A stretch of 64,000 nt of DNA, taken from assembly GCA_024231905.1 (NCBI GenBank), contig JAAEQC010000202.1, positions 5,422 to 69,421 on the forward strand, read 5' to 3'. This DNA comes from a bacterium. GTDB taxonomy: Bacteria > Krumholzibacteriota > Krumholzibacteriia > LZORAL124-64-63. The position numbers were made by a program, and so were the translations under genes. Of the stretch, positions 1 through 64,000 are shown one piece after another (the first letter of the stretch is position 1; each line of letters begins with the position of its first letter). The notes under the pieces are model-generated. The model was not told where the DNA came from, ran no database searches, and was given only the letters and a program-made list of their open reading frames with translations.

Positions 1-471
1 GTGCACCGGGACGGCGACCGGTCCGTCCTCGACTTCCCATCCCGGCCGGCCGAGCCCATGGACACGCCCGCCGGACTGGCCGACATCCTGGGCACCGAGC
101 CCGTGGCAGTGGGGCATTCACGCGACCTGCTGGTGGAGTTGGCCGACGAGAACGCCGTGCGGTCCTTGACCCCGAACATCCCGGCCATGGCGGCCCTCGA
201 TTACCTGGGCATCATCGTCACCGCCTGCGGCGCCGAGGCCGACTTCGTGTCGCGCTTCTTCGCCCCCCGCGCCGGCATCGACGAGGACCCGGTCACCGGC
301 TCGGCCCACTGTACGCTGGTGCCCTGGTGGGCGGAACGGCTCGACCGCGACGAGATGACGGCCCACCAGGTCTCCACGCGCTTCGGCGACTTGGCCTGCC
401 GCCTGGCGGGTGACAGGGTACAGATGGGTGGCCACGCCGTGACCTACCAGCGGGGTGAAGTCGTCGTCTAG
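1..471 (+). CDS. PhzF-family (phenazine biosynthesis-like) isomerase, C-terminal part; 5' end lies outside the window
   Basis: Translation has PhzF/YddE-family C-terminal character (DPVTGSAHCTL...). Open to position 1, stop TAG at 469-471. Confidence 0.6.
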   Translation: MHRDGDRSVLDFPSRPAEPMDTPAGLADILGTEPVAVGHSRDLLVELADENAVRSLTPNIPAMAALDYLGIIVTACGAEADFVSRFFAPRAGIDEDPVTGSAHCTLVPWWAERLDRDEMTAHQVSTRFGDLACRLAGDRVQMGGHAVTYQRGEVVV

Positions 472-887
472 AGCCCCGCCAGCGCCGCCCGCGTCAGCTC
501 CGAAAACGTCACACCCTTGAGGCCGGCCATGGACAGCGCCATGCGCTCGATCTCGCCGGCCGTTCCCTTGAGCACGATGGTCTCCAGGCAGGTATCGTGG
601 TCCAGGTGGACGTGGGTCGTGCACAGGACGTGCACGTAGTGGTCGTGCTGGATGCGGTGGAGCCGGTCCTTCAGGCCCCGGCGATGGTGGTCGTAGGCGA
701 TGGTGAGCACGCCGTGGACCTCGCCGCCCTCCTGCTCCCACTTCCGGTCCGCCAGCCGGCCGCGGACGAGATCCCGCACCAGTTCCGAGCGCGAATCATA
801 GCCGCCGGAGACCAGGCGCCGGTCCATCTCGTCCATGAGTGGGTCGGGCAGGGAAACCGTGAAGCGGCGGGTGGTGTCGGCGGCCAT
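468..887 (-). CDS. nikR: Nickel-responsive transcriptional regulator NikR (ribbon-helix-helix plus metal-binding domain)
   Basis: Start ATG (cat 885-887) gives MAADTTRRFTVSLPDPLMDEMD...: N-terminal RHH, C-terminal His/Cys-rich domain (HDHYVHVLCTTHVHLDHDTC). Last gene of the cbi/nik operon. Confidence 0.8.
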   Translation of the reverse strand: MAADTTRRFTVSLPDPLMDEMDRRLVSGGYDSRSELVRDLVRGRLADRKWEQEGGEVHGVLTIAYDHHRRGLKDRLHRIQHDHYVHVLCTTHVHLDHDTCLETIVLKGTAGEIERMALSMAGLKGVTFSELTRAALAGL

Positions 888-888
888 C

Positions 889-1662
889 TCAGCTCCAGTC
901 GTGGGTGTGGTAGTGACGGTGCTCCTGATCCCCGTGCCGGTGGCGGTGGGTGTGCACCAGGTTGGCCCGATACAGCACCTCGGTATCTTCCCGCAGCGAG
1001 GCCACATCCCCGTCGTGGAGCAGAGTGTGGTCCTCGCCCAGCACCAGGCAGCGCTCGCCCAGCTCCGTGGCCAGGGACAGGTTGTGGGTCGCGACGACCA
1101 GGGTTTGGGGCAGGTCCTGGAGGAAGTCCACCAGCCAGCCGGTGGAGCGCGGATCCAGGGCGGCGGTGGGTTCGTCCAGCAGCAGCAAGCGCGGTGAAAG
1201 GGCCAGCAACGCGGCCAGGCAGACGAGCTGCTTCTGGCCCGCGCTCAGGGTGTAGGGCGCGTGATCCAGCAGGTCCTCCACACCCACCTGGGCGGCCCAG
1301 TGGCGGGCGCGATCGTCGGCGTCGGGCAAGTCGTGCTGGCGGGGACCGAAGGCGATCTCGTCCCTCACCGTCGGGTTGAAGAGCATGGCCTCGGGATTCT
1401 GGAAGAGCAGGCCCACCTCGCGGCGGAAACGGCGGCGGACCGTCTTGTCGCGCAGGGCCGCCGGCGAGACCTGGTGGCCGTCGTAGAGGACGTGGCCGCC
1501 GCCCGGTTCCAGCAGTCCGGTTAGGATCTTCAGCAGCGTCGTCTTGCCGCACCCGTTGCTGCCCAGGAGGACGATCTTCTCCCCAGCGTCGATGGAGGCG
1601 TCCACATCCACCAGAGTCGTGCGCTTTCCATAAGCGTGGCTCAACTTCTCAATCGCGATCAA
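889..1662 (-). CDS. cbiO: ECF-type Co/Ni transporter ATP-binding subunit (CbiO/NikO) with a His-rich C-terminal tail
   Basis: Walker A GSNGCGKTT, ABC signature LSAGQKQ, Walker B LLLLDEPTAALD. The C-terminus THRHRHGDQEHRHYHTHDWS is unusually His-rich. Stop abuts the nikR start. Confidence 0.85.
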   Translation of the reverse strand: MIAIEKLSHAYGKRTTLVDVDASIDAGEKIVLLGSNGCGKTTLLKILTGLLEPGGGHVLYDGHQVSPAALRDKTVRRRFRREVGLLFQNPEAMLFNPTVRDEIAFGPRQHDLPDADDRARHWAAQVGVEDLLDHAPYTLSAGQKQLVCLAALLALSPRLLLLDEPTAALDPRSTGWLVDFLQDLPQTLVVATHNLSLATELGERCLVLGEDHTLLHDGDVASLREDTEVLYRANLVHTHRHRHGDQEHRHYHTHDWS

Positions 1663-2206
1663 GGAAGAACCCCCTCGCGGTCAGGGCCTGGGTGATCTCG
1701 GTGGCATCATGCTCGGCCCGGCGCAGGAAGAAGGCGCCCAGGGCCGCGCCCTGCCGCAGCGACGTGCGCAGCCCCGGCCGGCGGGTCGTGCGGGCGGCGA
1801 GGGCCTGCTCGAAGTCTCCGAAGAGGCGGCGGAAGGCCAGCACTTGACTCGTGGCCAGGATCAGGACGAAGCGCAGGGTCGGCGAGAAGCCCAGCGCCCG
1901 CTGGAGATCGATGGCCGGCAGGATCCGGAAGACAAGCACGACCAGGAAGAACAAGCGGGCGTTCACCAGGGGCAGGACCCGTCCCGCCGCGGACAGGTCG
2001 CCCTTGCTCACGATCAGGAAGCCCAGGTTTATCGCCACCAGGAACGGTAGAGCGGCGCGTAGGGCGCGCACCCATGATTGCGGGCGGCGGCCGAACTCCG
2101 TGGCCGTCACCGTGAGGGCCCCGGCCAGCAGCAGGCGCGCGTCGTGAACCAGCGTCGCGGTCACCACCAGCACCAGGTAGACCAGCAGGAGCAGTCGGTC
2201 CTTCAT
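1649..2206 (-). CDS. cbiQ: ECF transporter transmembrane (T) component CbiQ (short, ~185 aa)
   Basis: Start ATG (cat 2204-2206) overlaps the cbiM stop. Hydrophobic multi-TM protein MKDRLLLLVYLVLVV... ending in the Arg-rich CbiQ-like tail. The 5' extension in the ORF track is antisense noise. Confidence 0.65.
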   Translation of the reverse strand: MKDRLLLLVYLVLVVTATLVHDARLLLAGALTVTATEFGRRPQSWVRALRAALPFLVAINLGFLIVSKGDLSAAGRVLPLVNARLFFLVVLVFRILPAIDLQRALGFSPTLRFVLILATSQVLAFRRLFGDFEQALAARTTRRPGLRTSLRQGAALGAFFLRRAEHDATEITQALTARGFFLDRD

Positions 2207-2841
2207 GGTGCGTCCTCCCCGGGCGCCAGCGCCCGCCACGCCAGCACCGCCAGCACCCCGTCGGCCACGCCTACCAGCAGGTGGGGCAGGACCACCGCCG
2301 GCACGGTCACCGCCCAGCCGAAGGGGAAAAAGAGTGGCGTGCCCTCGGCGTCGTGAGCCAGGAGCGGCTGCGCGCCCAGGACGAAGGCCACCAGGACCGC
2401 CGGCACCACGGTCCCGCACCAACCGGCCAGGAAGACCGCCGGCCGGGGCCAGCGTCCGCACGCTCGGTGCACCGCCACCGCCGCCGCGGTGCCGCCAAGC
2501 CCCGCCGTGAGAGCCATGACCGGCAAGGCAGTCACTCCGCCGTCGCCGAACATGAGGGCCTGCAGGAGGTACACCAGGGACAGGGCCAGGAACCCGTGCC
2601 ACACACCGAAGAGCACGGCGATCATGCCGATCCCCGTCACGTGGACGGTGGTGCCGCCGGGCAAGGGCACCGTCACCAGCATGAGGGCGAAGGACGCCGC
2701 CGTGGCCACCGCCAACCGCGGCACCGCCGCCGGGTCGAGAGTGCGGCGCAGGCGGCGCAGGCCCACGGCCCACAGCACGCCGGCGACCCCGTAGGCGGGG
2801 CCGTAGGTCTGGGGTCCCAGGAAGCCGTCGGGGATGTGCAC
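2203..2841 (-). CDS. cbiM: Co/Ni ECF transporter substrate-capture component CbiM/NikM
   Basis: Begins MHIPDGFL, the canonical CbiM N-terminus (His2 metal ligand). About 210 aa, multi-TM. Confidence 0.85.
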   Translation of the reverse strand: MHIPDGFLGPQTYGPAYGVAGVLWAVGLRRLRRTLDPAAVPRLAVATAASFALMLVTVPLPGGTTVHVTGIGMIAVLFGVWHGFLALSLVYLLQALMFGDGGVTALPVMALTAGLGGTAAAVAVHRACGRWPRPAVFLAGWCGTVVPAVLVAFVLGAQPLLAHDAEGTPLFFPFGWAVTVPAVVLPHLLVGVADGVLAVLAWRALAPGEDAP

Positions 2842-2842
2842 G

Positions 2843-3256
2843 TCAGCGGCGCATGCGTCCGGCGAAGCGGATCACCGCCAGGACCACCGCCGCGATGACG
2901 ATCCACCTGATCCACGGGCTGCGCCCGGGAGCGGGAGCGGGCGGTCCGGCCGCGAGATCCTCGTCCACCGGCACCATGACCTCGCCGCCGTGGCCGTCGG
3001 GAGCGAAGACGCGCACCTTCCAGTCGCCCGTCCGGTCGGGGGCGAAGACCGTCTGGCCCCGGGCGTCGCAGAAGCCGCGTGACCAGGTCGCGCCCTCCGG
3101 GTCCAGGACCGTGAAGGCCCAGCCCTCGGCCGCGCCGCCGTCGTGGTCCTCGAAGGTGACGATGACCGCGCCGCGCATCTGAAAAGTGCCGTGGGATTCA
3201 TGGGCCGCGGCGCCGGAGGCGAGCAGGGCGAGGGCGCAGATGAGGAAGGGACGCAT
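2843..3256 (-). CDS. Putative periplasmic metal-binding accessory component (DUF4198/NikK-like, transthyretin-like fold), signal peptide plus C-terminal TM anchor
   Basis: Signal peptide MRPFLICALALLASGAAA, His-rich mature N-terminus HESHGTF, beta-rich domain, C-terminal hydrophobic anchor. Stop overlaps the cbiM start. First gene of the operon. Confidence 0.45.
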   Translation of the reverse strand: MRPFLICALALLASGAAAHESHGTFQMRGAVIVTFEDHDGGAAEGWAFTVLDPEGATWSRGFCDARGQTVFAPDRTGDWKVRVFAPDGHGGEVMVPVDEDLAAGPPAPAPGRSPWIRWIVIAAVVLAVIRFAGRMRR

Positions 3257-3269
3257 GGGTGGCCTTTCG

Positions 3270-3289
3270 TTCAGTATTACGATACTGAA
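3270..3289 (-). promoter_or_regulatory. 20-bp inverted repeat TTCAGTAT-tacg-ATACTGAA, 14 nt upstream of the first nik-operon start codon; candidate NikR operator
   Basis: Two 8-bp arms are exact reverse complements separated by 4 nt. Half-sites GTAT/ATAC resemble the E. coli NikR operator GTATGA-N16-TCATAC. Sits between the promoter and the RBS (AAAGG). Confidence 0.4.
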
Positions 3290-3532
3290 GATCGTAACAC
3301 CGTCGGCCCTGCGGCGTCAATTGTACGGCTTTGGTGGCAGGCCGGTCACTCAGCCCTGCAGCGCGACGACCGGCTCGTAGAGGACATCCTCGAACTGCCG
3401 GTGCCTCCACATGCGGCCCGTGATCCTGATGACGACCACGTCCCCGTTCTCCTTGAATGACACTTTGAATGATCCGGCCATGTCGTGCCCCCCCGCTCGC
3501 AGACGAATCGCTGCGATCATCCCACCGCCGTC

Positions 3533-5131
3533 TCAGGACGGCTCGGTCCACTCCCGCCGCCGCCGCACCAACAGGAGGGTCGTGTCGTCCGTGGTGTGGC
3601 CCCCCTGGACGAACGTCGTGATCTCCTCGAAGAGGAGGTCGATGATCCCGGTCAGGTCCTTCCCACGATGCTCGAGGATGACCGCCTCGGCCCGATCGCG
3701 CCCGAAGAATTCGTCCCCGTGGATCGTGGCGTCCTCGACGCCGTCGCTGAACACGGCCAGCAGATCGCCCGGCGCCAGCTGGGTCACCTCGCCGCTGCAC
3801 GAGAACTCCTTGAACATCCCGACCGGGCCGCCGGTGGGCTCCAATTTCTCCACGGTCCCGTCCGCCCGCACGAGCATGGGCTGAACATGTCCGGCGTTGA
3901 CGTACCGGAGCCGCCCGGTGGCCAAGTTCAATTCCCCCACGAAGGCCGTGACGAACCGCTCCAGGGCCAGCTTGGGCTCCAGACTGTGGTGGAGCCGTTC
4001 CGCCAGGGTGCAGGGACAGTCGCAGAACCCGTCCAGGGCCGGCAGGAGCACAGAGCAGGCGGCCATGGTGAGGGCCGCGGGCAATCCCTTGCCGGCCACA
4101 TCGCCGAGGGCGATCAGGACCTTCCCCTCCTGCGGTTCGCCCACGTGGTAGAAGTCGCCGCCGATGGCGAAACAGGACACCAGGCGCGCCGCCACCTCGT
4201 AGTCCGGCATGTCCGGGATCCGGCTCGGGCACATGCGCCGCTGGATCCGCCGGGCCACCAACAGCTCGTGCTCCATCTCCCAGTAGCTCAGCTTGATGGC
4301 GACGGCATTGGCGGTGGCCGTGAGGATCTCCAGGTCGTGGCGCTCGAACTGGATCGCTGCGTCGCGCGTGTCCACGTAGAGGATGCCCCGGACCCGCTTG
4401 TTGTCGAACAGGGGCACGGCCATGGCCGAGGTGAGACGCGCCTTGATGATGCTGTCGGACGAACTCTCGGTGATCAGGGACGGGTCGGCCAGCAGCAGGC
4501 TGGCCCGCTCATCGCACACCTTTTTCATGATCGTGGCGCTCAGCTGGACGTTCTCCAGGTCCTCCCCGTCGGCCGACCACGAGCCGGCCACCTTGTGTCG
4601 CGTGCCCGGACCGTCATCGAGCATGAGGGCTATGCGTCCGCAAGGGATCCAGCGGCTGACGAATCCGCAGGCCTCGTCCTCGAAGTCCTTGCCGCGTCCG
4701 TCCATGGCGATCAGGTCGAAGAGCGAGGAGAGCATCTCGCCGATGCGGGCGGACGACACCCCCACCAGGCCCTGGCGATCGTCGAAGTAGGTGTGCGAGG
4801 CGACGAGATCGTGGGAGGAACCGGGAGGCCGGGTGGCGTCGCCGACGGTCCAGACGACGATCAGGCTGGCGAGGTTGATCGTGCTGCCGGGGGGAGCCTC
4901 GGTTTCGGACCGGTCCGGGTCGACGGCCACTCCGCCGATGAAGGTCCCGTTGCTGGAGCCGAGATCGGACACGAACAAGCGGTCGCCGGCGATCCTGAGC
5001 CGGGCGTGCCGGGCGCTCACATCGGCGGGACTGACCCGGATGTCCGCATAACGGTCCCGTCCCACGACGTACTCGCCGTCCTGGAGATCGCGGGACCAGT
5101 TCTCTCCGGCATGGGACAGATACAGCTTCAC
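3533..5131 (-). CDS. FHA-GAF-PP2C (SpoIIE-like) serine/threonine phosphatase
   Basis: N-terminal FHA (GRDRYADIRVSPADVSARHARL...LGSSNGTFI), central GAF, C-terminal PP2C/SpoIIE (GGDFYHV...GDVAGKG...FSDGV). GTG start at 5129-5131. Confidence 0.8.
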   Translation of the reverse strand: MKLYLSHAGENWSRDLQDGEYVVGRDRYADIRVSPADVSARHARLRIAGDRLFVSDLGSSNGTFIGGVAVDPDRSETEAPPGSTINLASLIVVWTVGDATRPPGSSHDLVASHTYFDDRQGLVGVSSARIGEMLSSLFDLIAMDGRGKDFEDEACGFVSRWIPCGRIALMLDDGPGTRHKVAGSWSADGEDLENVQLSATIMKKVCDERASLLLADPSLITESSSDSIIKARLTSAMAVPLFDNKRVRGILYVDTRDAAIQFERHDLEILTATANAVAIKLSYWEMEHELLVARRIQRRMCPSRIPDMPDYEVAARLVSCFAIGGDFYHVGEPQEGKVLIALGDVAGKGLPAALTMAACSVLLPALDGFCDCPCTLAERLHHSLEPKLALERFVTAFVGELNLATGRLRYVNAGHVQPMLVRADGTVEKLEPTGGPVGMFKEFSCSGEVTQLAPGDLLAVFSDGVEDATIHGDEFFGRDRAEAVILEHRGKDLTGIIDLLFEEITTFVQGGHTTDDTTLLLVRRRREWTEPS

Positions 5132-5341
5132 GGTACCCCCCGCAGAACAGGAAAACCGATCCGGTTTCCTGCTACGCTCCCTCCTCGGTCCATCCTAGCA
5201 CAATCCGGGCTTTCGGATGGGAATCGTCGTCAAGGAGGCCCCCGGGGACCCTGGGGGGACCGCTAGCCGGCTGGCGGCCTTACGTTTATCGACTGTAATA
5301 CAATGGGTTACGTGTTTGATAAATACAGCGCAATGATTATG

Positions 5342-6922
5342 TTAAGCCGGTCGCCGCACCTTCGGCAACAAGAGCAGCACCACTGCCCCTGCCACCAACG
5401 ACACCGCCGCCGGCACGCCGAACCCCGCCGGTACGAACCCCACCACGGACGCCACCGCCGCCGCGATCAGCGCGAACGGGATCTGGGTCCGCACGTGGTC
5501 GTGGGGTTCCACGCCGCAGGAAATGGACGAGACGATGGTCGTGTCCGAGAAGGGCGAACAATGGTCGCCGAAGACGGCTCCCGAGAATACCGCCGCCACG
5601 GTCACGTGCAGGAACGTGTTCTGGAATCCCGGGTCCGCCCCGGCCACCGCCCCCGCGGCAGCGGGCACCGCCAGGGGGAAGAGGATGCCCATGGTGCCCC
5701 AGGATGTTCCCGTGGCGAAGCTCACCACGGCGCCGGTCAGGAAGACCAGCAACGGCACGAGCGCAGAGGTCCCGGCCGCCGCTGCAGCCCGCGCCAGCAG
5801 TTCGGCCGTGCCCAGGGCGCCGATGGTGGAGCCCAGCATCCAGGCCGCCACCAGGATGATCACCGGACCGAGCATGGCCGCAGCGCCGCCCACGAAGGCC
5901 CGGCCGGCCGCCGCCGGCCGCCGCGTTGCCGGTCCCGGGAAGAGGGCCGCAGCCACCAGCGACGCCACCACTCCGGCCAGGACCATGACCAACGGTCCCG
6001 CGTCCGACCCGAAGGCCGCCACGATCTTCGCCCGGGTGACCGGTACCAGGGGGCCATCGGTCCCCAGCACGTAGAAGCCGCTGAAGAAGACGGCCAGGAG
6101 CACGCCCAGCGGCACCAGGGCGCTCGCCGCCGGTCCACCCGCGACCTCGCCGTCCTCCTTCCCTCCGCCGGCCCGCGCCTTCTCCTCGAAATCGCCCATG
6201 GGCCCGGGATTCCAGCGGAAGCGGATGGACACGAAGAGCAGCACCAAGGTGAACCAGCAGTGGAAGTTGTAGGGCAGCGAGCGCAGGAAGACCGCGTAGG
6301 GATTCACGTCCCGGCCCGCCAGGGCGAAGGCTTCCTCGATCATGGAGAGCTGGAAGGCGATCCACGTGGACACCACCGCCACGCAGGCCACCGCCGAGGA
6401 GGTGGAGTCCACGATGTAGGCCAGCTTCACCCGGGAAGTGCCGCAGCGGTCGGCCAGGCGGCGCCCCACGCGGCCGACCATCATGCTGTTGGCCAGACCG
6501 TCGAAGAAGCAGAGCAGGCCGAGGCTCGCGGCAGCGGCCTGGAAGCGGCGGCTGGCGTCGCCGCCACCGGCGGTGAAGCGGGTCAGCAGAGTACGGAAGC
6601 CGCCCCCCACGTCGAGGACTGCCGCGAAGCCGCCCAGGACCAGGGTGAAGGCGATGGCGCCCGTCTTCCAGCTCGACCCGAGGTTCGGCGCCAGGTGCTC
6701 CGCCCACAGGGCCAACCAGGCCTGCCAGGGATCACCTCCGGAAAGGATGACCGCGCCACAGAAGGCGCCCGTGAGCAGTCCGGCCAGGGCATGGCGGGTG
6801 GCCAGGATGACCGCCAGGGCCACCACCGGGGGCCAGAGGGCGCGCAGAGCCACATCGCTCCAGGCCAGAGGCCAGGTGGCGAGCACGGCCAGCGTGGCGA
6901 TCCAGGTGGTGGAGCGGTGCAT
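5342..6922 (-). CDS. nhaC: Na+/H+ antiporter NhaC-family membrane transporter
   Basis: 526 aa, about 12 TM, NhaC-family motifs (FGDHCSPFSDTTI). Confidence 0.75.
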   Translation of the reverse strand: MHRSTTWIATLAVLATWPLAWSDVALRALWPPVVALAVILATRHALAGLLTGAFCGAVILSGGDPWQAWLALWAEHLAPNLGSSWKTGAIAFTLVLGGFAAVLDVGGGFRTLLTRFTAGGGDASRRFQAAAASLGLLCFFDGLANSMMVGRVGRRLADRCGTSRVKLAYIVDSTSSAVACVAVVSTWIAFQLSMIEEAFALAGRDVNPYAVFLRSLPYNFHCWFTLVLLFVSIRFRWNPGPMGDFEEKARAGGGKEDGEVAGGPAASALVPLGVLLAVFFSGFYVLGTDGPLVPVTRAKIVAAFGSDAGPLVMVLAGVVASLVAAALFPGPATRRPAAAGRAFVGGAAAMLGPVIILVAAWMLGSTIGALGTAELLARAAAAAGTSALVPLLVFLTGAVVSFATGTSWGTMGILFPLAVPAAAGAVAGADPGFQNTFLHVTVAAVFSGAVFGDHCSPFSDTTIVSSISCGVEPHDHVRTQIPFALIAAAVASVVGFVPAGFGVPAAVSLVAGAVVLLLLPKVRRPA

Positions 6923-6945
6923 CGGTCGCCTCTCGCCGGTTCCGG

Positions 6946-7695
6946 CTACTTCGAGATCTTGTCCAGCAGACCCTCGGCCTGCTTCTTCGCCTCGTCTTCC
7001 GCCATGTCACGTACCTTCTGCTCCACGCCCGCCTTGGCGACCTCGGCCGCGGCCTTCTTCGTCAGGGCGCCCAGTACAGCCTGGGCGATCTGGTCGGGCC
7101 GTGCCCCCGCGGCGCCGCCGATGTCGTCGAGCCGGATCACCGGCAGAACCAGCGTGCGGGCTTCCAGGCCCAGCGCTGAGGCGTCCGCGTTGATGCGGCC
7201 CTCCTCGAAGACGAACCGCTTGATGCGGATCCGCTTGAGATCCTCGTCCCCACCGCCGCCGGCAGTGCCGCCGTCACCCGCACCGGCGGAGTCGGCGAAG
7301 CGCTGCACGTTCTGCTGCAGTTGCTGGATGTTCAAGGTCCCGTTCTCCAGGAATTCCGCGCTGACCACCGGCGCCTGCACGACGATCTCGTCGATGACGA
7401 GGGGCTCGTCGCGTAGGCTCTCCAGGTCCATGTCCACGGTGATCTCACCCAGGGTGAAAGCCTCGCCGGCGTCGTACCCGTCCGGGCTGGCAATGCTGAG
7501 TCCGGCCAGGGTGGCACGGCCTTCTCTCAGGGACAGGTCCACGCCGGAAACGGCAACCTCGGTGCCCACGGCTTCGCTACCGTGCTTCTCGATGAGCCCG
7601 GCGACGATGGAATTCAGGTTGGAAGCCAAGTAGCAGACGCCGAACCCGGCGATCACCACCAGGAGCACCAGGGCGATGAGCAGGACCTTCTTCAT
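6946..7695 (-). CDS. Hypothetical membrane-anchored protein (N-terminal TM, Ala/Gly/Asp-rich periplasmic region)
   Basis: ATG at 7693-7695 with strong RBS AAGGAGG; MKKVLLIALVLLVVIAGFGV.... The rest of track ORF 6946..9141 is antisense to pepF and is rejected. Confidence 0.5.
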   Translation of the reverse strand: MKKVLLIALVLLVVIAGFGVCYLASNLNSIVAGLIEKHGSEAVGTEVAVSGVDLSLREGRATLAGLSIASPDGYDAGEAFTLGEITVDMDLESLRDEPLVIDEIVVQAPVVSAEFLENGTLNIQQLQQNVQRFADSAGAGDGGTAGGGGDEDLKRIRIKRFVFEEGRINADASALGLEARTLVLPVIRLDDIGGAAGARPDQIAQAVLGALTKKAAAEVAKAGVEQKVRDMAEDEAKKQAEGLLDKISK

Positions 7696-7869
7696 GGCGG
7701 AACCTCCTTGATCTGGGTCGTCGATAAACGTGTCCTCCCTCGCAGGGTAGCGGAGAACCCGGGATTCCTGAACTGAGGAGTTGTGCGCAACGCAACCCTT
7801 CCGCCCCCACGTCGTCAATACAGGACGATCTCGCTGCCCCGACGCGCACCGCACACCAAGGAGATACCC

Positions 7870-9780
7870 ATGTCCCACCGCCTCAGCGGCGCCGCGCGCC
7901 TGTTCCTGGCCGCCGCCCTCGTCCTGGTCGTCCTCGCCACCATGGCCCTGGCCAAGCCCGACACCCTGAATCGCGACGAGATTCCCGACGAGTTCAAGTG
8001 GGATCTGAGCGATATCTACGCGGACTGGGAAGCCTGGGAACGCGACATGGGTCGCATCGAAGCCATGGTCGAGGAGTACATGAGCCTGAAGGGCACCCTG
8101 GACCAGGGACCGGACCGCATCCTCGATGCCAGCGTCAAGGGCGACGAACTGGGCAAGCTGGCCGCCAAGCTCTACAAGTACCCGGCCCTGCAGAGCGTCA
8201 CCAACACCGCCGACAACGACATCGCCGCCCGCCTGCAGCAGGTGCAGATCCTCTTCGCCCGCTTCGGCACGGCCTTCTCCTGGTTCAATCCTGAGATGCT
8301 GGAGATTCCCTGGGAGACCATGGAGACCTGGCTGGACGACACGCCCGACCTGGAGCCCTACCGCTTCGGCATCGCCGACCTCTACCGCCAGCAGGAGCAC
8401 GTGCTGAGCGCGGACAAGGAGGAACTGCTCAGCTACTACAGCCAGGCCCTCGGCTCGCCGGCCGAGATCTACGGCGAGATCTCCACGTCGGACATCCAAT
8501 ACCCCGAAGTGACGCTGTCCGACGGCGAGACGGTCACCATGACGCCGGGACAGTACTACAACATCCTTGCCACCAACCGGAACCAGGATGACCGGCGCCT
8601 GGCCTTCGAGGCTTTCTACGGCGTCTATCACGAAAAGGCCAACACCTACGCCGCCATCTACAACGGCATCCTCCAGGGCAACTGGGCCTCGGCCCAGGCG
8701 CGCAACTACGACTCGACCCTGCAGGGAGCCCTGGACGGCAACGCCATCCCCACCTCGGTCTACGAGAACCTGGTGGAGATGGTGAACGATGGTGCCGAGC
8801 CCGTGCACCGCTACATTGCCCTGCGCAAGAAGGTCCTGGGGCTGGAGGAGTACCACGGCTACGACGGCAACGTCCCCCTGGTGGACTTCGATAAGACCTA
8901 TCCGTGGGAGACCATCCGTGACGACATCGTGGAATCGGTCGGCCCCCTGGGTCGCGACTACGTTTCGCTCATGGAGGAAGCCTTCTCCGGCGGCTGGGTG
9001 GACGTGTACGAGAACGAGGGCAAGCGGCCGGGCGCCTTCTCGTCCGGCGTCTACGGCGTGCACCCGTACATGCTGCTGAACTACAACGAGACCCTGGGCA
9101 GCTTCTTCACCGCCGCCCACGAGATGGGCCACACCCTGCACACCATGCTGGCCAACGAGAACCAGCCCTACGCCACGTCCGACTACACGATCTTCGTGGC
9201 CGAGGTGGCTTCAACGCTCAACGAGCGGCTGCTGCTGGACCACATGCTGGCCCGCACCGACGACCCCATGGAGCAAGTGGCTCTCCTGACCCACGCCATC
9301 GACGACATCGTCAGCACCTTCTACAGCCAGGTCATGTTCGCGGACTACGAACTGCAGGCCAACAAACTCGTCCAGCAGGGCGTACCCATCACCCGGGACG
9401 TGCTGACCCAGATCTACACGGAGGCCTGGGAGAACCAGAACGGACCGGCCGCCACCTTCGACGAGTTCTACGGCAGCACCTGGACCCGCATCAGCCACTT
9501 CTACGAGGCGCCGTACTACGTGTACCAGTACGCCACCTGCTATGCCTCGTCGGCCCAGATCTACCAGGACATCACCAGCCGCGATGGCGACGTGCGCGCC
9601 GGGGCCGTGGCCAGCTACCTGGACCTGCTGAAATCCGGCGGCAACGACCACCCCATGGAGCAGCTGAAGAAGGCAGGCGTGGATCTTTCCCAGCCCGACG
9701 CCTTCCAGGCCGTCATCGACAACCTGGACCGGCTGGTCACGCGGCTGGAGGCGGTCATGGAGGAGATGGAGCGGTCGTAG
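7870..9780 (+). CDS. pepF: M3B oligoendopeptidase F (PepF), with signal peptide
   Basis: HEMGH zinc motif (FFTAAHEMGHTLH) and M3-family length and architecture. Start MSHRLSGAARLFLAAALVLVV at 7870. Confidence 0.85.
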   Translation: MSHRLSGAARLFLAAALVLVVLATMALAKPDTLNRDEIPDEFKWDLSDIYADWEAWERDMGRIEAMVEEYMSLKGTLDQGPDRILDASVKGDELGKLAAKLYKYPALQSVTNTADNDIAARLQQVQILFARFGTAFSWFNPEMLEIPWETMETWLDDTPDLEPYRFGIADLYRQQEHVLSADKEELLSYYSQALGSPAEIYGEISTSDIQYPEVTLSDGETVTMTPGQYYNILATNRNQDDRRLAFEAFYGVYHEKANTYAAIYNGILQGNWASAQARNYDSTLQGALDGNAIPTSVYENLVEMVNDGAEPVHRYIALRKKVLGLEEYHGYDGNVPLVDFDKTYPWETIRDDIVESVGPLGRDYVSLMEEAFSGGWVDVYENEGKRPGAFSSGVYGVHPYMLLNYNETLGSFFTAAHEMGHTLHTMLANENQPYATSDYTIFVAEVASTLNERLLLDHMLARTDDPMEQVALLTHAIDDIVSTFYSQVMFADYELQANKLVQQGVPITRDVLTQIYTEAWENQNGPAATFDEFYGSTWTRISHFYEAPYYVYQYATCYASSAQIYQDITSRDGDVRAGAVASYLDLLKSGGNDHPMEQLKKAGVDLSQPDAFQAVIDNLDRLVTRLEAVMEEMERS

Positions 9781-9810
9781 GTCGCGCGAACAGCCTGAAC
9801 CGGCTCCGAA

Positions 9811-10506
9811 CTAGATGTCGAACCGGATGCCGACGCTCACCACGTGACGTATCGCCTTCTCCTGGTCGTGCGTCGGTGACACCAGGTGGTAGTGCAGGTC
9901 GTATTCCCGGGAACCCCGCTGCCATTCGACCCCCAGGGTCCAGCGCAGGGCGGTGAGGGTTCCGTCCGGGATATCCGGATCCGCGCCATCGAGCCGGTGG
10001 AACGTCTCCACGGCGGCATACGGTCTGAACGGACCAGTCCTGCGGAGCTTCGCCTTCGCGCGCAGCCGCAGGACCTGCCGCCGGGGAGTTCCGTCGTCCT
10101 CCTCGGCCCGGAACTCCTGCTGCCACTGGACCCTCAGATCGAGATTCGCCGGCCGGGTCGCCACGCGCAGCCGGGAACCGGCGAAGACGCGATGGCGGTC
10201 CTGGAACAGCCCGTCATTGTCGCGCTCGTGCTTGTAGCGGTAGCCGGCCTCGAAGTGCAGCCAGCTCCGTGTCTTGTGGCGTAGGGCCAGCTCCGGCGCC
10301 ACTAGGTTGAGGCGCGAGATCCCATCGTTCCAGCGAAGGTGCTGGGTCAGTGTCGCGTCGACGCCGAGCGGCGTCTTCAGGCGAACCGCCGCGTCGGTCC
10401 ACAGTTCCGATTCGGCCGGATCCCGCGTCTCTCCCCACGCCACGCCGGCAGGCAGGAGGATGCTGCCGACGACAGCCGCGGCAACCGTCAGGTTCAACCA
10501 CTTCAT
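9811..10506 (-). CDS. DUF2490-like secreted/outer-membrane beta-rich protein
   Basis: Signal peptide MKWLNLTVAAAVVGSILLPAGVAWG, followed by alternating hydrophobic/Arg-rich beta-strand pattern. Last gene of the CotH-VTC-DUF4956 cluster. Confidence 0.5.
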   Translation of the reverse strand: MKWLNLTVAAAVVGSILLPAGVAWGETRDPAESELWTDAAVRLKTPLGVDATLTQHLRWNDGISRLNLVAPELALRHKTRSWLHFEAGYRYKHERDNDGLFQDRHRVFAGSRLRVATRPANLDLRVQWQQEFRAEEDDGTPRRQVLRLRAKAKLRRTGPFRPYAAVETFHRLDGADPDIPDGTLTALRWTLGVEWQRGSREYDLHYHLVSPTHDQEKAIRHVVSVGIRFDI

Positions 10507-11141
10507 GGCTCACTCCTTCGGTCGTCGGCGTCGGTCCGGAGCCGGCAGCTCAAGGTCAAGCGAGCCGTGTCGTTCAGCAGGTTCAGGTCCCCCACGTCGA
10601 TCCGGGTGACCTCGAGCCCGGTACGCCGGGCCAGATCGGCGAACAACTCCTCGCGTCGTTCCGGCTTGAGCAGCTCCAGGTTGTCGTAGACGACCTTGTG
10701 GGTAACCTCGCGACCGCTGCCGGGCGCATACGCCATCAGCCAGGTCAGCGTCACGATCACCGTGTTGATGGTCGTCAGCTCGACGAAGCTGACCTTCTTG
10801 TTGGCCACGGCATTCAAGATGGCCAGACCGATCACCACGAACAGGTAGGTCAGATCCCTGGTGCGAATCGGCTCTGTGCGGTAGCGCAGGATTCCGAACA
10901 CGGCGAACAGGCCGAGGGCGAACCCGAGTTCGATGGGCACCTTGCGCAGCAGGAAGCACAGCGAGAAGGTGATGGCATTGAACAGCAGGTACGTGAAAGC
11001 CATGTCGCGACTGCGGTAGAGCCGGTAGTGGATACCGTGGATCACGATCCAGGCGAAACCCAGGTCCAGCACCATGCGCATCACCAACTTGACCATGTCG
11101 CCGGCATCCAGGAACTCCTTCAGTCCGAACATCTCAAACAT
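10503..11141 (-). CDS. DUF4956 domain membrane protein
   Basis: Hydrophobic N-terminal half, then a charged C-terminal domain typical of DUF4956. Stop overlaps the DUF2490 start and its start overlaps the VTC stop. Confidence 0.7.
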   Translation of the reverse strand: MFEMFGLKEFLDAGDMVKLVMRMVLDLGFAWIVIHGIHYRLYRSRDMAFTYLLFNAITFSLCFLLRKVPIELGFALGLFAVFGILRYRTEPIRTRDLTYLFVVIGLAILNAVANKKVSFVELTTINTVIVTLTWLMAYAPGSGREVTHKVVYDNLELLKPERREELFADLARRTGLEVTRIDVGDLNLLNDTARLTLSCRLRTDADDRRSEP

Positions 11142-11886
11142 GACCGATCCTTCCGATGGTGCGCAGCACGCGGTGAAAGCGGTTTCGGCGTAGACCGGGC
11201 GAGAGGATGGCCTGGGCCGTGCAGTACTTCGACATGCCCGAGGGACGGATCCCGCGCTCCCTCAGGACGAGCATGGCCGGGGACCGGGGACGGAACCGGG
11301 GCTGCTTGACCTCGACGATGGCCAGGCCCTCCACCCGGTGCCGCCGGCGACCGGCCTCGAATTCCAGGCCGAGATCCACCGTCAAGCGCTCCCTGTCGTT
11401 CGCGCTCACCAGGGTGATGCGCGAGAAGTTGGTCCAGATCGCCGGGCGGATGACGAACGGGTCGCCGGGCAGGTGGTCTCGGAGAAACTCCGCTTCCGAA
11501 CCGCCCAGGCCGACCTCCAGGAAGCCCAACCGGAGACGTTTCTTGACGGTGACGTTGTGGTTCGTCTTGCGCTTAACCTCCAGATAGGTCAGTTCGCGAT
11601 CCAGGTAGTGGCGCACACGGACCTTGAAGCGGTCGCGCCGCCCGCGGCGGTGCTGGTGGTAGAACGTCTTGTCCGGGCTGTCGAAGTACAGCGTCCGGTA
11701 GGAGGCGATGTTGCTCCCGCCCGCCGGCAGAACGCCGTACGACCCGCCCAGGGTCCGGATGAAGGAATCCAGTTCCGCCGCCGGGTAGAGGAACTTGGTG
11801 TCCACACGGCGCATCAACGCGCATTCGCCCAGGCGTTCGACCGGAACGCGTTGCAGATCATCCAGCATGGTGTTCAACCTATTCAT
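11134..11886 (-). CDS. VTC-domain (CYTH-like, polyphosphate-polymerase-type) protein
   Basis: MNRLNTMLDDL...VDTKFLYPAAE...YRTLYFDSPDKTFYHQH...YLEVKRK..., typical of bacterial VTC (PF09359). ATG at 11884-11886. Confidence 0.75.
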   Translation of the reverse strand: MNRLNTMLDDLQRVPVERLGECALMRRVDTKFLYPAAELDSFIRTLGGSYGVLPAGGSNIASYRTLYFDSPDKTFYHQHRRGRRDRFKVRVRHYLDRELTYLEVKRKTNHNVTVKKRLRLGFLEVGLGGSEAEFLRDHLPGDPFVIRPAIWTNFSRITLVSANDRERLTVDLGLEFEAGRRRHRVEGLAIVEVKQPRFRPRSPAMLVLRERGIRPSGMSKYCTAQAILSPGLRRNRFHRVLRTIGRIGHV

Positions 11887-11942
11887 CGTCGCCTTCCCCG
11901 TTGCGCCCGGTCGTTGGTCGGTACCGTTCCGATCCGCGAGAA

Positions 11943-13343
11943 TCATTGCCTGTCGATGTAGTCTTCGGCCGCCGCTTCACGCTCGTCCACGTGGCTGATC
12001 AGTTCGGAAATCCCCTGGGTGAAGTCGCCGGCCGACCGCAGGAACGTGTAGCCCTGCTGCTCCCCGTCCACGCCTATGGCATAGGGTTCGACGAGGGCGG
12101 CCGCCGCCTGGTAGATGGGGATAATCCGGGCCGGGGAGAAGGGTCCGTCGATGGCGGCCTGGACCCGCTGGACATACTGCGCGTGGTAGACATCGTCGGC
12201 GTGGAGGTACCGGATCAGGGGCCAGCGCGCGTCCACGTCGTCGAAGTCGAAGGACACGGCACCGCCTTGCTTACCCTCCTGCAGCGCCTCGTTGTTGTCC
12301 CAGGGGATCCAGTTCAACAGGCCGGTCTGCGGGTCGTTGTACAGGTAGTAGTTGTGCTCCATCCGCCCGTAGGTGTCCCAGTTCTGAATCACCGTGTTGA
12401 CCGAGAGCCAGTTCAGGAAGACGTCGACATCCAGGGTGCTCTCCAGCCCGGACCGCCAGGCCTCCGGATCCGTTGACCGTGTCCCCGCGTGCAGCGCGCT
12501 GAACAGCGCCGTGATGTCGCTCCAGTCCGCCGCGTCCTCGTTGGACTTCTTCTCGAAATACTCCGCAGTGAACGTGCCGCTGGCGAAGCTGGCACCGGTG
12601 CCCTCGGGTTTGTAGAGGTTGCCGCCGTCCTCGGCGAACTGGTCCTCGGTGACCGTGTCGTCCACCATCTCGACCATGGTGTAGAGGCCGAAGTAGACGG
12701 GCCCCTCGCCGTGGTCGATGTAGAGGCGGCAGAAGACCGTGTGGGCCGAGGCCAGGCCGGCCTCGCGGAAGATATCCGCCACGACCTTCTCCCGGATCAG
12801 CGACGGATCATCGTACCCGCTGGACAGCGAAAGCTGCTTGAAGCCGTGGAACCGCTGGTCCTCGATCTGCGGGTAGGTGTCCTCGAACTCGTCGAAGTCG
12901 AGCTTGAACGGCAGTTTCATGATGCCGCTGCCCCAGGAGGCGCTCAGGCTCGAGTTCCCCTTGAAGCGGATGCCGACCTTGTACCAGTCAATCTCCTCGT
13001 ACGTGATGGTCGACGGCGCCCAGATCGGGTTGTCGTCATCGCCCCCGCGCGGTCTTCCGCCGGAACCGAAGGAGCCGTACCGCGCGGTCATGTCGTCGAG
13101 CATGTCTTGCCAGTCGGAGGCCGCGATCTCGATGTCGAGCCGCTTCACCGCATTCTCCTCGAAGACCTCGTCGTAATCGGGGTCGACGATGTTGCCGTGG
13201 GTGGCTTCCGACCAGTCGGGGATCTCCAGGTCGTCCACGACCTCGGTCCCGCCGGTCGGGGAAACGGAGTCTTCCGTGGAGCAACCTGCCGTCAGGACCG
13301 CCAGAGACAGGAGAAGATGCAGGAGTATCAGGTTGGACTTCAT
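11943..13343 (-). CDS. CotH-family (spore coat protein H-like atypical kinase) lipoprotein
   Basis: Lipobox LTAGCS; CotH-domain motifs (RFKGNSSL, DPSLIREKVV, FCRLYIDH, YLYNDPQTG). Confidence 0.75.
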   Translation of the reverse strand: MKSNLILLHLLLSLAVLTAGCSTEDSVSPTGGTEVVDDLEIPDWSEATHGNIVDPDYDEVFEENAVKRLDIEIAASDWQDMLDDMTARYGSFGSGGRPRGGDDDNPIWAPSTITYEEIDWYKVGIRFKGNSSLSASWGSGIMKLPFKLDFDEFEDTYPQIEDQRFHGFKQLSLSSGYDDPSLIREKVVADIFREAGLASAHTVFCRLYIDHGEGPVYFGLYTMVEMVDDTVTEDQFAEDGGNLYKPEGTGASFASGTFTAEYFEKKSNEDAADWSDITALFSALHAGTRSTDPEAWRSGLESTLDVDVFLNWLSVNTVIQNWDTYGRMEHNYYLYNDPQTGLLNWIPWDNNEALQEGKQGGAVSFDFDDVDARWPLIRYLHADDVYHAQYVQRVQAAIDGPFSPARIIPIYQAAAALVEPYAIGVDGEQQGYTFLRSAGDFTQGISELISHVDEREAAAEDYIDRQ

Positions 13344-13584
13344 GTCGGGGTGTCCTCGGTTCGGGAATGGCCGCCGGGTAGCCTCGCCCTTTTCATGCGA
13401 TGGCTTTCATTGCCGAACCGCCGTCCTCCCGGATCCTTTCGAAATATCTACGAACAACCGTGCCTGGTCGGCTGGAGCAGGTGAAGAAGAAGGAGCGGGA
13501 CCGTGCCCGGCACGGTCCCGCTCCCGGTCGAACCGGTCGTCTTCCCGGCCATGGCTTCCGCCAGGCCCGGCGACCGTGCGGTTG

Positions 13585-16059
13585 TCAGCGCACGAGCGCC
13601 ATCCGCCCCGTCAGCGCCGATCCCCCGAAGCACAGGCGCGACAGATAGACGCCGGACGCAACCTCGCCTCCCGACCGGTCCCGTCCGTTCCAGACCGCCT
13701 CGTACCTTCCTTCGGACCGGGTCTCGTCCACGAGGCGGGCCACGAGGCGCCCCTTGATGTCGTAGATGTCCAACCTGACGAGACCGGCTACCGGGATCTC
13801 GTAGCTGATCGTCGTCTGGGGATTGAACGGATTCGGGGCGCACGGCAGCAGCTGCAGGGCGTACGCAGTAGCCCCGGGTATTCCGGAGGCGCCGTCGTTG
13901 CTCGCACCCGGCGTCGGCGTCGCGTAGAACGACCAGGATGCCGCGCCGTCCGGTGTGCGGCCCTCGCTGACGTTGCTCGTCTGCGCGTCGAACACGTAGC
14001 TGTCGATCACTTCGTTCCCGGCGGCCAGGCGGCCGAACAAACCGATCTCCTCGCCGCTGCCGCCGAGCTTGAAATCGGCGTGGAGAGGACCGTCGGAGCC
14101 GTCGCTGTCGCACCACACGAGGAGGAAGTCCCCGGCCCCCAGCAGCGTGTCGGGGAACGCCCACTGGGTCGTCAGGGCCAGATCGTCCGTCAGGAACAAG
14201 CCGCCCATCTCGACCGCCTCGAGGCCGGGGTTGTAGATCTCGACCCAGTCCTCGTACTCGCTGGCCTCGTCCTGGATGCCGGCGTCGTTCAGGGCCACGA
14301 ATTCGTTGATCCACAGGACGATGGATTCAGGCTCCTCGGGATTCAGATTCTCCGCGCCCGGAGTCGCCAGCGACAGCATCTCCCAGTCGCCGGTTCCGTC
14401 GGACCAACGCCCCCAGGGAACGTCGCTCGCGAGGGCGGGGAAGGTCACCTGGTCGATGATCACCGCGCCATCGGTGAGGTAGATACTCTCGCCGTCGGCG
14501 TCGAGCTTGAACGGGGCGTGCAGATCGCCCTCGGCCGTCTCCCCGTCCGCCCAGACGACCACGTATTCGCCCGGGGCCAAGGTCATCACCGGGAAGGCGA
14601 AGTCCGGGGTGCCCTCCAGGAGGTCGGTCAGGCCCAGGCCACCCAGGTCGATGCTCACCGATCCCGTGTTGGCGATCTCGATCCAGTCGTCGTAGTCACC
14701 GGCCTCGTCGGCGACAGTGGCGTCGTTGGACGCCATCACCTCGTTCAGCACCAGGCCCGCCACGGGCGTCCAGGTGCCGATCAGGCCCGACAGATAGTTG
14801 TAACGCGCCGTGACGAAGGTCCCGAGGGCGGGAATCGGCCGGCCGCCCGGTCCTCCGCTGGAGGCGTAAATGGTCGATGTCATGCAGTTCTCGAAGTCGG
14901 TAGTCGAGAACATGGTGTTGGGGTCGGTGTAGACGTACGGGCGGATCAGGTCCCGCAGTTCCTCCATGCGCGCGGTCAGGGTCGTCGGTTCGGCCGCCCC
15001 GGCCATGAGCTTCTGCATGTGTCCCAGGTAGACGTCGACGTACTGGGGAACCGACCACAGATTCTCCGCCAGGGGACGCTCCTCGCCGTACTGGGTGTCG
15101 ACCCAGTAGGGACTCAGCTGCTGCATCTGGGTCGTGGATAGGCCGTACATGTTGAAGATGCCCCAGGCCTCGTTCTGGTCCCACTTGGTGAAGACGAAGC
15201 GGTCGTCCAGGTCCCGGTGGTAGAAGTAGTAGTTGGCGCAACGGCCCGTGTAGCTATCCAGGTTCACCGTGTAATTGTCCACCGCCAGCATGGCCAGGGC
15301 CGAGTTGACGTCGAGCCGGCCATGCAGGCTGTCGGGCAGGGCCGCCGTGGAGGTGTTGTCGACCTGGTCGATGAAGTCCACCAGGTCGGACCAGTCGTTT
15401 GCCGTCTCGTTGGTCTTCAATTCGTAGTTGTCGTAGTAGGAGGACTCGGCGGCGCCCAGGTATTCCATGGTCCCGTAGGGTTCTCCCTTCCACAGGTTGC
15501 CGTCCTCGCTGGCGCCCCAGCGGCTCTCGATGAACTCCTGGTCCTGCTGCTCGACGATGAGATAGAGGCCCCAGTAGGTGCCGTTGATGTACACGGCGGC
15601 GAAGTTTGAGCGGCAAGTGGCCATGCCCAGGGCGTCGCACAGCTCGTAGGTGGTCTTCTCCCGGACGTAGCTGGGATCGAGGTGGCAGTTGTTCAGGCTG
15701 AACTTGTCCAGGCCGTCCACTTCCTGGCCGGCCACGAACTCGTCGATGTCCAGCTTGAAGGACTTCTTGAGCCCGTAGTAGCCCCAGTAGCTGCTGTTAC
15801 CCTTGAAACGCACACCGATGGTCGACAGGTGGGTCGCGTCCCAGTCGAAGGCAGCCTCGATGTAGGGGGGATCGTCGTAGTCCTCGAAGTTCGTGGTCAG
15901 CTGATCCCACCAGTCCGCCTGGTCGAAGGTCAGGTGGATCTCGTGGACGGCGTCGCCGTCGAAGAGGGGATGGGAGGCCGGAGTCAGGGCGGCGCCGGCG
16001 TCTCGGCTCGCGCCGAAGAGTGCGATCGCGACGAGGGCGAGCAGCGTTGCCTGTTTCAT
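13585..16059 (-). CDS. Secreted CotH-domain protein with two lamin-tail-like (LTD) domains and a T9SS-type C-terminal sorting domain
   Basis: Signal peptide MKQATLLALVAIALFGAS; CotH motifs (RFKGNSSYWG, DPSYVREKTT); two LNE(V/F)...DWIEI(A/Y)N LTD repeats; C-terminal NPFNPQTTISYEIP...IYDIKGRLV...ASGVYLSRL. Confidence 0.75.
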   Translation of the reverse strand: MKQATLLALVAIALFGASRDAGAALTPASHPLFDGDAVHEIHLTFDQADWWDQLTTNFEDYDDPPYIEAAFDWDATHLSTIGVRFKGNSSYWGYYGLKKSFKLDIDEFVAGQEVDGLDKFSLNNCHLDPSYVREKTTYELCDALGMATCRSNFAAVYINGTYWGLYLIVEQQDQEFIESRWGASEDGNLWKGEPYGTMEYLGAAESSYYDNYELKTNETANDWSDLVDFIDQVDNTSTAALPDSLHGRLDVNSALAMLAVDNYTVNLDSYTGRCANYYFYHRDLDDRFVFTKWDQNEAWGIFNMYGLSTTQMQQLSPYWVDTQYGEERPLAENLWSVPQYVDVYLGHMQKLMAGAAEPTTLTARMEELRDLIRPYVYTDPNTMFSTTDFENCMTSTIYASSGGPGGRPIPALGTFVTARYNYLSGLIGTWTPVAGLVLNEVMASNDATVADEAGDYDDWIEIANTGSVSIDLGGLGLTDLLEGTPDFAFPVMTLAPGEYVVVWADGETAEGDLHAPFKLDADGESIYLTDGAVIIDQVTFPALASDVPWGRWSDGTGDWEMLSLATPGAENLNPEEPESIVLWINEFVALNDAGIQDEASEYEDWVEIYNPGLEAVEMGGLFLTDDLALTTQWAFPDTLLGAGDFLLVWCDSDGSDGPLHADFKLGGSGEEIGLFGRLAAGNEVIDSYVFDAQTSNVSEGRTPDGAASWSFYATPTPGASNDGASGIPGATAYALQLLPCAPNPFNPQTTISYEIPVAGLVRLDIYDIKGRLVARLVDETRSEGRYEAVWNGRDRSGGEVASGVYLSRLCFGGSALTGRMALVR

Positions 16060-16226
16060 GTCGGGGTACCTCGCTTGTTGGGCGCTTTGCGGCGACGACG
16101 GACATATCACGGCCGAACCCGCGAGTCCCCGATTCCTTTCAGTGTTTTTTGAAACGCGTGATTTTATTGTGACTGTATAAGAACGGGACCCCTTGGATCA
16201 GGGACCCCGTTCGATCATGCGGTTCT

Positions 16227-16670
16227 CTATCGCCTTCTGCCGGACCGGGCGGCGCGCGGACGATGGTTCGCGACGTATTTCTCGTAGGCCGCCGTCTGGT
16301 CGTCGCGCAGCTCGGACTTCACGTCGCTCTCGAACTTCTCGCGCAGGGCTTCCATCGCCCGGCGATCCGGACGCCCGTCGGCCACCCGATCCTTCACCTC
16401 CGCGAAATGGGCGAAGTGCAGGACCCTGATCTGCTCCTCCTGCTCGCCGGTCAACGAGAGCGCTGCGGACATCTCGTCCACCATCTTCTCGATGCCGGAA
16501 GAATCCGGCAGGGCCGGATGCTGCCCCTGCGGCAGGCCGGCGTACTCGCCGCCCCCGGGACCGCCGCCGCCCGGACGGGGCTGGTTGCCGTCGCCTGGTG
16601 CGCCGTAGGCCACACCCGCTCCCAGCAGCAGGGTCAGCACGACACAGGTCAGTCCGTTCGATGCACGCAT
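16227..16670 (-). CDS. Spy/CpxP-family (LTxxQ) periplasmic stress protein
   Basis: Signal peptide MRASNGLTCVVLTLLLGAGVAYG; Gly/Pro-rich linker; LTGEQEEQIRVL motif; helical charged domain. Start at 16668-16670. Confidence 0.55.
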   Translation of the reverse strand: MRASNGLTCVVLTLLLGAGVAYGAPGDGNQPRPGGGGPGGGEYAGLPQGQHPALPDSSGIEKMVDEMSAALSLTGEQEEQIRVLHFAHFAEVKDRVADGRPDRRAMEALREKFESDVKSELRDDQTAAYEKYVANHRPRAARSGRRR

Positions 16671-16978
16671 GGTCTTCTCCTTCCTCGGTCGTCCGCGATC
16701 GATGGTGTCGGTGTTCGGTAGAACGCTCCAGCGCGGCCGTCCTTTCGCGGGCGGCAAAAGAAACCCGCGGCTCGAGAAGATCCGCATGATGTCCTCCCCG
16801 GTTTCGTGGACGCGTTGGAACGCCAAGAAGCTCCGTCGGCACGCGCTGGTCCGCACGGGAACGATCGAAAAACTGATCGAGAAGGTTCTGGACGAGGAGA
16901 TCGCCGAGGGGCGGGTCCTGCCGGCCCAACAGTCGGGACTTCACCGACTACCTGGAACGGAAAATCTAGACGAGCCGA

Positions 16979-17524
16979 TCACGGGTGCCGTGGCGCCGGC
17001 GGCGGACCGTCCCGAGGCGGCTGTCGCCGTGGACGGCTGTGGATCGTCGGTGCCACCCGGGCGAACATCCGCCGCTGCTCCGGTGTCAGCACGGCGGCCT
17101 CGGCCACCAGTGCCACCGCCGACAGGGAATCCAGCCGCGAACGCGCATCGCTGGCCTCGGCGGTCAGGCGCCGGAAGATCTCGGGATCGAAGTCGGACGC
17201 GCCGTAGGCCTCCGCCAGACGTCGGCCCGTTTCCTCCACCTGGTTCTGGAATTCGACCATCAGCGGCGCGTGGCGCTCCAGCACGGCACGGATGGCCTGC
17301 TGCTGCTCCGCGTCCAGGCCGAGATGCTCCGTGACCCCCCGCACGTGTTGCTCCACGAGATCTCCGGGATCCGGCCGGCCGCCGGGGCCGGGACCTCCGC
17401 CACCGCCCGGTCCCGGTCCCGGCCGGCCACCGGGGGCCTTGCGATGCATCAGGGTGGTGGTCACCATCCCCACGTTCAAACCGAAGGACACCGCCAGCAA
17501 CAAGTAGATGAGCTTCTTCGCCAT
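16979..17524 (-). CDS. Spy/CpxP-family (LTxxQ) periplasmic protein, second copy
   Basis: Signal/TM MAKKLIYLLLAVSFGLNVG; PGGGGGPGPGG linker; LDAEQQQAIRAV and LTPEQRRMF motifs. Confidence 0.55.
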   Translation of the reverse strand: MAKKLIYLLLAVSFGLNVGMVTTTLMHRKAPGGRPGPGPGGGGGPGPGGRPDPGDLVEQHVRGVTEHLGLDAEQQQAIRAVLERHAPLMVEFQNQVEETGRRLAEAYGASDFDPEIFRRLTAEASDARSRLDSLSAVALVAEAAVLTPEQRRMFARVAPTIHSRPRRQPPRDGPPPAPRHP

Positions 17525-17530
17525 GGCTCG

Positions 17531-17944
17531 CTACTCCTGTCCGGTCTGATAGACCGCCAGCAACGAAGTGGATGCCTGGCCACTCCACACAGTCACGCTC
17601 TCGGACCACGACGACTCCGCAGACGACTCCTCGGCGGCGATCCGGATCGGCCCCACCAGGAATCCCAGGATGATGCCCGCCGCGCAAGCTGCGAGGCCGA
17701 AAGCGGGCCGGAGCCGGGACTCCTTCGCGCGGCCGGGCCGCACCCGGTGCCACACGGTTCGGGGCAGTTCCGGCGTCGGAGACGCGGCCAGCAGTCCGGT
17801 CATGGCCGCCAGTTCCTCCAGTTCGGTCCGGCAGGTCGGACAATCCTCGCAATGGGCGGCCACGGCGGCGTCTTCGTTCGCGGGAAGCTCGCCGTCGTGG
17901 TAAGCCTGCAGCACGTGCCCGGCCGGGTGTCGCGTTTCGTTCAT
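17531..17944 (-). CDS. Anti-sigma factor, zf-HC2 type, with C-terminal TM
   Basis: HCEDCPTC motif and hydrophobic stretch AACAAGIILGFLV. Start overlaps the sigma gene stop. Confidence 0.7.
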   Translation of the reverse strand: MNETRHPAGHVLQAYHDGELPANEDAAVAAHCEDCPTCRTELEELAAMTGLLAASPTPELPRTVWHRVRPGRAKESRLRPAFGLAACAAGIILGFLVGPIRIAAEESSAESSWSESVTVWSGQASTSLLAVYQTGQE

Positions 17945-18498
17945 CCCTCATCCCTCCGTGCAGCAAGGTCCTTGCGCAGGGCGGACATGCCCCGGTGCAG
18001 CAACATCTGCACCGAAGCGACGGTCGTACCCATGGTGTCGGCGATCTCCTGGTAGCTCAGGTCGTGGTACTGCTTCAGAACCAGGGCCTGGCGCTGCCGT
18101 TCGGGCAGACGGGCGACGGCCTCCTGGACGAGGTCCCGTTCCTCCTTGCCCGTCAGATCGGTCAGGGCGTCCGGGTCCCGCGCCGGCGCGTTGTCGTAGT
18201 CGTCGGTCAACGGCAGCCAGCGCAGGATCTTGCGCCGCCGCAAGCGGCTGCGGGCCTGATTGCCGGCGATGCGGAAGAGCCAGCTCTGGAACTTCCCCTC
18301 GGGCCGGTACCGGTCCGCCGCCTTGATCAGCTTCATGAACGAGTCCTGACACAGGTCCTCCGCTTCCTCCGGCGATCCCAGCATGCGGACCAGGAAGGCG
18401 AACACCGGGCGCTCCCACCGCTCGACGATGATTCGCAGGGCATTCTCGTCGCCGCCGACGTAGTCGGTCATCAGTCTGTCGTCGGTGCGGTCGGTCAT
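17941..18498 (-). CDS. ECF (RpoE-like) RNA polymerase sigma factor
   Basis: Sigma-70 region 2 (FLVRMLGSPEEAEDLCQDSFMKL) and region 4 (LSYQEIADTMGTTVASVQMLLHRG). Confidence 0.85.
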   Translation of the reverse strand: MTDRTDDRLMTDYVGGDENALRIIVERWERPVFAFLVRMLGSPEEAEDLCQDSFMKLIKAADRYRPEGKFQSWLFRIAGNQARSRLRRRKILRWLPLTDDYDNAPARDPDALTDLTGKEERDLVQEAVARLPERQRQALVLKQYHDLSYQEIADTMGTTVASVQMLLHRGMSALRKDLAARRDEG

Positions 18499-18698
18499 CG
18501 GTCCTTCCAGCCCAACGTCCGGGGCGGGAGATCCTTTCTCGTTGAATCATTCGTGCAACGATCCATCCTATGCCGCGCCCCCCGACGCCGTCAAAGTCCA
18601 TCCCGGATTCCGGCGAAAGGAATCCGCGCTTCGTGGGTTCGGCTGGGCATCACTGGAACCGCAACAGGGGATCACCCCGACACGAGGCAGGAAGACCC

Positions 18699-19988
18699 AT
18701 GAAAACCACCGACAGGAATACACACTGGCTGATTCCGCTGACGATCGTAGTCGTTGCGATTGCCGCGGGCTGTTCCGACGACGCGACAAAACCCCCGGTC
18801 GACGACGACGATCCGATCGTGACGGTCACCGGCTATCCGCTCGTCGATACGAACCAGAACCTCTGCTACGCCACGAGCGCCGAGATCGCCGCCCCGGCCG
18901 CCGGTGAGGCCTTCTATGGCCAGGACGCCCAACACGACGGCGCCCAGCCCAGCTACACCGTCAGCGACGACGGACTGACCGTGTACGACAACGTCACGGG
19001 ACTCACCTGGGTCGCCATGCCCGACACCGACGGCGACGGCGTCCTCGAATCCCCCGACGACAAGCTCACCTGGACCGAAGCGCAATCCTACCCCGCCACC
19101 TTGAATGGGTCCGGGTTCGGCGACTACGACGATTGGCGTCTGCCCACCATCAAGGAGCTCTACTCGCTGATCCTCTTCAGCGGCGAGGACGTGGCCCCCG
19201 AGGCTCCATCCGGCGACACGCCGTTCATCGACACCGACGCCTTCGAGTTCGTGTACGGCAACACGGCCGCCATGGAACGGGTCATCGACTCCCAGTACGC
19301 CAGCAGCACCCTGTACGTGGCCCCCTCGGCCGAGGGCCAGCTCCTGTTCGGCGTGAACTTCGCCGACGGCCGCATCAAGGGCTACGGCCTGACCATGCCA
19401 GGCATGGGCGACAAGACCTTCTTCGTCCAGTGCTGCCGCGGCAATACCGACTACGGGGTGAACGACTACGCCGACAACGGCGACGCAACCGTCACCGACG
19501 CCGCCACGGGTCTCATGTGGATGCAGGACGACAGCGGCGTGGGCATGAACTTGGAGGAGGCCCTGGCCTGGGTCGAGGCCCGCAACGCCGAGAGCTACCT
19601 GGGACACGGCGACTGGCGCCTGCCCAACGTGAAGGAACTGGAGAGCATCGTGGACTACACGCGGTCCCCGGCGACCACCGCCTCGGCGGCCATCGATCCG
19701 GTGTTCGACTGCACGGTGATCACCAACGAGGCGGGAGAGGACGACTACGCCTTCTACTGGAGCGGCACGACCCACGTCAGCACCATGGGCGCCATGAATG
19801 CATCCTACGTGGCCTTCGGACGGTCGCTGGGCTACATGAACGGTTCGTGGGTGGACGTGCACGGCGCCGGCTCCCAGCGTAGCGATCCGAAGGAAGGCGA
19901 CCCGGCGGACTTCCCCACGGGCCACGGGCCCCAGGGCGACGCCATCCGGATCTACAACTACGTCAGGCTGGTCAGGGACGCCGGCTGA
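18699..19988 (+). CDS. DUF1566 (Lcl C-terminal domain) lipoprotein
   Basis: Lipobox VAIAAGCSDD; repeated DWRLP(T/N)(I/V)KEL and TGLxW(M/V) motifs characteristic of DUF1566. Confidence 0.65.
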   Translation: MKTTDRNTHWLIPLTIVVVAIAAGCSDDATKPPVDDDDPIVTVTGYPLVDTNQNLCYATSAEIAAPAAGEAFYGQDAQHDGAQPSYTVSDDGLTVYDNVTGLTWVAMPDTDGDGVLESPDDKLTWTEAQSYPATLNGSGFGDYDDWRLPTIKELYSLILFSGEDVAPEAPSGDTPFIDTDAFEFVYGNTAAMERVIDSQYASSTLYVAPSAEGQLLFGVNFADGRIKGYGLTMPGMGDKTFFVQCCRGNTDYGVNDYADNGDATVTDAATGLMWMQDDSGVGMNLEEALAWVEARNAESYLGHGDWRLPNVKELESIVDYTRSPATTASAAIDPVFDCTVITNEAGEDDYAFYWSGTTHVSTMGAMNASYVAFGRSLGYMNGSWVDVHGAGSQRSDPKEGDPADFPTGHGPQGDAIRIYNYVRLVRDAG

Positions 19989-20082
19989 TCCTTCCTTCCC
20001 GACAACCTATCCCGGGGGCCGCGCCCAGCGCGGCCCCTTCGCCGTGGTGGGACACGGGAGACGCCTGTGCTAGGCTTCCCCC

Positions 20083-22236
20083 ATGGCTACCAATCGCTTG
20101 ACCGACCCCATCGCCGATGTCCGGGACCGCTGGCTGGTCCTCGTCCTGCTGATGATCGCTCTGGCGGTGCGCCTACCCTTCTGGCGCACCTTCGACCTCG
20201 TCACCTACGACGGCACCTACTACCTGGCCCAGGCTCGGTCCCTGCTGACGGGAGAGACCCTGCCCAGCGGATTCCCCCTGGGTTACCCCCTGCCGGTGGG
20301 GCTCCTGGATCTCGTCTGCGGTGACCTGGTGACGGCCGCCCAACTGGTCTCGCTCCTGGCGAGCCTGGGCGCGGTCGCCTGCCTCTTCGGACTGGCGCGG
20401 CATTACGTCGGCAAGGGACTAGCGGCCCTGGCGGCGCTCCTGCTGGCCGTCAACCCCCTGTTCATCCAGTACTCGTTGACGACCATGTCCGAAGCCCTCG
20501 GCGTCGCCTCCGTTCTGGCGGGCCTGCTGCTCTTCGTGAAGGGACGGTTCCTTCCCTGCGGTCTGGCGACGGGTCTGGCGGCGGTGACGCGGCCCGAACT
20601 GGCGCTGGTGGCCGTGGTCCTCGCCCTGTCGCGACTCCGGCGGTGGAGTGTTTTCGTGTCCATCGTCCTGGGCTTCGCCGCGGTCTACGCCCTGAACGCC
20701 ACGGTGCTCTCCGTGTCCGCCGGCCGGCCGGTGCTGCTGAACAAGACCGCCAACTTCATGCTGGGCCGGAATGTGCAGCACACCCTGATCACCGACGACC
20801 GCATCGACGACGTGGAGCGCGACGCCCGGCGGGACGCGGAACTAGCCAAGAAGCCCGCGAATGATCCCGTCGTCTACTACTTCAAACGCCTCCCCACGGA
20901 TCTGGGCCTGCTGCTGCGCCACACCCTGCCGGCGGTGCTCCTGCTGGCGGCGGTGGGCCTGTGGCGGACGCGGTCGCTGGTGCTGGCGGCGCCCCTGTTC
21001 TTCCTGCCGTTCATGCCCCTGTTCGCGCCGCGGTCGGAGCCCCGCTTCATCCTGCCCTACATCCCGGCGCTGCTGGTGCTGGCCGTGGCCGGCGCCGCGT
21101 CCCTGGGCCGGCGTCTGCGTCTGGCGTCGGTAGCACTGCTGGCCCTCACGGCCGTGGCCTGGCCGGTGATCGACCGCACGTCCCTGGCCGAGTCCCACGA
21201 CGCACCCCTGGTCCACAGCGGACGGGACATGGCCCAGGGTCTGGGTGACGCCCTGGGGCACGGCGACCGGCTCGCCGACCGCAAACCTTACCTGGCGTTC
21301 CACGCCGGAGCGGATTTCGTGCTCTTGCCGGCCGCGCCCTACGAGGCGACGCTCCGTTTCCTGGACGATCAGGATTGCGGCTACCTGGCCCTGCGCCGCC
21401 GCACGGTGCGGCACCGTCCGGCCCTACGACCCCTGCTGGACGACCCGGCCGTGCTGCTGGGGGAAACGCGGCTGCGGGTGCTCGTGGCCACGAACGAAGG
21501 GGATGTGATCCTGAAGGTGGAGCCGGCAGCGGATCGGCCGGCCTGGCGAAAGGTGACCATCCCGGGGGCCACTTCGTCCTTCCCGGCCTGGAGCGCAGAA
21601 GGCCGACGGGTGACGTTCGTGGTCACGGACGATCGCGGTCAGCGCCTCCTCGGTGGCTACGACCTGGACACCGACCAGCTGTTCGCCCCGGCCCAGGCCC
21701 GCCACCTGGATGGCCGGACTGCCCTTTCCCCCGACGGCCGCTGGCTCGCCCTCGTCTCCGACCGGACGGGACGGGACGAGATCTGGCTGGAATCCACCGA
21801 GACCGGTGAGCAGATCCAACTCACCGCCGACGGTGGCAGCGGCTACCCGGCCTTCTCCCCCGACAGTCGACGGCTCGCCTGGACGAGGTCCGGGGCCGGC
21901 GTGGTGATCCGCGATCTGGAGTCGGGCGGGGCGACGCAGCTCGAGGAACCGCGAACGGTGCACTTCGCCCCGGCCTGGAGCCCCGACGGCCGGCATCTGG
22001 CAGTCACCGCCGCCGACTGGGGCAGCTGGGACATCTACCTGGTCCGGGCCGACGGCGGGGGCGCTCTCTTGCTGACCCGCATGCCGGGAGAGGAGGGGAT
22101 GCCGAGCTGGAGTCCCGACGGCGACGCCCTCGCCATCATCTCGGATCGGGACGGCGCCAAGAACGTCTGGCTTCTGGAGGGCTTGGGACTGCACCTGGAA
22201 CGGCTGGCCGATCCGCGTGCCTACATGATCGACTAG
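20083..22236 (+). CDS. Fusion protein: ArnT/PMT-like (GT39/GT83-type) multi-TM glycosyltransferase domain plus C-terminal TolB-like PD40 beta-propeller
   Basis: N-terminal ~330 aa polytopic with a GT-C-like pattern (RLPFW...YDGTYYL). C-terminal repeats of SPDGR(W/H)LA and WSPDG are PD40/TolB-like. Confidence 0.6.
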   Translation: MATNRLTDPIADVRDRWLVLVLLMIALAVRLPFWRTFDLVTYDGTYYLAQARSLLTGETLPSGFPLGYPLPVGLLDLVCGDLVTAAQLVSLLASLGAVACLFGLARHYVGKGLAALAALLLAVNPLFIQYSLTTMSEALGVASVLAGLLLFVKGRFLPCGLATGLAAVTRPELALVAVVLALSRLRRWSVFVSIVLGFAAVYALNATVLSVSAGRPVLLNKTANFMLGRNVQHTLITDDRIDDVERDARRDAELAKKPANDPVVYYFKRLPTDLGLLLRHTLPAVLLLAAVGLWRTRSLVLAAPLFFLPFMPLFAPRSEPRFILPYIPALLVLAVAGAASLGRRLRLASVALLALTAVAWPVIDRTSLAESHDAPLVHSGRDMAQGLGDALGHGDRLADRKPYLAFHAGADFVLLPAAPYEATLRFLDDQDCGYLALRRRTVRHRPALRPLLDDPAVLLGETRLRVLVATNEGDVILKVEPAADRPAWRKVTIPGATSSFPAWSAEGRRVTFVVTDDRGQRLLGGYDLDTDQLFAPAQARHLDGRTALSPDGRWLALVSDRTGRDEIWLESTETGEQIQLTADGGSGYPAFSPDSRRLAWTRSGAGVVIRDLESGGATQLEEPRTVHFAPAWSPDGRHLAVTAADWGSWDIYLVRADGGGALLLTRMPGEEGMPSWSPDGDALAIISDRDGAKNVWLLEGLGLHLERLADPRAYMID

Positions 22237-22598
22237 GGTCGGAGGGTCTCTGTCTTAGAAACCGCCTCGGACTTGATGCGGTCCAGCAGTTCGGCCAGGG
22301 CGGCCTTCACGTGCTCACGGATATCACCGGCAACGACGATGAAGAGCAGGTCGTCGCCGGGCGTCCGGCATCCTTCGCAAGCCTCCACCGCCACCTTGCA
22401 GATGCCTGGCCACCCCTCGAACTCGCTCCGCAGACTCTCCAGGTGCCCGTGATCCACCTTGACCTCGAGCTGGGCCACCGGCTTGCCGTCACCGCGCCTG
22501 GTACCGCGCACCATGCCGTGGTGGATGAGCACCATGCCGACCCGTTCGACGAAATCCGGATCGGTCTTCCACTCGGACACCAGGTCCTGCACGTTCAT
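22233..22598 (-). CDS. MoaE-like small protein (putative molybdopterin synthase catalytic subunit-like)
   Basis: ATG at 22596-22598 with RBS GAAAGG; the track TTG extension is rejected. Spacing of GMVRG and GDDLLFIVVAGDIREH resembles the MoaE blocks VTFTGKVR and GDEIVFVGVTSAHR. Immediately downstream of moeA. Confidence 0.35.
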   Translation of the reverse strand: MNVQDLVSEWKTDPDFVERVGMVLIHHGMVRGTRRGDGKPVAQLEVKVDHGHLESLRSEFEGWPGICKVAVEACEGCRTPGDDLLFIVVAGDIREHVKAALAELLDRIKSEAVSKTETLRP

Positions 22599-22612
22599 GG
22601 CGGCACCTTTCT

Positions 22613-23809
22613 TCAACCGGGATTCGCGGCGAGATCGAGGACGTCGGCTTGCGCCCCCGCGGACAGACCGGCAGCGGCGGGGCCCACGAGGAGGAGCCCG
22701 TCGCAGTCAACCATGGGTACGAAATGCGAAGTCCGCTGGTCCGGCAAGGGCGTGGCGGCGAGCCCTTCCGACCCGTGATCGATACCGACCCGGACCACGT
22801 CCCAGCGGCCTTGGCGACCACGCGCGTCGGCCGTCAGGCGCGCCGGGCGGAATTCGTTCCCGAAGCGGCGGAATCCCGCCGACTTTCTCAGCACCGGCAA
22901 CAGGTAGAGGCAGGTGTTGACCACGAAAGCGAACGGGTAGCCGGGCATGCCGAAGAAGAGGCGGCCGTCGCGCCGGGCCACGAGCAACGGACGACCGGGC
23001 CGGATGTTGGTGCGGTCCACCAGCAATTCGAACCCGCTCGACTGCAGCATGGGCCGCATGAAATCGAACTTGCCCACGGAGACGCCCCCGGAGCTGACGA
23101 CCACGTCGCACGTGTCCGCCAGTTCGTCGAGACCACACCGCAGGGACGCGGGTTCGTCGGGCAGGGGGCCGAGGACCCGGCACTCCAGGCCGAGTTCCTC
23201 CACCACTCCTTGCAGATACGGGCGGTTGCAGTCGTACGCCTTGCCGGGGACGTGGTCCGCGCCGGGTGCGAACAACTCCGATCCGGTGACGAGGAGGCCG
23301 ACCCGCGGGCGCCGGTGCACCGACACCTCGCCCTGGCCCCCGTGGCAGAGGACCGCGTGACGTAGGGGATCGAGGCGGCGGCCGGCGTCGAGCAGGCGGG
23401 CTCCTGATTCGGCCTCGGCACCCGCCGGATTCACCAGATCGCCCGCTGCCACGGAGTGGTCGATCGAGATGGTGTCGCCGTCGATGGTGACGTCCTCCAC
23501 CCGCGCCACGGCGGCGCAGCCCTCTGGTACCGTCGCGCCGGTCATGACGGCGTCGGCCACGCCGGGAGGCAGCGGTCCGGACGGCACTTCGCCCGCACCC
23601 AGTACCTCCCGGATCCGATAGGACCCGGATTCGAGGTCACCGAGGGCGTAGCCGTCCACGGCGCTGCGCGGCGTATCCGGGAACGCCCGCGGCGCCAGGA
23701 TGTCGGCCGCGAGAATCCGGCCGCAGGCTTCGGCCGAGGACACAGTCTCCACCGGCAACGGCGCCGCCGCGCCCAGGAGCACCGACACGGCTTCCCGGTA
23801 GTCCAGCAT
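22613..23809 (-). CDS. moeA: Molybdopterin molybdenumtransferase MoeA
   Basis: 398 aa from MLDYREAV; MoeA N domain, MoCF-binding core (VVVSSGGVSVGKFD) and C-terminal domain. ATG overlaps the stop of the upstream gene. The upstream part of track ORF 22613..24769 is another frame of the next gene. Confidence 0.8.
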   Translation of the reverse strand: MLDYREAVSVLLGAAAPLPVETVSSAEACGRILAADILAPRAFPDTPRSAVDGYALGDLESGSYRIREVLGAGEVPSGPLPPGVADAVMTGATVPEGCAAVARVEDVTIDGDTISIDHSVAAGDLVNPAGAEAESGARLLDAGRRLDPLRHAVLCHGGQGEVSVHRRPRVGLLVTGSELFAPGADHVPGKAYDCNRPYLQGVVEELGLECRVLGPLPDEPASLRCGLDELADTCDVVVSSGGVSVGKFDFMRPMLQSSGFELLVDRTNIRPGRPLLVARRDGRLFFGMPGYPFAFVVNTCLYLLPVLRKSAGFRRFGNEFRPARLTADARGRQGRWDVVRVGIDHGSEGLAATPLPDQRTSHFVPMVDCDGLLLVGPAAAGLSAGAQADVLDLAANPG

Positions 23810-24831
23810 CACGCGCCCCGCCCGAAGGGGCAGATGGGGTAGGTGCATTCGGGGCAGAAATGGCACAGACCGCCGTGACCGGCCCGAGCCACGTCGCGCG
23901 CCGTGATCCGTTCGCCGGCCAGGATGCGCGGCAGGAATATGTCCAGGGCTGTGGCGGAGAAGAACAAGGCCGCCGCGGGCACCGCACAGACGGTCGTTCC
24001 GCCGGCATTGCCCACGGTGAAATTGTTCCCGGGCTGTACCGGATTGCCCTGGGCCCCGAACTCCACCCCCGCTTTGCGCATGGCCTGGACCGTGACGTCG
24101 TCCGGGTCCACCGAGGTGCCGCCGCTGACCAGGACCAGGTCGCAAAGATCCAGGGCCCGTTCGATGGCCGCGGCAATGGTCGACTCGTCGTCCGGCAGGA
24201 TCTCCGCGTCGGTGACCTCGACCCCGAATCCCGCCAGCTTGGCCGTCAACTGCGGCGTGAATCCGTCGGTAACGCGCCCGGTATGGACTTCGTTGCCTGT
24301 GACCAGGACGGCGGCGGTCCGAACCACATATGGTTTGACCTCCATGACCGGCGTGGCCAGCTCCGCGTGCAGGGCCTCGATCAACTCCGGCGAGCAGCTC
24401 AGGGGAATGATCCGGAACGCGGCCACGAGTTTGTCCGGGGTGACGGGGAAGTTGTCGTGGATGGTGGGCAGGGACGGCACGCCCAGGGCATTGATCCGCT
24501 CCAGCCGGTCCACGTCGACCTTGAAGACACCGGCGCAGGCGGCGCGAAAGCCGATCTTGCCTTCCTTGGGCTGCGCGCCGTGAACGATGTTGGGGCCGGC
24601 GATGAGAGGCGCCGTCATGAGCGCGGCATCGTCCTCGTGGACCTCGGGCTCGTCGCCCTCCCACACGTAGATGTGCTCCTTGCCCAGGCGGGCCAGGGCT
24701 GCCAGGTCGTCCGGGCCCACCACATGGCCACGGGGGAACGCCACACCCTTGCGGCGCCGCTCCGGACACACTTCCGTCAGGTCGTGGCCCAGGGCGAGTC
24801 CGACCGCGTCATCGAGTGCGACTTTCCTCAT
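23809..24831 (-). CDS. MoeA/MogA-like molybdopterin-binding protein with C-terminal Cys cluster (CHFCPECTYPICPFG)
   Basis: MoCF-biosynthesis-type fold (LVLVSGGTSVDPDD) and MoeA-N-like segment; C-terminal CxxCxxCxxxxC motif. ATG at 24829-24831, RBS AAAGGA. Confidence 0.55.
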   Translation of the reverse strand: MRKVALDDAVGLALGHDLTEVCPERRRKGVAFPRGHVVGPDDLAALARLGKEHIYVWEGDEPEVHEDDAALMTAPLIAGPNIVHGAQPKEGKIGFRAACAGVFKVDVDRLERINALGVPSLPTIHDNFPVTPDKLVAAFRIIPLSCSPELIEALHAELATPVMEVKPYVVRTAAVLVTGNEVHTGRVTDGFTPQLTAKLAGFGVEVTDAEILPDDESTIAAAIERALDLCDLVLVSGGTSVDPDDVTVQAMRKAGVEFGAQGNPVQPGNNFTVGNAGGTTVCAVPAAALFFSATALDIFLPRILAGERITARDVARAGHGGLCHFCPECTYPICPFGRGA

Positions 24832-25090
24832 GGTCTATCCTTTCGCGGTCCCGCCTATGGCGAACCGGAACCTCCCCATGGATCGACGATGGTCAACCAG
24901 GGGGGAATGCGCAACCCGCGAATGTCCCGGAAGTGTCAATATCCCAGGAGGTTAGTAGGCCCACATAACGAGGAGATACCGCCCCGAACACATCCTGTGG
25001 AAAGATCGTCGACGATTAGTCTAAACCCTCCTCCCCTACCGTACGTCTTCATGGTACCCCCGCGACTCGAAACCAACCCGGAGGACCGCC

Positions 25091-25759
25091 ATGCGCTTCC
25101 GTCACGCCGCCCCCGTACTCTGCGCACTGTTGCTCATCGCCGTCGTCACCATGCCCGCTGAGGCCCGCTGGGGCCGGACCATCGAGGGCTCCGGCGACAT
25201 GGAAACCCGCGAGCTGGACCTGGATACGTTCGACGCCATCGACCTGGGCGGCGCCTTCGAGGTCACCATCACTTTCGGCGACTACCAGAAGATCGAAGTG
25301 ACCATCGACGACAATCTCTGGGACAACCTCGAAGCCGACGTGAAGGGCGGCGTCCTGGAGATCGGCTGGGACAAGAGCTGCAACCCGGACGACGACTGCG
25401 AGATCGTCATCGTCATGAAGGAACTGGAACGCTTCGACGTCCACGGCGCCTGCTCCGCCCTCATCGAGGACTTCGACGGCGACCGCTTCGAGTTCACGGT
25501 CTCGGGCGCGGCCGACCTGGATATCGACGGCGAGGTCGACGAGCTGGAAATCCAGATCTCCGGTGCCGGCGACCTGGACGCCCGCAGCCTGAAGGCCAAG
25601 CACGTGAAGGTGCGCATCTCCGGCGCCGGCAACGGTGAGCTGTACGCCAGCGAGAGCATCGACGCACGCATCTCCGGCGCCGGCAGCCTCGACTACTGGG
25701 GCAGCCCGGAGAAAGAGAAGACCAAGGTGTCCGGCGTGGGTAGCATCGACTCTCACTGA
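25091..25759 (+). CDS. DUF2807 (GIN/putative autotransporter-adhesin head-like) secreted protein
   Basis: Signal peptide; repeated (I/V)SGAGxLD beta-helix-like motifs (ISGAGDLD, ISGAGNGEL, ISGAGSLD). Confidence 0.65.
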   Translation: MRFRHAAPVLCALLLIAVVTMPAEARWGRTIEGSGDMETRELDLDTFDAIDLGGAFEVTITFGDYQKIEVTIDDNLWDNLEADVKGGVLEIGWDKSCNPDDDCEIVIVMKELERFDVHGACSALIEDFDGDRFEFTVSGAADLDIDGEVDELEIQISGAGDLDARSLKAKHVKVRISGAGNGELYASESIDARISGAGSLDYWGSPEKEKTKVSGVGSIDSH

Positions 25760-25926
25760 CGACCCAGCGGACGCCATGGCGGGGACCGGATCCGGGCATG
25801 TTCCCATGCCGGGATCGGGTCCCCGTTTCGCGTGCCGCCGGGCGAGTCGATTGTGGCGACCGGCGAGGTTTGCTAGACTTGAGCCGTATCATCGACACGT
25901 CGCCCACCCCCGGAAAGCCGCCAGCC

Positions 25927-27396
25927 ATGAAGACTCCGCGCCCGTTCGTCCGCATCCTGGCCTTGGCCCTCGGCCTGGCGGCCCTGCCTGCCACGGTGGC
26001 TGTGCCCGCCCTGCCGGCCGGCGATCAGGGACGGCGAGCCTTCCGTCCCCACGTGCTCGTACTGGCCATCGACACCCTGCGGGCCGACCACCTGCACTGC
26101 CTGGGCAAGTCCGACATCGCCACGCCCCACATGGACGGCCTGGCTGCCGACGGCGTGCTCTTCACCCGCGCCCATTCCACGGCGCCCTGGACCCTGCCCT
26201 CCTTCGCGTCCATCTACACGGGCCTGCGACCCTACCGGCATGGGGCCATCGGCGGCGACTACGCTCGCCTGCCCCGCGAGACCGGCACCATGGCCGAGTA
26301 CCTGCGTGGCCAGCGCTACGCCACGGCCGCCTGGGTCACCATCAACTGGCTCAACGCCCAGTGCGGCATGAACCAGGGCTTCAAGCATTTTCGTTTCATC
26401 GGCTCGACCGCCCGCGACGGCACAGCCCAGGCCTCGGCCATCACCCACCAGGCCATGAACTGGCTCGACGGCAAGAAGACCGGCCGCGGCCGCCGTTCCA
26501 AGTACCGCCAGCCGGGCCAGCCCTTCTTCGCCTTCGTCCATTGGTTCGACGTGCACGCGCCCTACACGCCCCCCGCCCCCTTCGACCGTATGTACTACGA
26601 GGGGGACGAGAAGGCCGGCGGCACGCCGGTCCTGGACCTGCTGCTGTCGAACCGCAACAAGGCCCGGCCCAAGGCCCAGAACGCCGGCATGTACGACTGG
26701 CTCTCGGGCGTGACGGACCTGGACTTCCCGGTGAAGCAGTATGCGGCGGGCGTGTCCTACGTGGACGACCACGTAGGCCGGGTCCTGGCCAAGCTGAAGG
26801 AGCGGGGCGAGTACGACGACACCCTGATCATCCTCGTCTCCGACCACGGTGAGCACCTGGTGGACCACGGCATGTACTTCACCCACAAGGAGCCCTACCA
26901 GGAGACGATCCACGTCCCTCTGATCATCAAGCTGCCGCGCGGCGTTGCCCACGGCCGGGTGATCGAGACACCCGTCTCCACCCTCGACATCCTGCCCACG
27001 GTGCTGGAGACCTGCGGCCTTGAGGTCCCCGGGGACCTGGACGGACGCAGCCTGCTCGGGCTCATGCGCGGCGAGGACGTCGGCGGCACCTCCCTGCTCG
27101 TGTCCGAGCGCGGCGCCGCCCCGGACGACTTCACCAAGACCCTCATCGAGTGGCCCTGGAAGCTCATGGTCATCAAGAAGGACGGCCGGGTGGAGAACCG
27201 GCTCTACCATCTGGAGGACGATCCCGGCGAGATCCACGACGTTTCCAGGCGCCATCAACAGACAGCCGAGCGTCTGCGGGAGCGGATGTGGACCCTGCAT
27301 GATCCCGAGTCGCCGTTGCTGGCGGTGCCGGGGGAGGAACGGCCGGCGGAGCTGGATGCGGCGGAGAGGGAGAAGTTGCGGGCGTTGGGGTACTAG
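25927..27396 (+). CDS. Sulfatase (alkaline-phosphatase superfamily), secreted
   Basis: Start MKTPRPFVRILALALGLAALPA. Motifs DTLRADHL, SFASIYTG, VSDHGEH. C-terminus ...EKLRALGY is shared with the second sulfatase. Confidence 0.8.
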   Translation: MKTPRPFVRILALALGLAALPATVAVPALPAGDQGRRAFRPHVLVLAIDTLRADHLHCLGKSDIATPHMDGLAADGVLFTRAHSTAPWTLPSFASIYTGLRPYRHGAIGGDYARLPRETGTMAEYLRGQRYATAAWVTINWLNAQCGMNQGFKHFRFIGSTARDGTAQASAITHQAMNWLDGKKTGRGRRSKYRQPGQPFFAFVHWFDVHAPYTPPAPFDRMYYEGDEKAGGTPVLDLLLSNRNKARPKAQNAGMYDWLSGVTDLDFPVKQYAAGVSYVDDHVGRVLAKLKERGEYDDTLIILVSDHGEHLVDHGMYFTHKEPYQETIHVPLIIKLPRGVAHGRVIETPVSTLDILPTVLETCGLEVPGDLDGRSLLGLMRGEDVGGTSLLVSERGAAPDDFTKTLIEWPWKLMVIKKDGRVENRLYHLEDDPGEIHDVSRRHQQTAERLRERMWTLHDPESPLLAVPGEERPAELDAAEREKLRALGY

Positions 27397-27408
27397 GACC
27401 TGCGGTCT

Positions 27409-28956
27409 CTAGTGGAAGAGGATCTGGATCGCTACGAGCGACATGGCGAGCGCCATCCCCACCCGCGCCGTGGTCCTGTCCGCCACCTGCCAAACCTCCC
27501 GCCACACGATCCCCCGCCGCTCCCGCCACCAGGCCTCGCCGGCAACCACCGCGAAGCCGCCCAGGATCGTCAGCGCCGTCACGTTGAAGTAGGCCATGTC
27601 CGGCAGCAGATGTTCGAGCAACAACTTCAGCCCCACCGTCCCGACCATGACCGCCAGCACCAACCCCGCCCGCGCCCGATACAGGAACACCGCCGCGGCC
27701 ACGAGGATCACGAACCCCACCTTGATGTAGTAGCTCATGTCGTTGAACCAGTGGGTCAGGGCGAAGGCCGGGTCGCGGAACTTGATCCAGGCCTGGAGGC
27801 AGCCGAAGAGCAGTCCCGTGACGAGGGTGACCAGGATGGCGCGCCGGCCCATGGCCACCACTTGGCGGTCGTTGGCGTTCGGGCGCATACGCCGCCGGTA
27901 GATGTCCACCGACCACAGCGTCGCCACCGAGTTGAAGATGGAGTCCACCGAACTCATCAGGGACGCGAAGAGCCCGCACAGCACGAGCCCCCGCAGGCCT
28001 GCGGGCAGGAGCAGGTTCACCAGTGTCGGGTAGGCCGTGTCCGGATCCGCCAGCGGCCGGTCGGCCATGATGCCCGCCAGTGCGATGGCCGGCAGGCAGG
28101 TGATGGCGGCGATGACGTACTTGAGGACGCCACCCGCCAGCAGGCCCAACTGGGCGTCCCGCACCGAGCGTGCGGCCAGGGCCCGCTGCAGGATGATCTG
28201 GTTCGAGCCCCAGTAGTTGAGATTCAGCAGGAGCATGGCTCCGATGGCCGTCCAGGGCAGCTTGGGGTGGTCCGCCGGCAAGTGCAGGTGCATGAGCCCC
28301 GTGTCCGCCAGCTCGCGCCAGCCACCCAACTCGCGCACCGCCAGCACGGTCAGGATCACGCCGCCGCCCACCAGCAGGACGAACTGGATGGCGTCGGTGC
28401 GGACCACGGCCGTCAGTCCGCCCAACCAGGTGTAGGTGGCCGAAAAGACGCCCAGCGCGACCATCATGATGATCACGCGCACGAGGGGGTCGGCGTGGAG
28501 GAAGGCGATCTGCTCCGGGAAGAGGGCATTCACCGCATAGGCGCCCCAGAACAGGGCCGTGCCCAGGTAGAGGAAGCCGTACAGCACCATGGTCAGCACC
28601 GAGTAGGCCGTGGCCACCCGCGAGCCGAAACGGTCCTCGAAGAACTGGGTGATGGTCATGACGCGGAGTTTGAGGTAGAGCGGCACGAAGACGAAGGCCG
28701 CCAGCAGCAGTCCGAAGACGGCGTTGATCTCCAGGTTGGCCTGGGCCAGGCCGTAGAGGTAGGCGCTGCCGGCGATGCCCAGGAAGTGTCCCGCGTGGAT
28801 GTTGGTGGCGATGGTGGACAGGGCGATGGACGGCCAGCGCAGCCGGCGCGAGGCCACGAAGTATTCCTCGGCGCTGGTCTCGGCCTTGGCGCGCGAGAGG
28901 ATGCCCACGAGCATGATGCCCGCGAAGTAGGCGGCGATGATGACGAGGTCGAGCAT
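27409..28956 (-). CDS. Sodium:solute symporter family (SSF/SGLT-like) transporter
   Basis: 515 aa, about 13-14 TM; SSF N-terminal pattern (YFVASRRL...). Confidence 0.75.
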   Translation of the reverse strand: MLDLVIIAAYFAGIMLVGILSRAKAETSAEEYFVASRRLRWPSIALSTIATNIHAGHFLGIAGSAYLYGLAQANLEINAVFGLLLAAFVFVPLYLKLRVMTITQFFEDRFGSRVATAYSVLTMVLYGFLYLGTALFWGAYAVNALFPEQIAFLHADPLVRVIIMMVALGVFSATYTWLGGLTAVVRTDAIQFVLLVGGGVILTVLAVRELGGWRELADTGLMHLHLPADHPKLPWTAIGAMLLLNLNYWGSNQIILQRALAARSVRDAQLGLLAGGVLKYVIAAITCLPAIALAGIMADRPLADPDTAYPTLVNLLLPAGLRGLVLCGLFASLMSSVDSIFNSVATLWSVDIYRRRMRPNANDRQVVAMGRRAILVTLVTGLLFGCLQAWIKFRDPAFALTHWFNDMSYYIKVGFVILVAAAVFLYRARAGLVLAVMVGTVGLKLLLEHLLPDMAYFNVTALTILGGFAVVAGEAWWRERRGIVWREVWQVADRTTARVGMALAMSLVAIQILFH

Positions 28957-29000
28957 GGTGCGGGGAGACTACACCACGGACTCGGGCACGGCGATACCGG

Positions 29001-29534
29001 TCAGTCCGTCCTGCGGCCGCAGGCCCGGCACAGGCTTCGGACCCACCCGCAGAAGACGTTCAACAGGTGATCCCGGAGGAGCGACCGGATGACGTTCGGA
29101 TTGCGCGGATCCTGGCGGTCGACCTGGGCGCGGAACTTCGGGTCGCGCCGGGCCAGCTCGCGGGCCTTGGCGAAGTGCTTGAAGGCCACGCCGCGGTTGC
29201 CGTGCAGCAGGTGGACCTGGGCCAGGGCATACCAGCCGCCCGGCTCCTCTGGATGCTCGGTGACGATGCCCCGGACCATGGCCTGGGCGGCCCCGTCGTC
29301 GCGGCCGAGGGCGGCCATGCACACGCCGATGTAGGCGCGGCAGCGCAGGTGGGTCGGGTCCGTTTCGAGACCCTTCTGGAGCAGGATCTCCGCCTCGCGA
29401 AAGTCCCCCACCTCCATCTCCTGGACGGCGAGCCGGGCGAATTCATCGGCTTTGCCACCACGAGCGCCGGGATCGGTGCTCAGAGTGGCGAAATCGTTTC
29501 CGGCCAGCCCTTGAGTGATCTGGAATGTCGACAT
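29001..29534 (-). CDS. Small TPR-like protein, tandem paralog 1 of 3 (unknown function)
   Basis: ATG at 29532-29534. 177 aa: MSTFQITQ...DFREAEILLQKGLETDP...WYALAQVHLLHGNRGVAFKHFAKARELARRDPKFRAQVDRQDPRNPNVIRSLLRDH... Confidence 0.6.
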   Translation of the reverse strand: MSTFQITQGLAGNDFATLSTDPGARGGKADEFARLAVQEMEVGDFREAEILLQKGLETDPTHLRCRAYIGVCMAALGRDDGAAQAMVRGIVTEHPEEPGGWYALAQVHLLHGNRGVAFKHFAKARELARRDPKFRAQVDRQDPRNPNVIRSLLRDHLLNVFCGWVRSLCRACGRRTD

Positions 29535-29568
29535 GGCGATCTCCCCCCGAGATTCCCGCCGCGACGGA

Positions 29569-30096
29569 TCAATTGGTGTCGCGACTCCTGAACAGGGCGC
29601 GCAGGCGCCCGAGTATGACGTTGATGATATGGTCCCGTGGCAACGAACGAACAATATTGGGATTGCGCGGGTCCTGGCGGTCGACCTGGGCGCGGAAGCG
29701 CGGATCGCGCCGGGACAATTCGCGGGCCTTGGCGAAGTGCTGGAAGGCCACGCTGCGGTTGCCGCCCAGGAGATGGACCTGGGCCAGGGCGAACCAGCCG
29801 GCCGGATCCTCGGGATATCGGCTGATGACCGTTCGCGCCATCTGCTCGGCAGTACCGTCGTCACGCCCGAGGGCGGACACGCACACGGCCATGTAGGCTA
29901 GGCAACCGGCGTGAGCCGGGTCCATCTCGAGGCCCTGCTGGAGAATCTTCTCGGCTTCCTGGAAATCCCCGATCTCCAGTTCATGGGCGGCCAGGGAAGC
30001 GCACTCGTCCGCATTGCTGGCTTCGCCGGCCACGTTGAAGGTCCCCGCCACGAACGGGTCCTTGCCGAGGCTCTTCTTCACCATGAACGTGGACAT
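29569..30096 (-). CDS. Small TPR-like protein, tandem paralog 2 of 3
   Basis: ATG at 30094-30096 with RBS GAGGGAGA. About 80% aa identity to paralog 1 over the TPR region, with high nucleotide identity. Confidence 0.6.
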   Translation of the reverse strand: MSTFMVKKSLGKDPFVAGTFNVAGEASNADECASLAAHELEIGDFQEAEKILQQGLEMDPAHAGCLAYMAVCVSALGRDDGTAEQMARTVISRYPEDPAGWFALAQVHLLGGNRSVAFQHFAKARELSRRDPRFRAQVDRQDPRNPNIVRSLPRDHIINVILGRLRALFRSRDTN

Positions 30097-30115
30097 ACGG
30101 TTCTCCCTCGCGGCC

Positions 30116-30646
30116 TCAGGTATCGGACTTCTTGAACACGGCGCGCAGTCGGCCACACAGCATGTTCAAGGGATGGTTGCGCGGCAGGCCTTCGAAGACG
30201 AGTTCACGGCGAGGGTCGAGACCGTCGAGTTGCCACATCATCTCGGGATCGGCGGCGGAGAGCCGGCGGGCCCGTTCCAGGTGGTGGAAAGCGTTGCGTC
30301 GCTTGCCGGCCAACAGGTAGATCTGGCCCAGGGCATAGTGGCCCACCGGATCGGCGACGTGTTCGCGTGCGATCTGCCGGGCCAGGCGCTCGGCCTCCTT
30401 GAGATTGCGACCACGGGCCGCCACGCAGATGGCGAGGTAGGCCCGGCACTGGTGGCAGTCCGGCTCGTGCTCGAGGCCGTTCTGCAGGTGATGCTCCGCC
30501 CGTTCGAAATCACCGGTCTTGATGGCCGATGCGGCCGCCTCGATGACTTCGAGCTTGAAGGCGGTTTCCGGGTCGTCGACCTCGTAGACCAAGGCGACAC
30601 CGGCTTCCCGGTCCTCTTCGTCGGCGATCCAGTCCCGCGTGGCCAT
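30116..30646 (-). CDS. Small TPR-like protein, tandem paralog 3 of 3 (more divergent)
   Basis: ATG at 30644-30646 preceded by the same GAGGGAGA RBS as paralog 2. Same C-terminal block (...DGLDPRRELVFEGLPRNHPLNMLCGRLRAVF). Confidence 0.55.
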   Translation of the reverse strand: MATRDWIADEEDREAGVALVYEVDDPETAFKLEVIEAAASAIKTGDFERAEHHLQNGLEHEPDCHQCRAYLAICVAARGRNLKEAERLARQIAREHVADPVGHYALGQIYLLAGKRRNAFHHLERARRLSAADPEMMWQLDGLDPRRELVFEGLPRNHPLNMLCGRLRAVFKKSDT

Positions 30647-30836
30647 GGTTCTCCCTCGGCACCCATGTGGAATTCCCCTGTCCTGTTTCATCGGCGCTGG
30701 TTGACGGGGCTTGAGGATAGCCGCTGCGTCGCTACCTCGGACTGCGGACAAGTGGTTATCGATTATGCGGGTACTTCGAGACCGAATCGGATATTGTTCG
30801 TCGTACATTGCAGAACCGTATTCTCGAGGTGGCGCC

Positions 30837-33563
30837 ATGACCTGCTCGACGGCGTGTCTAACGCTTGTCCTCGCGACGCTCGTACTCCAGGCCATCGGCG
30901 CCCCGTCGGCGGACGCCGGTTCCATCCGCGAGGAGATGTTCCAACTCGACAACGGCCTCCTGGCCGTGGTCCGCCAGGTGCCGGGTGCGCCGACTTACCG
31001 CGTGAACTCCTATTTCGCGGCCGGCTCCTCCTTCGAGCCCGACTCCCTGGCCGGGTTGGCCCATCTAGCGGAGCATCTGCTGACCGAGAGCACTCGAGAC
31101 CATCCCGAGGGCGGTTACGCGGCGCTCGTCGCCTTGCACACCCTCCACCGCAATGCCTCCACCAACCACCGGCTCATGTGGTTCACCTCCACGTGTCTGC
31201 CGCAGCTGCTGGAGGAGGTGCTGGCCCTCGAGGCCGAGCGCATGTCCGGCTGTGTCGTCGACAGCACCTCCTTCGTCCGTGAACAACAGGTGGTGCTGGA
31301 AGAGTTGGCACTCAGGACACGCCTCTCCCCCCATGCGGCCCTGGCCGAGACCGCCGTCCAGTTGGCCTATGAGGGGCATCCCTTCGCCCGAGACGTGGCC
31401 GGTACGCGTGAGACCGTGTCCCGAATCGCCGCTGACCATGTGGAAGCGTATCTGGACGAACGCATCGCCGTGAACAATGCGGTGCTCGTGGTGTCCGGGC
31501 CGGGCGACCCGGATTCGGTGACGATCAGGGTGCGGGCGGTTTTTGGGGACGTTCCGGCCCCCACGCCGGCCGCCGTCGCGGTTCCGGACTATCCGGAGCT
31601 CGCAGCGCGCCAGACGATCCTCGACGCCTCCGATCACGACGGCGTGCGTGTGGCCTTCGCCTGCCGCCTGCCCATCACGTCGCGGGAGGACGGGGTCATT
31701 GCCACGCTGCTGGCCGCCTGGCTGGACCATGTCGGGGCGGCCGTGCGCCTCTACCCGCAACCCCGTGAATGGGTCCTGACGATGACCGGCTACCGCTCCT
31801 ACTATCGCCCGCCGACCCGGGCGCAGGAGCACTGGGAAACCCTGCACGGGAATTTCGATCCCGAGCGGGATGCCCAGAACCTATTGAGTGGCATGTGGCG
31901 CCACGTGGGAGCCGCCGCGGACAGCCTCCTGCGCGGCCGGGGCTATGTATCCTCAAAACGGAAGCTGAACGATATCCTGGAGCGCGAGAGCCGGTCCCGG
32001 TACCACCTCGACCTGATCGGTTCATCCTTGTCCGGCGGTGGCGCCCCACCCACTCCTTCGGAGATCATGGCCGGACTCGACACGCTCTCCGCGTCGGATC
32101 TCCACGCCTTCATGCGGGCCCACGTCAACCCGGGACGCACCTGCGTGGCAGTCAGCCACGGTCGCGATTCCCAACGCCAGGCGACCCACCGTCTCGCGGG
32201 CGCCGCGAATGTGCGCGCCATGGGCAGGATCCACGACCCCATGGCCCTGCTGGACCTGGCCGCGGTGGCGCCCGTACTCGAGGCCTACCGGACCGGTGTG
32301 CCGGTGCAACTGGCGCTGACCCACATCGGCGATACCCCCATGGTCGTTCACGCCGTTCCCGACGCACCCACCTTCCACCTCGAAGGCCTTCGTGTCTTCC
32401 CGCCGCCCAAGGAGTGCCGGCCCGATAAGCTCCCCGGCCAGTGCGAACTCTACAATCGGGTCGTGGACTGGGATCCGGCGAGCAAGGAGCGGGCAGGCAC
32501 TCTGCTCCCTCACGATTGCCAGTTCACGCTGCTGCCGTGGGAGCTGCGGTTCCGGGCCCGATCGGACGCCGCCAGCGCCCGCGCGGCCTGTACCACTGTG
32601 GCCGGACGCCTGTCCGACGACCGTTTCAAGACCTACCGGTGGTCGCGAGCGTTGGAATTCGGGGCGCCGATCCTTGCGGAACGAGGCAGCCGTGCGGAGA
32701 ACCAGGCCATGGCCTGGCACCTGCAGCACTGGCTGGGCAAGAAGACCGCCGCGGCGGGCCACTATGCGCCGTCTGCCGACACCCCCAGGAAGATCAAGTA
32801 CAAGGATCTGCAGAAGCTCCACCGCAAGGCCGCGCGCGACCGGCATCCGACCGTATTGTGGATGTCCGGCGGCCTGACCGTGGCCACGGCCTCGAACCTG
32901 GGCCGCGGCTGCTTCCCTATGCTCGGGTCCGCCCGGCTGGAGGTGATCGAGCTGGACGACTCGCGGCCCCCAGGCGTCGTCGGCCGGGTATTCACTTCGG
33001 CCCAGAAGGCCGACGCCAGACTCACGCTCACCTTTGGCCCCGCCCTGGCCAGACAGACCGACTCCAGCCAACGTGGTGTGACCAGTCTCGTCGTCGACGC
33101 CGTGCTGACCCGGATCATGATGAGCCGGCTGCGGAAGCAGGAAGGGCTCACGTACTCGGCGGGCATGAGTCATTTCACCATGGGCGGCGTGATCATTCCG
33201 CGCCTCGGCCTGTCGTGTCAGCCGCGGCTCGTGGGACGCGCGCTCGCGGCCGTGTCCGACGAGTTGGGCCGGCTCGCCGCCTCGGGGCCCACCGCGGATG
33301 AGATCGCCCGCGGCCGTCTCGCTCTGGTCAAGGAGATCGTCGTCTCCCTGGACGAGCCCGGCCCCATGCCGTCCTGGCTGCGGGATCTTGTCCGTTGCGG
33401 CGCGGCGCCCCCCGCGGATCCGGTAGCCGCCGTCCTCGATCTGGAGGAGGAGGCCATCCGCGCGGCCACTGCCGACTACGTCTCCGCCGCGGACTTCGCG
33501 TTCAGCGTCGTCGGTCCCGTGCTCGAGGATGACCTGGAGCTCTACCTGGAGGCTCTCGATTGA
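30837..33563 (+). CDS. Secreted M16-family (pitrilysin/insulinase-like) zinc peptidase with tandem M16 halves
   Basis: Inverted zinc motif HxxEH (HLAEHLL), signal peptide MTCSTACLTLVLATLVLQA, about 908 aa with duplicated M16 core. The track extension to 30711 is rejected. Confidence 0.75.
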   Translation: MTCSTACLTLVLATLVLQAIGAPSADAGSIREEMFQLDNGLLAVVRQVPGAPTYRVNSYFAAGSSFEPDSLAGLAHLAEHLLTESTRDHPEGGYAALVALHTLHRNASTNHRLMWFTSTCLPQLLEEVLALEAERMSGCVVDSTSFVREQQVVLEELALRTRLSPHAALAETAVQLAYEGHPFARDVAGTRETVSRIAADHVEAYLDERIAVNNAVLVVSGPGDPDSVTIRVRAVFGDVPAPTPAAVAVPDYPELAARQTILDASDHDGVRVAFACRLPITSREDGVIATLLAAWLDHVGAAVRLYPQPREWVLTMTGYRSYYRPPTRAQEHWETLHGNFDPERDAQNLLSGMWRHVGAAADSLLRGRGYVSSKRKLNDILERESRSRYHLDLIGSSLSGGGAPPTPSEIMAGLDTLSASDLHAFMRAHVNPGRTCVAVSHGRDSQRQATHRLAGAANVRAMGRIHDPMALLDLAAVAPVLEAYRTGVPVQLALTHIGDTPMVVHAVPDAPTFHLEGLRVFPPPKECRPDKLPGQCELYNRVVDWDPASKERAGTLLPHDCQFTLLPWELRFRARSDAASARAACTTVAGRLSDDRFKTYRWSRALEFGAPILAERGSRAENQAMAWHLQHWLGKKTAAAGHYAPSADTPRKIKYKDLQKLHRKAARDRHPTVLWMSGGLTVATASNLGRGCFPMLGSARLEVIELDDSRPPGVVGRVFTSAQKADARLTLTFGPALARQTDSSQRGVTSLVVDAVLTRIMMSRLRKQEGLTYSAGMSHFTMGGVIIPRLGLSCQPRLVGRALAAVSDELGRLAASGPTADEIARGRLALVKEIVVSLDEPGPMPSWLRDLVRCGAAPPADPVAAVLDLEEEAIRAATADYVSAADFAFSVVGPVLEDDLELYLEALD

Positions 33564-33584
33564 GGCCGGCCCGCCGCCGTAACG

Positions 33585-34925
33585 TCAGTACCCCAATGCC
33601 CGCAGTTGCTGGACCTCCTCGGGCGTCAGACCCGAGTCGCTGGTACCGCCGCGTACAGCACCCCGGATGATGACGCAGGACTCACCGCCGGCGAGTTCGG
33701 CCATCAGCGCCGCGAGGCGGGTCTTGTCCCGGGGACGGGTGCGTGCGAGATCGCGCAACTCGCCCGGATCGGCGACCAGGTCGAAGAGGACGGGGAGCGC
33801 CCGCCTGCCGCGGCAGGCCTGGATCAGCTTGAGGTCCCCGTGTCGGACGCCCATGGAGAACCAGGCGCGGTTGGTCATGGCCGTGGAAACCACCGGGCGC
33901 CCACGGTCGTGCTCACCGCGCACGTCGACCCCGTCCAGGCCCGGAGGCGTCTCCAGACCGAGGAGGCCGGCGAAGGTGGGCAGGAAGTCGAGGTTCACGA
34001 TGATCTCTGATGTGCGCCGTTGCCGGTTCACGCCGGGATGGTGGATGAACAGGGGGATGCGCACGACTTCGTCGTAGACCTGGCGGTGACCGAATGCGCC
34101 GTGGTCCATGTGCTCGTCGCCATGGTCGGCCGTGAGTACGACGACCGAGTTCTTCATCAGACTCTGTTCTTCGATGGTCGCCAAGAGGCGCCCGAAGAGC
34201 ATGTCTGCATAGAAGACCTCGCCCGTATAGAGTTCCTTCACGCGCTCCAGTTCGTCCGGGTCGTCCACCGTGCCGCCGCGGCCCAAGCCACCGGTCCCGC
34301 GCTTGAACTGCCCCTCGTAGCCGGGTGTGTAGAAGCGCTCGGCCATGTCCCGCCGGTCGTAGGGCGCGTGGGGCGAGATGAAGTGGATCCAGACGAAGAA
34401 CGGTTCGGCGGTGTTCTCGCGCAGCCAGGCCTCCGGCTTATCGAGGAAGGTCTCCTCGTTGGGCATGTACACGACCTCGTAATCGTCGAATCCGCGGGCG
34501 AAACCGCGCGATTCGTCCAGTTGGCGATTGTTCAGGAAGGCCGCCGTGCGGTAGCCCGCCTTCTGCAGGACGCCCGCCAGTGTCGGGGCCGGCTGGAGTT
34601 GCCAGGCGCGGAAAACGTCGAAGGGCTGGCGGCCGGTCCAGGCCGCGGAGAATGACGTGGGTGTGGCCTGACCCGACGTGTAGGCCCGGTCGCAGACCAG
34701 GGATCTTGTCGCGAAGGCGTCGAGGTTCGGAGAAGCGCCGAGAGTGTCGCCGTAGGCGCCGAGGGCGTCGGCGCGCAGGGCGTCGAAGCTGATAACGATG
34801 AGATTCTTGCCGCGGGCCTGGGGCAGGAGGCCGGCGAAGGTCTCCGGATCCGGAGCCTCGCCGCCGGAGCAGCCGGCCAGGGTGAGCAGGATGATGAGCG
34901 GAGCTGCGGCGAATCTCGACGTCAT
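33585..34925 (-). CDS. Sulfatase lipoprotein (alkaline-phosphatase superfamily)
   Basis: Lipobox LTLAGCSGG. Motifs SFDALRAD, LTADHGDEH. C-terminus ...QLRALGY. Confidence 0.8.
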   Translation of the reverse strand: MTSRFAAAPLIILLTLAGCSGGEAPDPETFAGLLPQARGKNLIVISFDALRADALGAYGDTLGASPNLDAFATRSLVCDRAYTSGQATPTSFSAAWTGRQPFDVFRAWQLQPAPTLAGVLQKAGYRTAAFLNNRQLDESRGFARGFDDYEVVYMPNEETFLDKPEAWLRENTAEPFFVWIHFISPHAPYDRRDMAERFYTPGYEGQFKRGTGGLGRGGTVDDPDELERVKELYTGEVFYADMLFGRLLATIEEQSLMKNSVVVLTADHGDEHMDHGAFGHRQVYDEVVRIPLFIHHPGVNRQRRTSEIIVNLDFLPTFAGLLGLETPPGLDGVDVRGEHDRGRPVVSTAMTNRAWFSMGVRHGDLKLIQACRGRRALPVLFDLVADPGELRDLARTRPRDKTRLAALMAELAGGESCVIIRGAVRGGTSDSGLTPEEVQQLRALGY

Positions 34926-34988
34926 GATGAACCTCCCGGCGGCCGATGGTGCCACCGCCGGCCACCGGGAGTCAACTCGTCGCTCGTG

Positions 34989-37589
34989 TCAGGCGGCTTC
35001 CTCCTTCGCCGTGCGGGCGTGCGCCGCCAAGGTGAACACAGCTTCGTCCGAGTCGAGTTCGACGGTCTGCTCCGCGTGCACCTCCCCCGCCAGGATCAGA
35101 TCCGCCAGCCGGTCCTGCACTTCCCGCTGGATCACCCGCTTGACCGGCCGCGCGCCGAAGGTGGGGTCGTAGCCCAGGGCCGCGAGCCTGGCCACCGCAG
35201 CGTCGGTCGCCGCGAACCCGATCTCCTGCTCGGCCAGGTCGCGGGCCACCTTGGCCAGCTCCAGGCGCACGATCTCGGCGATGAATGTGTCGCCCAGACT
35301 GTTGAATCGGACGATGCCGTCGAGCCGATTGAGGAACTCGGGACGGAAATGGCCGTGCAGTCCCTCCAGCAGTCGCCGCTCGTGCTCGGCCGGGTCCTCG
35401 TCCCCGCGGGTTTCGTAGACAACCTCCTGGCAGAGGTTGCTGGTCATGATCACCAGGGTGTTGCGGAAGTCCACCGCCCGGCCCTTGCCGTCGGTGAGGC
35501 GTCCGTCGTCGAGCAACTGCAGCAGCACGTTCATGACCTCGGGATGGGCCTTCTCCACCTCGTCCAGCAGGATGACGCTGTAGGGGTGGCGGCGCACAGC
35601 CTCGGTGAGCTGGCCGCCGGCCTCGTGGCCCACGTAGCCGGGGGGCGAACCGATCATGCGACTCACTGCGTGGCGCTCCATGTACTCGCTCATGTCCAGT
35701 CGCACCAGGGCGGTCTCGTCCCCGAAGAGCTGTTCGGTGAGGGCCTTGGCCAGCTCGGTCTTGCCCACGCCCGTGGGACCCAGGAAGAGGAACGAACCCA
35801 AGGGCCGGCTGCGGTCCGTGAGCCCCGCGCGAGAGCGGCGGATGGTGCGGGCCACCTGGCCGACGGCCGCGTCCTGGCCCACGACGCGGGCGGTGATGCG
35901 GGTTTCGAGCTCGCGGAGTTTGGCCAGTTCGTCCTCCACCAGGCGCTGGGCCGGGATACCGGTCCACTTGGCCACCAGGAGGGCCACGTCGTCCTCCTCC
36001 ACTTCCTCCTTGAGGAGCGGGCTGTCGCCCTGGATGCGGCGCAGCTCCAGTCGGGCCTGGGACAGCTCGGCCTCCAGGAGGGCTTGGCCCCCGTACTTCA
36101 GTTCGCTGGCCCGGGCCAGGTCGCCGCTGCGTTCGGCCGCTTCCATCTCGAGCTGGAGATTCTCCTGGCGCTTCTGCAGGGTGCGGATGGCGTCGATAGC
36201 GGCCTTCTCCTCCTCCCAGCGGGCCTGGACGGCATCCAGGGCGTCGCGCAGTTCGGTGAGCTGACGATCGATGGACTCACGCCGGACCACGGCCGACTTC
36301 TCGGTCTCCTTCTCCAAAGCCAGGCGCTCCATCTCCAACTGGTTCAGTTGCCGCTGCAGGTCATCCACCTCGGCGGGCACGCTGTCGATCTCCATGCGCA
36401 GGCGACTGGCGGCCTCGTCCATGAGGTCGATGGCCTTGTCCGGGAGCATGCGGTCGGCGATGTAGCGCTGGGAGAGCTTCACCGCCGCCACGATGGCCCC
36501 ATCGGTAATGCGGATGCCGTGGTGCACCTCGTAGCGTTCTTTCAATCCGCGCAGGATGGCCACGGCCTGCTCCCAAGTGGGCTCCGCCACGAGCACCGGC
36601 TGGAAACGGCGTTCCAGAGCCGGGTCCTTCTCGATGTGCTGGCGGTACTCGTCGATGGTGGTGGCGCCGATGCAGTGCAACTCGCCGCGGGCCAGGGCGG
36701 GTTTGAGGATGTTGCTGGCGTCCATGGCTCCGCCAGTGGCGCCGGCCCCCACGAGGGTGTGCATCTCGTCGATGAACAGGAGGACCTCGCCCTCCGACTC
36801 GGTCACCTCCTTGATGACCTTCTTGAGCCGGTCCTCGAACTCGCCCCGGTACTTGGTGCCGGCGATGAGCGCTCCCATGTCCAGGGCGACCACGCGCTTG
36901 CCCTTGAGCCCCTCGGGCACATCGCCTTCCACCAGGCGCCGCGCAAGACCCTCGGCCACTGCGGTCTTGCCCACGCCGGGGGATCCCATGAGCACGGGGT
37001 TGTTCTTGGTGCGCCGGCTGAGGATCTGGATGGTGCGCCGGATCTCCTCGTCCCGGCCGATGATGGGATCGATCTTACCCGCCCGGGCCGCGGCGCAGAG
37101 ATCGGTGGCGTATTCGTCGAGAGCCGAGTCCTCGCCCACGCCGGACTCGTCGTCACCGTCGTAGCCCGCGTTGGCGCCGGTCTGCGTGAAGGCCTGGGCC
37201 AGTTTCGATTCGTCCACGTCGAAGGTGCGCAGGACCGAGCCCGCGCGGCCCTGGTCCGCGGCCAGGGCAAGCAACAACTCGCGCGTGCCCACCATGCCGG
37301 CCGTTCCGGCCCGATTCTGGGCTTCGAGCAGCAGCTTCTGGAACTCGCGGCCGGGATCAGGCACGTCCGCCCGGGCCGCTTGGGGCAAACTCGCCAGCTC
37401 CTGTTCGGCGGTCCGGGCCATGAGACCCGGATCCAACTCGAGGCAACGCAAGGTATTGGTCACGAGGCCGGTTTCGGCCAGGAGCGCCCAGAGCAGATGC
37501 AGGGGCTCCAGCGCGGCGTGCTTCATCTCATATGCCTTGGACTGGGCCTTTTGGAGGGCGTCCATGGCGTTGACGGTCAGATTCTTCAT
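34989..37589 (-). CDS. clpB: ATP-dependent chaperone ClpB
   Basis: 866 aa; Clp N domain; two AAA+ modules ([18 protein letters not shown]); long coiled-coil middle domain. Confidence 0.95.
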
Positions 37590-37636
37590 GGGGTTCTCCT
37601 CGTTCGGCCAACTTCGGGCCTATCCGCGGGAAGAAC

Positions 37637-37652
37637 TGCACGGAGCGTGCCA
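37637..37652 (-). promoter_or_regulatory. Candidate sigma-54 (-24/-12) promoter element TGGCACGctccgTGCA, about 50 nt upstream of clpB
   Basis: Reverse complement of 37637-37652 reads TGGCACGCTCCGTGCA; GG and GC have canonical spacing, versus consensus TGGCACG-N4-TTGCA. One sequence match only. Confidence 0.25.
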
Positions 37653-37877
37653 GGCAACCGAATCACTGTTAACTGACTACATAACAAGGTTTAAAAGTTT
37701 TTATATACGGTACTCAACGCGACCCAGCCATCCTCCCACAAAGAAATGTCATGTCATTATGGCACATTCGCCTCCATTGTCAGGCGGTTTTCCAGGTTCG
37801 AAACACCGATCACTGGGCCAGCCAGGCACCCGGCTTGCATTCCTAGATCCATATAGCATTCGTCGCCACGTTCTCAT

Positions 37878-39563
37878 ATGTGGAGGATTCCCGTGCGCCG
37901 CTCCCTGCCGAATCGCTGGCTGTGCCACCTGCCGCTGGCTCTGGCTTTGCTTCTACTCGGCCTATACGCCCTCGATATAGGCATCGACAGTGGTAGCGGA
38001 CAGCGGCGGTTCCAGGTTCTGTTCCTCGTCAGCCTCGGGCCGATTGCCTCGATCCTGCTGGTTGTCCAGAGCGTGGTCTGGCTCCGCTTGGCCGCCGGGC
38101 GATTCGGCTGGCTGCGCACCTTGCTGGTGGTGGCCCTTCTCCTGGCCATAGTGCCTGGTTGGCGATGGTTCTCCAACCTCCTGGCCGCGCGCGGCACGTT
38201 TCGCGAGACCCTCGTGGCCGCCAACGATCTGTACCGGCCCCAGATCGGTGACCGCATGTTCATTGCGTCGGCCGACGCACGCTGGCTCGTCTTCGCCCGC
38301 AACAGTCGGACCTTCCCCTCGAGCGTGGCCCCCCAGCCGGAAATCGTGGTCCGTGACCTGGCGGAGCGACGGGAACAGGTGGTCCAGACGAACGACGTGA
38401 AGAAGAGTCGGACGCTTACCGTGGCAGAGGAAATCGCCATGGACATGGACCGCGTCCGCTGGGGCAACGACGAGGCGGCGTTCGAGCGGGGCCGGGGGAG
38501 CCTGCTCGGGATCGACCTCGCCGCCGCCCGAGCCCGCGTAAGGACGGCGCGTCCGGAGGACACGATCATCCCGCCGCGGCATGCTGCCTCAGACCACCTG
38601 AAGGAGTTCCCGACCGGCCTGCGCCGCCAGAGGGCCACGACCTGGAACGGCGAGGCCTTCGGACGCTTCGCTTTCGCGACACGTACTTTCGGCCCCGACC
38701 GGCGCCGCCTCGCGGTCCTCGAACGCAGCGCGGGCGACGGCGACTGGGAGACCTTGGCGACCCACCGCGGCCTGTTGGAGGATTGGTTCCTGGGCAAGCC
38801 CGTGATCTCGCCCGACGAGCGCCTCGTCGCCTACGTGGCCATCCGCAAGAACAGGGTGGCGAGCACCTTGATGGCCATGATGCCGCTCCTGGGCATGGCG
38901 CGGGCGCCGAGCACCGACCTGCTCTTCGTCCACGATGTTCTGACCGGACGCCGCTATCGCTTCGGCGAAGTCCACGACCCGTCGTCCCTGCAGTGGAGCC
39001 CCGAAGGCCGCCACCTCTACTTCGCCCAGTTGGATCCACGGCACGAGCGGACCATCGAGGTCATCCGCTTCGACCTCCCGCTCTCGCCGCCCGACCCGGC
39101 CCGAAAACCGTGGACGCCCCCGCAAGAACGGCGATCACGCTCGGTTTTCGTTTCCGATCCTCATGCCGGTTGGGCCAGGGACGGCCTGCCAGGCGTGGAT
39201 TTCCGCTACCCGGCCGAACGAATCACCGTAAACGCCGTCGAGGACGGAACGCGATTGCTGTCCATCCCGGCCACGGACGCGGGCGCGTCCGACGAAACCC
39301 TCGTGAAGCTCGAAGTCGTCCCGGGCAACTGCCTGGATCTGGCACCGCGGGGCTGGCGCCGCGCCCGCATGCCGGGCCTCTCCATGGGTTGCGTCCTGAA
39401 TCGATCACCACGCGGAAGCGTCGTGGAGGCCGGCGTCCGGATGGACCGCTGGTGGGTACCTCTGGGCGAGGACAGGACTCTGATCGTGACCCGGCCGGCC
39501 CTGCGGACCCAGGCGGCCAATCTCCTCTTCGCCCAGGTCGTGGACTCCATCGCGATTCCATAG
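37878..39563 (+). CDS. Hypothetical membrane protein with N-terminal TM helices and PD40/TolB-like repeats
   Basis: Hydrophobic N-terminus. Later repeats VISPDERLVAYVA and LQWSPEGRHLYFAQ. An alternative GTG start at 37893 has a better RBS (GGAGGA). Confidence 0.5.
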   Translation: MWRIPVRRSLPNRWLCHLPLALALLLLGLYALDIGIDSGSGQRRFQVLFLVSLGPIASILLVVQSVVWLRLAAGRFGWLRTLLVVALLLAIVPGWRWFSNLLAARGTFRETLVAANDLYRPQIGDRMFIASADARWLVFARNSRTFPSSVAPQPEIVVRDLAERREQVVQTNDVKKSRTLTVAEEIAMDMDRVRWGNDEAAFERGRGSLLGIDLAAARARVRTARPEDTIIPPRHAASDHLKEFPTGLRRQRATTWNGEAFGRFAFATRTFGPDRRRLAVLERSAGDGDWETLATHRGLLEDWFLGKPVISPDERLVAYVAIRKNRVASTLMAMMPLLGMARAPSTDLLFVHDVLTGRRYRFGEVHDPSSLQWSPEGRHLYFAQLDPRHERTIEVIRFDLPLSPPDPARKPWTPPQERRSRSVFVSDPHAGWARDGLPGVDFRYPAERITVNAVEDGTRLLSIPATDAGASDETLVKLEVVPGNCLDLAPRGWRRARMPGLSMGCVLNRSPRGSVVEAGVRMDRWWVPLGEDRTLIVTRPALRTQAANLLFAQVVDSIAIP

Positions 39564-39664
39564 ACGGGCGCCCCGCCACATAGGTCTTGGCCGGCCGGCA
39601 GCGGGTCGCCTTCGAAACCCTGTGGCTGCCGATCCTCTCCCCCGCCATCGAACTCCAGGCGGGA

Positions 39665-41368
39665 CTAGTCGAGCTGGCGGGCCGGCGTGGTCGTCTCCAC
39701 GAAGATCATGAGATCGAAGAGCCGGCTGATCCGCTGCGGATGGAACTGTTTGTCCATGGCCATGGCTCCGATGCTCCGGAAAGGGCGTCCCTCCAGAATC
39801 CAGCCCGAAGATCCGGAATCCTTGACCGCCGCGCGTAGATCCAGGGCGAAGATGGAAGGCTTGGCAGAGGCGAACACCGCCTCGAAGCTGGCCGGTGGCG
39901 GCGGGCTCAGGCGGTGGATCTTGTCGCTCGAGCTGCGACTCATGGCGTAGTACTCCCCGGTGGCGGTGGCGAAACCCACGGGCAGGTAGGCGGGGCCGAA
40001 CTTCTCGTCCAGATGCTTGCCCATGGCCCCGTTCTGGCGCGAGACATGGAAGTTGTGGGCCCAGAGTACGATGCGGGCGTCCGGGTGTTGTTCCGTGAGC
40101 CAGACCACATTCTCGGCCATGGCCAGGTCGCGGTAACCGGGAATTTTCCTGGCCCGCATACGCATGCATTGGGTGACGAGGCGGGCGTTGAAGAGGGCCC
40201 GTTCGATCTCCTGCTCCGTGCGCTCGGCGAGCCACTCGGTCCGCCGCCCCTCCAACTCGGTCTGGATCGCCTCGGCCTCGATCTGGGCCTCCTGGGCCGC
40301 GGGTGTACCGACCGCTTTGGGCCGGCTGGCCAAGCACAGACTCGCCGCGCCCCCGGCTGCCACTTGGTCGTCGAGTGAGGCGGTGTAGGCGTCGTCGTTG
40401 GAGTAGTGGCCGGCCACGAGACGTTCATTCTCGAAGTCCAGGTCGAAGACCTTGGGATCGAACTCCTCGCCGTCCAACTCGATGGAGCCGTCGTCGAACC
40501 AGGCTTTGCCCTGTCCCGGCAGCAGGAAGCCGAAGTTGATGTTCTCGGCTTCCTCCGCCACGGGCAGTTCGACCACGTATTCGGTCCAGTCGGTGGTGCC
40601 CCGGGGACCGCTGTCCCTCATGTTGTCGAAGGCCAGCGTCTTGCGGTTCGGGCCGTCGACGCGCCACCACATGCCCGCATAGCCGTCGGTGACGTCCTCG
40701 GTCTTGATCCGGCACTTGAAGCGCACCGTGTGACCCCGGGCCTCCTCCAGGGGAAACGTGTACGTGACCACACCGAATGCGCTGCCGCCCGTGGCCTTGA
40801 CGATCGACGCGTACCGCTCACGGATCTCCTGGCCACGACCTGGATCGAGTGTGAGCACGAAGTCCGCCACCTGCTCGGCCGCCACGTCCGGCGTCTGCAT
40901 GTCGAAGCCCGTGAAATGGATCTTGTGGTCGTGGGTGGCGTTGTAGGCCCTCATCCACTCGACCATGGCCAGGACCTCCTCCGTGTCCCAGGTCCAGAAG
41001 TACATGCCGGCGATGAGTTCGCGGGGGTCGCCGTCGCCGCCGAGGACGTAGGCGTCCAGGCGGTGGGCCTCGGGCGTGCTGGCCTCGATGGCGAAGATGG
41101 AGAAGCCGTGTTCCTCCACCAGGTACTCCACCAGCCGGTGCTTCATCTGGAAATGCTCGCGGGTGCCGTGGGTCGATTCACCCAGACCGACGATCTGCGC
41201 GCAGGCGATCATGTCCACCAACGGGGCCATGTCTTCGAAGCCGTGGCCGGCCTCGCAGGTCTCCAGGGGCACCGCGTTCCGGTCGAGCCAGGCGACGCGT
41301 TCGTCGGGGACGGCCGCGAGGGTGGGAAGGGCGAACGTCGCAAACAGAAGGAGAATGATCGGGCGCAT
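39665..41368 (-). CDS. Erythromycin-esterase-family (EreA/EreB-like, PF05139) secreted protein
   Basis: Signal peptide MRPIILLLFATFALPTLAA. Motifs GLGESTHGTREHF and VLWAHNFHV are conserved in the Ere family. Confidence 0.65.
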   Translation of the reverse strand: MRPIILLLFATFALPTLAAVPDERVAWLDRNAVPLETCEAGHGFEDMAPLVDMIACAQIVGLGESTHGTREHFQMKHRLVEYLVEEHGFSIFAIEASTPEAHRLDAYVLGGDGDPRELIAGMYFWTWDTEEVLAMVEWMRAYNATHDHKIHFTGFDMQTPDVAAEQVADFVLTLDPGRGQEIRERYASIVKATGGSAFGVVTYTFPLEEARGHTVRFKCRIKTEDVTDGYAGMWWRVDGPNRKTLAFDNMRDSGPRGTTDWTEYVVELPVAEEAENINFGFLLPGQGKAWFDDGSIELDGEEFDPKVFDLDFENERLVAGHYSNDDAYTASLDDQVAAGGAASLCLASRPKAVGTPAAQEAQIEAEAIQTELEGRRTEWLAERTEQEIERALFNARLVTQCMRMRARKIPGYRDLAMAENVVWLTEQHPDARIVLWAHNFHVSRQNGAMGKHLDEKFGPAYLPVGFATATGEYYAMSRSSSDKIHRLSPPPPASFEAVFASAKPSIFALDLRAAVKDSGSSGWILEGRPFRSIGAMAMDKQFHPQRISRLFDLMIFVETTTPARQLD

Positions 41369-41469
41369 GGTGGCCTCCGGAGTGGGGATGGGATCCACGA
41401 TGGTCGGGACCATAGCATGGGGACGGGATTGCGATAAATGCTTCTCGAAACGCCGGCGCTCCCGGCTGC

Positions 41470-41673
41470 TCAGCCCCCGCGCTTGAAGTTTCCCGTGGCC
41501 TTGGCCATGAGCAACTGGGCGCGACGTGGATCGACGCCCTCGATCCGCGCCCGGAAACGCTCGGCCTTCTTGCCCGTCAGGGTCACCACCTGGCGTCCCT
41601 CGAAGGACAACAGCACACGCCCATCCTTGGTGGCGGTCCAGGCGAAACGTTCGTCGTCGAGTGGGTCGGTCAT
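41470..41673 (-). CDS. Small hypothetical protein (67 aa)
   Basis: MTDPLDDERFAWTATKDGRVLLSFEGRQVV... Stop of the upstream TMEM175-like gene overlaps its start; coding status uncertain. Confidence 0.35.
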   Translation of the reverse strand: MTDPLDDERFAWTATKDGRVLLSFEGRQVVTLTGKKAERFRARIEGVDPRRAQLLMAKATGNFKRGG

Positions 41674-42410
41674 GGATCCTCCGGCGCCTGCAGTCGCGCC
41701 ACGGCCCGCTTGAACCGCGTGGCCGCGAGGGGCATGGTGAGCGGCAGCGTCATGTACACGAAACCGGCCCAGCGACCCATAGCCGGCGGCATGGCCATGG
41801 CCCATAGGGCAGAGACGAGACCCGTGGCGCCGAGGATGATGTTGAGGACGATGCCTTGCCGCGTCCGCAGGCGCTCCACCGCATCCAACCGCAAATCGCC
41901 GGCGACCCGCAGCACCCTCAGGTGAAGCAGGGCGAGCATACCGGTCTGGGCGGCGAACCCCAGCCCGTAGATCTGGAAGATGCCGAGCATGTCCCGCGGG
42001 TTGTCGAGGGTGAACTCGGCCGGCAGGAAGCCGCCGCTGGTCCAGTGGGCGAAAGCCGTGAACACCATCTTCAGCGGATACACGTAGACGAGCATGATGA
42101 ACACCATGGTCAGGCTGATCACCGAGGTGACGCCGTCCTCGAGGCCGTAGCGTCGGCTCCAGGTGCGGTGGGACCACCAGAAAGCGGCGATGGCGGCGAA
42201 GCTGGCCGCGAAGGCCGGCACGCCCTTCAGGGCCAGGACCAGTTCGGCGTAGCTGCGGGGGATGCCTTCACCGATGACGAGCAGGGTGACGGCGAAGGCG
42301 AAGGCCGCGTCGCAAAAGGTCTCCAGGCGGGTCATATCGACACCGCGTTGGCGGACGCCGTTGCGCACGGGCAGGTCGCCCAGCCGTTCGTCGGTCCATT
42401 TCAGGCTCAT
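41670..42410 (-). CDS. TMEM175/DUF1211-family putative potassium channel
   Basis: FCDAAFAFAVTLLV matches the DUF1211 signature helix (FSDGVFAIAITLLV-like), with a second repeat. ATG at 42408-42410. Confidence 0.65.
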   Translation of the reverse strand: MSLKWTDERLGDLPVRNGVRQRGVDMTRLETFCDAAFAFAVTLLVIGEGIPRSYAELVLALKGVPAFAASFAAIAAFWWSHRTWSRRYGLEDGVTSVISLTMVFIMLVYVYPLKMVFTAFAHWTSGGFLPAEFTLDNPRDMLGIFQIYGLGFAAQTGMLALLHLRVLRVAGDLRLDAVERLRTRQGIVLNIILGATGLVSALWAMAMPPAMGRWAGFVYMTLPLTMPLAATRFKRAVARLQAPEDP

Positions 42411-42582
42411 GCGATCATTCCCCTCATTCGGACGTGGCGGCGGAAGTTCATGTGCTTCACCGGGATCTCCCCTTGCTGCGGCCGCCCACCTCAACCGATC
42501 CGCGGAGTGGCCAGGACCACCGAGATACATTAAGATAAAATGCATCTTGTTTCATTGAGAATCATGGGATTGGAGGACCATC

Positions 42583-43095
42583 ATGAAACTCACCACGATC
42601 GGCAGGACCGCGCTCCTGCTGACGACCGCCTGCGTTATCGCGGGCTGCGGCGGCGACGACGGACCGACCAAGCCGGGCGGCGGCGGCGGCGGTGGCGGTA
42701 CCCAGACCGGCGACATGACCGCCACCGTGGACGGCGTCGCCTGGACCGCGGTCAGCGCTTCGGCCGTTGGTGCCGGCACATCCGTCATCGCCATCGGCGC
42801 CTCGGACCTCAACGGAGAGACGGCGATCGGATTCGCCTTCGCCAACAGCGGCACCGGTACCTACGCCATCGGCCCCGGCCAGGTCACCAACGCCAACGTC
42901 GGCGACCTGGGCGGCGCCACCTGGATGGCCAACGGCGCCCAGGGCGGCGGTTCGATCACCGTGACGAGCCTCACGGCCGAGCGGATCGCCGGCACCTTCC
43001 AGTTCACGGCGCCCCTGCAGACGGGGGCCGGAACGCCGGCCACGCGGGTCGTCACCAACGGCGTGTTCGACGTGGCGTTCCTCAGCGCCCCCTAG
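42583..43095 (+). CDS. Gly-rich hypothetical lipoprotein
   Basis: Lipobox LTTACVIAGCGG, poly-Gly linker, beta-rich body. RBS GGAGGA; preceded by an AT-rich promoter region. Confidence 0.55.
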   Translation: MKLTTIGRTALLLTTACVIAGCGGDDGPTKPGGGGGGGGTQTGDMTATVDGVAWTAVSASAVGAGTSVIAIGASDLNGETAIGFAFANSGTGTYAIGPGQVTNANVGDLGGATWMANGAQGGGSITVTSLTAERIAGTFQFTAPLQTGAGTPATRVVTNGVFDVAFLSAP

Positions 43096-43118
43096 ATAAC
43101 ATCGGGAACACAGAAGAC

Positions 43119-43149
43119 GACGCCGGCGAGCCCTCGGGCCGCCGGCGTC
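43119..43149. terminator. GC-rich hairpin (10-bp stem GACGCCGGCG/CGCCGGCGTC) between convergent genes; candidate bidirectional terminator
   Basis: Perfect 10-bp inverted repeat with 11-nt loop. Moderately T-rich flank on the minus strand. Confidence 0.4.
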
Positions 43150-43171
43150 GCCGTCTCCGTGATGATCGGGA

Positions 43172-43915
43172 TCAGAAGACCTTCAGATATCCCACCTGGA
43201 GCACGAGGTCCGGCGCGCCGTCGTCCAGGCCCAGGCCCAGGGAGCCGCGGATGTGGCCGCCCGAGCGCAGGAGATGGTCGACGCCGAAGGACATGAGGCC
43301 ATAGTCGCCCTCGGTGGCGAAATCCAGCTCGCCGATCCAGTGCAGATTCGGCTTGGCCGCCAGGATTAAGCCGCCGCCGAGGCCCAGGGAGCTATCCCGG
43401 TCCTCGCCCTGCTCGTCGAAGTTCAGGGACAGACGGCCCATGACCGACAGCTTCTCCGACGTGGGATGGCGCAGGGCGCCGAAAAGGGCGAAATCCGTAT
43501 TGCCCTGGCCGATGTCCTCGCTGCCCGCGGGCAGGGTGAGAGCGGCGCCGGCGGCCACCTGGGTGGGCGTGCCCGTGTCGAAGCTGTAGCGGCCCGAGAC
43601 CATGGGGTCCATGAGGCCGGACTGGCCGTCGCCCTCGTCGGGGCTGATGCTCATGAAGCGCAGGCTACCGCCGAGTTGGAAGCGGTCCGCCACCGGGAAG
43701 CTCGCCTGGGCGCCGAGAGCGATGGCGCTGGCCGCGTCGAAGTCGGCGAAACTGAAAACGCCCTCGCCGTAAGCCTCGGTGTCGAGGGTGGTGTCCTGGA
43801 AGAAGTGCTGGATGGCGTGGACGTGGCGACCGGTGGCCGGGGTCGTTTGCGCGGCGGCCAGCGTCGACCCGAGGAACAGGGCGCACAGGAACGTGGCGAA
43901 GATCAGACGGTTCAT
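43172..43915 (-). CDS. Putative outer-membrane beta-barrel protein
   Basis: Signal peptide MNRLIFATFLCALFLGSTLAAA; alternating amphipathic strands; C-terminal ...VGYLKVF ends in an aromatic residue. Confidence 0.55.
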   Translation of the reverse strand: MNRLIFATFLCALFLGSTLAAAQTTPATGRHVHAIQHFFQDTTLDTEAYGEGVFSFADFDAASAIALGAQASFPVADRFQLGGSLRFMSISPDEGDGQSGLMDPMVSGRYSFDTGTPTQVAAGAALTLPAGSEDIGQGNTDFALFGALRHPTSEKLSVMGRLSLNFDEQGEDRDSSLGLGGGLILAAKPNLHWIGELDFATEGDYGLMSFGVDHLLRSGGHIRGSLGLGLDDGAPDLVLQVGYLKVF

Positions 43916-44104
43916 GGGTGCCTCCTTGCCGTCGGTGTCGCACCCGGAGGGGGCACGAAGCCGGCGAACCGTGGTCGGAATGTGCTACCAGGGTCTCGAT
44001 TGGTGCCGGACACCGCCCATCCCCCTGGGCGAACGCGGGCCGGTCGGGGCATTCTAGCCCCGACCGGCAGGAGGGTCAATTCAAGTCCGGGTACCGCGCG
44101 AAGA

Positions 44105-45190
44105 CTAGCGGAGCAGGGTCATGGAGCGGTGGCTCACCTGTCCGCCGGCTTGGAGCCGCAGCAGGTAGACGCCCGATCCCACGGCCCGGCCCGCGGTGTC
44201 GGTGCCGCGCCAGGTGGTCTCGTGGTCGCCGGCCGTGGCCGTTCCCGAGTGGAGCTGCCGCACCAGGCGCCCGCGCAGATCGACCACAGCCAGGTCGGCG
44301 TCGCCGTCCGCAGCCAGGGACCAGCGGATGACCGTGGCCGGATTGAAGGGATTGGGCGTGACCGAGGCGATATCGGCGGCGAGGGCCGACGGCGCGTCGG
44401 TCCCGGAGACGTCCATGGCCACCATGGCCGCCGCCGCCGCGTACCAGGCCAGGGCCATGCGCTCACTTCCCGCCGCATTCAGGTGCCCGCCGTCGGAGGA
44501 GTAGTCCGGATTCAGCATCTGATAGGACTCGCCCCCGCTCTCGAAGAGCACCGGCGTACCATCCGGCTTGTGGCACTCGATATCGGCCACGTCCAGCAGG
44601 ATGAGTCCCTTGGCCGCACAGTGCTCGCGCACCACGTCGTTGAAGCGGTTGATACTCACGTTGAACGAGGAGTCGCCGAACCGCAGCGGCATGGTCGCGT
44701 ACACGAAGATCGTGCCGGGGAACTCGGTCTCCAGCTGAGTCATGGAATCCAGGTATGGTTGGGGATCGGCACGGTCGTCGTCATAGCAGAATTTGTTGAG
44801 GACGATGTCGACCGCCGGCCGGCTCCAACCCTCGGTGCGGAGCGAGGTCTCGAACTGGTCGATCTTCTCCTGCCAGCCCGGGTTGCCGCGGTAGGATTCG
44901 TACACCGTTCCCGGGGTCGTGGTCGCCGGCGCCGAAGACCCGGGCGCGACGGTCTCGTACGCGATCTGGTAGCGGTCCGGATCCGCGGCGTGAAGGTCGC
45001 GCAGCCCGATGACCATGTTCCAGCCGACGGAGGCATGGGCGAAGAACCAGCGCTGCTGGCCCACCTTTTCCATGACGTCGCCGGGCAGATGCTTCGTCTG
45101 GTCGACGAAGTTGTGATCGATGATGATGGCCGCGGCCGGTTGAACGAGGCAGACGGACAGCAGCAGGGTCCACAGGAGGGAACGGGTCAT
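44105..45190 (-). CDS. Secreted protein (possible SGNH/esterase-like N-domain) with T9SS-type C-terminal sorting domain
   Basis: Signal peptide; C-terminal ...TPNPFNPATVIRWSLAADGDADLAVVDLRGRLVRQL...GSGVYLLRL. Confidence 0.55.
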   Translation of the reverse strand: MTRSLLWTLLLSVCLVQPAAAIIIDHNFVDQTKHLPGDVMEKVGQQRWFFAHASVGWNMVIGLRDLHAADPDRYQIAYETVAPGSSAPATTTPGTVYESYRGNPGWQEKIDQFETSLRTEGWSRPAVDIVLNKFCYDDDRADPQPYLDSMTQLETEFPGTIFVYATMPLRFGDSSFNVSINRFNDVVREHCAAKGLILLDVADIECHKPDGTPVLFESGGESYQMLNPDYSSDGGHLNAAGSERMALAWYAAAAAMVAMDVSGTDAPSALAADIASVTPNPFNPATVIRWSLAADGDADLAVVDLRGRLVRQLHSGTATAGDHETTWRGTDTAGRAVGSGVYLLRLQAGGQVSHRSMTLLR

Positions 45191-45515
45191 GTCGGGGTCT
45201 CCAAGGGTCGGGGTTCTCTTCGGCGCCCGGAATGCCGTTGCAGGATAGTCAAAGATGTCGAGTATGGCGGCGGATTTCGTCTTAATATCTTATTTCAATC
45301 CGGAAGGAGCAAACATAAACAAGAGGTATACGATCAGAAGAAATCATATACGGCGCTAACCCCAAGGGCGACAACACATAAGTAATTCTTCACGCTCCCG
45401 GGATATCTCTTCGTCGTCACCGTCTTCCGTTCCCTTCTGCGAAATGATACATTCGTCCGGTTCGCCAGGCGCCGTCGAGCGCCATCGGTCCCACCTCCGA
45501 CCCGGCGAGGTCATC

Positions 45516-47549
45516 GTGCGATTCCTGTTCCCGATTCTGCTGGTCGTCCTGGCGCTGCCCGCGTTCGCCGCCGACTCCGATTTGCCCCCGGGCGACAAGC
45601 CCGCCCCCACACCCTTCAGCCGTCTCGCGGATGCAGGCACGGCCGACGACCACGACGACGCCGACCACGTCATCGTCCTGGAGCACGCCGTGAATCGCGT
45701 CAAGCCCAGCGGCGTGACCTACGTGGACGGTTACCGTCTGGTGAAACTCCTGACCCCCGCGGCCTGCCGCGACCTGTCGGTACTGAACTGGCACTACGAC
45801 CCCCAGAGCCAGGCCCTGGAGGTGCGCGAGGTGGCGATCCTGCGTGACGACGAGCGCATCCCCGTGAACGTGGCTGCCGTGCACGACCTGCCCGCCCCCC
45901 AGGCGGCCATCTACTGGCGCGACCGGGTCAAGACCCTCCAGTTGCCGCGCCTGGAAGTGGGCGACGGCATCGAAGTGAAGACCTTCAGCAAGGGCTTCAC
46001 CTACGCCCTGCTGGCCCAAGGTGGCGGGGCGGCCGGTGGCACGCATCCCATGGCCATGGAGCCGGGCGACGAGAAGTACATCCCGCCCATGCCCGGCGAG
46101 TACTTCGACATCGTGCTCTTCCAGACCGACGCGCCCGTGGTGGAGAAGCGCTACGACCTGGTCCTGCCCAAGGACAAGCGCCTGCACGCAGAAACCTACA
46201 ACGGCGCCCTCTACTCGAGCGTCACCTACGACGAGATCACGACGACCTACTCCTGGTGGTGCCTGGACATGCCCGCCCGGGTCCACGAACCGCGCCAACC
46301 GGCCGCCAGCGACATCATCCCCAAGGCCGTCATGGCCACCGCCGAGAGCTGGGAGGCCAAGAGCCGCTGGTTCTTCGATGTGAACAAGGACCAGTTCGAC
46401 GTCACCCCGGCCATCCAGGCCAAGGTGGACGAGATCATCGACACCCAGGGCCTGAAGAAGGCGGACGACGAGAAGAAGGCCAAGGCCCTGCTCCACTGGG
46501 TGGCCCAGAACATCCGCTACAGCGGCCAGACCATGGGCGAGGGCGAAGGCTTCACCCTCCATCCGGGCGACATGATCTTCGAGCAACGTTCGGGCGTGTG
46601 CAAGGACATCGCCGGCATGTTGGTCACCATGATGCGCGGCGCGGGACTCGACTCCTACGCAGCCATGACCATGGCCGGCAGCCGCATCGACGAGGTGCCC
46701 GCGGACCAGTTCAACCACTGCGTCACCGCCCTGAAGCTCGACGACGGCTCCTTCCGCATGTACGACCCCACCTGGGTGCCCTACAACAATGACATCTGGT
46801 CCAAGCTCGAGACCGAGCAGCACTACCTGGTGGGTACGCCCGAGGGCGAGCATCTGACCAGCATCGCCTTCAGTCCGCCCGCAGAGTCGCCCCTCACGGC
46901 CCGCCACGAGGCCCGCCTATCGGCCGACGGCACGCTGGAAGGCACGGTGCGGTTCGACGGGGGCGGGGCGTCGGACAGCCGGTTGCGTCGCATCGTCAAC
47001 GGCCAGCGGATGAAGGAATTGAACGCCCGCTGCGCCCGGATCCTGTCCAACGTGAGCCCCCGTGTGGAGGCCGTGGAGGCCACGCACCGGGCCACGGACG
47101 ACTTCAGCGGGAACATGTGGCTGGAGATCAGCTACCGCATCCCCCGTTTCGTCACCGAAATGGACGGAGCGCTGGAGTTCACCAGCCCCCTCATGGGCCT
47201 GATCCTGGCCGACGGCAGCCTCTTCGGCAGCGCCCGCACCGAGTGGGATGAAGAGCGCACGACCGATCTGCTCGTCTGGTACACCCAGCAGGTGGACGCC
47301 CAGGAAACCATCCGCCTGCCCAAGGGCTGGAAACTGAACGAACCGCCCGAGATGGATGCGGTGGACGAGACCTACGCCTCCTTCAGCGGCGCGGCGGAAC
47401 TGGACGGTCGCAAGCTGAAGGTCACCCAGCTGTCGGAGGTGAGGCGCCGCCAGATCCCACCCGACGGATACGAGGGATTCCGCAAGGCCATGACCGCCGC
47501 CAAGGACTGGGCCGACGAGACGATCCGTCTGACGAAGGAGGGTGAGTGA
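45516..47549 (+). CDS. DUF3857 plus transglutaminase-like domain protein
   Basis: Likely GTG start at 45516 with signal peptide RFLFPILLVVLALPAFA; the track ATG is at 45444. Transglutaminase core GVCKDIAGMLVTMMRGAGL...H...D. Stop overlaps the next start (ATGA). Confidence 0.65.
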   Translation: MRFLFPILLVVLALPAFAADSDLPPGDKPAPTPFSRLADAGTADDHDDADHVIVLEHAVNRVKPSGVTYVDGYRLVKLLTPAACRDLSVLNWHYDPQSQALEVREVAILRDDERIPVNVAAVHDLPAPQAAIYWRDRVKTLQLPRLEVGDGIEVKTFSKGFTYALLAQGGGAAGGTHPMAMEPGDEKYIPPMPGEYFDIVLFQTDAPVVEKRYDLVLPKDKRLHAETYNGALYSSVTYDEITTTYSWWCLDMPARVHEPRQPAASDIIPKAVMATAESWEAKSRWFFDVNKDQFDVTPAIQAKVDEIIDTQGLKKADDEKKAKALLHWVAQNIRYSGQTMGEGEGFTLHPGDMIFEQRSGVCKDIAGMLVTMMRGAGLDSYAAMTMAGSRIDEVPADQFNHCVTALKLDDGSFRMYDPTWVPYNNDIWSKLETEQHYLVGTPEGEHLTSIAFSPPAESPLTARHEARLSADGTLEGTVRFDGGGASDSRLRRIVNGQRMKELNARCARILSNVSPRVEAVEATHRATDDFSGNMWLEISYRIPRFVTEMDGALEFTSPLMGLILADGSLFGSARTEWDEERTTDLLVWYTQQVDAQETIRLPKGWKLNEPPEMDAVDETYASFSGAAELDGRKLKVTQLSEVRRRQIPPDGYEGFRKAMTAAKDWADETIRLTKEGE

Positions 47550-49453
47550 TGCGTAGCACGATGCTGACCCTCGTTCTGTTCCTGATTGCCGGCACTGCCC
47601 TGGCCGCCGACATGGGCACCTCCGCCGGACACGATCTGGACAAGCTGTGGCGGGACGCCCAGAAGTCCTATGACCTGGAAACCGAAGACGCGGTGCTGCT
47701 CCTGGAGAGCCGCCACGTGACCGTGAGCGACGACGGCGCCCTGGCCACCCGCGTGCACCGGGTGGTGTGGATCGGCACCTCCCGCGGCATCCGCGAGTAC
47801 GCCGACCTGCGCGTCCCCTGGAACTCGGCCACCTCCACCCTCGACGTGGAGATCCTGCGCACCTGGATGGACGGCCGCTGGTGGCCCGACGCCCGGGAGA
47901 TCGGCGAGACCGCCGTGGTGCACACCCTGCCCCGGGCCGTGAACCACGCCGACGATTACACGTCCATGCGCGAGACCATGCTCCTGCACGACGGCGTCGA
48001 ATTGCCGTGCATCATGGAGACTGCGTACACCATCGCCGAGCAGGGATCGCCCGCGGCCGGCGCCGACGGACTGTTCGTGATCCCGCAGCGGGACCCCGCC
48101 GTGCTCACCGAGTACGTGGTGCGGGTGCCCACGGGCGCGGCCGTCAAGAGCCAGGCGCTGAACGAGGCCCCGTCGGCCGACACGAAGACCAGCGGCGGCG
48201 TGCGAACGCTGACCTGGAAGGTGGAGAAGTCGCCGGCCCTGGGGCTGCCCTGGGCGGCCAGGCCGGCGCGGTACGAACCGGCGGTGGCGTGGTCCACGTG
48301 GGATACGTGGCCGGAACTGTCGCAGAACTGGTGGAACACCGTGCTGGTGGAGGCGTCGGTGAGCGACGAACTGGCGGCCGAGGTGGACAAGCGGCGCCTG
48401 GGTGCATTCGGAGCCCGTGACGAAGCCCAGGTCGTCATGGACTTCGTGGAAGAGACCGTGCGCACGATCCACTACGACGATCGTTTCTGGCGCATGGCTC
48501 CCCGCGACGCGGACCGCGTGTGGGAGACCGGGTACGGACACGTGCTGGACAAGGCGGTGCTGACGACGGCGCTGCTGACGGCGGCCGGATTCGAAGTGAC
48601 ACCCGTGTTCGTGGACGCGCCGGGACAGACCATGTTCATATCTGTGCCGTGCTTCGACGGACTGGGCAGCCTGATGCTGCGGATGCGGCGCTTCGAAGGG
48701 GAGGCCTGGAACAACCTGGCCATGCTCTGCGACCCGGCCCACGGGACCGTGCACGCGGAATCCTTCCTGCAGGGACGGTCGTGGTTCCAGTTCGGGAATC
48801 AGGCCAAGCAGAACTTCGGCCCGACCGGGCCGAGCGCCAATATGGTGTTCGTGGTGCTGGAGCCGGGCGAGGACGGCGAGTGGACCGGGACCGTCGAGCA
48901 CAGCGGGGATTATCTGTTCCATTTCCTGGATGAGGCCGGGAGCGACGGGCTCGTGGCCCATCTGTCGAATCTGGTCGGGTCCGTCATCGAAGGAGCCGAA
49001 GTGGGCGAGGTGCGGCCGCAGGTGTTGAGCGCGCACGGGGCTTCGGTTGTCGGTGAGGTGACCCTGGCGGCCGGTGACGACGACGAGGACGCGGAGAAGA
49101 CGCGGCTGGTAATCGGCGTGCCGGACGGCGGGTTGCTGGACCGGCTGCCCGGAGACGTCCATCTATACGAGGACACGCGGACGGCGCCGGTGCTGCTGGG
49201 GACGGCCTTGCAGCAAATGGTCGTGGTGCGGGTGAAACTCGACGACCGCGAGGTCATGCTGATGCCCGAGGCACGGACCCTGGCCAACGACGCGGGGCTC
49301 TTCGAGATGGATTGTGCGGTGGTGGACGGGTGGGTGCAGTATGCGCGGTCGCTGCAGGTGAACGGAAAGGTCCCCGGGGACCTTTGGGCGGATATGCGCG
49401 CGCTGCTGCTCGAGGAGATGGATGAGGCTGGTGCGACGATCGTGATCGAATAG
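47546..49453 (+). CDS. DUF3857-family secreted protein, partner and paralog of the upstream gene
   Basis: Signal peptide MMRSTMLTLVLFLIAGTALA. Architecture similar to the upstream gene but lacking the Cys-His-Asp core. Translationally coupled. Confidence 0.6.
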   Translation: MMRSTMLTLVLFLIAGTALAADMGTSAGHDLDKLWRDAQKSYDLETEDAVLLLESRHVTVSDDGALATRVHRVVWIGTSRGIREYADLRVPWNSATSTLDVEILRTWMDGRWWPDAREIGETAVVHTLPRAVNHADDYTSMRETMLLHDGVELPCIMETAYTIAEQGSPAAGADGLFVIPQRDPAVLTEYVVRVPTGAAVKSQALNEAPSADTKTSGGVRTLTWKVEKSPALGLPWAARPARYEPAVAWSTWDTWPELSQNWWNTVLVEASVSDELAAEVDKRRLGAFGARDEAQVVMDFVEETVRTIHYDDRFWRMAPRDADRVWETGYGHVLDKAVLTTALLTAAGFEVTPVFVDAPGQTMFISVPCFDGLGSLMLRMRRFEGEAWNNLAMLCDPAHGTVHAESFLQGRSWFQFGNQAKQNFGPTGPSANMVFVVLEPGEDGEWTGTVEHSGDYLFHFLDEAGSDGLVAHLSNLVGSVIEGAEVGEVRPQVLSAHGASVVGEVTLAAGDDDEDAEKTRLVIGVPDGGLLDRLPGDVHLYEDTRTAPVLLGTALQQMVVVRVKLDDREVMLMPEARTLANDAGLFEMDCAVVDGWVQYARSLQVNGKVPGDLWADMRALLLEEMDEAGATIVIE

Positions 49454-49490
49454 GCGGGTTGGTTGGGATGCCAATCTTCGATGGGGAAAG

Positions 49491-49526
49491 CGACCCCGGT
49501 CCTCAGCGGGCCGGGGTCGTTCATTC
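49491..49526 (+). terminator. Rho-independent terminator candidate after the DUF3857 pair
   Basis: CGACCCCGG-tcctcagcggg-CCGGGGTCG followed by TTCATTC. Confidence 0.45.
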
Positions 49527-49555
49527 GCCATGTGGGCAATGGGCGCGAGTCGCTG

Positions 49556-50368
49556 TCAGGCGTCGGCCTCCTGGATTCGATCCAGCACCCACGCCACCAC
49601 GTTCGACTTGCCGAACACGACGTTGTACCGCGGCCCCTTCCCCTCACCCGCCGGACTCGACCCCACGCACACGAAGCGGCCGCCGGCCTCCTGGACGAGC
49701 ACCTCGGTGGCCGCCATGTCCCAGATGCTGACGTCGTAGTCCACCATGGCGCCGATCCGGCCGTCGATGGCCAGGGCGTGGCCGAAACAGTCGCTGTAGG
49801 TGCGCACGTATGCCTCGGAGCGCATGAGATGGTCGAAGACGGCTTCCTGGCCGCAGGACACGAACTGGTGGCGGTCGCCGGTGGCGATGATCTCCTGGTC
49901 CATGGGGACGAGGGGTTCGTCGGTCTGGATTCGGACCAGCTCGCCGTTGCAACGAGCGCTGAGGCCCGTCGCGCCGGCGTAGAGCAGGTCCAGGCCGGGC
50001 AGGGCGATGACGCCGACGACCGGTCGTCCTTCGTGGCGCAGGGCGAGCAGGGTACCGTACAGGGGGATGCGGCGGCCGAAGCTGCGGGTGCCGTCGATGG
50101 GATCGACGATCCATTGGAAGGGGGAGTCGGTGGTGGTTTCGGGGCGTTCTTCGCCGAGGATGGCGTGGGTGGGGTAGGCGGCGCGGATGCGGGAGCGGAT
50201 GAGGTCTTCTACGGCGAGGTCCATGGCGGTGACCGGGGAGCCGTCGGGTTTGGTTTCGGTGGCGAGGTTGCGGGGATCGTCCGCAAGGATGAGGGTGCGG
50301 GCTTCCTGGGCGATGGACTCGGCGGTTCGGAGGTAATGCTGGAGGTCTGGATCGGGGATACGAGACAT
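49556..50368 (-). CDS. Inositol monophosphatase family protein (SuhB/HisN-like)
   Basis: IMPase motifs: WIVDPIDGT, and the downstream metal-binding GDR / DYD blocks. Confidence 0.8.
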   Translation of the reverse strand: MSRIPDPDLQHYLRTAESIAQEARTLILADDPRNLATETKPDGSPVTAMDLAVEDLIRSRIRAAYPTHAILGEERPETTTDSPFQWIVDPIDGTRSFGRRIPLYGTLLALRHEGRPVVGVIALPGLDLLYAGATGLSARCNGELVRIQTDEPLVPMDQEIIATGDRHQFVSCGQEAVFDHLMRSEAYVRTYSDCFGHALAIDGRIGAMVDYDVSIWDMAATEVLVQEAGGRFVCVGSSPAGEGKGPRYNVVFGKSNVVAWVLDRIQEADA

Positions 50369-50648
50369 GATGGCCGGTCCTTAGTCGGGATGGAGCTCGA
50401 CCCCGGGCATCGAGCGTCGCTACTTACGGAACTCCCACTACTTCTTATTGGCCCGCGCCTCGACTGCCAGTCATTCGTCCTCTGCAAACTCGTTCCGCAC
50501 CGTGCGGCCCGCATCGGCTTCTTTGAGGATCGAGACGGTCTAGATCTCGGAGAATCACGACTTCCTCATCAAGACTTCCTCGCTCGATTATGCCAGAATG
50601 CTTTGATTATCACTGGTCTGTTTTTTTGGAAGGTTACGACACCACCTC

Positions 50649-51185
50649 CTACGCGATGGTGCTGAGCGACTCCATGATCCGCGTGCTCATGTTCTGATAG
50701 GCGACGATCTCCACCAGGCTGAGGATGTCCTCGTCTGAAAATCCCTCGCCGGACAGGCGCTCGACGTCGGCCGAGCTGCAGGCGTCCGGCGCGCGCGTGA
50801 TCTTGACGGCGAACTCCGCCATCAGCCGTTCGCGAGGGCTCAGATCCGCCTTGGTGTAATCGTCCGCAACCTGGTCGGCCAGTTCCTGATCCCGTGCCAC
50901 TCGACCGAGGGCTTCCGTATGGGAGGCCGTTCAGTGCACGCAGCCGATCAGGGACGACGTGACCAGCGCCAGGATCTCCTTCTCGCGGGGCGTGAACCCG
51001 GCGTCGCGGTAGACCGCGGTGCAGAGGTCGTCGATGCGCTCGGCCACGCGGGGGGTCAGGCTCGTCAGACGGGTGAGGTCGGAGATGTCGCCCGTCATGG
51101 CGTTACGGGTCTTTTTAAAGAGCTGCTTCGCCGCTTCGTTCGTGGTGTCGTCGGGCTCGATCTGGATCCAGGGGTTCCAGGGCAT
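50649..51185 (-). CDS. AhpD-like (carboxymuconolactone decarboxylase family) protein with in-frame TGA at 50931-50933; candidate selenoprotein (CxxU)
   Basis: Track ORFs 50931..51254 and 50649..50900 are in the same frame, separated only by TGA. Read-through gives ...LIGCVH-U-TASH..., matching the AhpD catalytic motif CSHCVASH with the second Cys replaced by TGA. ATG at 51183-51185 with RBS AAGGAG; total 178 aa, normal AhpD length. Confidence 0.6.
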
Positions 51186-51243
51186 GGGGGCTCCTTCGGT
51201 GAAGATGTCTCGTGCCAGTTCGATGACCCGCGCGCCGGCCGGT

Positions 51244-53103
51244 CTACGGCGCACTCTCGACCACCTGCTCGGTCGTCCCTGCCGTGGCCGCCTCTACCAG
51301 CCAGTGGCGCAACCGGGCCGAGTCGTCCACGGCGCCGATGCGCTCCAACTGCTCCGGGCTGATCTCCACTCCGCGGGCTTCGAGCAGGGTCACGACGCTC
51401 TCGGCCAGGGCCCGCGCCTCCTGCTGCGCCGCCTGCTCGGTGTCCTGCTTGCGGGCAATCTCTGCCGGCACCGGGCGCATCCGGTAGCGGTCGCCAGTCG
51501 CGGCAACAATGGTCTGTAGCCACTCCTGCGGGTAGCCCTCGAAGCGGGGCTTGCCGAACTCGTCCTTCACGTTGCCGTCGAGGTACTTGTAGAGCAGCTC
51601 GTCGAAGAGGCGGGTCCAGCGAGCCACGGTTTCGTTGCCGGCCGTGGCGGTATACTGCGTCAGGTAGTCCCGGGCCAGGCGGGGCGATTGCTCATAGAGC
51701 GCGACCGCCGCCGCGTCCACCTCGGGCACCTCGCCCAGGAAGCGACCCTCCAGCTCCTGCTGCACGCGCCGGATGTCGACGATCATATCCGCGTAGCGCG
51801 AGTAGGCGTAGTTAGCGACGCGGTTGAAGGCCCAGAACGCCGCGTCGTAGTCGACGTCGTGGTACGAGCCGGTGCCCACGCGAAACGAGTAAGGCGCCTC
51901 GGTGATGCCGGCGTAGGCGGGGAAGTAGACGGTGGTGTAGGTGTCGTCGACGCCGAACCAGTTGATGCCGCCGATGGGGTCGGGCAGCCAGGATCGCATC
52001 TGGGCGACGAATGAGAAGCCGGTCTGCTGGGTGGAGACAGCGCGCTCGTGGAAGTAGCGCTCGCCGTCAACCTCCCAGCGCATGGGCCGCCAGCGGTAGG
52101 GCAGCTTGTAGGGGCCGGCGCCGATGTCGGTGGTCATGTCCAGCGCCGTGTCCTCGTAGTGGTCGCGCATCAGGCCCATGACGTCGGCCACGGTCAGCTT
52201 CTTCGCGGGACGGATCCACAGCGGCACGGGCTCGGCGCCGGGTTCGCCCATGATCCAGCCCTCGCCGTGGTCGCCGCCGGGAGCGGTGCGCTCGAACATG
52301 CACCACACGCGGGCCTCGCAGGCGCGGCGCGTGCCGAAGGCGTCGGGGTCGTACACGTCGGCGAAGCTGAAGTCCTCGTCTGCGCCCTGGTACCAGCCCT
52401 GCTCGCGGGCGAAGTCGATCACGTCCGGGGCGTAGAGCGCGTTCTCGTCGTCAGCCAGGGGGAATTGGCGGATGCGGGCAGCGTTGGCGTGGCCGCAGAT
52501 GTAGCCGTCCGGCACGCGGCGGGCCACCCAGACGGCGCCCTTCTCCTCGGGGCCCTTGCCGATCAGGTCCATGATCCAGACCTCGTCCGGATCGCCGACG
52601 GAGAACGTTTCGCCCTTGCTGTAGTACCCGTACTCGTCCACCAGCGCGGCCATGATCTCGATGGCCTCGCGGGCGGTCCGCGCGCGCTGCAGCGTGACGT
52701 AGATGAGGCTGCCGTAGTCGAGGATCGCATCGAAATTGCGCAGCTCGGTGCGGCCGCCGTAGGTGGTCTCGGCCATGGTCACCTGGTGCTCGTTCATGTT
52801 GCCGACCACCGCGTACGTCACCGGCGCCTGCGCGATCTCGCCCAGGTACTTGCCCGTATCCCACTCGTAGATGGGCATCATCGTGCCCGGGGCGTGCCGG
52901 CCCGGCGGCCGGTAGTACAGCTCGCCGTAGAAGCCGTGGGAGTCAGCCGTGTAGGTGACCATGGTCGATCCGTCGGCCGAGGCGTCGTTGGTGATCAGGA
53001 AGTTCGTGCAGGCCGACGCCAGGGGAGTGGCGGTGAGGGCGACCGCGAGCGCCAGGGCGCCCACTACGAGCGGGACGGGGCGAGCGGGAATGAGGGTAGG
53101 CAT
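51244..53103 (-). CDS. Peptidase C69-family dipeptidase, secreted
   Basis: Signal peptide ends ...PLASA followed by the CTNFL N-terminal Cys nucleophile. About 620 aa, C69 length. The track extension to 53259 is rejected. Confidence 0.7.
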   Translation of the reverse strand: MPTLIPARPVPLVVGALALAVALTATPLASACTNFLITNDASADGSTMVTYTADSHGFYGELYYRPPGRHAPGTMMPIYEWDTGKYLGEIAQAPVTYAVVGNMNEHQVTMAETTYGGRTELRNFDAILDYGSLIYVTLQRARTAREAIEIMAALVDEYGYYSKGETFSVGDPDEVWIMDLIGKGPEEKGAVWVARRVPDGYICGHANAARIRQFPLADDENALYAPDVIDFAREQGWYQGADEDFSFADVYDPDAFGTRRACEARVWCMFERTAPGGDHGEGWIMGEPGAEPVPLWIRPAKKLTVADVMGLMRDHYEDTALDMTTDIGAGPYKLPYRWRPMRWEVDGERYFHERAVSTQQTGFSFVAQMRSWLPDPIGGINWFGVDDTYTTVYFPAYAGITEAPYSFRVGTGSYHDVDYDAAFWAFNRVANYAYSRYADMIVDIRRVQQELEGRFLGEVPEVDAAAVALYEQSPRLARDYLTQYTATAGNETVARWTRLFDELLYKYLDGNVKDEFGKPRFEGYPQEWLQTIVAATGDRYRMRPVPAEIARKQDTEQAAQQEARALAESVVTLLEARGVEISPEQLERIGAVDDSARLRHWLVEAATAGTTEQVVESAP

Positions 53104-53732
53104 GGCGTGTCGCTCCTGGACGGTGGCGGTGGCAAGTGGGGGCCGAGGTGATGTCGCCCTGATTGTCCGATCTCCGGCCAGGCAACTCTCTCGCTCTTGT
53201 CGTACTCGACCGGCGGCATATACCGCAAGCTCAAGTGCGAGCGCCGGCGATTGTACCACGCCTCGATCGCCCCGTCAGATCCTCGCGAGCCTGGTCCCGC
53301 CGGGGGCGTGACGGGCGGCTTTGTCGGCTGGAGGCTCTTGTTAGACGACCTACCTAATTCAAGCCATTCAAAGAGGCGAGATGCAGATTCTCGACGCCGA
53401 CCTTGAACTCACCGCAGTGTAGCTCCACTACAACTTCCTCGCTCGGCCAAATCGAAGGATACAAGTTGAACCGATAGACGCCGGGCCCGATGCCTGAGAA
53501 CTCGTCTATGCTCTCGCCACTCGTGCCGACTAATTCCTGGCAATCGCCAGCTTCCCTCCGGACAAGTTCCGAAACCAAGGAATCGCAACTCGACAATTGA
53601 GCTTGCTAGCTCACCTGATTCCATGAGACCCCGGAAATACTACTCCTTCTCTCGCTAGATATTAGCAGAAGTGTTCTTAGATATTAGACTTGAAACTGTC
53701 TCACTCTGGCTGGCGGGAAACAGTCCATCCCC

Positions 53733-53770
53733 CCCAACAATAAAACGGCCCCGGAACCATCCTCCGGGGC
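53733..53770 (-). terminator. Rho-independent terminator of the giant secreted-protein gene
   Basis: Minus strand reads GGCCCCGG-aggatggtt-CCGGGGCC followed by GTTTTATTGTT, 36 nt after the stop at 53806. Confidence 0.6.
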
Positions 53771-53805
53771 CGTCTCCCCCTCCATAGGCGCGATGGGGTA
53801 ACCGC

Positions 53806-56800
53806 CTACTTGACGAGGGTCACCTTCATCAGATCCGCCACCCCGGCCGCTCGCAGTCTCGCCAGGTACACCCCGCTGGCTGCACGCGAACCCTGAGCAT
53901 CCAGACCGTCCCATACCGCCTCGCCGGGACCGGCCCGCCGGTCTTCCATGACAAGCGTCCGCACGAGGCGTCCCTGCAGGTCGTACAGGGCCAGGTGGCA
54001 GGGTCCGTCCTGCTCCATCTCGAAAGAAATCGTCGTGGTGGGGTTGAAGGGGTTGGGCGAGGCTGCCACGATGCGCGTGGCCTCGATGGCCGGCACTTCT
54101 TCCTCCACGCCACTCACGCCCTCGGCCACCCACAGGGAGTAGCTGCCTTCCTTGGCCAGTTCGCCGGCGTCCGTCTTCCACACCGCCAGGCAGGCGCTGC
54201 CGCTGACGGGCACGTTGACGATCATGCGCTCGGTCACGCCGTCGGGCTCGAGCCAGGTGATCTCGCCCTCGAGGGCGTCGTCCTTGCCGAAGTACTCGGC
54301 ACCCTGGTAGAAGCTCATGCCCCAGTCCACGCCGGTGCCGTTGTCCTTCAAGGTGATCAGATGCGGACCCGGGTCGAGCAGGAACTCGTGGAGATTCAAC
54401 ATGCGGCCGGCGCCCATGGCATAGGGACCCATCTCGCCGGGACCGGCGATGCCGCCCCAAGTGGATCTTACTTCCTGCAGGTCGTAGCTCGTCAGGAACT
54501 GGTCCACGTCGTCCAGGACGCCCACGTCGTGGGGCACGTTGTCGGCCAGGCGGTCGTTCACCAGCACGAAGTCGATCTGGCCGTCGCCGGCGAAGCTCTC
54601 CGCGAGTACCGACGGGCCGAACCCATCCTGGGTGCCCGAAAGCGCCGTGTGGAGTTGCAGATCCGTGTTCACGAACGTGCTCGGGGGCATGACCGCGGCG
54701 CCGGTCCACCAGCGGTTGCCGCCGATGGGCGGAATGTAGGGCACGCGCCAGCCATCACAGTTCCAGTACAGGGTCTCGCCGCCGTCACAGGCGTCCCAGC
54801 CGCCCTCACGGTCGGGCAGGCGCTCGAAGCCGGTAACGTTGACGGAAGCGTTGGTGGGCAGCGTGGGCGGCGACCAGCAGTACTGGCGCGCCGAATCGTT
54901 GTTCCGCTCGACGCTCTCGTCCAGGTCGTCCAGGTAATCCATGTTCAGGGTCAGGGTGTGGCGGCCGCCGGGGATGGTCCAGGGCGTGCCGGCGCGATCG
55001 AGATTGCGCACGTTCCGTGAGCTACCCGCAGCCAGGGACGAGAACTGGCGCAGGCCCATGTCGCCCATGCCGTCGATGTCCAGGCCCCAGGACACGGTGT
55101 CCGCGCTGGCCAAACCGGCGTTGCGGGCGCCGTAGTTCAGCCAGGTCAGTGGCTGGCCGCCGTGCAGCGTATCCGGCAGCGGGCAGTTGAACAACGCGGA
55201 CGTGTCGTGAGGCTGGGGCACGATTGGTGCGTGCCAGCCCGTATACGTAGTAGGCTCCAGATCCGGCCGTGCCTTGTACAGCCCCACGTTCACCGCCAGG
55301 CTCGACGGGTGCTCCACCCGGTTGCCGTACACGACGCAGCAGTACTCGCCGGTCACCGCGAGATTCATGTCGATGCGGGCCAGACCCTCGGCGTCGGTGG
55401 CCACCGGGTCGAGCAGATCGGCCAGGTCACCATTCTCGAAGTCCGGCAGCAGCCAGCCCATGTGGACCGGACCGTCTTCCGGATCGCTGTACAACGTGAG
55501 CGTGGCCGGGCCCAGGTCGCCCGGGCCCACGTGGAACTGGAACATGGCCAACCGCTGGACGGTGTAAGGCGTCGACGGCTCGATGCCGAAGTCGAAGGGA
55601 TAGGGGCTCTCGTGGAGGTGGGCGATGCGGTAATCCTCGGTGAGGGCTGACCAGAAGTTGATGATCCCCACGTCCCAGGGCACGTGCCCCATGGTGTGGG
55701 TGTTGACCAGGAGAGCATGGAGATCGCTGTCGTAGCTGGTGGCGGCCACATTGAAACCGAAGGCCGCCTCAGGGTCGTCCGAGGCCGGGTGCAGGCGCAG
55801 CATATAGTTGTTCAGGCCGTCGTCGGACAGGCGCTCGCCCCACACGGCGACCCACTCGTAGCTTGCCGACGGTTGGATCCGTACACCGTCGCAGTGGTGC
55901 CAAGGGAAAGGACCGTACAGGTAGTCCTGGTCGTTGAGCGGCGGCACGGGGCGGGTCCAGGTGGTCAGGGGCGGCAAGTAGTCCCCCTGCCAGCACATCT
56001 GCACCGCGGTGACGTTGTCCGTCTCGTCGGACTCGGCCACCGCATTCAGGGCGTCGGCCCTCACCCGCAGCACGTGGCGGCCGCCGGGCACCTGGTACGG
56101 TCCGAAGTTGTAGGAGCCGTTCCAGTCGTAGGGCGGGATGGTCCACAGGCTGCGCGAGTCGAGGAAGTCGCCGTCCAGGTAAAGATCCATGCGCGAGGCG
56201 CCGGCCGTGACCGGCCCCGTGTTCCGGTAGCAGGCGTTGAGCCAGGTGGAGTCGGCCTCGCCGATCAGGAAGGTCGGCGCAGGCACGTTCGTCCAACTGG
56301 CATCGTCGACGCTGCGCGGCACCAGGGACCCCGCCCAACCCGGTTTCACGTCGAACTCGAAATTCGGCAGGTTGGAGAAGTTGGCCGTGGCGCCGTTGGT
56401 GCCGTCGTAGGGGGTGTCGAAGGTGGCCGAGAGAACCGTGGCGTCGCTGAACTCCACGATGATCGTTCCGCCCATGAGATCGGAGCCGTAGGGCATGCCG
56501 GTGGCGCCCATGTCCAGATCCATGGTGAAGCGGAAGTAGTCGCCGCCGTCGAAGCCCGTGAAGGTCGAACCGAAGTCCTGGGTGTCCGTCCCCGCGGGCA
56601 CGTCGAAGTAGAAGCTGTAGGACGTCACCCCGTCGTTCTGGGGCGAGCACATGGACGTACCGTCGGCGTCGAGCCAGACGTTCGTCGCGTTCCAGTCCCA
56701 CCAGGCGTCCACCAGGGTCACGCCTTCATTGGTGGTGAAGGTGATGTCGATCCAGTTGCCGCCCTCGCCGCAGTTGCTGGCGGTGGACGACCCTTGGATC

Positions 56801-56862
56801 ACGGCGGACGCGGACGACGCGGCCAGCATCAGGGCCAAGAGAATCATGACGAACGGTTTCAT
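53806..56862 (-). CDS. Giant (~1018 aa) secreted protein with CARDB-like domains and T9SS-type C-terminal sorting domain
   Basis: Signal peptide MKPFVMILLALMLAASSASA; CARDB-like segments (...GGRHVLRVRADALNAVAESDETDN...; ...GGRHTLTLNMDYLDDLDESVERNNDSA...); CTD NPFNPTTTISFEM...LYDLQGRLV...ASGVYLARL. Confidence 0.7.
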   Translation of the reverse strand: MKPFVMILLALMLAASSASAVIQGSSTASNCGEGGNWIDITFTTNEGVTLVDAWWDWNATNVWLDADGTSMCSPQNDGVTSYSFYFDVPAGTDTQDFGSTFTGFDGGDYFRFTMDLDMGATGMPYGSDLMGGTIIVEFSDATVLSATFDTPYDGTNGATANFSNLPNFEFDVKPGWAGSLVPRSVDDASWTNVPAPTFLIGEADSTWLNACYRNTGPVTAGASRMDLYLDGDFLDSRSLWTIPPYDWNGSYNFGPYQVPGGRHVLRVRADALNAVAESDETDNVTAVQMCWQGDYLPPLTTWTRPVPPLNDQDYLYGPFPWHHCDGVRIQPSASYEWVAVWGERLSDDGLNNYMLRLHPASDDPEAAFGFNVAATSYDSDLHALLVNTHTMGHVPWDVGIINFWSALTEDYRIAHLHESPYPFDFGIEPSTPYTVQRLAMFQFHVGPGDLGPATLTLYSDPEDGPVHMGWLLPDFENGDLADLLDPVATDAEGLARIDMNLAVTGEYCCVVYGNRVEHPSSLAVNVGLYKARPDLEPTTYTGWHAPIVPQPHDTSALFNCPLPDTLHGGQPLTWLNYGARNAGLASADTVSWGLDIDGMGDMGLRQFSSLAAGSSRNVRNLDRAGTPWTIPGGRHTLTLNMDYLDDLDESVERNNDSARQYCWSPPTLPTNASVNVTGFERLPDREGGWDACDGGETLYWNCDGWRVPYIPPIGGNRWWTGAAVMPPSTFVNTDLQLHTALSGTQDGFGPSVLAESFAGDGQIDFVLVNDRLADNVPHDVGVLDDVDQFLTSYDLQEVRSTWGGIAGPGEMGPYAMGAGRMLNLHEFLLDPGPHLITLKDNGTGVDWGMSFYQGAEYFGKDDALEGEITWLEPDGVTERMIVNVPVSGSACLAVWKTDAGELAKEGSYSLWVAEGVSGVEEEVPAIEATRIVAASPNPFNPTTTISFEMEQDGPCHLALYDLQGRLVRTLVMEDRRAGPGEAVWDGLDAQGSRAASGVYLARLRAAGVADLMKVTLVK

Positions 56863-56975
56863 GGCTAATCCCCCCATCGGCGTGCGGCGGGCCTCGGTCG
56901 ATTCAGAGAGGCCCGGAGTGTGTTCCCACCAGGAGGAACGCGACGGGGCGACGACGATCACAGGAACGAGAAAAT

Positions 56976-59609
56976 TCAGCGGCGGGCGCGGATCCAGGCT
57001 CCGATGGCGAACAGGGCCAGGGCGGCCGCCCAGGGCCAGCGCCGAGAGCGGCGCTGCAGGGGCACGGTGATGTCGCCGTCGCCCACCAGGACGAAGGCCG
57101 CCCAGTGGCGCGGCGCACAGGTCTCCGGGTCCAGGAAGCAGGCGTGGCGGGCCCGATCGAGGGCGGCGGCCGCCGTCAGGCCGTCGGCCAGGCCCTCGTA
57201 GAATTGGGTCGTAACGCGGAAGGCGACGGCGTCGTCCACCGGCCAGAGGGTGGCCAGCACGGCCGGGACATTGGCGGCCAGGAAACCTCCCGCCAGTCCG
57301 ATCAGGCCTTCGCCTCCCACCACACGCGTGCCGGCGGTGGTGCAGCCGGCCAGCACGGCCAGGCGCGCGTTCAGAGGGAGAGCGGCCACGTCGGCGGCCC
57401 GCAGGACGTCGTCCGGATCCGGCCCCAGGGTGATACCCGTCAGCCAGGGCTGATGGACATGGAGCATGGTGTGGGCAGCCAGGTGAAGGACGCCGGCCTC
57501 GGCCCATTCCACCTCCACCGGCGTACGCACGTGGCGCAACTGCCCGGTCAGCCAGGCGATTTCCTGCTCCGCCCCGGGCAAAGGCCCACCGCCCCCGGAA
57601 TCCGGTCCGGCGACCGCCAGGATCGACGCAGGACCGGTCGCGGCGGGAGGCTCGTGCCGGAGACGCGCCAGCACGCCCGCTCCCGGAATACGGGTCGATG
57701 CACCACGCCAGGGCAGCAGCGCCGCCGGCAAGCGGTGCCAGCTGCCGTCGGGGCACCACCACACGGTGCCGGCGTCGGCCGCCAGCCGCCGGATCGAAGC
57801 CGGCCAGGCCGCCACCAGGTCACCGGCCAGCCGCACGGCCGGTCCCGGGTCGTCCAGGGCGGGACTGCGCACCACGTCGGCCAGACGCCGCAGCCGAGGC
57901 TCGATCTCCCGCCGGCCGGGAATCGCAGCCACGAAGGCCGTGTCCCGGGTGACACAGAACAGGACGCTCAAGCGGTCCCCTTCCACCAGGTCGAGGAAGA
58001 CCTCATCCGGCTTGAGCACCTGACGACGGAAATCCGCGAGATCCGGCGCGGCCACCGCACCGCCACCGGCCCCTGGTCCGAGCATGCGCTCGCGCAGGGT
58101 GCGCGCCTTGTACCGTTGGATCCATTCCCAGGCCGCTTCGAGGCCCCCGGGGGCCTCCATACATACCGCCGCCGCGTTGGCGAACAAGCTGCCGGACACG
58201 GTGCCCCGGTGCTCGCGCCACACGGGATCGGTGGGCCAGGCCCGGACCCGTTCCCAGTTGGCGATGGCCCGGCCGAAGACCGCCAGGGCCGAGTCGGGGC
58301 GATCCAGGGCCGCCTCGGCGCGGGCCAGGTGGGTGAGCAGGACCACGAGTTCGGCCTCGCCGCCGGCCTCCCGGGCCGCCAGGATCGCCGGCCGCAACCG
58401 GGCCGCCGCTCCGGCCGGATCCCCGCTGTCCACCAGCGCCACGCCCAGCAGAGCGGACACCCGCAGTTCGAGGGAGGTGGCCCCCGCGCCGTCCTCCAGC
58501 ACCCGCGCCAGCGTCGTCGCCGCAGCCACCAGACTATCCCGCTCGATCAGGGCCCGCGCCAGGCGCAGACGGGTCTCCGTGGCCAGCAGACGGGATAGCA
58601 TCTCCCCCGCGCCCAGAACCCGCCGGCAATGGTCCGCCGCCGCACCGGGACGCCCCTGCTCCAACCAGGTATCCGCCAGGCTGTTGCCGGCCAGCACCTC
58701 CAGATCGCGCAGACCATACTCGCGGCAGACGGCGAGTACCGAGTCGAAGACCGCCTCCGCCTCGACGTATCTGCCCTGCATGACTCGGGCCTTGGCCAGG
58801 TCGATGCTCGGCACCAGCCCTTCCCGCCGGTGCCCGCTCTCCCGGTGGATGGCCACGGAACGGGCGAAGAGATCCACTGCCCGACCGGGATCGCCGAGCA
58901 TCAGATCCAGGCGTCCGAGCTGATCCAGGGCCATGGCCTCGTTCACCGCGTCACCGGCGCCCTCGACCAGGGCCAGCACGTTGGCGAAGGCCGTGCGTGC
59001 CCCCCGGAAGTCGCCGGCCTGACGCAGGGCCAGTCCGCGTCCGTTCCAGGCCCACACGGCGCCCCGGGTTTCCCCGTACCGCTGCAGGACGCCCGCCGCC
59101 CGGGCATAGGTCGCACCCGCCTCCACAGCCCGCCCCTGGAGGTAATGGCCGTAGGCGATTCCAACCCAGGCCCAGCCCAGGTGCAGCGAGTCGGCGGCGG
59201 CTTCGGCTCTTCGTGCCAGTTCGGCGTAGAGATCCGTCGCTTCGGCGCCGCGCCCCTGCGTACCCACCGAGACACCCAACCAGCGCAGGCATTGCAGGTG
59301 GCGGAGGGTGTCGCGGCGGACGACGGCCACCGCCATGCCCTCGCGCAGATCGCCCTCGGCCTGGCGCGCCATGCCGAAGCTCGCGCGGGTCGCACCCCGG
59401 ATCAGCAGGAGGTTCAGGAGGCCCGTCGTGTCGCCTGCAGCGCGGGCGGCCGTGATGGCCGGGCCCGCCAGGCTGTCGACCATGTCCGGACGACCAGCGG
59501 AGCGCCAGGCGAGCAGGGAATCGGGGAGACCGTCACGAGCGGCGGGAGGCTGTGCCGCGGCGGACGCAGCCAGGAGCAGGAGCGGCAGCAGGCGGACCGC
59601 AAGGCGCAT
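56976..59609 (-). CDS. Periplasmic TPR-repeat plus CHAT (caspase-like protease) domain protein with C-terminal TM anchor
   Basis: Signal peptide MRLAVRLLPLLLLAASAAAQ; about 450 aa of TPR-like helical repeats; CHAT domain (...VLHLAAHT... catalytic His, ...LAGCTTA... Cys); C-terminal WPWAAALALFAIGAWI hydrophobic helix. Confidence 0.75.
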   Translation of the reverse strand: MRLAVRLLPLLLLAASAAAQPPAARDGLPDSLLAWRSAGRPDMVDSLAGPAITAARAAGDTTGLLNLLLIRGATRASFGMARQAEGDLREGMAVAVVRRDTLRHLQCLRWLGVSVGTQGRGAEATDLYAELARRAEAAADSLHLGWAWVGIAYGHYLQGRAVEAGATYARAAGVLQRYGETRGAVWAWNGRGLALRQAGDFRGARTAFANVLALVEGAGDAVNEAMALDQLGRLDLMLGDPGRAVDLFARSVAIHRESGHRREGLVPSIDLAKARVMQGRYVEAEAVFDSVLAVCREYGLRDLEVLAGNSLADTWLEQGRPGAAADHCRRVLGAGEMLSRLLATETRLRLARALIERDSLVAAATTLARVLEDGAGATSLELRVSALLGVALVDSGDPAGAAARLRPAILAAREAGGEAELVVLLTHLARAEAALDRPDSALAVFGRAIANWERVRAWPTDPVWREHRGTVSGSLFANAAAVCMEAPGGLEAAWEWIQRYKARTLRERMLGPGAGGGAVAAPDLADFRRQVLKPDEVFLDLVEGDRLSVLFCVTRDTAFVAAIPGRREIEPRLRRLADVVRSPALDDPGPAVRLAGDLVAAWPASIRRLAADAGTVWWCPDGSWHRLPAALLPWRGASTRIPGAGVLARLRHEPPAATGPASILAVAGPDSGGGGPLPGAEQEIAWLTGQLRHVRTPVEVEWAEAGVLHLAAHTMLHVHQPWLTGITLGPDPDDVLRAADVAALPLNARLAVLAGCTTAGTRVVGGEGLIGLAGGFLAANVPAVLATLWPVDDAVAFRVTTQFYEGLADGLTAAAALDRARHACFLDPETCAPRHWAAFVLVGDGDITVPLQRRSRRWPWAAALALFAIGAWIRARR

Positions 59610-59616
59610 CAGGGAC

Positions 59617-60252
59617 TCACTCCCGGGCCGGTCGCAGGGCGACGATGCCGCTGCGGGCGATGGTGTCGCCCCGGCTGACGGCGAAGGCCTGGCAGTAGAC
59701 CGCCGTCGCGGGCAGGTCCGTCACGGATTTCTCGAACCCGGGACGGACTTCCTGGTGTCGCTCGACCTCGGCGAGACCGGCGTCCAGCAGGGCGAAGACG
59801 AAGGTTTCCGCCTCCGGGGCTGCGGGCCAATCACACCGCAGGAAACCCTCGCCGGTGGTTACGGCCAGGCCGACGGCCTCGTCGCCGCGCACGTACTCGC
59901 CCACCCGGGGTCCGGTGCCGCCGGGCCCGCGCCACAGCTCGCTCGCGGTCAGGCCGACCGCGCACACGGCCAGCACCGCCGCCAGGGCGTACCAGTTGGC
60001 CCGGCGGCGCGTGGGCCGGGTGACGGCGCCGGGCGGAGTCGCCAGGGCGGACTGCAGGCGTCCGGCCAACTCGGCGTCGGCGGCGACCAGGTCCGGCAAA
60101 TCCGAAGTGTCTCCCGGCTCCAGGAAGAGGCCCTGGGCCGCGGCGAGACCCCGGCAGCGGGGGCAGTCTTCCAGATGCCGCCGGCGCGGATCGCCCGTGG
60201 GCAATCCAGCCAGATCGGCCAGTTCGTTCATGGGGTGACAATGCTCCATCAT
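59617..60252 (-). CDS. Anti-sigma factor, zf-HC2 type, single TM, ~110-aa periplasmic domain
   Basis: HLEDCPRCR zinc motif; TM ANWYALAAVLAVCAVGLTASELW; stop 8 nt before the CHAT start; start overlaps the sigma stop. Confidence 0.7.
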   Translation of the reverse strand: MMEHCHPMNELADLAGLPTGDPRRRHLEDCPRCRGLAAAQGLFLEPGDTSDLPDLVAADAELAGRLQSALATPPGAVTRPTRRRANWYALAAVLAVCAVGLTASELWRGPGGTGPRVGEYVRGDEAVGLAVTTGEGFLRCDWPAAPEAETFVFALLDAGLAEVERHQEVRPGFEKSVTDLPATAVYCQAFAVSRGDTIARSGIVALRPARE

Positions 60253-60905
60253 CCTTCGCCTCCATCTTCGTCGCCGGCGCGGGCCGCCACGGCCGCACGC
60301 AGCTTGCGCCGGGCCCTTTGCAGCACTCCCCGGGCGCCGGATTTCTCGTCGAGAGCCAGGTGCCGGGTGATCGCGTCAACCGACAGTCCCTCGTGGCACC
60401 GCAGCCAGACGGCCGTGCCTTCCTCGGGCGAGAGCGTATCGCGCACCAGTCCCAGCAGATCCTCGGCGGCCAGGCGTCGTTCCAGGTCCTCGTCGGGCGC
60501 CGGAGTCGGATCGGCCACCAGTTCGATCACTGCCTCCGTGTCCAAGGGCACCCGGCGCCGGCGCAGTTCGCTCAGACACCGGTTGCGGGCGATGGTGAAG
60601 AGCCAGGCGCCGAAGCGACCGTCGTGATCGTACTCGTCCAGGCGGCCCCAGGCGCTGAGCAGCACTTCCTGCGCCGCGTCGAGAGCCGTCTCCCGGTCGC
60701 CCACGACTCTCCAGCACCAGACGAGGACTCGTTGCCGGTACCGCGCCAGCAGCCGGGAAGCGGCCTGGCGGCCGACGTCACCGTCCGGGTCCCGCTGGTA
60801 GGCGAGGACCAGTTCGCGATCCGTACCGTCGCCACCCGTAGCCGGATCGACGACTTGTCGGATCTCCCTCCGAACTGTGGAACGCAGCATCATCGTTGTC
60901 ATCAC
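60249..60905 (-). CDS. ECF RNA polymerase sigma factor
   Basis: Region 2 (LLSAWGRLDEYDHDGRFGAWLFTIARNRC) and region 4 (LSVDAITRHLALDEKSGARGVLQRARRKL). True start is probably an internal Met. Confidence 0.8.
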   Translation of the reverse strand: MMTTMMLRSTVRREIRQVVDPATGGDGTDRELVLAYQRDPDGDVGRQAASRLLARYRQRVLVWCWRVVGDRETALDAAQEVLLSAWGRLDEYDHDGRFGAWLFTIARNRCLSELRRRRVPLDTEAVIELVADPTPAPDEDLERRLAAEDLLGLVRDTLSPEEGTAVWLRCHEGLSVDAITRHLALDEKSGARGVLQRARRKLRAAVAARAGDEDGGEG

Positions 60906-61080
60906 ACATGAAAGGTGAATTCGCGCGGCGCCGTGCGGACGCCGACCCCATTGAACCGATCATATCACCTGGAGGGGCGGGACGCGCACGATTTAAAGAC
61001 CACGTGCGCTGGTACCACGGAAGAAGCGCGTTGGGTGAGATGTCCGTCCCGACCTGACCCCACCGACGGAGGCCGTCGTC

Positions 61081-62379
61081 ATGAAGAAGATGATCGTCAT
61101 AACCATCCTGCTGGCCGTGGCCGCCCTCGTGGGCTGGCGCGTCACCGCGAGCAACGGCCACGCTCCGGCCCAGTACCGGTTCGTGGAAATCACCCGGGGC
61201 GACCTGGCAGCGGTCGTCGCGGCCACCGGCACCCTCGAACCCGTCACCACCGTCCAGGTGGGCACCCAGGTGAGCGGCATCATCGAGAACGTGCTGGTGG
61301 ACTACAACGACCCGGTCACCGCCGGCCAGATCGTCGCCAACATCGACACGACCCTGCTGGCGGCCGCCGTGGCCTCCAGCCGGGCCCAGGTCGAACGGGC
61401 CGAGGCCGATCTGCGCCAGGCCGAGCGCGAGTACCGCCGCCTGGACGCCCTCCACGCCGAGAAGCTGATCTCCGAGAGCGAGCACTACACCGCCCTCTAC
61501 AACCTGGACCTGGCCCGGGCCGGCCTGAAATCGGCGCGCGTAGACCTCGAGCGCACCGAGATCAACCTGGATTATGCGACCATCGATTCCCCCATCGACG
61601 GTATCGTGGTCCAGCGTTCGGTCGACCCGGGCCAAACGGTCCAGTCCTCCTTCTCGGCGCCGGAGCTCTTCCTCATTGCCGGCGACCTGACGGCCATGCA
61701 GATCCTCGTGTCGGTGGACGAGAGCGACATCGGCCAGATCGCCGAGGGGCAGGACGTGAGCTTCACGGTCCAGGCCTACCCCGACGACCTCTTCGCCGGC
61801 ACGGTCCGGCAGGTCCGCCTCCAGTCGGTGACCACCGAGAACGTGGTCAACTACGTGGCGGTGGTGGACGTGGCCAATCCCGACGGCCGCCTGCTGCCGG
61901 GCATGACCGCCACCGTGGACTTCGTGGTAGACCAGGCCACGGACATCTTCTACGTACAGAACGCCGCGCTCCGCTACCGCCCGGACCAGGAGGTCATGAT
62001 GGCGGTCATGGAGCGCAAGCGCGCCGCCCGGCAATCCCGCGGCGGCACCGCGCGTCCGGACAGTGCCCGGGCTTCCGAGGGAGCGGGAGCCGGCGCGCGT
62101 CCGGGCGGTGGCCAGGGCGGCGGAATCGCGGCCATGGCCTCCGGCGGACTCCCGGACGGCATGGGTATGCTGTGGACCGTCGACGAGTCCGGCGAGATCG
62201 ACCTGATCATGGTGCGCACGGGTATCAGCGACGGTACCAACACCCAGGTGCGCGGCCGCAACCTCGAAGCCGGCACCCAGATCATCGCCGGGGTGTCGCG
62301 ATCGACCACCGCCACGACCAGTTCACCCTTCCAGCAGAACCAGTCGGCCGGCAGTCCCCCGCGGCCGGGCGGCTTCTAG
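61081..62379 (+). CDS. macA: Efflux transporter periplasmic adaptor subunit (HlyD/MacA family)
   Basis: N-terminal TM, coiled-coil hairpin, biotinyl-lipoyl-like and beta-barrel segments typical of MFP. Confidence 0.8.
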   Translation: MKKMIVITILLAVAALVGWRVTASNGHAPAQYRFVEITRGDLAAVVAATGTLEPVTTVQVGTQVSGIIENVLVDYNDPVTAGQIVANIDTTLLAAAVASSRAQVERAEADLRQAEREYRRLDALHAEKLISESEHYTALYNLDLARAGLKSARVDLERTEINLDYATIDSPIDGIVVQRSVDPGQTVQSSFSAPELFLIAGDLTAMQILVSVDESDIGQIAEGQDVSFTVQAYPDDLFAGTVRQVRLQSVTTENVVNYVAVVDVANPDGRLLPGMTATVDFVVDQATDIFYVQNAALRYRPDQEVMMAVMERKRAARQSRGGTARPDSARASEGAGAGARPGGGQGGGIAAMASGGLPDGMGMLWTVDESGEIDLIMVRTGISDGTNTQVRGRNLEAGTQIIAGVSRSTTATTSSPFQQNQSAGSPPRPGGF

Positions 62380-62388
62380 GAGACGGTC

Positions 62389-63135
62389 ATGAACGAGCGC
62401 GACGTCATCCGCATCGAGGGCCTGACCCGCACCTACGTCATGGGCACCAACCAGGTCCACGCCCTGGCCGGTATCGACCTGACCGTGAGCGCGGGCGAGA
62501 TGGTGGCCGTCATGGGCGCCTCGGGCTCGGGCAAGTCCACCCTCATGAACATGATCGGCTGCCTGGACCAGCCCACGTCCGGATCCTACGAACTGGACGG
62601 CGAGCAGGTGGCCGACCTGGGCCGCAACCGTCTGGCCGACCTGCGCAACCGGCGCCTCGGCTTCGTCTTCCAGGGCTTCAACCTGCTGTCGCGCACCAGC
62701 GCCCAGGAGAACGTCGAGTTGCCGCTGCTGTACGACCGCAGCGGACGCGGCGGGGACTCGGCGTCCCGGGCGCGCCGGGCCCTCGAGCGCGTGGGACTGG
62801 GCGACCGGACGGGCCACCTGCCCAACGAGCTCTCGGGCGGCCAGCAGCAACGGGTGGCCATCGCCCGCGCCCTGGTCACGGAGCCGTCGCTACTGCTGGC
62901 GGACGAGCCCACCGGCAACCTGGACACGCGCACGAGCATCGAGGTGCTGGCCCTCTTCCAGGAGCTCAACGACCAGGGCCTGACCGTGGTCATGGTCACC
63001 CACGAAAAGGAGATTGCCCGCTACGCCAAGCGCATCGTCGAGCTGCGCGACGGGCTGATCGTACGGGACGTACCGGTCCACGACAGGGGCCACGCCGCCG
63101 CCGATCTGGGCCGCATCATGGAGGGCGCCGCATGA
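62389..63135 (+). CDS. macB: MacB/LolD-type ABC transporter ATP-binding protein
   Basis: Walker [10 protein letters not shown], signature [15 protein letters not shown], Walker [13 protein letters not shown]. Confidence 0.9.
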
Positions 63136-64000
63136 GACCCGACAAGCTGATCCGCATCGCCATGCGCAGCATCGCCCGCACGAAAATGCGGAGTATGCTG
63201 ACGGCCCTGGGCATCATCATCGGCGTGGGCGCAGTCATCGTCATGGTGGCCATCGGCCACGGGGCCAAGAGCCGCATCGAGCAGAGCATCCAGAACCTGG
63301 GCACGAACATGGTGGTGATCACACCGGGGACATCCGCCAGCGGCGGCGTCAGCCGAGGCGCCGGCAGCTTCAACCGCCTGACCACCGACGACGCGGAGAA
63401 GCTGCAGCGGGAGTCCATGCTCCTTTCCGAAGTCACCCCGGTGATCATGACTTTCTCGCGGGTCCGCGGCGGCGGAGGCAACTGGCGGGCACCCATCTAC
63501 GGGGTGGCCCCCAACTTCCAGGACATCCGCGACTGGGGTATGGCCAGCGGCCAGTTCATAGGCGCGGCCGACCTGCGCGCCCGCCGCAAGGTGTGCGTAC
63601 TGGGGGCCACCGTAGCCGAAAACCTCTTCCCCGAGCAGGACCCGGTGGGCCAGGAGGTCATCCTGCGCGGCGTGCCCTTCGACGTCATCGGCGTCCTGGA
63701 GGACAAGGGCCAGACCGCCGACGGCAGCGACCAGGACGACATGGTCATCGCCCCCTGGACCACTATCCAGGACCGCCTGGCCGGCCGCCAGTTCATCGCC
63801 CAGATCCTGGGCTCGGCCTGGTCGCCCGACGACGTGGAGGCGGCCATGGACGAGGCCGCGGCCATCATGCGCGAGAGCCACGAGCTGGGCGACTGGGAGG
63901 AGGACGACTTCACCGTCCGCAACCAGGCCGACCTGGCCGAGGCCGCCACGGGCACCACCGAAGTGATGACCCTGCTCCTGGCCGCCATCGCCGGCATCTC
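63132..64000 (+). CDS. MacB-type ABC transporter permease (FtsX/MacB periplasmic core domain), 3' end outside the window
   Basis: My own translation from ATG 63132, overlapping the previous stop (ATGA): [42 protein letters not shown]...; open to the window end. Not in the ORF track. Confidence 0.8.
   Translation, partial: MRPDKLIRIAMRSIARTKMRSMLTALGIIIGVGAVIVMVAIGHGAKSRIEQSIQNLGTNMVVITPGTSASGGVSRGAGSFNRLTTDDAEKLQRESMLLSEVTPVIMTFSRVRGGGGNWRAPIYGVAPNFQDIRDWGMASGQFIGAADLRARRKVCVLGATVAENLFPEQDPVGQEVILRGVPFDVIGVLEDKGQTADGSDQDDMVIAPWTTIQDRLAGRQFIAQILGSAWSPDDVEAAMDEAAAIMRESHELGDWEEDDFTVRNQADLAEAATGTTEVMTLLLAAIAGI

Follow-up and report, generated by a model that had tools for sequence, protein, structure and literature searches.

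A predicted AhpD-like CxxU selenoprotein gene with a conserved SECIS-type hairpin in a high-GC bacterial metagenome-assembled genome

In this study, two neighbouring reading frames on the minus strand of a 64-kb stretch of bacterial DNA (the window, meaning the whole stretch that was analysed) were found to be best read as one gene. The gene probably encodes an AhpD-like thiol/selenol oxidoreductase of family TIGR01926, in which the UGA at codon 85 is predicted to be decoded as selenocysteine (Sec); we put the probability of this reading at roughly 0.88. The comparative evidence that carries it, namely a TGA retained in 97 of 102 related loci and synonymous sites that are frozen across a downstream hairpin, lies far beyond chance. 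An earlier note on this DNA had likewise judged that a stop at exactly this Cys-to-Sec position was unlikely to be accidental. The gene is a genuine, ordinary member of the catalogued AhpD-like CxxU family (COG2128/YciW, TIGR01926).

Results

The two minus-strand open reading frames (ORFs), 50931..51254 and 50649..50900, lie in the same frame and are separated by a TGA (50933..50931) and 10 sense codons (50930..50901). Translation through the TGA gives ...LIGCVH*TASHTEALGRVARDQ... and terminates at a TAG (50651..50649). The start codon is the ATG at 51185..51183 (MPWNPW...) and not the upstream GTG at 51254, because the same M-x-W opens all full-length homologs; homologs also end with the same ...ESLSTI(x). 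The gene at 51185..50649 is interrupted by one in-frame TGA, which falls at residue 85. The frame layout given in the earlier note was thus reproduced exactly, and its 178-aa read-through product was recovered with a refined start. A six-frame scan of the window revealed no other convincing TGA with coding-like sequence on both sides, and no convincing second selenoprotein gene. The features of the locus, all on the minus strand, are as follows.

50649..51185, minus: predicted complete AhpD-like (TIGR01926) selenoprotein gene, from ATG 51185..51183 to TAG 50651..50649; 537 nt, 178 aa, predicted Sec85
51191..51197, minus: Shine-Dalgarno-like GAAGGAG, 5 nt 5' of the ATG, read from the sequence; putative ribosome-binding function
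50931..50933, minus: in-frame TGA, predicted Sec codon (Sec85), at the second Cys position of CxxC
50919..50942, minus: active-site motif Cys82-Val-His84-Sec85-Thr-Ala-Ser-His89, which together with Glu70 supplies all five proton-relay positions of AhpD
50976..50978, minus: Glu70 codon GAG, 11 residues before Cys82; equivalent of the relay Glu118 of Mycobacterium tuberculosis AhpD
50778..50780, minus: Cys136 codon TGC in a P-[DN]-A-C motif; extra Cys, invariant in close homologs
50896..50912, minus: candidate SECIS apical hairpin GCC-CUC-(GGUC)-GAG-U-GGC; 6-bp stem, bulged U on the 3' strand, 4-nt loop starting with GG
50876..50929, minus: possible extended lower stem, CGGCCUCC ... GGA...GGCCG, from the minimum free energy (MFE) fold; tentative

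The read-through protein matched NCBIfam TIGR01926 with 122.2 bits (cutoff 81.8) over residues 5-176 of 178 and Pfam CMD PF02627 with 49.7 bits (cutoff 23), in keeping with the AhpD-like identity proposed earlier. Its score for TIGR00778 (ahpD_dom) was 24.6, under the cutoff of 27.8. PDB entry 6k40 (E = 9e-22) aligned over residues 6-175, across the TGA. In 6k40, 2prr, and 2oyo, a C-x-Y-C-x-x-S-H motif aligned onto C-V-H-TGA-T-A-S-H, with Cys at the TGA position; among more distant relatives, the E-x11-C-xx-C-xxx-H motif occurred in 114 matches, 90 of them CxxC. The aligned Cys in the solved homologs and the distant relatives places the TGA at the second catalytic Cys position, where the earlier note had put it.

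The proton relay described in M. tuberculosis AhpD and in PA0269 (PMC3141380) has the arrangement E-x11-C-x-x-C-x3-H, which is supplied here by E70, C82, H84, U85, and H89. Across close homologs (alignment A1), E70, G81, H84, S88, and H89 are invariant. An additional Cys (C136/C137) is also invariant in close homologs and is missing from 6k40, 2prr, and 2oyo; relative L015 has no Cys136. Gamma-carboxymuconolactone decarboxylases form a separate family without a CxxC proton-relay motif (PMC3141380). The window protein carries the full AhpD-type relay motif, and its GenBank name, gamma-carboxymuconolactone decarboxylase, is only a superfamily label.

The codon homologous to the TGA was compared in 102 related loci, which come from at least eight phyla and span 35-69% GC. 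It was TGA in 97 loci and was not covered in the other five; a sense codon was found in none of the 102. The neighbouring codon for the first Cys is free to vary (TGT in 55, TGC in 33). The relatives therefore keep the TGA itself and do not carry random stops or frameshifts at this point, the pattern by which the earlier note had proposed to recognise a decayed gene. It had also proposed a check for orthologs with TGC or TGT, and one such Cys ortholog was found (P0136/L103, 52% identity), with TGT at the Sec codon. The sampled clade thus comprises 97 Sec forms versus one true Cys ortholog; none of the Sec-form relatives retrieved is from the window's own lineage. Over the 93 codons after the TGA, pN was 0.11-0.21 versus a pS of 0.64-0.97, with an amino-acid identity of 74-83%; judging by these values, the region 3' of the TGA is under strong purifying selection. 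The corresponding values for the N-terminal part are invalid and were left unused, because a one-codon deletion in the window gene shifts the register.

The hairpin GCCCUCGGUCGAGUGGC begins exactly 18 nt after the UGA, at the position proposed in the earlier note, with its loop 24 nt after the UGA; it is the sole exact copy within the window. Bacterial SECIS (bSECIS) elements have been described as having a loop of 3-9 nt, a stem of 4-16 bp, a G in the first two loop positions, a spacing of 16-37 nt, and an MFE of <= -7.5 kcal/mol (PMC13188914). With its 4-nt GGUC loop, 6-bp stem, 24-nt spacing, and -8.1 kcal/mol, the window hairpin falls within all four published bSECIS criteria. It is the same or nearly the same in 91 of 95 TGA loci, in genomes of 35-69% GC. 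Synonymous entropy at codons +7 to +11 is about 0-0.2 bit, whereas 45 comparable codons of the gene average 1.72 bit. Covariation is seen at the closing pair, which is A-U in 20 sequences and G-C in 18, and the Cys ortholog L103 has neither the hairpin nor the ALGR peptide that it encodes. The hairpin proposed in the earlier note is thus the conserved element, and it fits the published bSECIS model.

Within the hairpin, the sequence varies too little for base-pair covariation to be scored. RNAalifold, run on 67 homologs, recovered no more than the top 3 bp of the hairpin, owing to its invariance and its bulge. Fold energy did not differ significantly from that expected for the window's GC-rich composition (z = -0.45 for 60 nt and -1.0 for the 24-nt hairpin); folding energy was therefore dropped as evidence, and the comparative data were used. 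Neither a gathering scan of the whole window nor a permissive scan of 50840..50960 gave an Rfam SECIS family, both yielding noise only; since Rfam covers few bacterial SECIS elements well, these negatives carry no information. For the possible lower stem, 74.6% of cells pair across the 67 homologs, with modest covariation, and the RNAalifold structure is without it.

No selA, selB, selD, or tRNA-Sec was found within the 64-kb window. A tblastn search with the SelA, SelB, and SelD proteins of E. coli found nothing in the window or in any related locus, and ARAGORN detected no tRNA in the window. In relative L002 (74% identity), a tRNA-Sec lies 1.8 kb from the gene (ARAGORN; Rfam RF01852, 68.9 bits). 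L002 was considered as a relative of the window genome and rejected: its GC content is 39% versus 67%, and this gene alone is in common. In the window, the gene is flanked by genes for a C69 peptidase and an inositol monophosphatase, and no ahpC or peroxiredoxin gene is adjacent to it in the window or in the relatives. When 113 flanking proteins, taken from the window and from 28 relatives, were compared all-vs-all by BLASTP, no conserved operon partner emerged; synteny was confined to near-identical genomes. No neighbour family recurred among the 28 relatives, and no conserved neighbour pointed to a physiological substrate or partner such as a peroxide, a peroxiredoxin, or another disulfide.

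Discussion

The locus could be a pseudogene in which a Cys codon (TGC or TGT) mutated to TGA in this lineage, leaving at most a non-functional fragment of 84 residues. Such decay would be compatible with the N-terminal fragment that alone is present in GenBank and with the window's lack of visible Sec machinery, and three of the relatives (L017, L018, and L099) do look disrupted. However, the TGA is shared by nearly all the loci, in many phyla; the 93 codons downstream form an intact, in-frame stretch on which purifying selection is strong and whose GC3 of 0.80 is coding-like; and the window retains an intact SECIS-type hairpin. A pseudogene is thus very improbable. The same two frames might instead be translated separately into two small proteins, one N-terminal and of 84 aa, the other of 83 aa and starting at GTG 50900, given that both ORFs are mechanically present and that many such halves are found in databases. 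Yet the conserved T-A-S-H-x-E-A-L-G-R, with the relay His89 in it, is encoded by the 10 codons that separate the TGA from GTG 50900, the GTG has no ribosome-binding site, and the solved homologs form one domain across the junction, so that separate products are extremely improbable.

If the gene is translated as a whole, the inserted residue cannot be told from sequence. The UGA may be read through as Cys or Trp by a near-cognate or mischarged tRNA, in place of Sec or beside it, notably under selenium limitation. Metagenome gene callers indeed give W at this codon, but those calls are an artefact of the callers' code choice, and homologs have Cys at the position, never Trp. The SECIS-type hairpin accompanies TGA and is gone where the codon is TGT, catalogues list the family among the selenoproteins, and a tRNA-Sec lies near the ortholog in L002; exclusive or partial insertion of Cys or Trp is accordingly rated as very improbable. 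The W at this position in seven database homologs would also suit a genetic code that reads TGA as sense (code 4 or 25), making it an ordinary Trp or Gly codon. This idea is effectively refuted by the window itself, where 20 of the 34 confidently coding ORFs end in TGA and 310 TGG codons occur in them; moreover, no other TGA is embedded in coding sequence, and the carriers belong to many standard-code phyla. Its probability is close to nil. Decoding of the UGA as Sec is the preferred reading.

By the general scheme of bacterial Sec decoding, SelB carrying Sec-tRNA(Sec) would bind the GGUC-loop hairpin while the ribosome is at the UGA and, competing with release factor 2, would deliver Sec. The full protein would then fold as a single all-helical AhpD-type domain. 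In M. tuberculosis AhpD, the oxidised Cys of the partner is attacked by an exposed nucleophile, the second Cys (Cys133), and the first Cys resolves (PMC3141380, PMC6626918). By analogy, Sec85 may act as the attacking selenolate, activated via His89, Glu70, and water; Cys82 would resolve the intermediate to a selenenylsulfide, which would be recycled by a reductant. In the AhpD of B. thailandensis, the first Cys is more important than the second (PMC6626918). An enzyme activity of the window protein can be proposed by analogy only.

The earlier note had expected annotation pipelines to miss the gene or to call it a pseudogene. Neither happened: GenBank record MCP4574057.1 is a 107-aa N-terminal fragment, annotated as CMD-family, with a wrong upstream start and cut at the TGA. 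Other database copies end at GCVH or show W at the TGA position, as under a code in which TGA is Trp. The first search returned seven homologs in which the catalytic position wrongly reads Trp and eight more stored as halves, and many further halves were returned by a profile search. The practical value of the locus is as an easily corrected example of selenoprotein genes polluting protein databases. Current understanding is not overturned; the family is known, and the mis-annotation is routine. The gene would imply that selenium serves redox defence in a candidate phylum about which little is known, probably Krumholzibacteriota; no selenoprotein report for Krumholzibacteriota was found in the literature. 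The comparison set itself is an unusually clean case of a coding-region SECIS that is frozen across phyla and lost with its peptide in the Cys ortholog.

Some relatives (L082, L084, L086, L087, L092, and L094) carry UxxU, which is not among the variants given for the AhpD-like family in the selenoproteome literature examined. It is possible, if rather doubtful, that three things hold jointly: the sampled clade within TIGR01926 is almost obligately Sec, the UxxU forms are diselenide-forming AhpD proteins, and the window copy is the first case of Sec decoding in Krumholzibacteriota. On that account, one ultra-conserved 17-nt SECIS may span at least eight phyla and 35-69% GC, and in the UxxU relatives, where two UGAs lie 9 nt apart, one hairpin may serve both, at 33 and 24 nt. 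If this were true, it would add a minor new variant and offer a natural system well suited to the study of SECIS spacing flexibility, and the UxxU relatives may slightly extend the catalogue of diselenide proteins. The identity of the window gene would be unchanged.

Comparison with Known Systems

The SECIS of E. coli fdhF is the best-characterised bacterial SECIS. It shares with the window hairpin a place within the coding sequence just past the UGA, a GGUC apical loop, and one bulged pyrimidine in the upper stem. It differs in having the bulge on the 5' strand and a stem that starts 11 nt after the UGA, against a 3'-strand bulge and a stem start at 18 nt in the window hairpin. Set against the fdhF element, the likeness to bacterial SECIS elements drawn in the earlier note thus holds for the GGUC loop, but not for the side of the bulge or the start of the stem.

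With M. tuberculosis AhpD, an AhpC-reducing adaptor (PDB 1GU9/1KNC type), the window protein shares the all-helical CMD/AhpD superfamily and the relay Glu-x11-Cys-x-His-Cys-x3-His, including the His within the motif (C-S-H-C there, C-V-H-U here). In place of the exposed nucleophile Cys133 there is a predicted Sec, and beyond the two-helix motif the sequences have very little in common. Neither the linkage nor the core-domain match of canonical AhpD was found: the window gene and its relatives have no adjacent ahpC or peroxiredoxin gene, and TIGR00778 stays below its cutoff (24.6 < 27.8). The solved "uncharacterized peroxidase-related" proteins 6k40, 2prr (Ralstonia eutropha), 2oyo (Deinococcus geothermalis), 3c1l, and 2pfx have the same architecture (~180-197 aa) and the same motif position. 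They differ in having C-x-Y-C, with Cys for Sec and Tyr for His, and are without the P-D-A-C Cys136 found in the window protein.

The closest likeness is to the AhpD-like selenoproteins, which the earlier note had rightly named as a reported bacterial family. They were first reported by Zhang, Fomenko & Gladyshev in 2005 as 27 sequences with CXXU (PMC1088965). The GOS analysis listed "AhpD-like 1" with 299 Sec forms and 902 Cys homologs (PMC2398784), and an AhpD-like selenoprotein is also catalogued in PMC9312934 and PMC13188914; a 2026 review enters the family as the selenoprotein "AhpD-like protein, CxxU". The window copy, which comes from a high-GC metagenome-assembled genome, shows no substantive difference from this family: it shares the same domain model above the curated cutoff, a CxxU with a single predicted Sec in second place, a SECIS-type hairpin directly downstream with a G in the apical loop, and widespread Cys homologs.

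Gene structure and annotation

An AhpD-like gene on the minus strand of the window is interrupted by one in-frame TGA, and its features are as follows.

51185..51183 to 50651..50649, minus strand: AhpD-like reading frame, ATG to TAG, with a single interrupting TGA
51197..51191, minus strand: GAAGGAG, preceding the ATG at 51185..51183
50933..50931, minus strand: in-frame TGA, residue 85 of the 178-residue read-through product, context G-C-V-H-TGA-T-A-S-H
50912..50896, minus strand: hairpin GCC-CUC-[GGUC]-GAG-U-GGC, starting 18 nt past the UGA, the sole exact copy in the window

Between two ORFs sharing a frame, 50931..51254 and 50649..50900 (minus strand), lie the TGA and ten sense codons; sequence and ORF list thus confirmed the split gene and 178-aa product described in the earlier note. 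Only the start needed refining: the frame opens at the ATG at 51185..51183 rather than at an upstream GTG, and an M-x-W start is common to all full-length homologs. GenBank lists MCP4574057.1 ("carboxymuconolactone decarboxylase family protein", 107 aa; 50931..51254, minus strand), which is exactly the N-terminal fragment up to the TGA and begins at the upstream GTG, overlapping the preceding peptidase gene at that gene's end. The entry is wrong at both termini.

Family and equivalence of the TGA to cysteine

With Cys put in place of the TGA, the product matched Pfam CMD (PF02627; 49.7 bits, cutoff 23) and, over its full length, NCBIfam TIGR01926 "peroxidase-related enzyme" (122.2 bits, cutoff 81.8), which bears out its AhpD-like identity. 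Residues 6-175 aligned with 6k40 ("alkyl hydroperoxide reductase AhpD", E = 9e-22); 2prr, 2oyo, 3c1l and 2pfx ("uncharacterized peroxidase-related proteins") also aligned. In all five structures C-V-H-TGA-T-A-S-H lies opposite C-x-Y-C-x-x-S-H; the TGA therefore occupies the position of the second catalytic Cys of CxxC, as first proposed, and the Cys ortholog at locus L103 has TGT there. The M. tuberculosis AhpD proton relay, Glu118, Cys130, His132, Cys133 and His137 (PMC3141380), corresponds to Glu70, Cys82, His84, Sec85 and His89. All the close homologs have an additional Cys, Cys136 (codon 50778..50780, minus strand), as part of a P-[DN]-A-C motif; it is missing in the solved Cys homologs 6k40, 2prr and 2oyo and in one relative's locus (L015), and it might act as a third redox-active residue.

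Conservation of the TGA

A first homology search returned 15 proteins: seven full-length sequences reading "GCVHWTASH" and eight fragments, five of which stop at "GCVH" and three of which are C-terminal pieces starting at or past the site. The relatives' DNA was then represented by 102 loci, from 22 species-representative genomes and 80 metagenomes. The homologous codon was TGA in 97 and a sense codon in none; five did not cover the site. Because the search patterns explicitly admitted Cys as well as Trp here, they carried no bias against Cys forms. It follows that the "W" proteins have a TGA codon at the site; the simplest explanation for the tryptophan of the database copies is that gene callers used a TGA=Trp code. 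Spurious catalytic Trp, or separate N- and C-terminal halves, occur in the relatives' proteins P0001-P0007, P0009-P0015, P0137-P0146 and similar entries. The DNA here is not simply frozen, since the neighbouring Cys82 codon varies freely (TGT in 55 loci, TGC in 33).

According to their records, the carriers, at 35% to 69% GC, belong to Desulfobacterales, Desulfobulbaceae, Desulfocapsaceae, Myxococcota, Anaerolineaceae, Ignavibacteriales, the FCB group, Zixibacteria, Calditrichaeota and Gemmatimonadetes; the TGA is kept even in the Gemmatimonadetes copy at 36% identity. The set also includes an Acidobacteriota locus (L018), in which the site is not covered. In L018 (~9937-10273), L017 (~9970-10306) and L099 (267-658), the C-terminal half is well kept, but the N-terminal half has been lost, replaced or put out of frame; decay of the gene or chimeric assembly may account for this.

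The hits of a profile search run exhaustively over 1.84 billion representatives fell into three tiers: a single true Cys ortholog, P0136 (226 bits; 52% identity to the window protein); halves cut at the TGA; and, below ~118 bits, full-length relatives with CxxC in 90 of 114 motif matches and the same E-x11-C-xx-C-xxx-H signature. P0136 is encoded by L103 (1328..1867; JGI Ga0598260_0144606), a low-GC contig and the sole true Cys ortholog found, which keeps the extra Cys within a P-N-K-C motif.

Six loci read G-TGA-x-H-TGA-T-A-S-H, that is, U-x-x-U for C-x-x-U.

U-x-x-U sites: L082, ~2790-2805; L084, ~530; L086, ~1129; L087, ~1707; L092, ~3243; L094, ~611

They are deeply divergent from one another and form a grade beside a CxxU clade in a neighbor-joining tree. 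All six carry the same hairpin, which would sit 33 nt past the first UGA and 24 nt past the second, both inside the 16-37 nt bSECIS range. The protein sequence of P0007, GWAHWIASH, suggests U-x-x-U as well. The reviews consulted describe the AhpD-like family solely as CxxU with one Sec.

Translation past the TGA

The 93 codons 3' of the TGA are intact, share 74-83% protein identity with the closest homologs, and show a pN of 0.11-0.21, with pS saturated at 0.64-0.97. Such purifying selection makes it very unlikely that the gene is a pseudogene. Separate proteins on either side of the TGA are also very unlikely, because solved homologs form a single domain across the junction and the relay residue His89 is encoded by one of the ten codons that separate the TGA from the next possible start. 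A reassigned code was excluded: among the window's 34 confidently coding ORFs, 20 stop at TGA, and these ORFs contain 310 TGG codons. No other TGA embedded in coding sequence was found in the window.

The SECIS hairpin

The window hairpin (-8.1 kcal/mol, z = -1.0; 60-nt context, z = -0.45) is by itself statistically unremarkable, and an Rfam search yielded no model matching it. The case made by comparison is nevertheless strong. Across 75 unique homolog genes, synonymous-codon entropy is ~0-0.2 bit at the hairpin's five codons (GCC CTC GGT CGA GTG), whereas it averages 1.72 bit at 45 further conserved codons of 4- and 6-fold degeneracy in the same gene. The motif occurs in 91 of 95 TGA-bearing loci across 35-69% GC, and the stem-closing pair covaries, being A-U in 20 sequences and G-C in 18. 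At this site the Cys ortholog L103 reads ACT GAA AAA CTG GAA AAG ATA and lacks the hairpin, and its peptide is T-E-K-L-E-K-I versus x-E-A-L-G-R-V. The hairpin and the "ALGR" peptide that it imposes are therefore linked to the UGA, and the protein itself needs neither. With a 4-nt loop, a 6-bp stem, GG at the loop start and 24 nt from UGA to loop, the hairpin agrees on all four counts with a published bacterial SECIS model, which includes an MFE of -7.5 kcal/mol or lower and 16-37 nt spacing (PMC13188914). This agreement and the frozen synonymous sites uphold the hairpin proposed from the sequence. In the window the stem may extend further at its base, but this has only weak support across homologs.

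A second match to the pattern, GCCCTCGGCCGAGGGGG (19321..19337, minus strand), has two mismatches, and no in-frame TGA was seen with it; at least two matches arose in 9 of 100 shuffles, so it is inside chance expectation. The Gemmatimonadetes MAG copy (L021, 672..1103) has the Sec form G-C-H-Y-TGA-V-R-H-H and a different downstream hairpin, CGCGGAG-GGU-CUCCGCG, with loop G-G-U at +22 to +24 from the UGA. Its spacing is nearer to that of E. coli fdhF than to that of the main clade's hairpin.

Sec machinery and genome context

The window contained no tRNA, no tRNA-Sec or other Rfam match, and no SelA, SelB or SelD homolog. In L002, a 74%-identical ortholog from an uncultured bacterium (39% GC) unrelated to the window's organism, a tRNA-Sec gene lies 1.8 kb downstream (ARAGORN; Rfam RF01852, 68.9 bits); selA, selB and selD were not detected in its 20-kb locus with E. 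coli probes.

12343..12433 of L002, minus strand: tRNA-Sec, anticodon TCA

The window ClpB (34989..37589) shares 73-82% identity with proteins labelled Candidatus Krumholzibacteria, which puts the contig near that group and makes it the likely phylum; we found no selenoprotein literature for it. Other genes of the window include the following.

11943..13343 and 13585..16110, minus strand: two adjacent CotH-kinase-domain genes
13585..16110 (second CotH), 44105..45190 (361-aa) and 53806..57762 (1318-aa CARDB), minus strand: proteins with FlgD_ig-like C-terminal domains

The FlgD_ig-like domains would fit an FCB-type secretion sorting domain. The AhpD-like gene is flanked by C69 peptidase and inositol monophosphatase genes, and no neighbour family recurs among 28 relatives. 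An inositol-monophosphatase-family gene lies directly downstream in the same orientation in the window (49556..50368, minus strand) and in L032 (3733..4509, plus strand; 40% GC), and in no other relative; this may be coincidence.

Proposed mechanism and place among known selenoproteins

By the established mechanism, Sec would be inserted by SelB with Sec-tRNA(Sec), bound to the GGUC hairpin during the ribosome's stay at UGA85. In M. tuberculosis AhpD, the exposed second Cys (Cys133) attacks AhpC Cys61, and Cys130 is partly buried; in the B. thailandensis protein the first Cys matters more (PMC6626918). By analogy with the M. tuberculosis enzyme, Sec85 may be the attacking selenolate, activated via His89, Glu70 and water, and Cys82 would resolve it to a selenenylsulfide. 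A canonical ahpC-linked AhpD was ruled out by the linkage criterion and the TIGR00778 score.

In sum, family match, conserved TGA, Cys equivalence and hairpin support the CxxU selenoprotein interpretation of the earlier note. The Sargasso Sea study was the first to describe AhpD-like CXXU proteins as a selenoprotein family (27 sequences, COG2128; PMC1088965), and in GOS AhpD-like 1 was among the most abundant families, its Sec forms numbering 299 and its Cys homologs 902 (PMC2398784). The window gene shows every testable defining feature of the AhpD-like CxxU family and is a mis-annotated addition to this known selenoprotein family.

Follow-up and report, generated by a model that had tools for sequence, protein, structure and literature searches.

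Four co-directional genes were found on the minus strand of the window (the whole 64-kb stretch of DNA analysed here), each with the domains that an earlier note on this DNA had assigned to it (ORFs, Pfam, NCBIfam). The genes and their associated features are as follows.

60249..60905, minus strand: ECF sigma factor; the longest ORF gives 218 aa, the actual start being uncertain (Pfam Sigma70_r2, TIGR02937)
60881..60906, minus strand: P1, promoter-like motif TGTGAT-N15-GCGTT, at or overlapping the annotated sigma start
59617..60252, minus strand: CHCC zinc-binding single-pass anti-sigma factor, 211 aa (ATGA overlap, alignments, AF2 model, Foldseek)
59884..59892, minus strand: V121-R122-G123 of the anti-sigma factor, candidate cleavage site, (L/V)-R-G at the linker/FN3 junction
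56976..59609, minus strand: predicted periplasmic TPR-CHAT caspase-like protease, 877 aa (Pfam CHAT and TPR families)
57471..57473, minus strand: codon of the catalytic His713 of TPR-CHAT, LHLAAHT motif
57342..57344, minus strand: codon of the catalytic Cys756 of TPR-CHAT, VLAGCTT motif
56982..57038, minus strand: C-terminal membrane anchor of TPR-CHAT, helix 858-876, then RARR
56937..56962, minus strand: P2, promoter-like motif TGTGAT-N15-GCGTT, in the gap between CHAT stop and CARDB start
53806..56877, minus strand: secreted CARDB protein, ~1020 aa (Pfam CARDB and FlgD_ig; signal peptide)
53735..53776, minus strand: intrinsic terminator 3' of the CARDB gene (sequence and RNA fold)

The first three genes are tightly packed, the sigma stop and the anti-sigma start sharing ATGA and 7 nt separating the anti-sigma stop from the TPR-CHAT start, but the close spacing reported previously does not extend to the CARDB gene, which starts 98-113 nt past the CHAT stop with a promoter-like motif inside the gap. 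Efflux and peptidase genes are the neighbours of the cassette. The absence of CRISPR components noted before was confirmed: there is no tandem or CRISPR-like array in the 64-kb window, the Cas7-11/gRAMP, CRISPR array and Csx30/Csx31 of the type III-E craspase are missing from the locus, and a PADLOC defence search of the neighbourhood returned only a weak CHAT-domain match.

The sigma factor belongs to the ECF group, as it comprises the sigma-2 and sigma-4 regions only and matches both Pfam Sigma70_r2 (E 8.5e-17) and, over residues 48-204, the NCBIfam model TIGR02937 (sigma70-ECF; 69.8 bits, cut-off 42.9). Its closest solved structures in the PDB are ECF sigmas, DdvS being absent from these matches, and none of the group-specific NCBIfam models reached its cut-off. 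The anti-sigma factor had no match in the Pfam search; it carries the zinc motif C5/H26/C30/C33 (HxxxCxxC), whose CHCC ligands are kept in 138-142 of 143 family representatives (mutually at most 50% identical), and with this domain and the adjacent ECF sigma gene, a combination of the DdvA type, it is predicted to bind the sigma factor. A cytoplasmic helical domain is followed by one transmembrane segment (residues 83-108) and ~103 periplasmic residues, made up of a disordered linker (109-124) and an FN3/Ig-like domain (125-205) that matched FN3/Ig domains in Foldseek. The pLDDT of the AF2 model, 78 overall, reaches 91-97 within the beta domain and falls below 50 at residues 112-121, just N-terminal of V121-R122-G123. 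R122 is invariant across 26 orthologues and (L/V)-R-G is present in 49 of the 60 aligned rows from genome loci, most of the others carrying LR[GNS] a few residues off; among the 143 representatives R122 is kept in 126 and G123 in 115, within a linker that is variable and disordered. Judging from these alignments, we infer (L/V)-R-G at the linker/FN3 junction to be a candidate site-1 cleavage site; since R-G is located at the boundary of a folded domain, it could be structural rather than scissile.

The TPR-CHAT protein was assigned to the clan CD caspase fold, with the CHAT domain (PF12770) far above the Pfam threshold (E 1.5e-36, 126.7 bits vs. a cut-off of 24, residues 610-844), the catalytic His and Cys in place, and several TPR families matching as well. 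Its AF2 model, a monomer, shows ~24 TPR-like helices at residues 24-510 and the CHAT domain at ~535-850, with separase, Csx29 and gingipains among the fold matches. A signal peptide (LLLLAASAAA-QP) at the N-terminus, retained in 26 close orthologues, and a hydrophobic C-terminal helix (858-876 in the AF2 model) followed by RARR predict from sequence a periplasmic, membrane-anchored location; the helix and the basic tail are present in 80 of 86 homologues, and the remaining six are mostly truncated ORFs. The His713/Cys756 dyad, whose integrity had been named earlier as a check, proved invariant in the 26 orthologues and in all 86 wider homologues, where H709, E683, W722, W789 and D793 are invariant too.

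The CARDB gene starts with ATG at 56877 or 56862 and its product (N-terminus MKPFVMILL...) has a signal peptide, two CARDB matches (Pfam, E 9.7e-14) and a C-terminal FlgD_ig domain (37.2 bits vs. a cut-off of 27). The C-terminal domain described earlier as T9SS-type matches FlgD_ig; the T9SS models stayed below threshold (TIGR04183, 17.1 bits, cut-off 23). The terminator attributed to this gene is also real, a 15-bp GC-rich hairpin at ~53742-53776 followed by UUUUAUUGUUG (hairpin and U-tract, MFE -37.6 kcal/mol, z -2.75), and it lies just outside the interval that the earlier note gave for the cassette; an automatic terminator scan missed it. In the closest relatives CARDB orthologues stand directly downstream of the sigma/anti-sigma/CHAT module, and over a wider sample 16 of 53 modules are followed immediately by a giant gene with a CTD, vs. 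~0.87 such genes per 10 kb of flank (~9% background). The gene downstream of the module is variable and often absent, and the CARDB protein is a frequent, not an obligatory, partner of the three-gene core. The fourth gene in several relatives is unrelated, e.g., a Rce1-like protease or a permease.

Conservation of the neighbourhood, the other check named earlier, was evident for the core: of 70 informative loci in species-representative genomes of Krumholzibacteriota, Eisenbacteria and Latescibacterota, ~60 keep sigma, anti-sigma and TPR-CHAT together. Among 79 genome loci two gene orders prevail, sigma-anti-CHAT (26) and CHAT-sigma-anti (32), with variants in L076, L064, L037 and L068. The intergenic gaps of the triad are overlaps or a few nt, and in L001-L010 it is retained despite different flanks and even in permuted order. 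Only nine loci with full flanks have a TPR-CHAT gene lacking a neighbouring sigma, and the loci counted as arranged contain just one additional sigma-like ORF elsewhere. Moreover, pairwise identity in CHAT rises and falls with that in sigma (r 0.74, a value reached in 0 of 999 permutations). The linkage of the three genes is far beyond chance. Neither of the two checks refutes the earlier idea.

The bipartite promoter-like motif TGTGAY-N15-GCGTY has exactly two matches in the 64-kb window, P1 and P2, which lie within the cassette on the strand of its genes. With this strict pattern a P1-type motif was found at the sigma start in 16 loci, and 27 of the 31 same-strand matches across all loci fall at the sigma start or right past the CHAT stop; of the other four, three immediately precede a displaced CARDB gene or follow closely on the anti-sigma gene, and in L001 the motif moves together with the displaced CARDB gene. 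A looser pattern placed the motif upstream of sigma in 34 of 68 loci (none of the 68 when the opposite strand was read; 1.7% for random windows) and at the module end in 22 of 62 modules, there in association with a CTD-bearing downstream gene (Fisher p 0.006). The P2 position is occupied also in L002, L011, L012, L017, L018, L020, L024, L037, L068 and L073. A CGTC-type -10 element and a 16-nt spacer are typical of ECF promoters, and those of ECF41 sigmas read TGTCACA-N16-CGTC (PMC3426412). The window motif shares with the latter the TGT-type -35, the 16-nt spacer, the CGTC/CGTT -10 and the placement at both the sigma gene and a neighbouring target gene, whereas its -35 word (TGTGAT) differs, and ECF41 sigmas carry a regulatory domain fused at the C-terminus and lack an anti-sigma factor, unlike the window sigma with its anti-sigma gene. 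TGTGAY-N15-GCGTY is presumably read by this sigma.

The recurrence of the motif at the sigma start and directly before the CARDB gene, here and in many relatives, points to CARDB as a sigma-dependent output, giving independent support to a role suggested earlier. On these motif positions the CARDB protein is probably the local output of the sigma factor and its gene probably has a sigma-dependent promoter of its own (P2), so that a simple four-gene co-transcript, as first proposed, is not the best reading. In the window clade P1 overlaps the sole canonical in-frame start codons of sigma, and is for this reason a poor fit to simple autoregulation. Where the order is CHAT-sigma-anti (32 loci), the motif follows CHAT and precedes sigma, hence CHAT is not always within the sigma-dependent unit.

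The earlier note knew of no characterised example of this arrangement, and thereby missed DdvA of M. xanthus, a CHCC-ZAS anti-sigma factor fused to a periplasmic TPR-CHAT, with DdvS as ECF partner (PDB 8ROT/8RW5; Sci Adv 2024, PMC11506125), for which a site-1 role has already been proposed: according to its authors the protein's own TPR-CHAT would act as site-1 protease, followed by RseP (PMC11506125). DdvA deprived of TPR-CHAT undergoes RseP-dependent degradation, the bulky TPR-CHAT sterically blocking RseP; mutating the dyad left unstimulated cells without a phenotype, and phage Mx4, the only one tested, elicited no autoproteolysis (PMC11506125). A Foldseek search of the PDB with the window TPR-CHAT model ranks DdvA first (E 4e-14); identity to DdvA is only 17%, below detection by sequence search. 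Both systems combine an ECF sigma and a single-pass CHCC anti-sigma factor with a large TPR-CHAT in the periplasm, which retains the His/Cys dyad and adjoins a flexible juxtamembrane linker. Further features that define the DdvA-like group are a dimeric arrow-shaped assembly and a CHAT devoid of the three-helix active-site motif. While DdvA is one polypeptide, the window encodes a separate 211-aa anti-sigma factor, ending in an FN3-like domain with no TPR-CHAT C-terminal to its transmembrane segment, and a TPR-CHAT with its own signal peptide and C-terminal anchor, so that any cut would be made by one protein in another. The best 150 matches among the 1208 clusters of the anti-sigma family span 100-266 aa, nearly all 200-250 aa, and none among these 150 is therefore fused to TPR-CHAT. 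The hosts differ as well, DdvA occurring in Myxococcota and the split module in Krumholzibacteriota, Eisenbacteria and Latescibacterota, and the window locus has no CBASS or CRISPR neighbours and a secreted CARDB/CTD protein as its probable local output. Given the DdvA precedent, the locus is counted as a new split variant of an already known kind, in other phyla and with no defence genes nearby.

In the type III-E craspase, the TPR-CHAT protease Csx29 associated with Cas7-11 acts on the ECF sigma RpoE/Csx31 through cleavage of Csx30. That system is cytoplasmic and RNA-guided, whereas the window protease is predicted to be periplasmic and membrane-anchored, is accompanied by neither cas genes nor a CRISPR array, and has a classical ZAS membrane anti-sigma factor as partner. 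Canonical regulated intramembrane proteolysis of anti-sigma factors is represented by RseA with DegS/RseP, RsiW with PrsW/RasP and FecR-type cell-surface signalling; site-1 cleavage in the known cases is carried out by a serine protease, by a metalloprotease or by the anti-sigma factor itself. We know of no demonstrated case in which site-1 is cut in trans by a caspase-fold cysteine protease that is dedicated to this task and encoded alongside. The window module resembles the canonical systems in its single-pass anti-sigma factor, in the sigma-dependent promoter ahead of neighbouring target genes and in the periplasmic site-1 cut, proposed here, that would license a site-2 protease.

With modest confidence, we consider on balance that the locus encodes a cell-envelope signalling module comparable to a two-polypeptide DdvA/DdvS, in which CHAT cleavage in trans frees the sigma factor and CARDB is the output. 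At rest, the CHCC cytoplasmic domain of the anti-sigma factor would hold the ECF sigma at the inner membrane, and TPR-CHAT would be exported by its signal peptide and kept tethered by its C-terminal helix, an arrangement that would put the TPR superhelix and the caspase-like domain in the periplasm, close to the linker and the FN3-like domain of the anti-sigma factor. The H713/C756 dyad would be switched on by a periplasmic signal, probably a protein that the TPR array binds; CHAT would then cut the juxtamembrane linker at (L/V)-R122-G123 and a RseP-type site-2 protease would destroy the membrane stub. The freed sigma would transcribe from TGTGAY-N15-GCGTY, with P1 serving its own operon and P2 the CARDB/CTD protein as main local output. 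Physical contact between CHAT and the anti-sigma factor, the R-G cut and the involvement of RseP are presumed by this scheme, and we infer cleavage of the anti-sigma factor by CHAT both here and in DdvA.

TPR-CHAT might instead be a partner or co-sensor of the anti-sigma factor and not its protease, binding the FN3-like domain to shield it from, or present it to, another site-1 protease, with targets of its own elsewhere, e.g., the downstream CTD giant. The synteny and the co-variation of CHAT with sigma fit this equally well, and the enrichment of large CTD-bearing secreted proteins downstream, the position of CHAT outside the sigma promoter unit in CHAT-sigma-anti loci and the DdvA findings on steric blocking and dyad mutants (PMC11506125) agree with it. 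Nonetheless, the dyad is invariant in every homologue, the simplest reading of a conserved R-G in the variable linker of an anti-sigma factor always encoded beside CHAT is that the anti-sigma factor is the substrate, and a downstream gene that is variable and often absent cannot be a universal CHAT substrate; we regard the co-sensor role as unlikely, if deserving of attention. Less likely still is that TPR-CHAT is just a product under sigma control, a protease for envelope stress or for processing surface proteins, with no signalling role: the window and 26 other loci do place CHAT downstream of sigma/anti-sigma in a tight operon behind P1, but 32 loci have the order CHAT-sigma-anti with the promoter motif after CHAT, in the fused DdvA it is the sensing side of the anti-sigma factor that carries TPR-CHAT, and the identities of CHAT and sigma co-vary across paralogous modules. 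The replacement of the fourth gene in several relatives could suggest an accidental adjacency of four unrelated neighbours, which is very improbable in light of the small gaps, the differing flanks and two orders of the triad, and the shared motif that ties in the fourth gene too; for the three-gene core it was refuted by the synteny counts across genome loci.

A wider and more tentative reading, which we find quite possible and somewhat short of probable, extends the trans-cleavage scheme to a large FCB-group family, where a tethered periplasmic caspase-like protease would act in trans at site-1, cutting (L/V)-R-G between R and G, and the released sigma would direct the synthesis of giant T9SS-like secreted surface proteins via TGTGAY-N15-GCGTY. 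If true, no CHAT protease acting in trans at site-1 would have been known before, and, enzyme and substrate being separate proteins, the module would be a tractable system for testing the DdvA autoproteolysis model. The family comprises at least 555 TPR-CHAT relatives in species-representative genomes and ~1200 clusters of anti-sigma factors, and individual genomes carry several paralogous modules.

All four genes of the cassette described in the earlier note were found on the minus strand with the domains proposed for them:

60249-60905, minus strand: ECF sigma factor, with a Pfam Sigma70_r2 match and the NCBIfam ECF superfamily model above cut-off at residues 48-204
59617-60252, minus strand: anti-sigma factor of 211 aa, with C5/H26/C30/C33 (HxxxCxxC) and a single hydrophobic helix
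56976-59609, minus strand: TPR-CHAT protein of 877 aa, matching several TPR families, with a CHAT domain (E 1.5e-36)
from an ATG at 56877 or 56862 to 53806, minus strand: CARDB protein, with CARDB matched twice and FlgD_ig at the C-terminus

The sigma stop and the anti-sigma start overlap as ATGA, as had been read, and the TPR-CHAT start follows the anti-sigma stop by 7 nt. The tight spacing claimed for the whole cassette does not extend to the fourth gene, whose ATG lies 98-113 nt past the CHAT stop (N-terminus at the corrected start, MKPFVMILLALMLAASSASA...). The T9SS-type C-terminal domain (CTD) attributed to the CARDB protein stands as a FlgD_ig match, the T9SS type A sorting model being reached only below threshold. 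The gene does have its own terminator, recognised by sequence reading and folding at ~53742-53776, just outside the span assigned to the cassette; an automatic terminator/promoter scan returned none at the cassette end. The anti-sigma factor had no match in Pfam. An NCBI record titled 'MAG: CHAT domain-containing protein [bacterium]' is 100% identical to the window CHAT protein, whose nearest relatives are Krumholzibacteriota MAGs, and no further TPR-CHAT homologue was detected elsewhere in the 64-kb window.

The AlphaFold model of the TPR-CHAT protein is confident (pLDDT 88.2, pTM 0.79): about 24 TPR-like helices occupy residues 24-510, the alpha/beta CHAT domain follows at about 535-850, and the chain ends in a helix at 858-876. 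The His/Cys dyad, whose loss would have spoken against a protease, is intact: H713 (LHLAAHT) and C756 (VLAGCTT) are unchanged across 26 orthologues and 86/86 wider homologues, as are H709, E683, W722, W789 and D793. The 26 close orthologues all retain an N-terminal signal peptide, and 80/86 homologues end in a hydrophobic helix with a basic tail behind it, most exceptions being truncated ORFs; from this, the greater part of the protein is predicted to lie in the periplasm, anchored to the inner membrane. We considered the tail 'RR-WPWA...RARR' as a sortase-like sorting signal and rejected this, as WPW is confined to the close clade and a plain transmembrane helix with basic tail is general; the tail is treated here as a putative membrane anchor.

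Full-length homologues of the window CHAT protein were found at 78% to 35% identity. In eight independent metagenomic contexts the sigma factor (168-223 aa), the anti-sigma factor (213-259 aa) and the TPR-CHAT protein are kept together as a three-gene module, with junctions that overlap or span a few nt and with differing flanking genes; two of these loci (L009 and L010) have the permuted order CHAT-sigma-anti. Scanning a single genome for each GTDB species gave 555 relatives, of which the best 79 loci were examined with HMMs built from the window family. They derive from Krumholzibacteriota, Eisenbacteria, Latescibacterota and unclassified MAGs, several genomes holding two to four paralogous modules. 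The order sigma-anti-CHAT was found at 26 loci and CHAT-sigma-anti at 32, with four variants (L076, an ORF-calling artefact; L064, divergent; L037 and L068, with an inserted CARDB-like gene); nine loci have full flanks but no sigma gene, and nine were too short for judgement. Elsewhere in the loci counted as arranged there was one further sigma-like ORF in total. Pairwise identities of CHAT and sigma co-vary (r 0.74 over 63 modules; 0/999 permutations as high). Synteny, which the earlier note had named as one of the points on which its reading could fail, is thus clearly conserved, in two gene orders, with differing flanks and short junctions. In L006:7241-8020 and L007:766-1545 (CHAT 37% identical) the periplasmic part of the anti-sigma factor is a weak DUF4384 match in place of the FN3-like domain and the anti-sigma HMM does not recognise the protein, which suggests that the domain on the sensor side can be exchanged. 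An Rce1-like (CPBP) intramembrane protease gene adjoins the module at L003:10748-11506 and L008:5082-5873, and its product could bear on the processing of the C-terminal transmembrane tail or of the anti-sigma factor.

The modelled anti-sigma factor has a cytoplasmic helical domain and a transmembrane helix (83-108), after which a linker that is disordered (pLDDT <50 at 112-121) leads to a confidently predicted beta-sandwich (125-205) matching FN3/Ig domains. The anti-sigma profile found no match in the PDB. A profile search of 1.84 billion representatives placed it in a family of 1208 clusters, and among the 150 best of these matches no fusion to a TPR-CHAT protein exists, since they measure 100-266 aa, with nearly all at 200-250 aa. 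Of 143 representatives, 138-142 retain the CHCC ligands. In the otherwise variable linker a motif (L/V)-R-G stands out, V121-R122-G123 in the window protein, with R122 present in 126/143 and G123 in 115/143 representatives. It also holds in the anti-sigma genes beside the genome loci, where most apparent exceptions show LR[GNS] a few residues off, and an alignment-free count found h-R-[GASN] within 45 residues after the transmembrane helix in 86/113 proteins vs. 10/113 in the following 45 residues. We propose this motif as the cleavage site, with the cut after R122. Metacaspases and gingipain R are specific for arginine at P1. Separase, too, is known to have this preference (cited in PMC11506125).

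The earlier note knew of no characterised example of such an arrangement, a statement corrected by a full-text literature search, which revealed DdvA of Myxococcus xanthus as a direct precedent and the only studied case of a periplasmic TPR-CHAT linked to an ECF sigma factor. DdvA, a single-pass anti-sigma factor with a CHCC zinc domain, binds the ECF sigma DdvS, and its periplasmic domain of about 900 residues is a TPR-CHAT of the separase/craspase kind with the canonical His/Cys dyad (PMC11506125). Its structure (8rot_A, 8rw5) is the best Foldseek match in the PDB to the window TPR-CHAT model (E 4e-14, 17% identity), with human separase and Csx29 close behind. PDB sequence searches with the TPR-CHAT protein, its CHAT half or the 26-sequence profile did not reach DdvA and returned mostly TPR proteins and a marginal Csx29, and DdvS was absent from the PDB matches of the window sigma. 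The comparison thus makes the fold class certain, without establishing that the protein derives specifically from a DdvA-like ancestor. The window system and DdvA/DdvS share their parts, here spread over two polypeptides; its anti-sigma factor lacks the fusion that defines the DdvA family, found only in Myxococcota and one Comamonas in the authors' survey (PMC11506125), and we therefore do not file it there. It most likely works like DdvA. The comparison with type III-E CRISPR made in the earlier note holds for logic and fold, in a setting with no CRISPR or defence components: PADLOC and tandem-repeat checks gave no cas genes, CRISPR arrays or defence hits, and a defence role for the cassette was dropped. 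The eLife TRADD-N paper presents other caspase-plus-ECF neighbourhoods, not the one with sigma, anti-sigma and TPR-CHAT.

The stretches upstream of the modules were searched blind for bipartite words, against reverse-strand and shuffle controls, and TGTGA...GCGT stood out, in 14 sequences vs. 1 in each of two controls. The other words of the first search were mostly GC-rich noise and did not stand out against the controls, and visual inspection of the intergenic regions for GGAAC-type ECF promoters brought up no consistent candidate. The strict pattern TGTGA-N15-18-GCGT[TC], with a spacer almost always of 16 nt, matched 41 times over all loci vs. 11-20 in shuffles. Of its 31 matches on the module strand, 27 fall in two narrow zones, immediately ahead of sigma or immediately past the CHAT stop; three lie directly upstream of the displaced CARDB gene of L001 or directly behind the anti-sigma gene in L029 and L069, and one is about 420 nt upstream of sigma (L022). 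With a looser -10 (GT[CT]) the motif occurred in the 280 nt before sigma at 34/68 loci vs. 0/68 on the opposite strand and 1.7% of random windows. At the module end it was present in 22/62 loci, in association with a downstream gene ending in a FlgD_ig-like CTD (13/9/9/31, Fisher p 0.006). In CHAT-sigma-anti loci the -35 word TGTGA often includes CHAT's own TGA stop (L030, L040, L055, L057, L060, L062, L070, L071, L079 and others); in L052, L053, L058 and L077 the motif is encoded within the conserved cytoplasmic tail 'R-V-I-S...LP'. In the 64-kb window exactly two matches were found, both on the gene strand:

60881-60906, minus strand: P1, motif match at the sigma start
56937-56962, minus strand: P2, motif match between the CHAT stop and the CARDB start

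In geometry and in its CGTC/CGTT -10 the motif is of the ECF promoter type, as is the ECF41 promoter, TGTCACA-N16-CGTC (PMC3426412), and we read it as a putative promoter signature of the module's own sigma. In many distant loci the sigma ATG stands 4-7 nt after GCGTY, a spacing that would give a leaderless mRNA. In the window (60860-60906) and in L002, L003, L011 and L012, P1 overlaps the only canonical in-frame sigma start codons (ATG-CGT-T inside the -10), and were the start site to lie about 7 nt past GCGTT, no in-frame ATG, GTG or TTG would remain ahead of sigma region 2. About 35 nt upstream of P1 there is an extended -10-like element, TGATATGAT. Possibly, either sigma in this clade uses a non-canonical start, or P1 transcripts express the anti-sigma and CHAT genes without sigma.

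P2 revises the idea of a single four-gene transcript, favouring a separate sigma-dependent promoter for the CARDB gene, and the motif shared by sigma and CARDB supports the suggestion that the CARDB protein is the regulated output. With the motif read as sigma's own promoter signature, the CARDB gene is more likely a sigma-dependent output with its own promoter than merely the last gene of the transcript. Its orthologues lie directly downstream of the module in the closest relatives (L011, L012, L018, L017; fragmented in L002), and a large CTD-bearing gene follows immediately in 16/53 modules, vs. a flank density of about 0.87 per 10 kb; other relatives have a gene for an Rce1-like protease or a permease downstream. 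The association is frequent, not obligatory. Split module control is probably directed at secreted surface proteins and not at defence islands. At L049:8559 and L050:8736 the motif lies 12-15 nt past the CHAT stop, before CARDB-like genes, with no neighbouring sigma detectable, which suggests control by a sigma encoded elsewhere. The CARDB orthologue of L002/L013 (10792-13858), from a long-read MAG assembly, is split into several ORFs, probably by frameshift error and not as a pseudogene.

Taken together, the interpretation of the earlier note, a periplasmic CHAT protein as possible site-1 protease on the anti-sigma factor, is supported in part and sharpened. On balance we lean towards the following chain as a whole. 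Sigma would be held at the membrane by the anti-sigma factor; the tethered TPR-CHAT protein would sense a periplasmic ligand, probably a protein (the CARDB protein or its CTD being among the candidates), via its TPR array, contact the anti-sigma factor and cut its linker in trans, after R122; an RseP-type protease would remove the membrane stub, and the freed sigma would transcribe from P1 and P2. The authors of the DdvA study likewise proposed that CHAT, as a site-1 protease, cuts the linker of the partner protomer; DdvA without its TPR-CHAT is degraded in an RseP-dependent manner, dyad mutants have no phenotype without signal, and cleavage was not observed (PMC11506125). That the TPR-CHAT protein acts as a co-sensor or shield and has other proteins as substrates is a less probable reading, to which we give appreciable weight. 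It is improbable that it is merely an output protease, a role against which both the CHAT-sigma-anti order and the DdvA fusion argue. Chance adjacency, refuted for the three-gene core, we regard as extremely unlikely.

The system is thus a new, split form of the known TPR-CHAT-linked ECF sigma/anti-sigma switch and occurs widely among uncultured FCB-group phyla. Because the presumed substrate is encoded apart from the enzyme, and a candidate cleavage motif and a defined candidate promoter motif are to hand, a heterologous host would allow a direct test of the site-1-protease hypothesis. The module also provides a first entry point to the regulation of the many giant, CTD-bearing secreted proteins that uncultured Krumholzibacteriota and Eisenbacteria encode, and would extend caspase-fold proteases beyond anti-phage defence to envelope signalling.

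FlgD_ig-like CTDs are common in these genomes (about 0.9 per 10 kb of flank), and the same domain ends two more window proteins (13585-16110 and 44105-45190, both minus strand). The window also holds a second, unrelated ECF sigma (17941-18498, minus strand; Sigma70_r2 and r4_2). Downstream of the cassette lies a gene for a 671-aa Peptidase_C69 protein (51244-53259, minus strand), separated from it by a stretch of lower GC (about 0.62) at roughly 53300-53750. Divergent from the sigma gene is a MacA/MacB-like efflux pair (HlyD-family adaptor and ABC ATPase; 61081-63135, plus strand, and beyond), and efflux adaptor and MacB/FtsX genes are also present upstream of sigma in L002, whose CHAT protein is 55% identical to that of the window.
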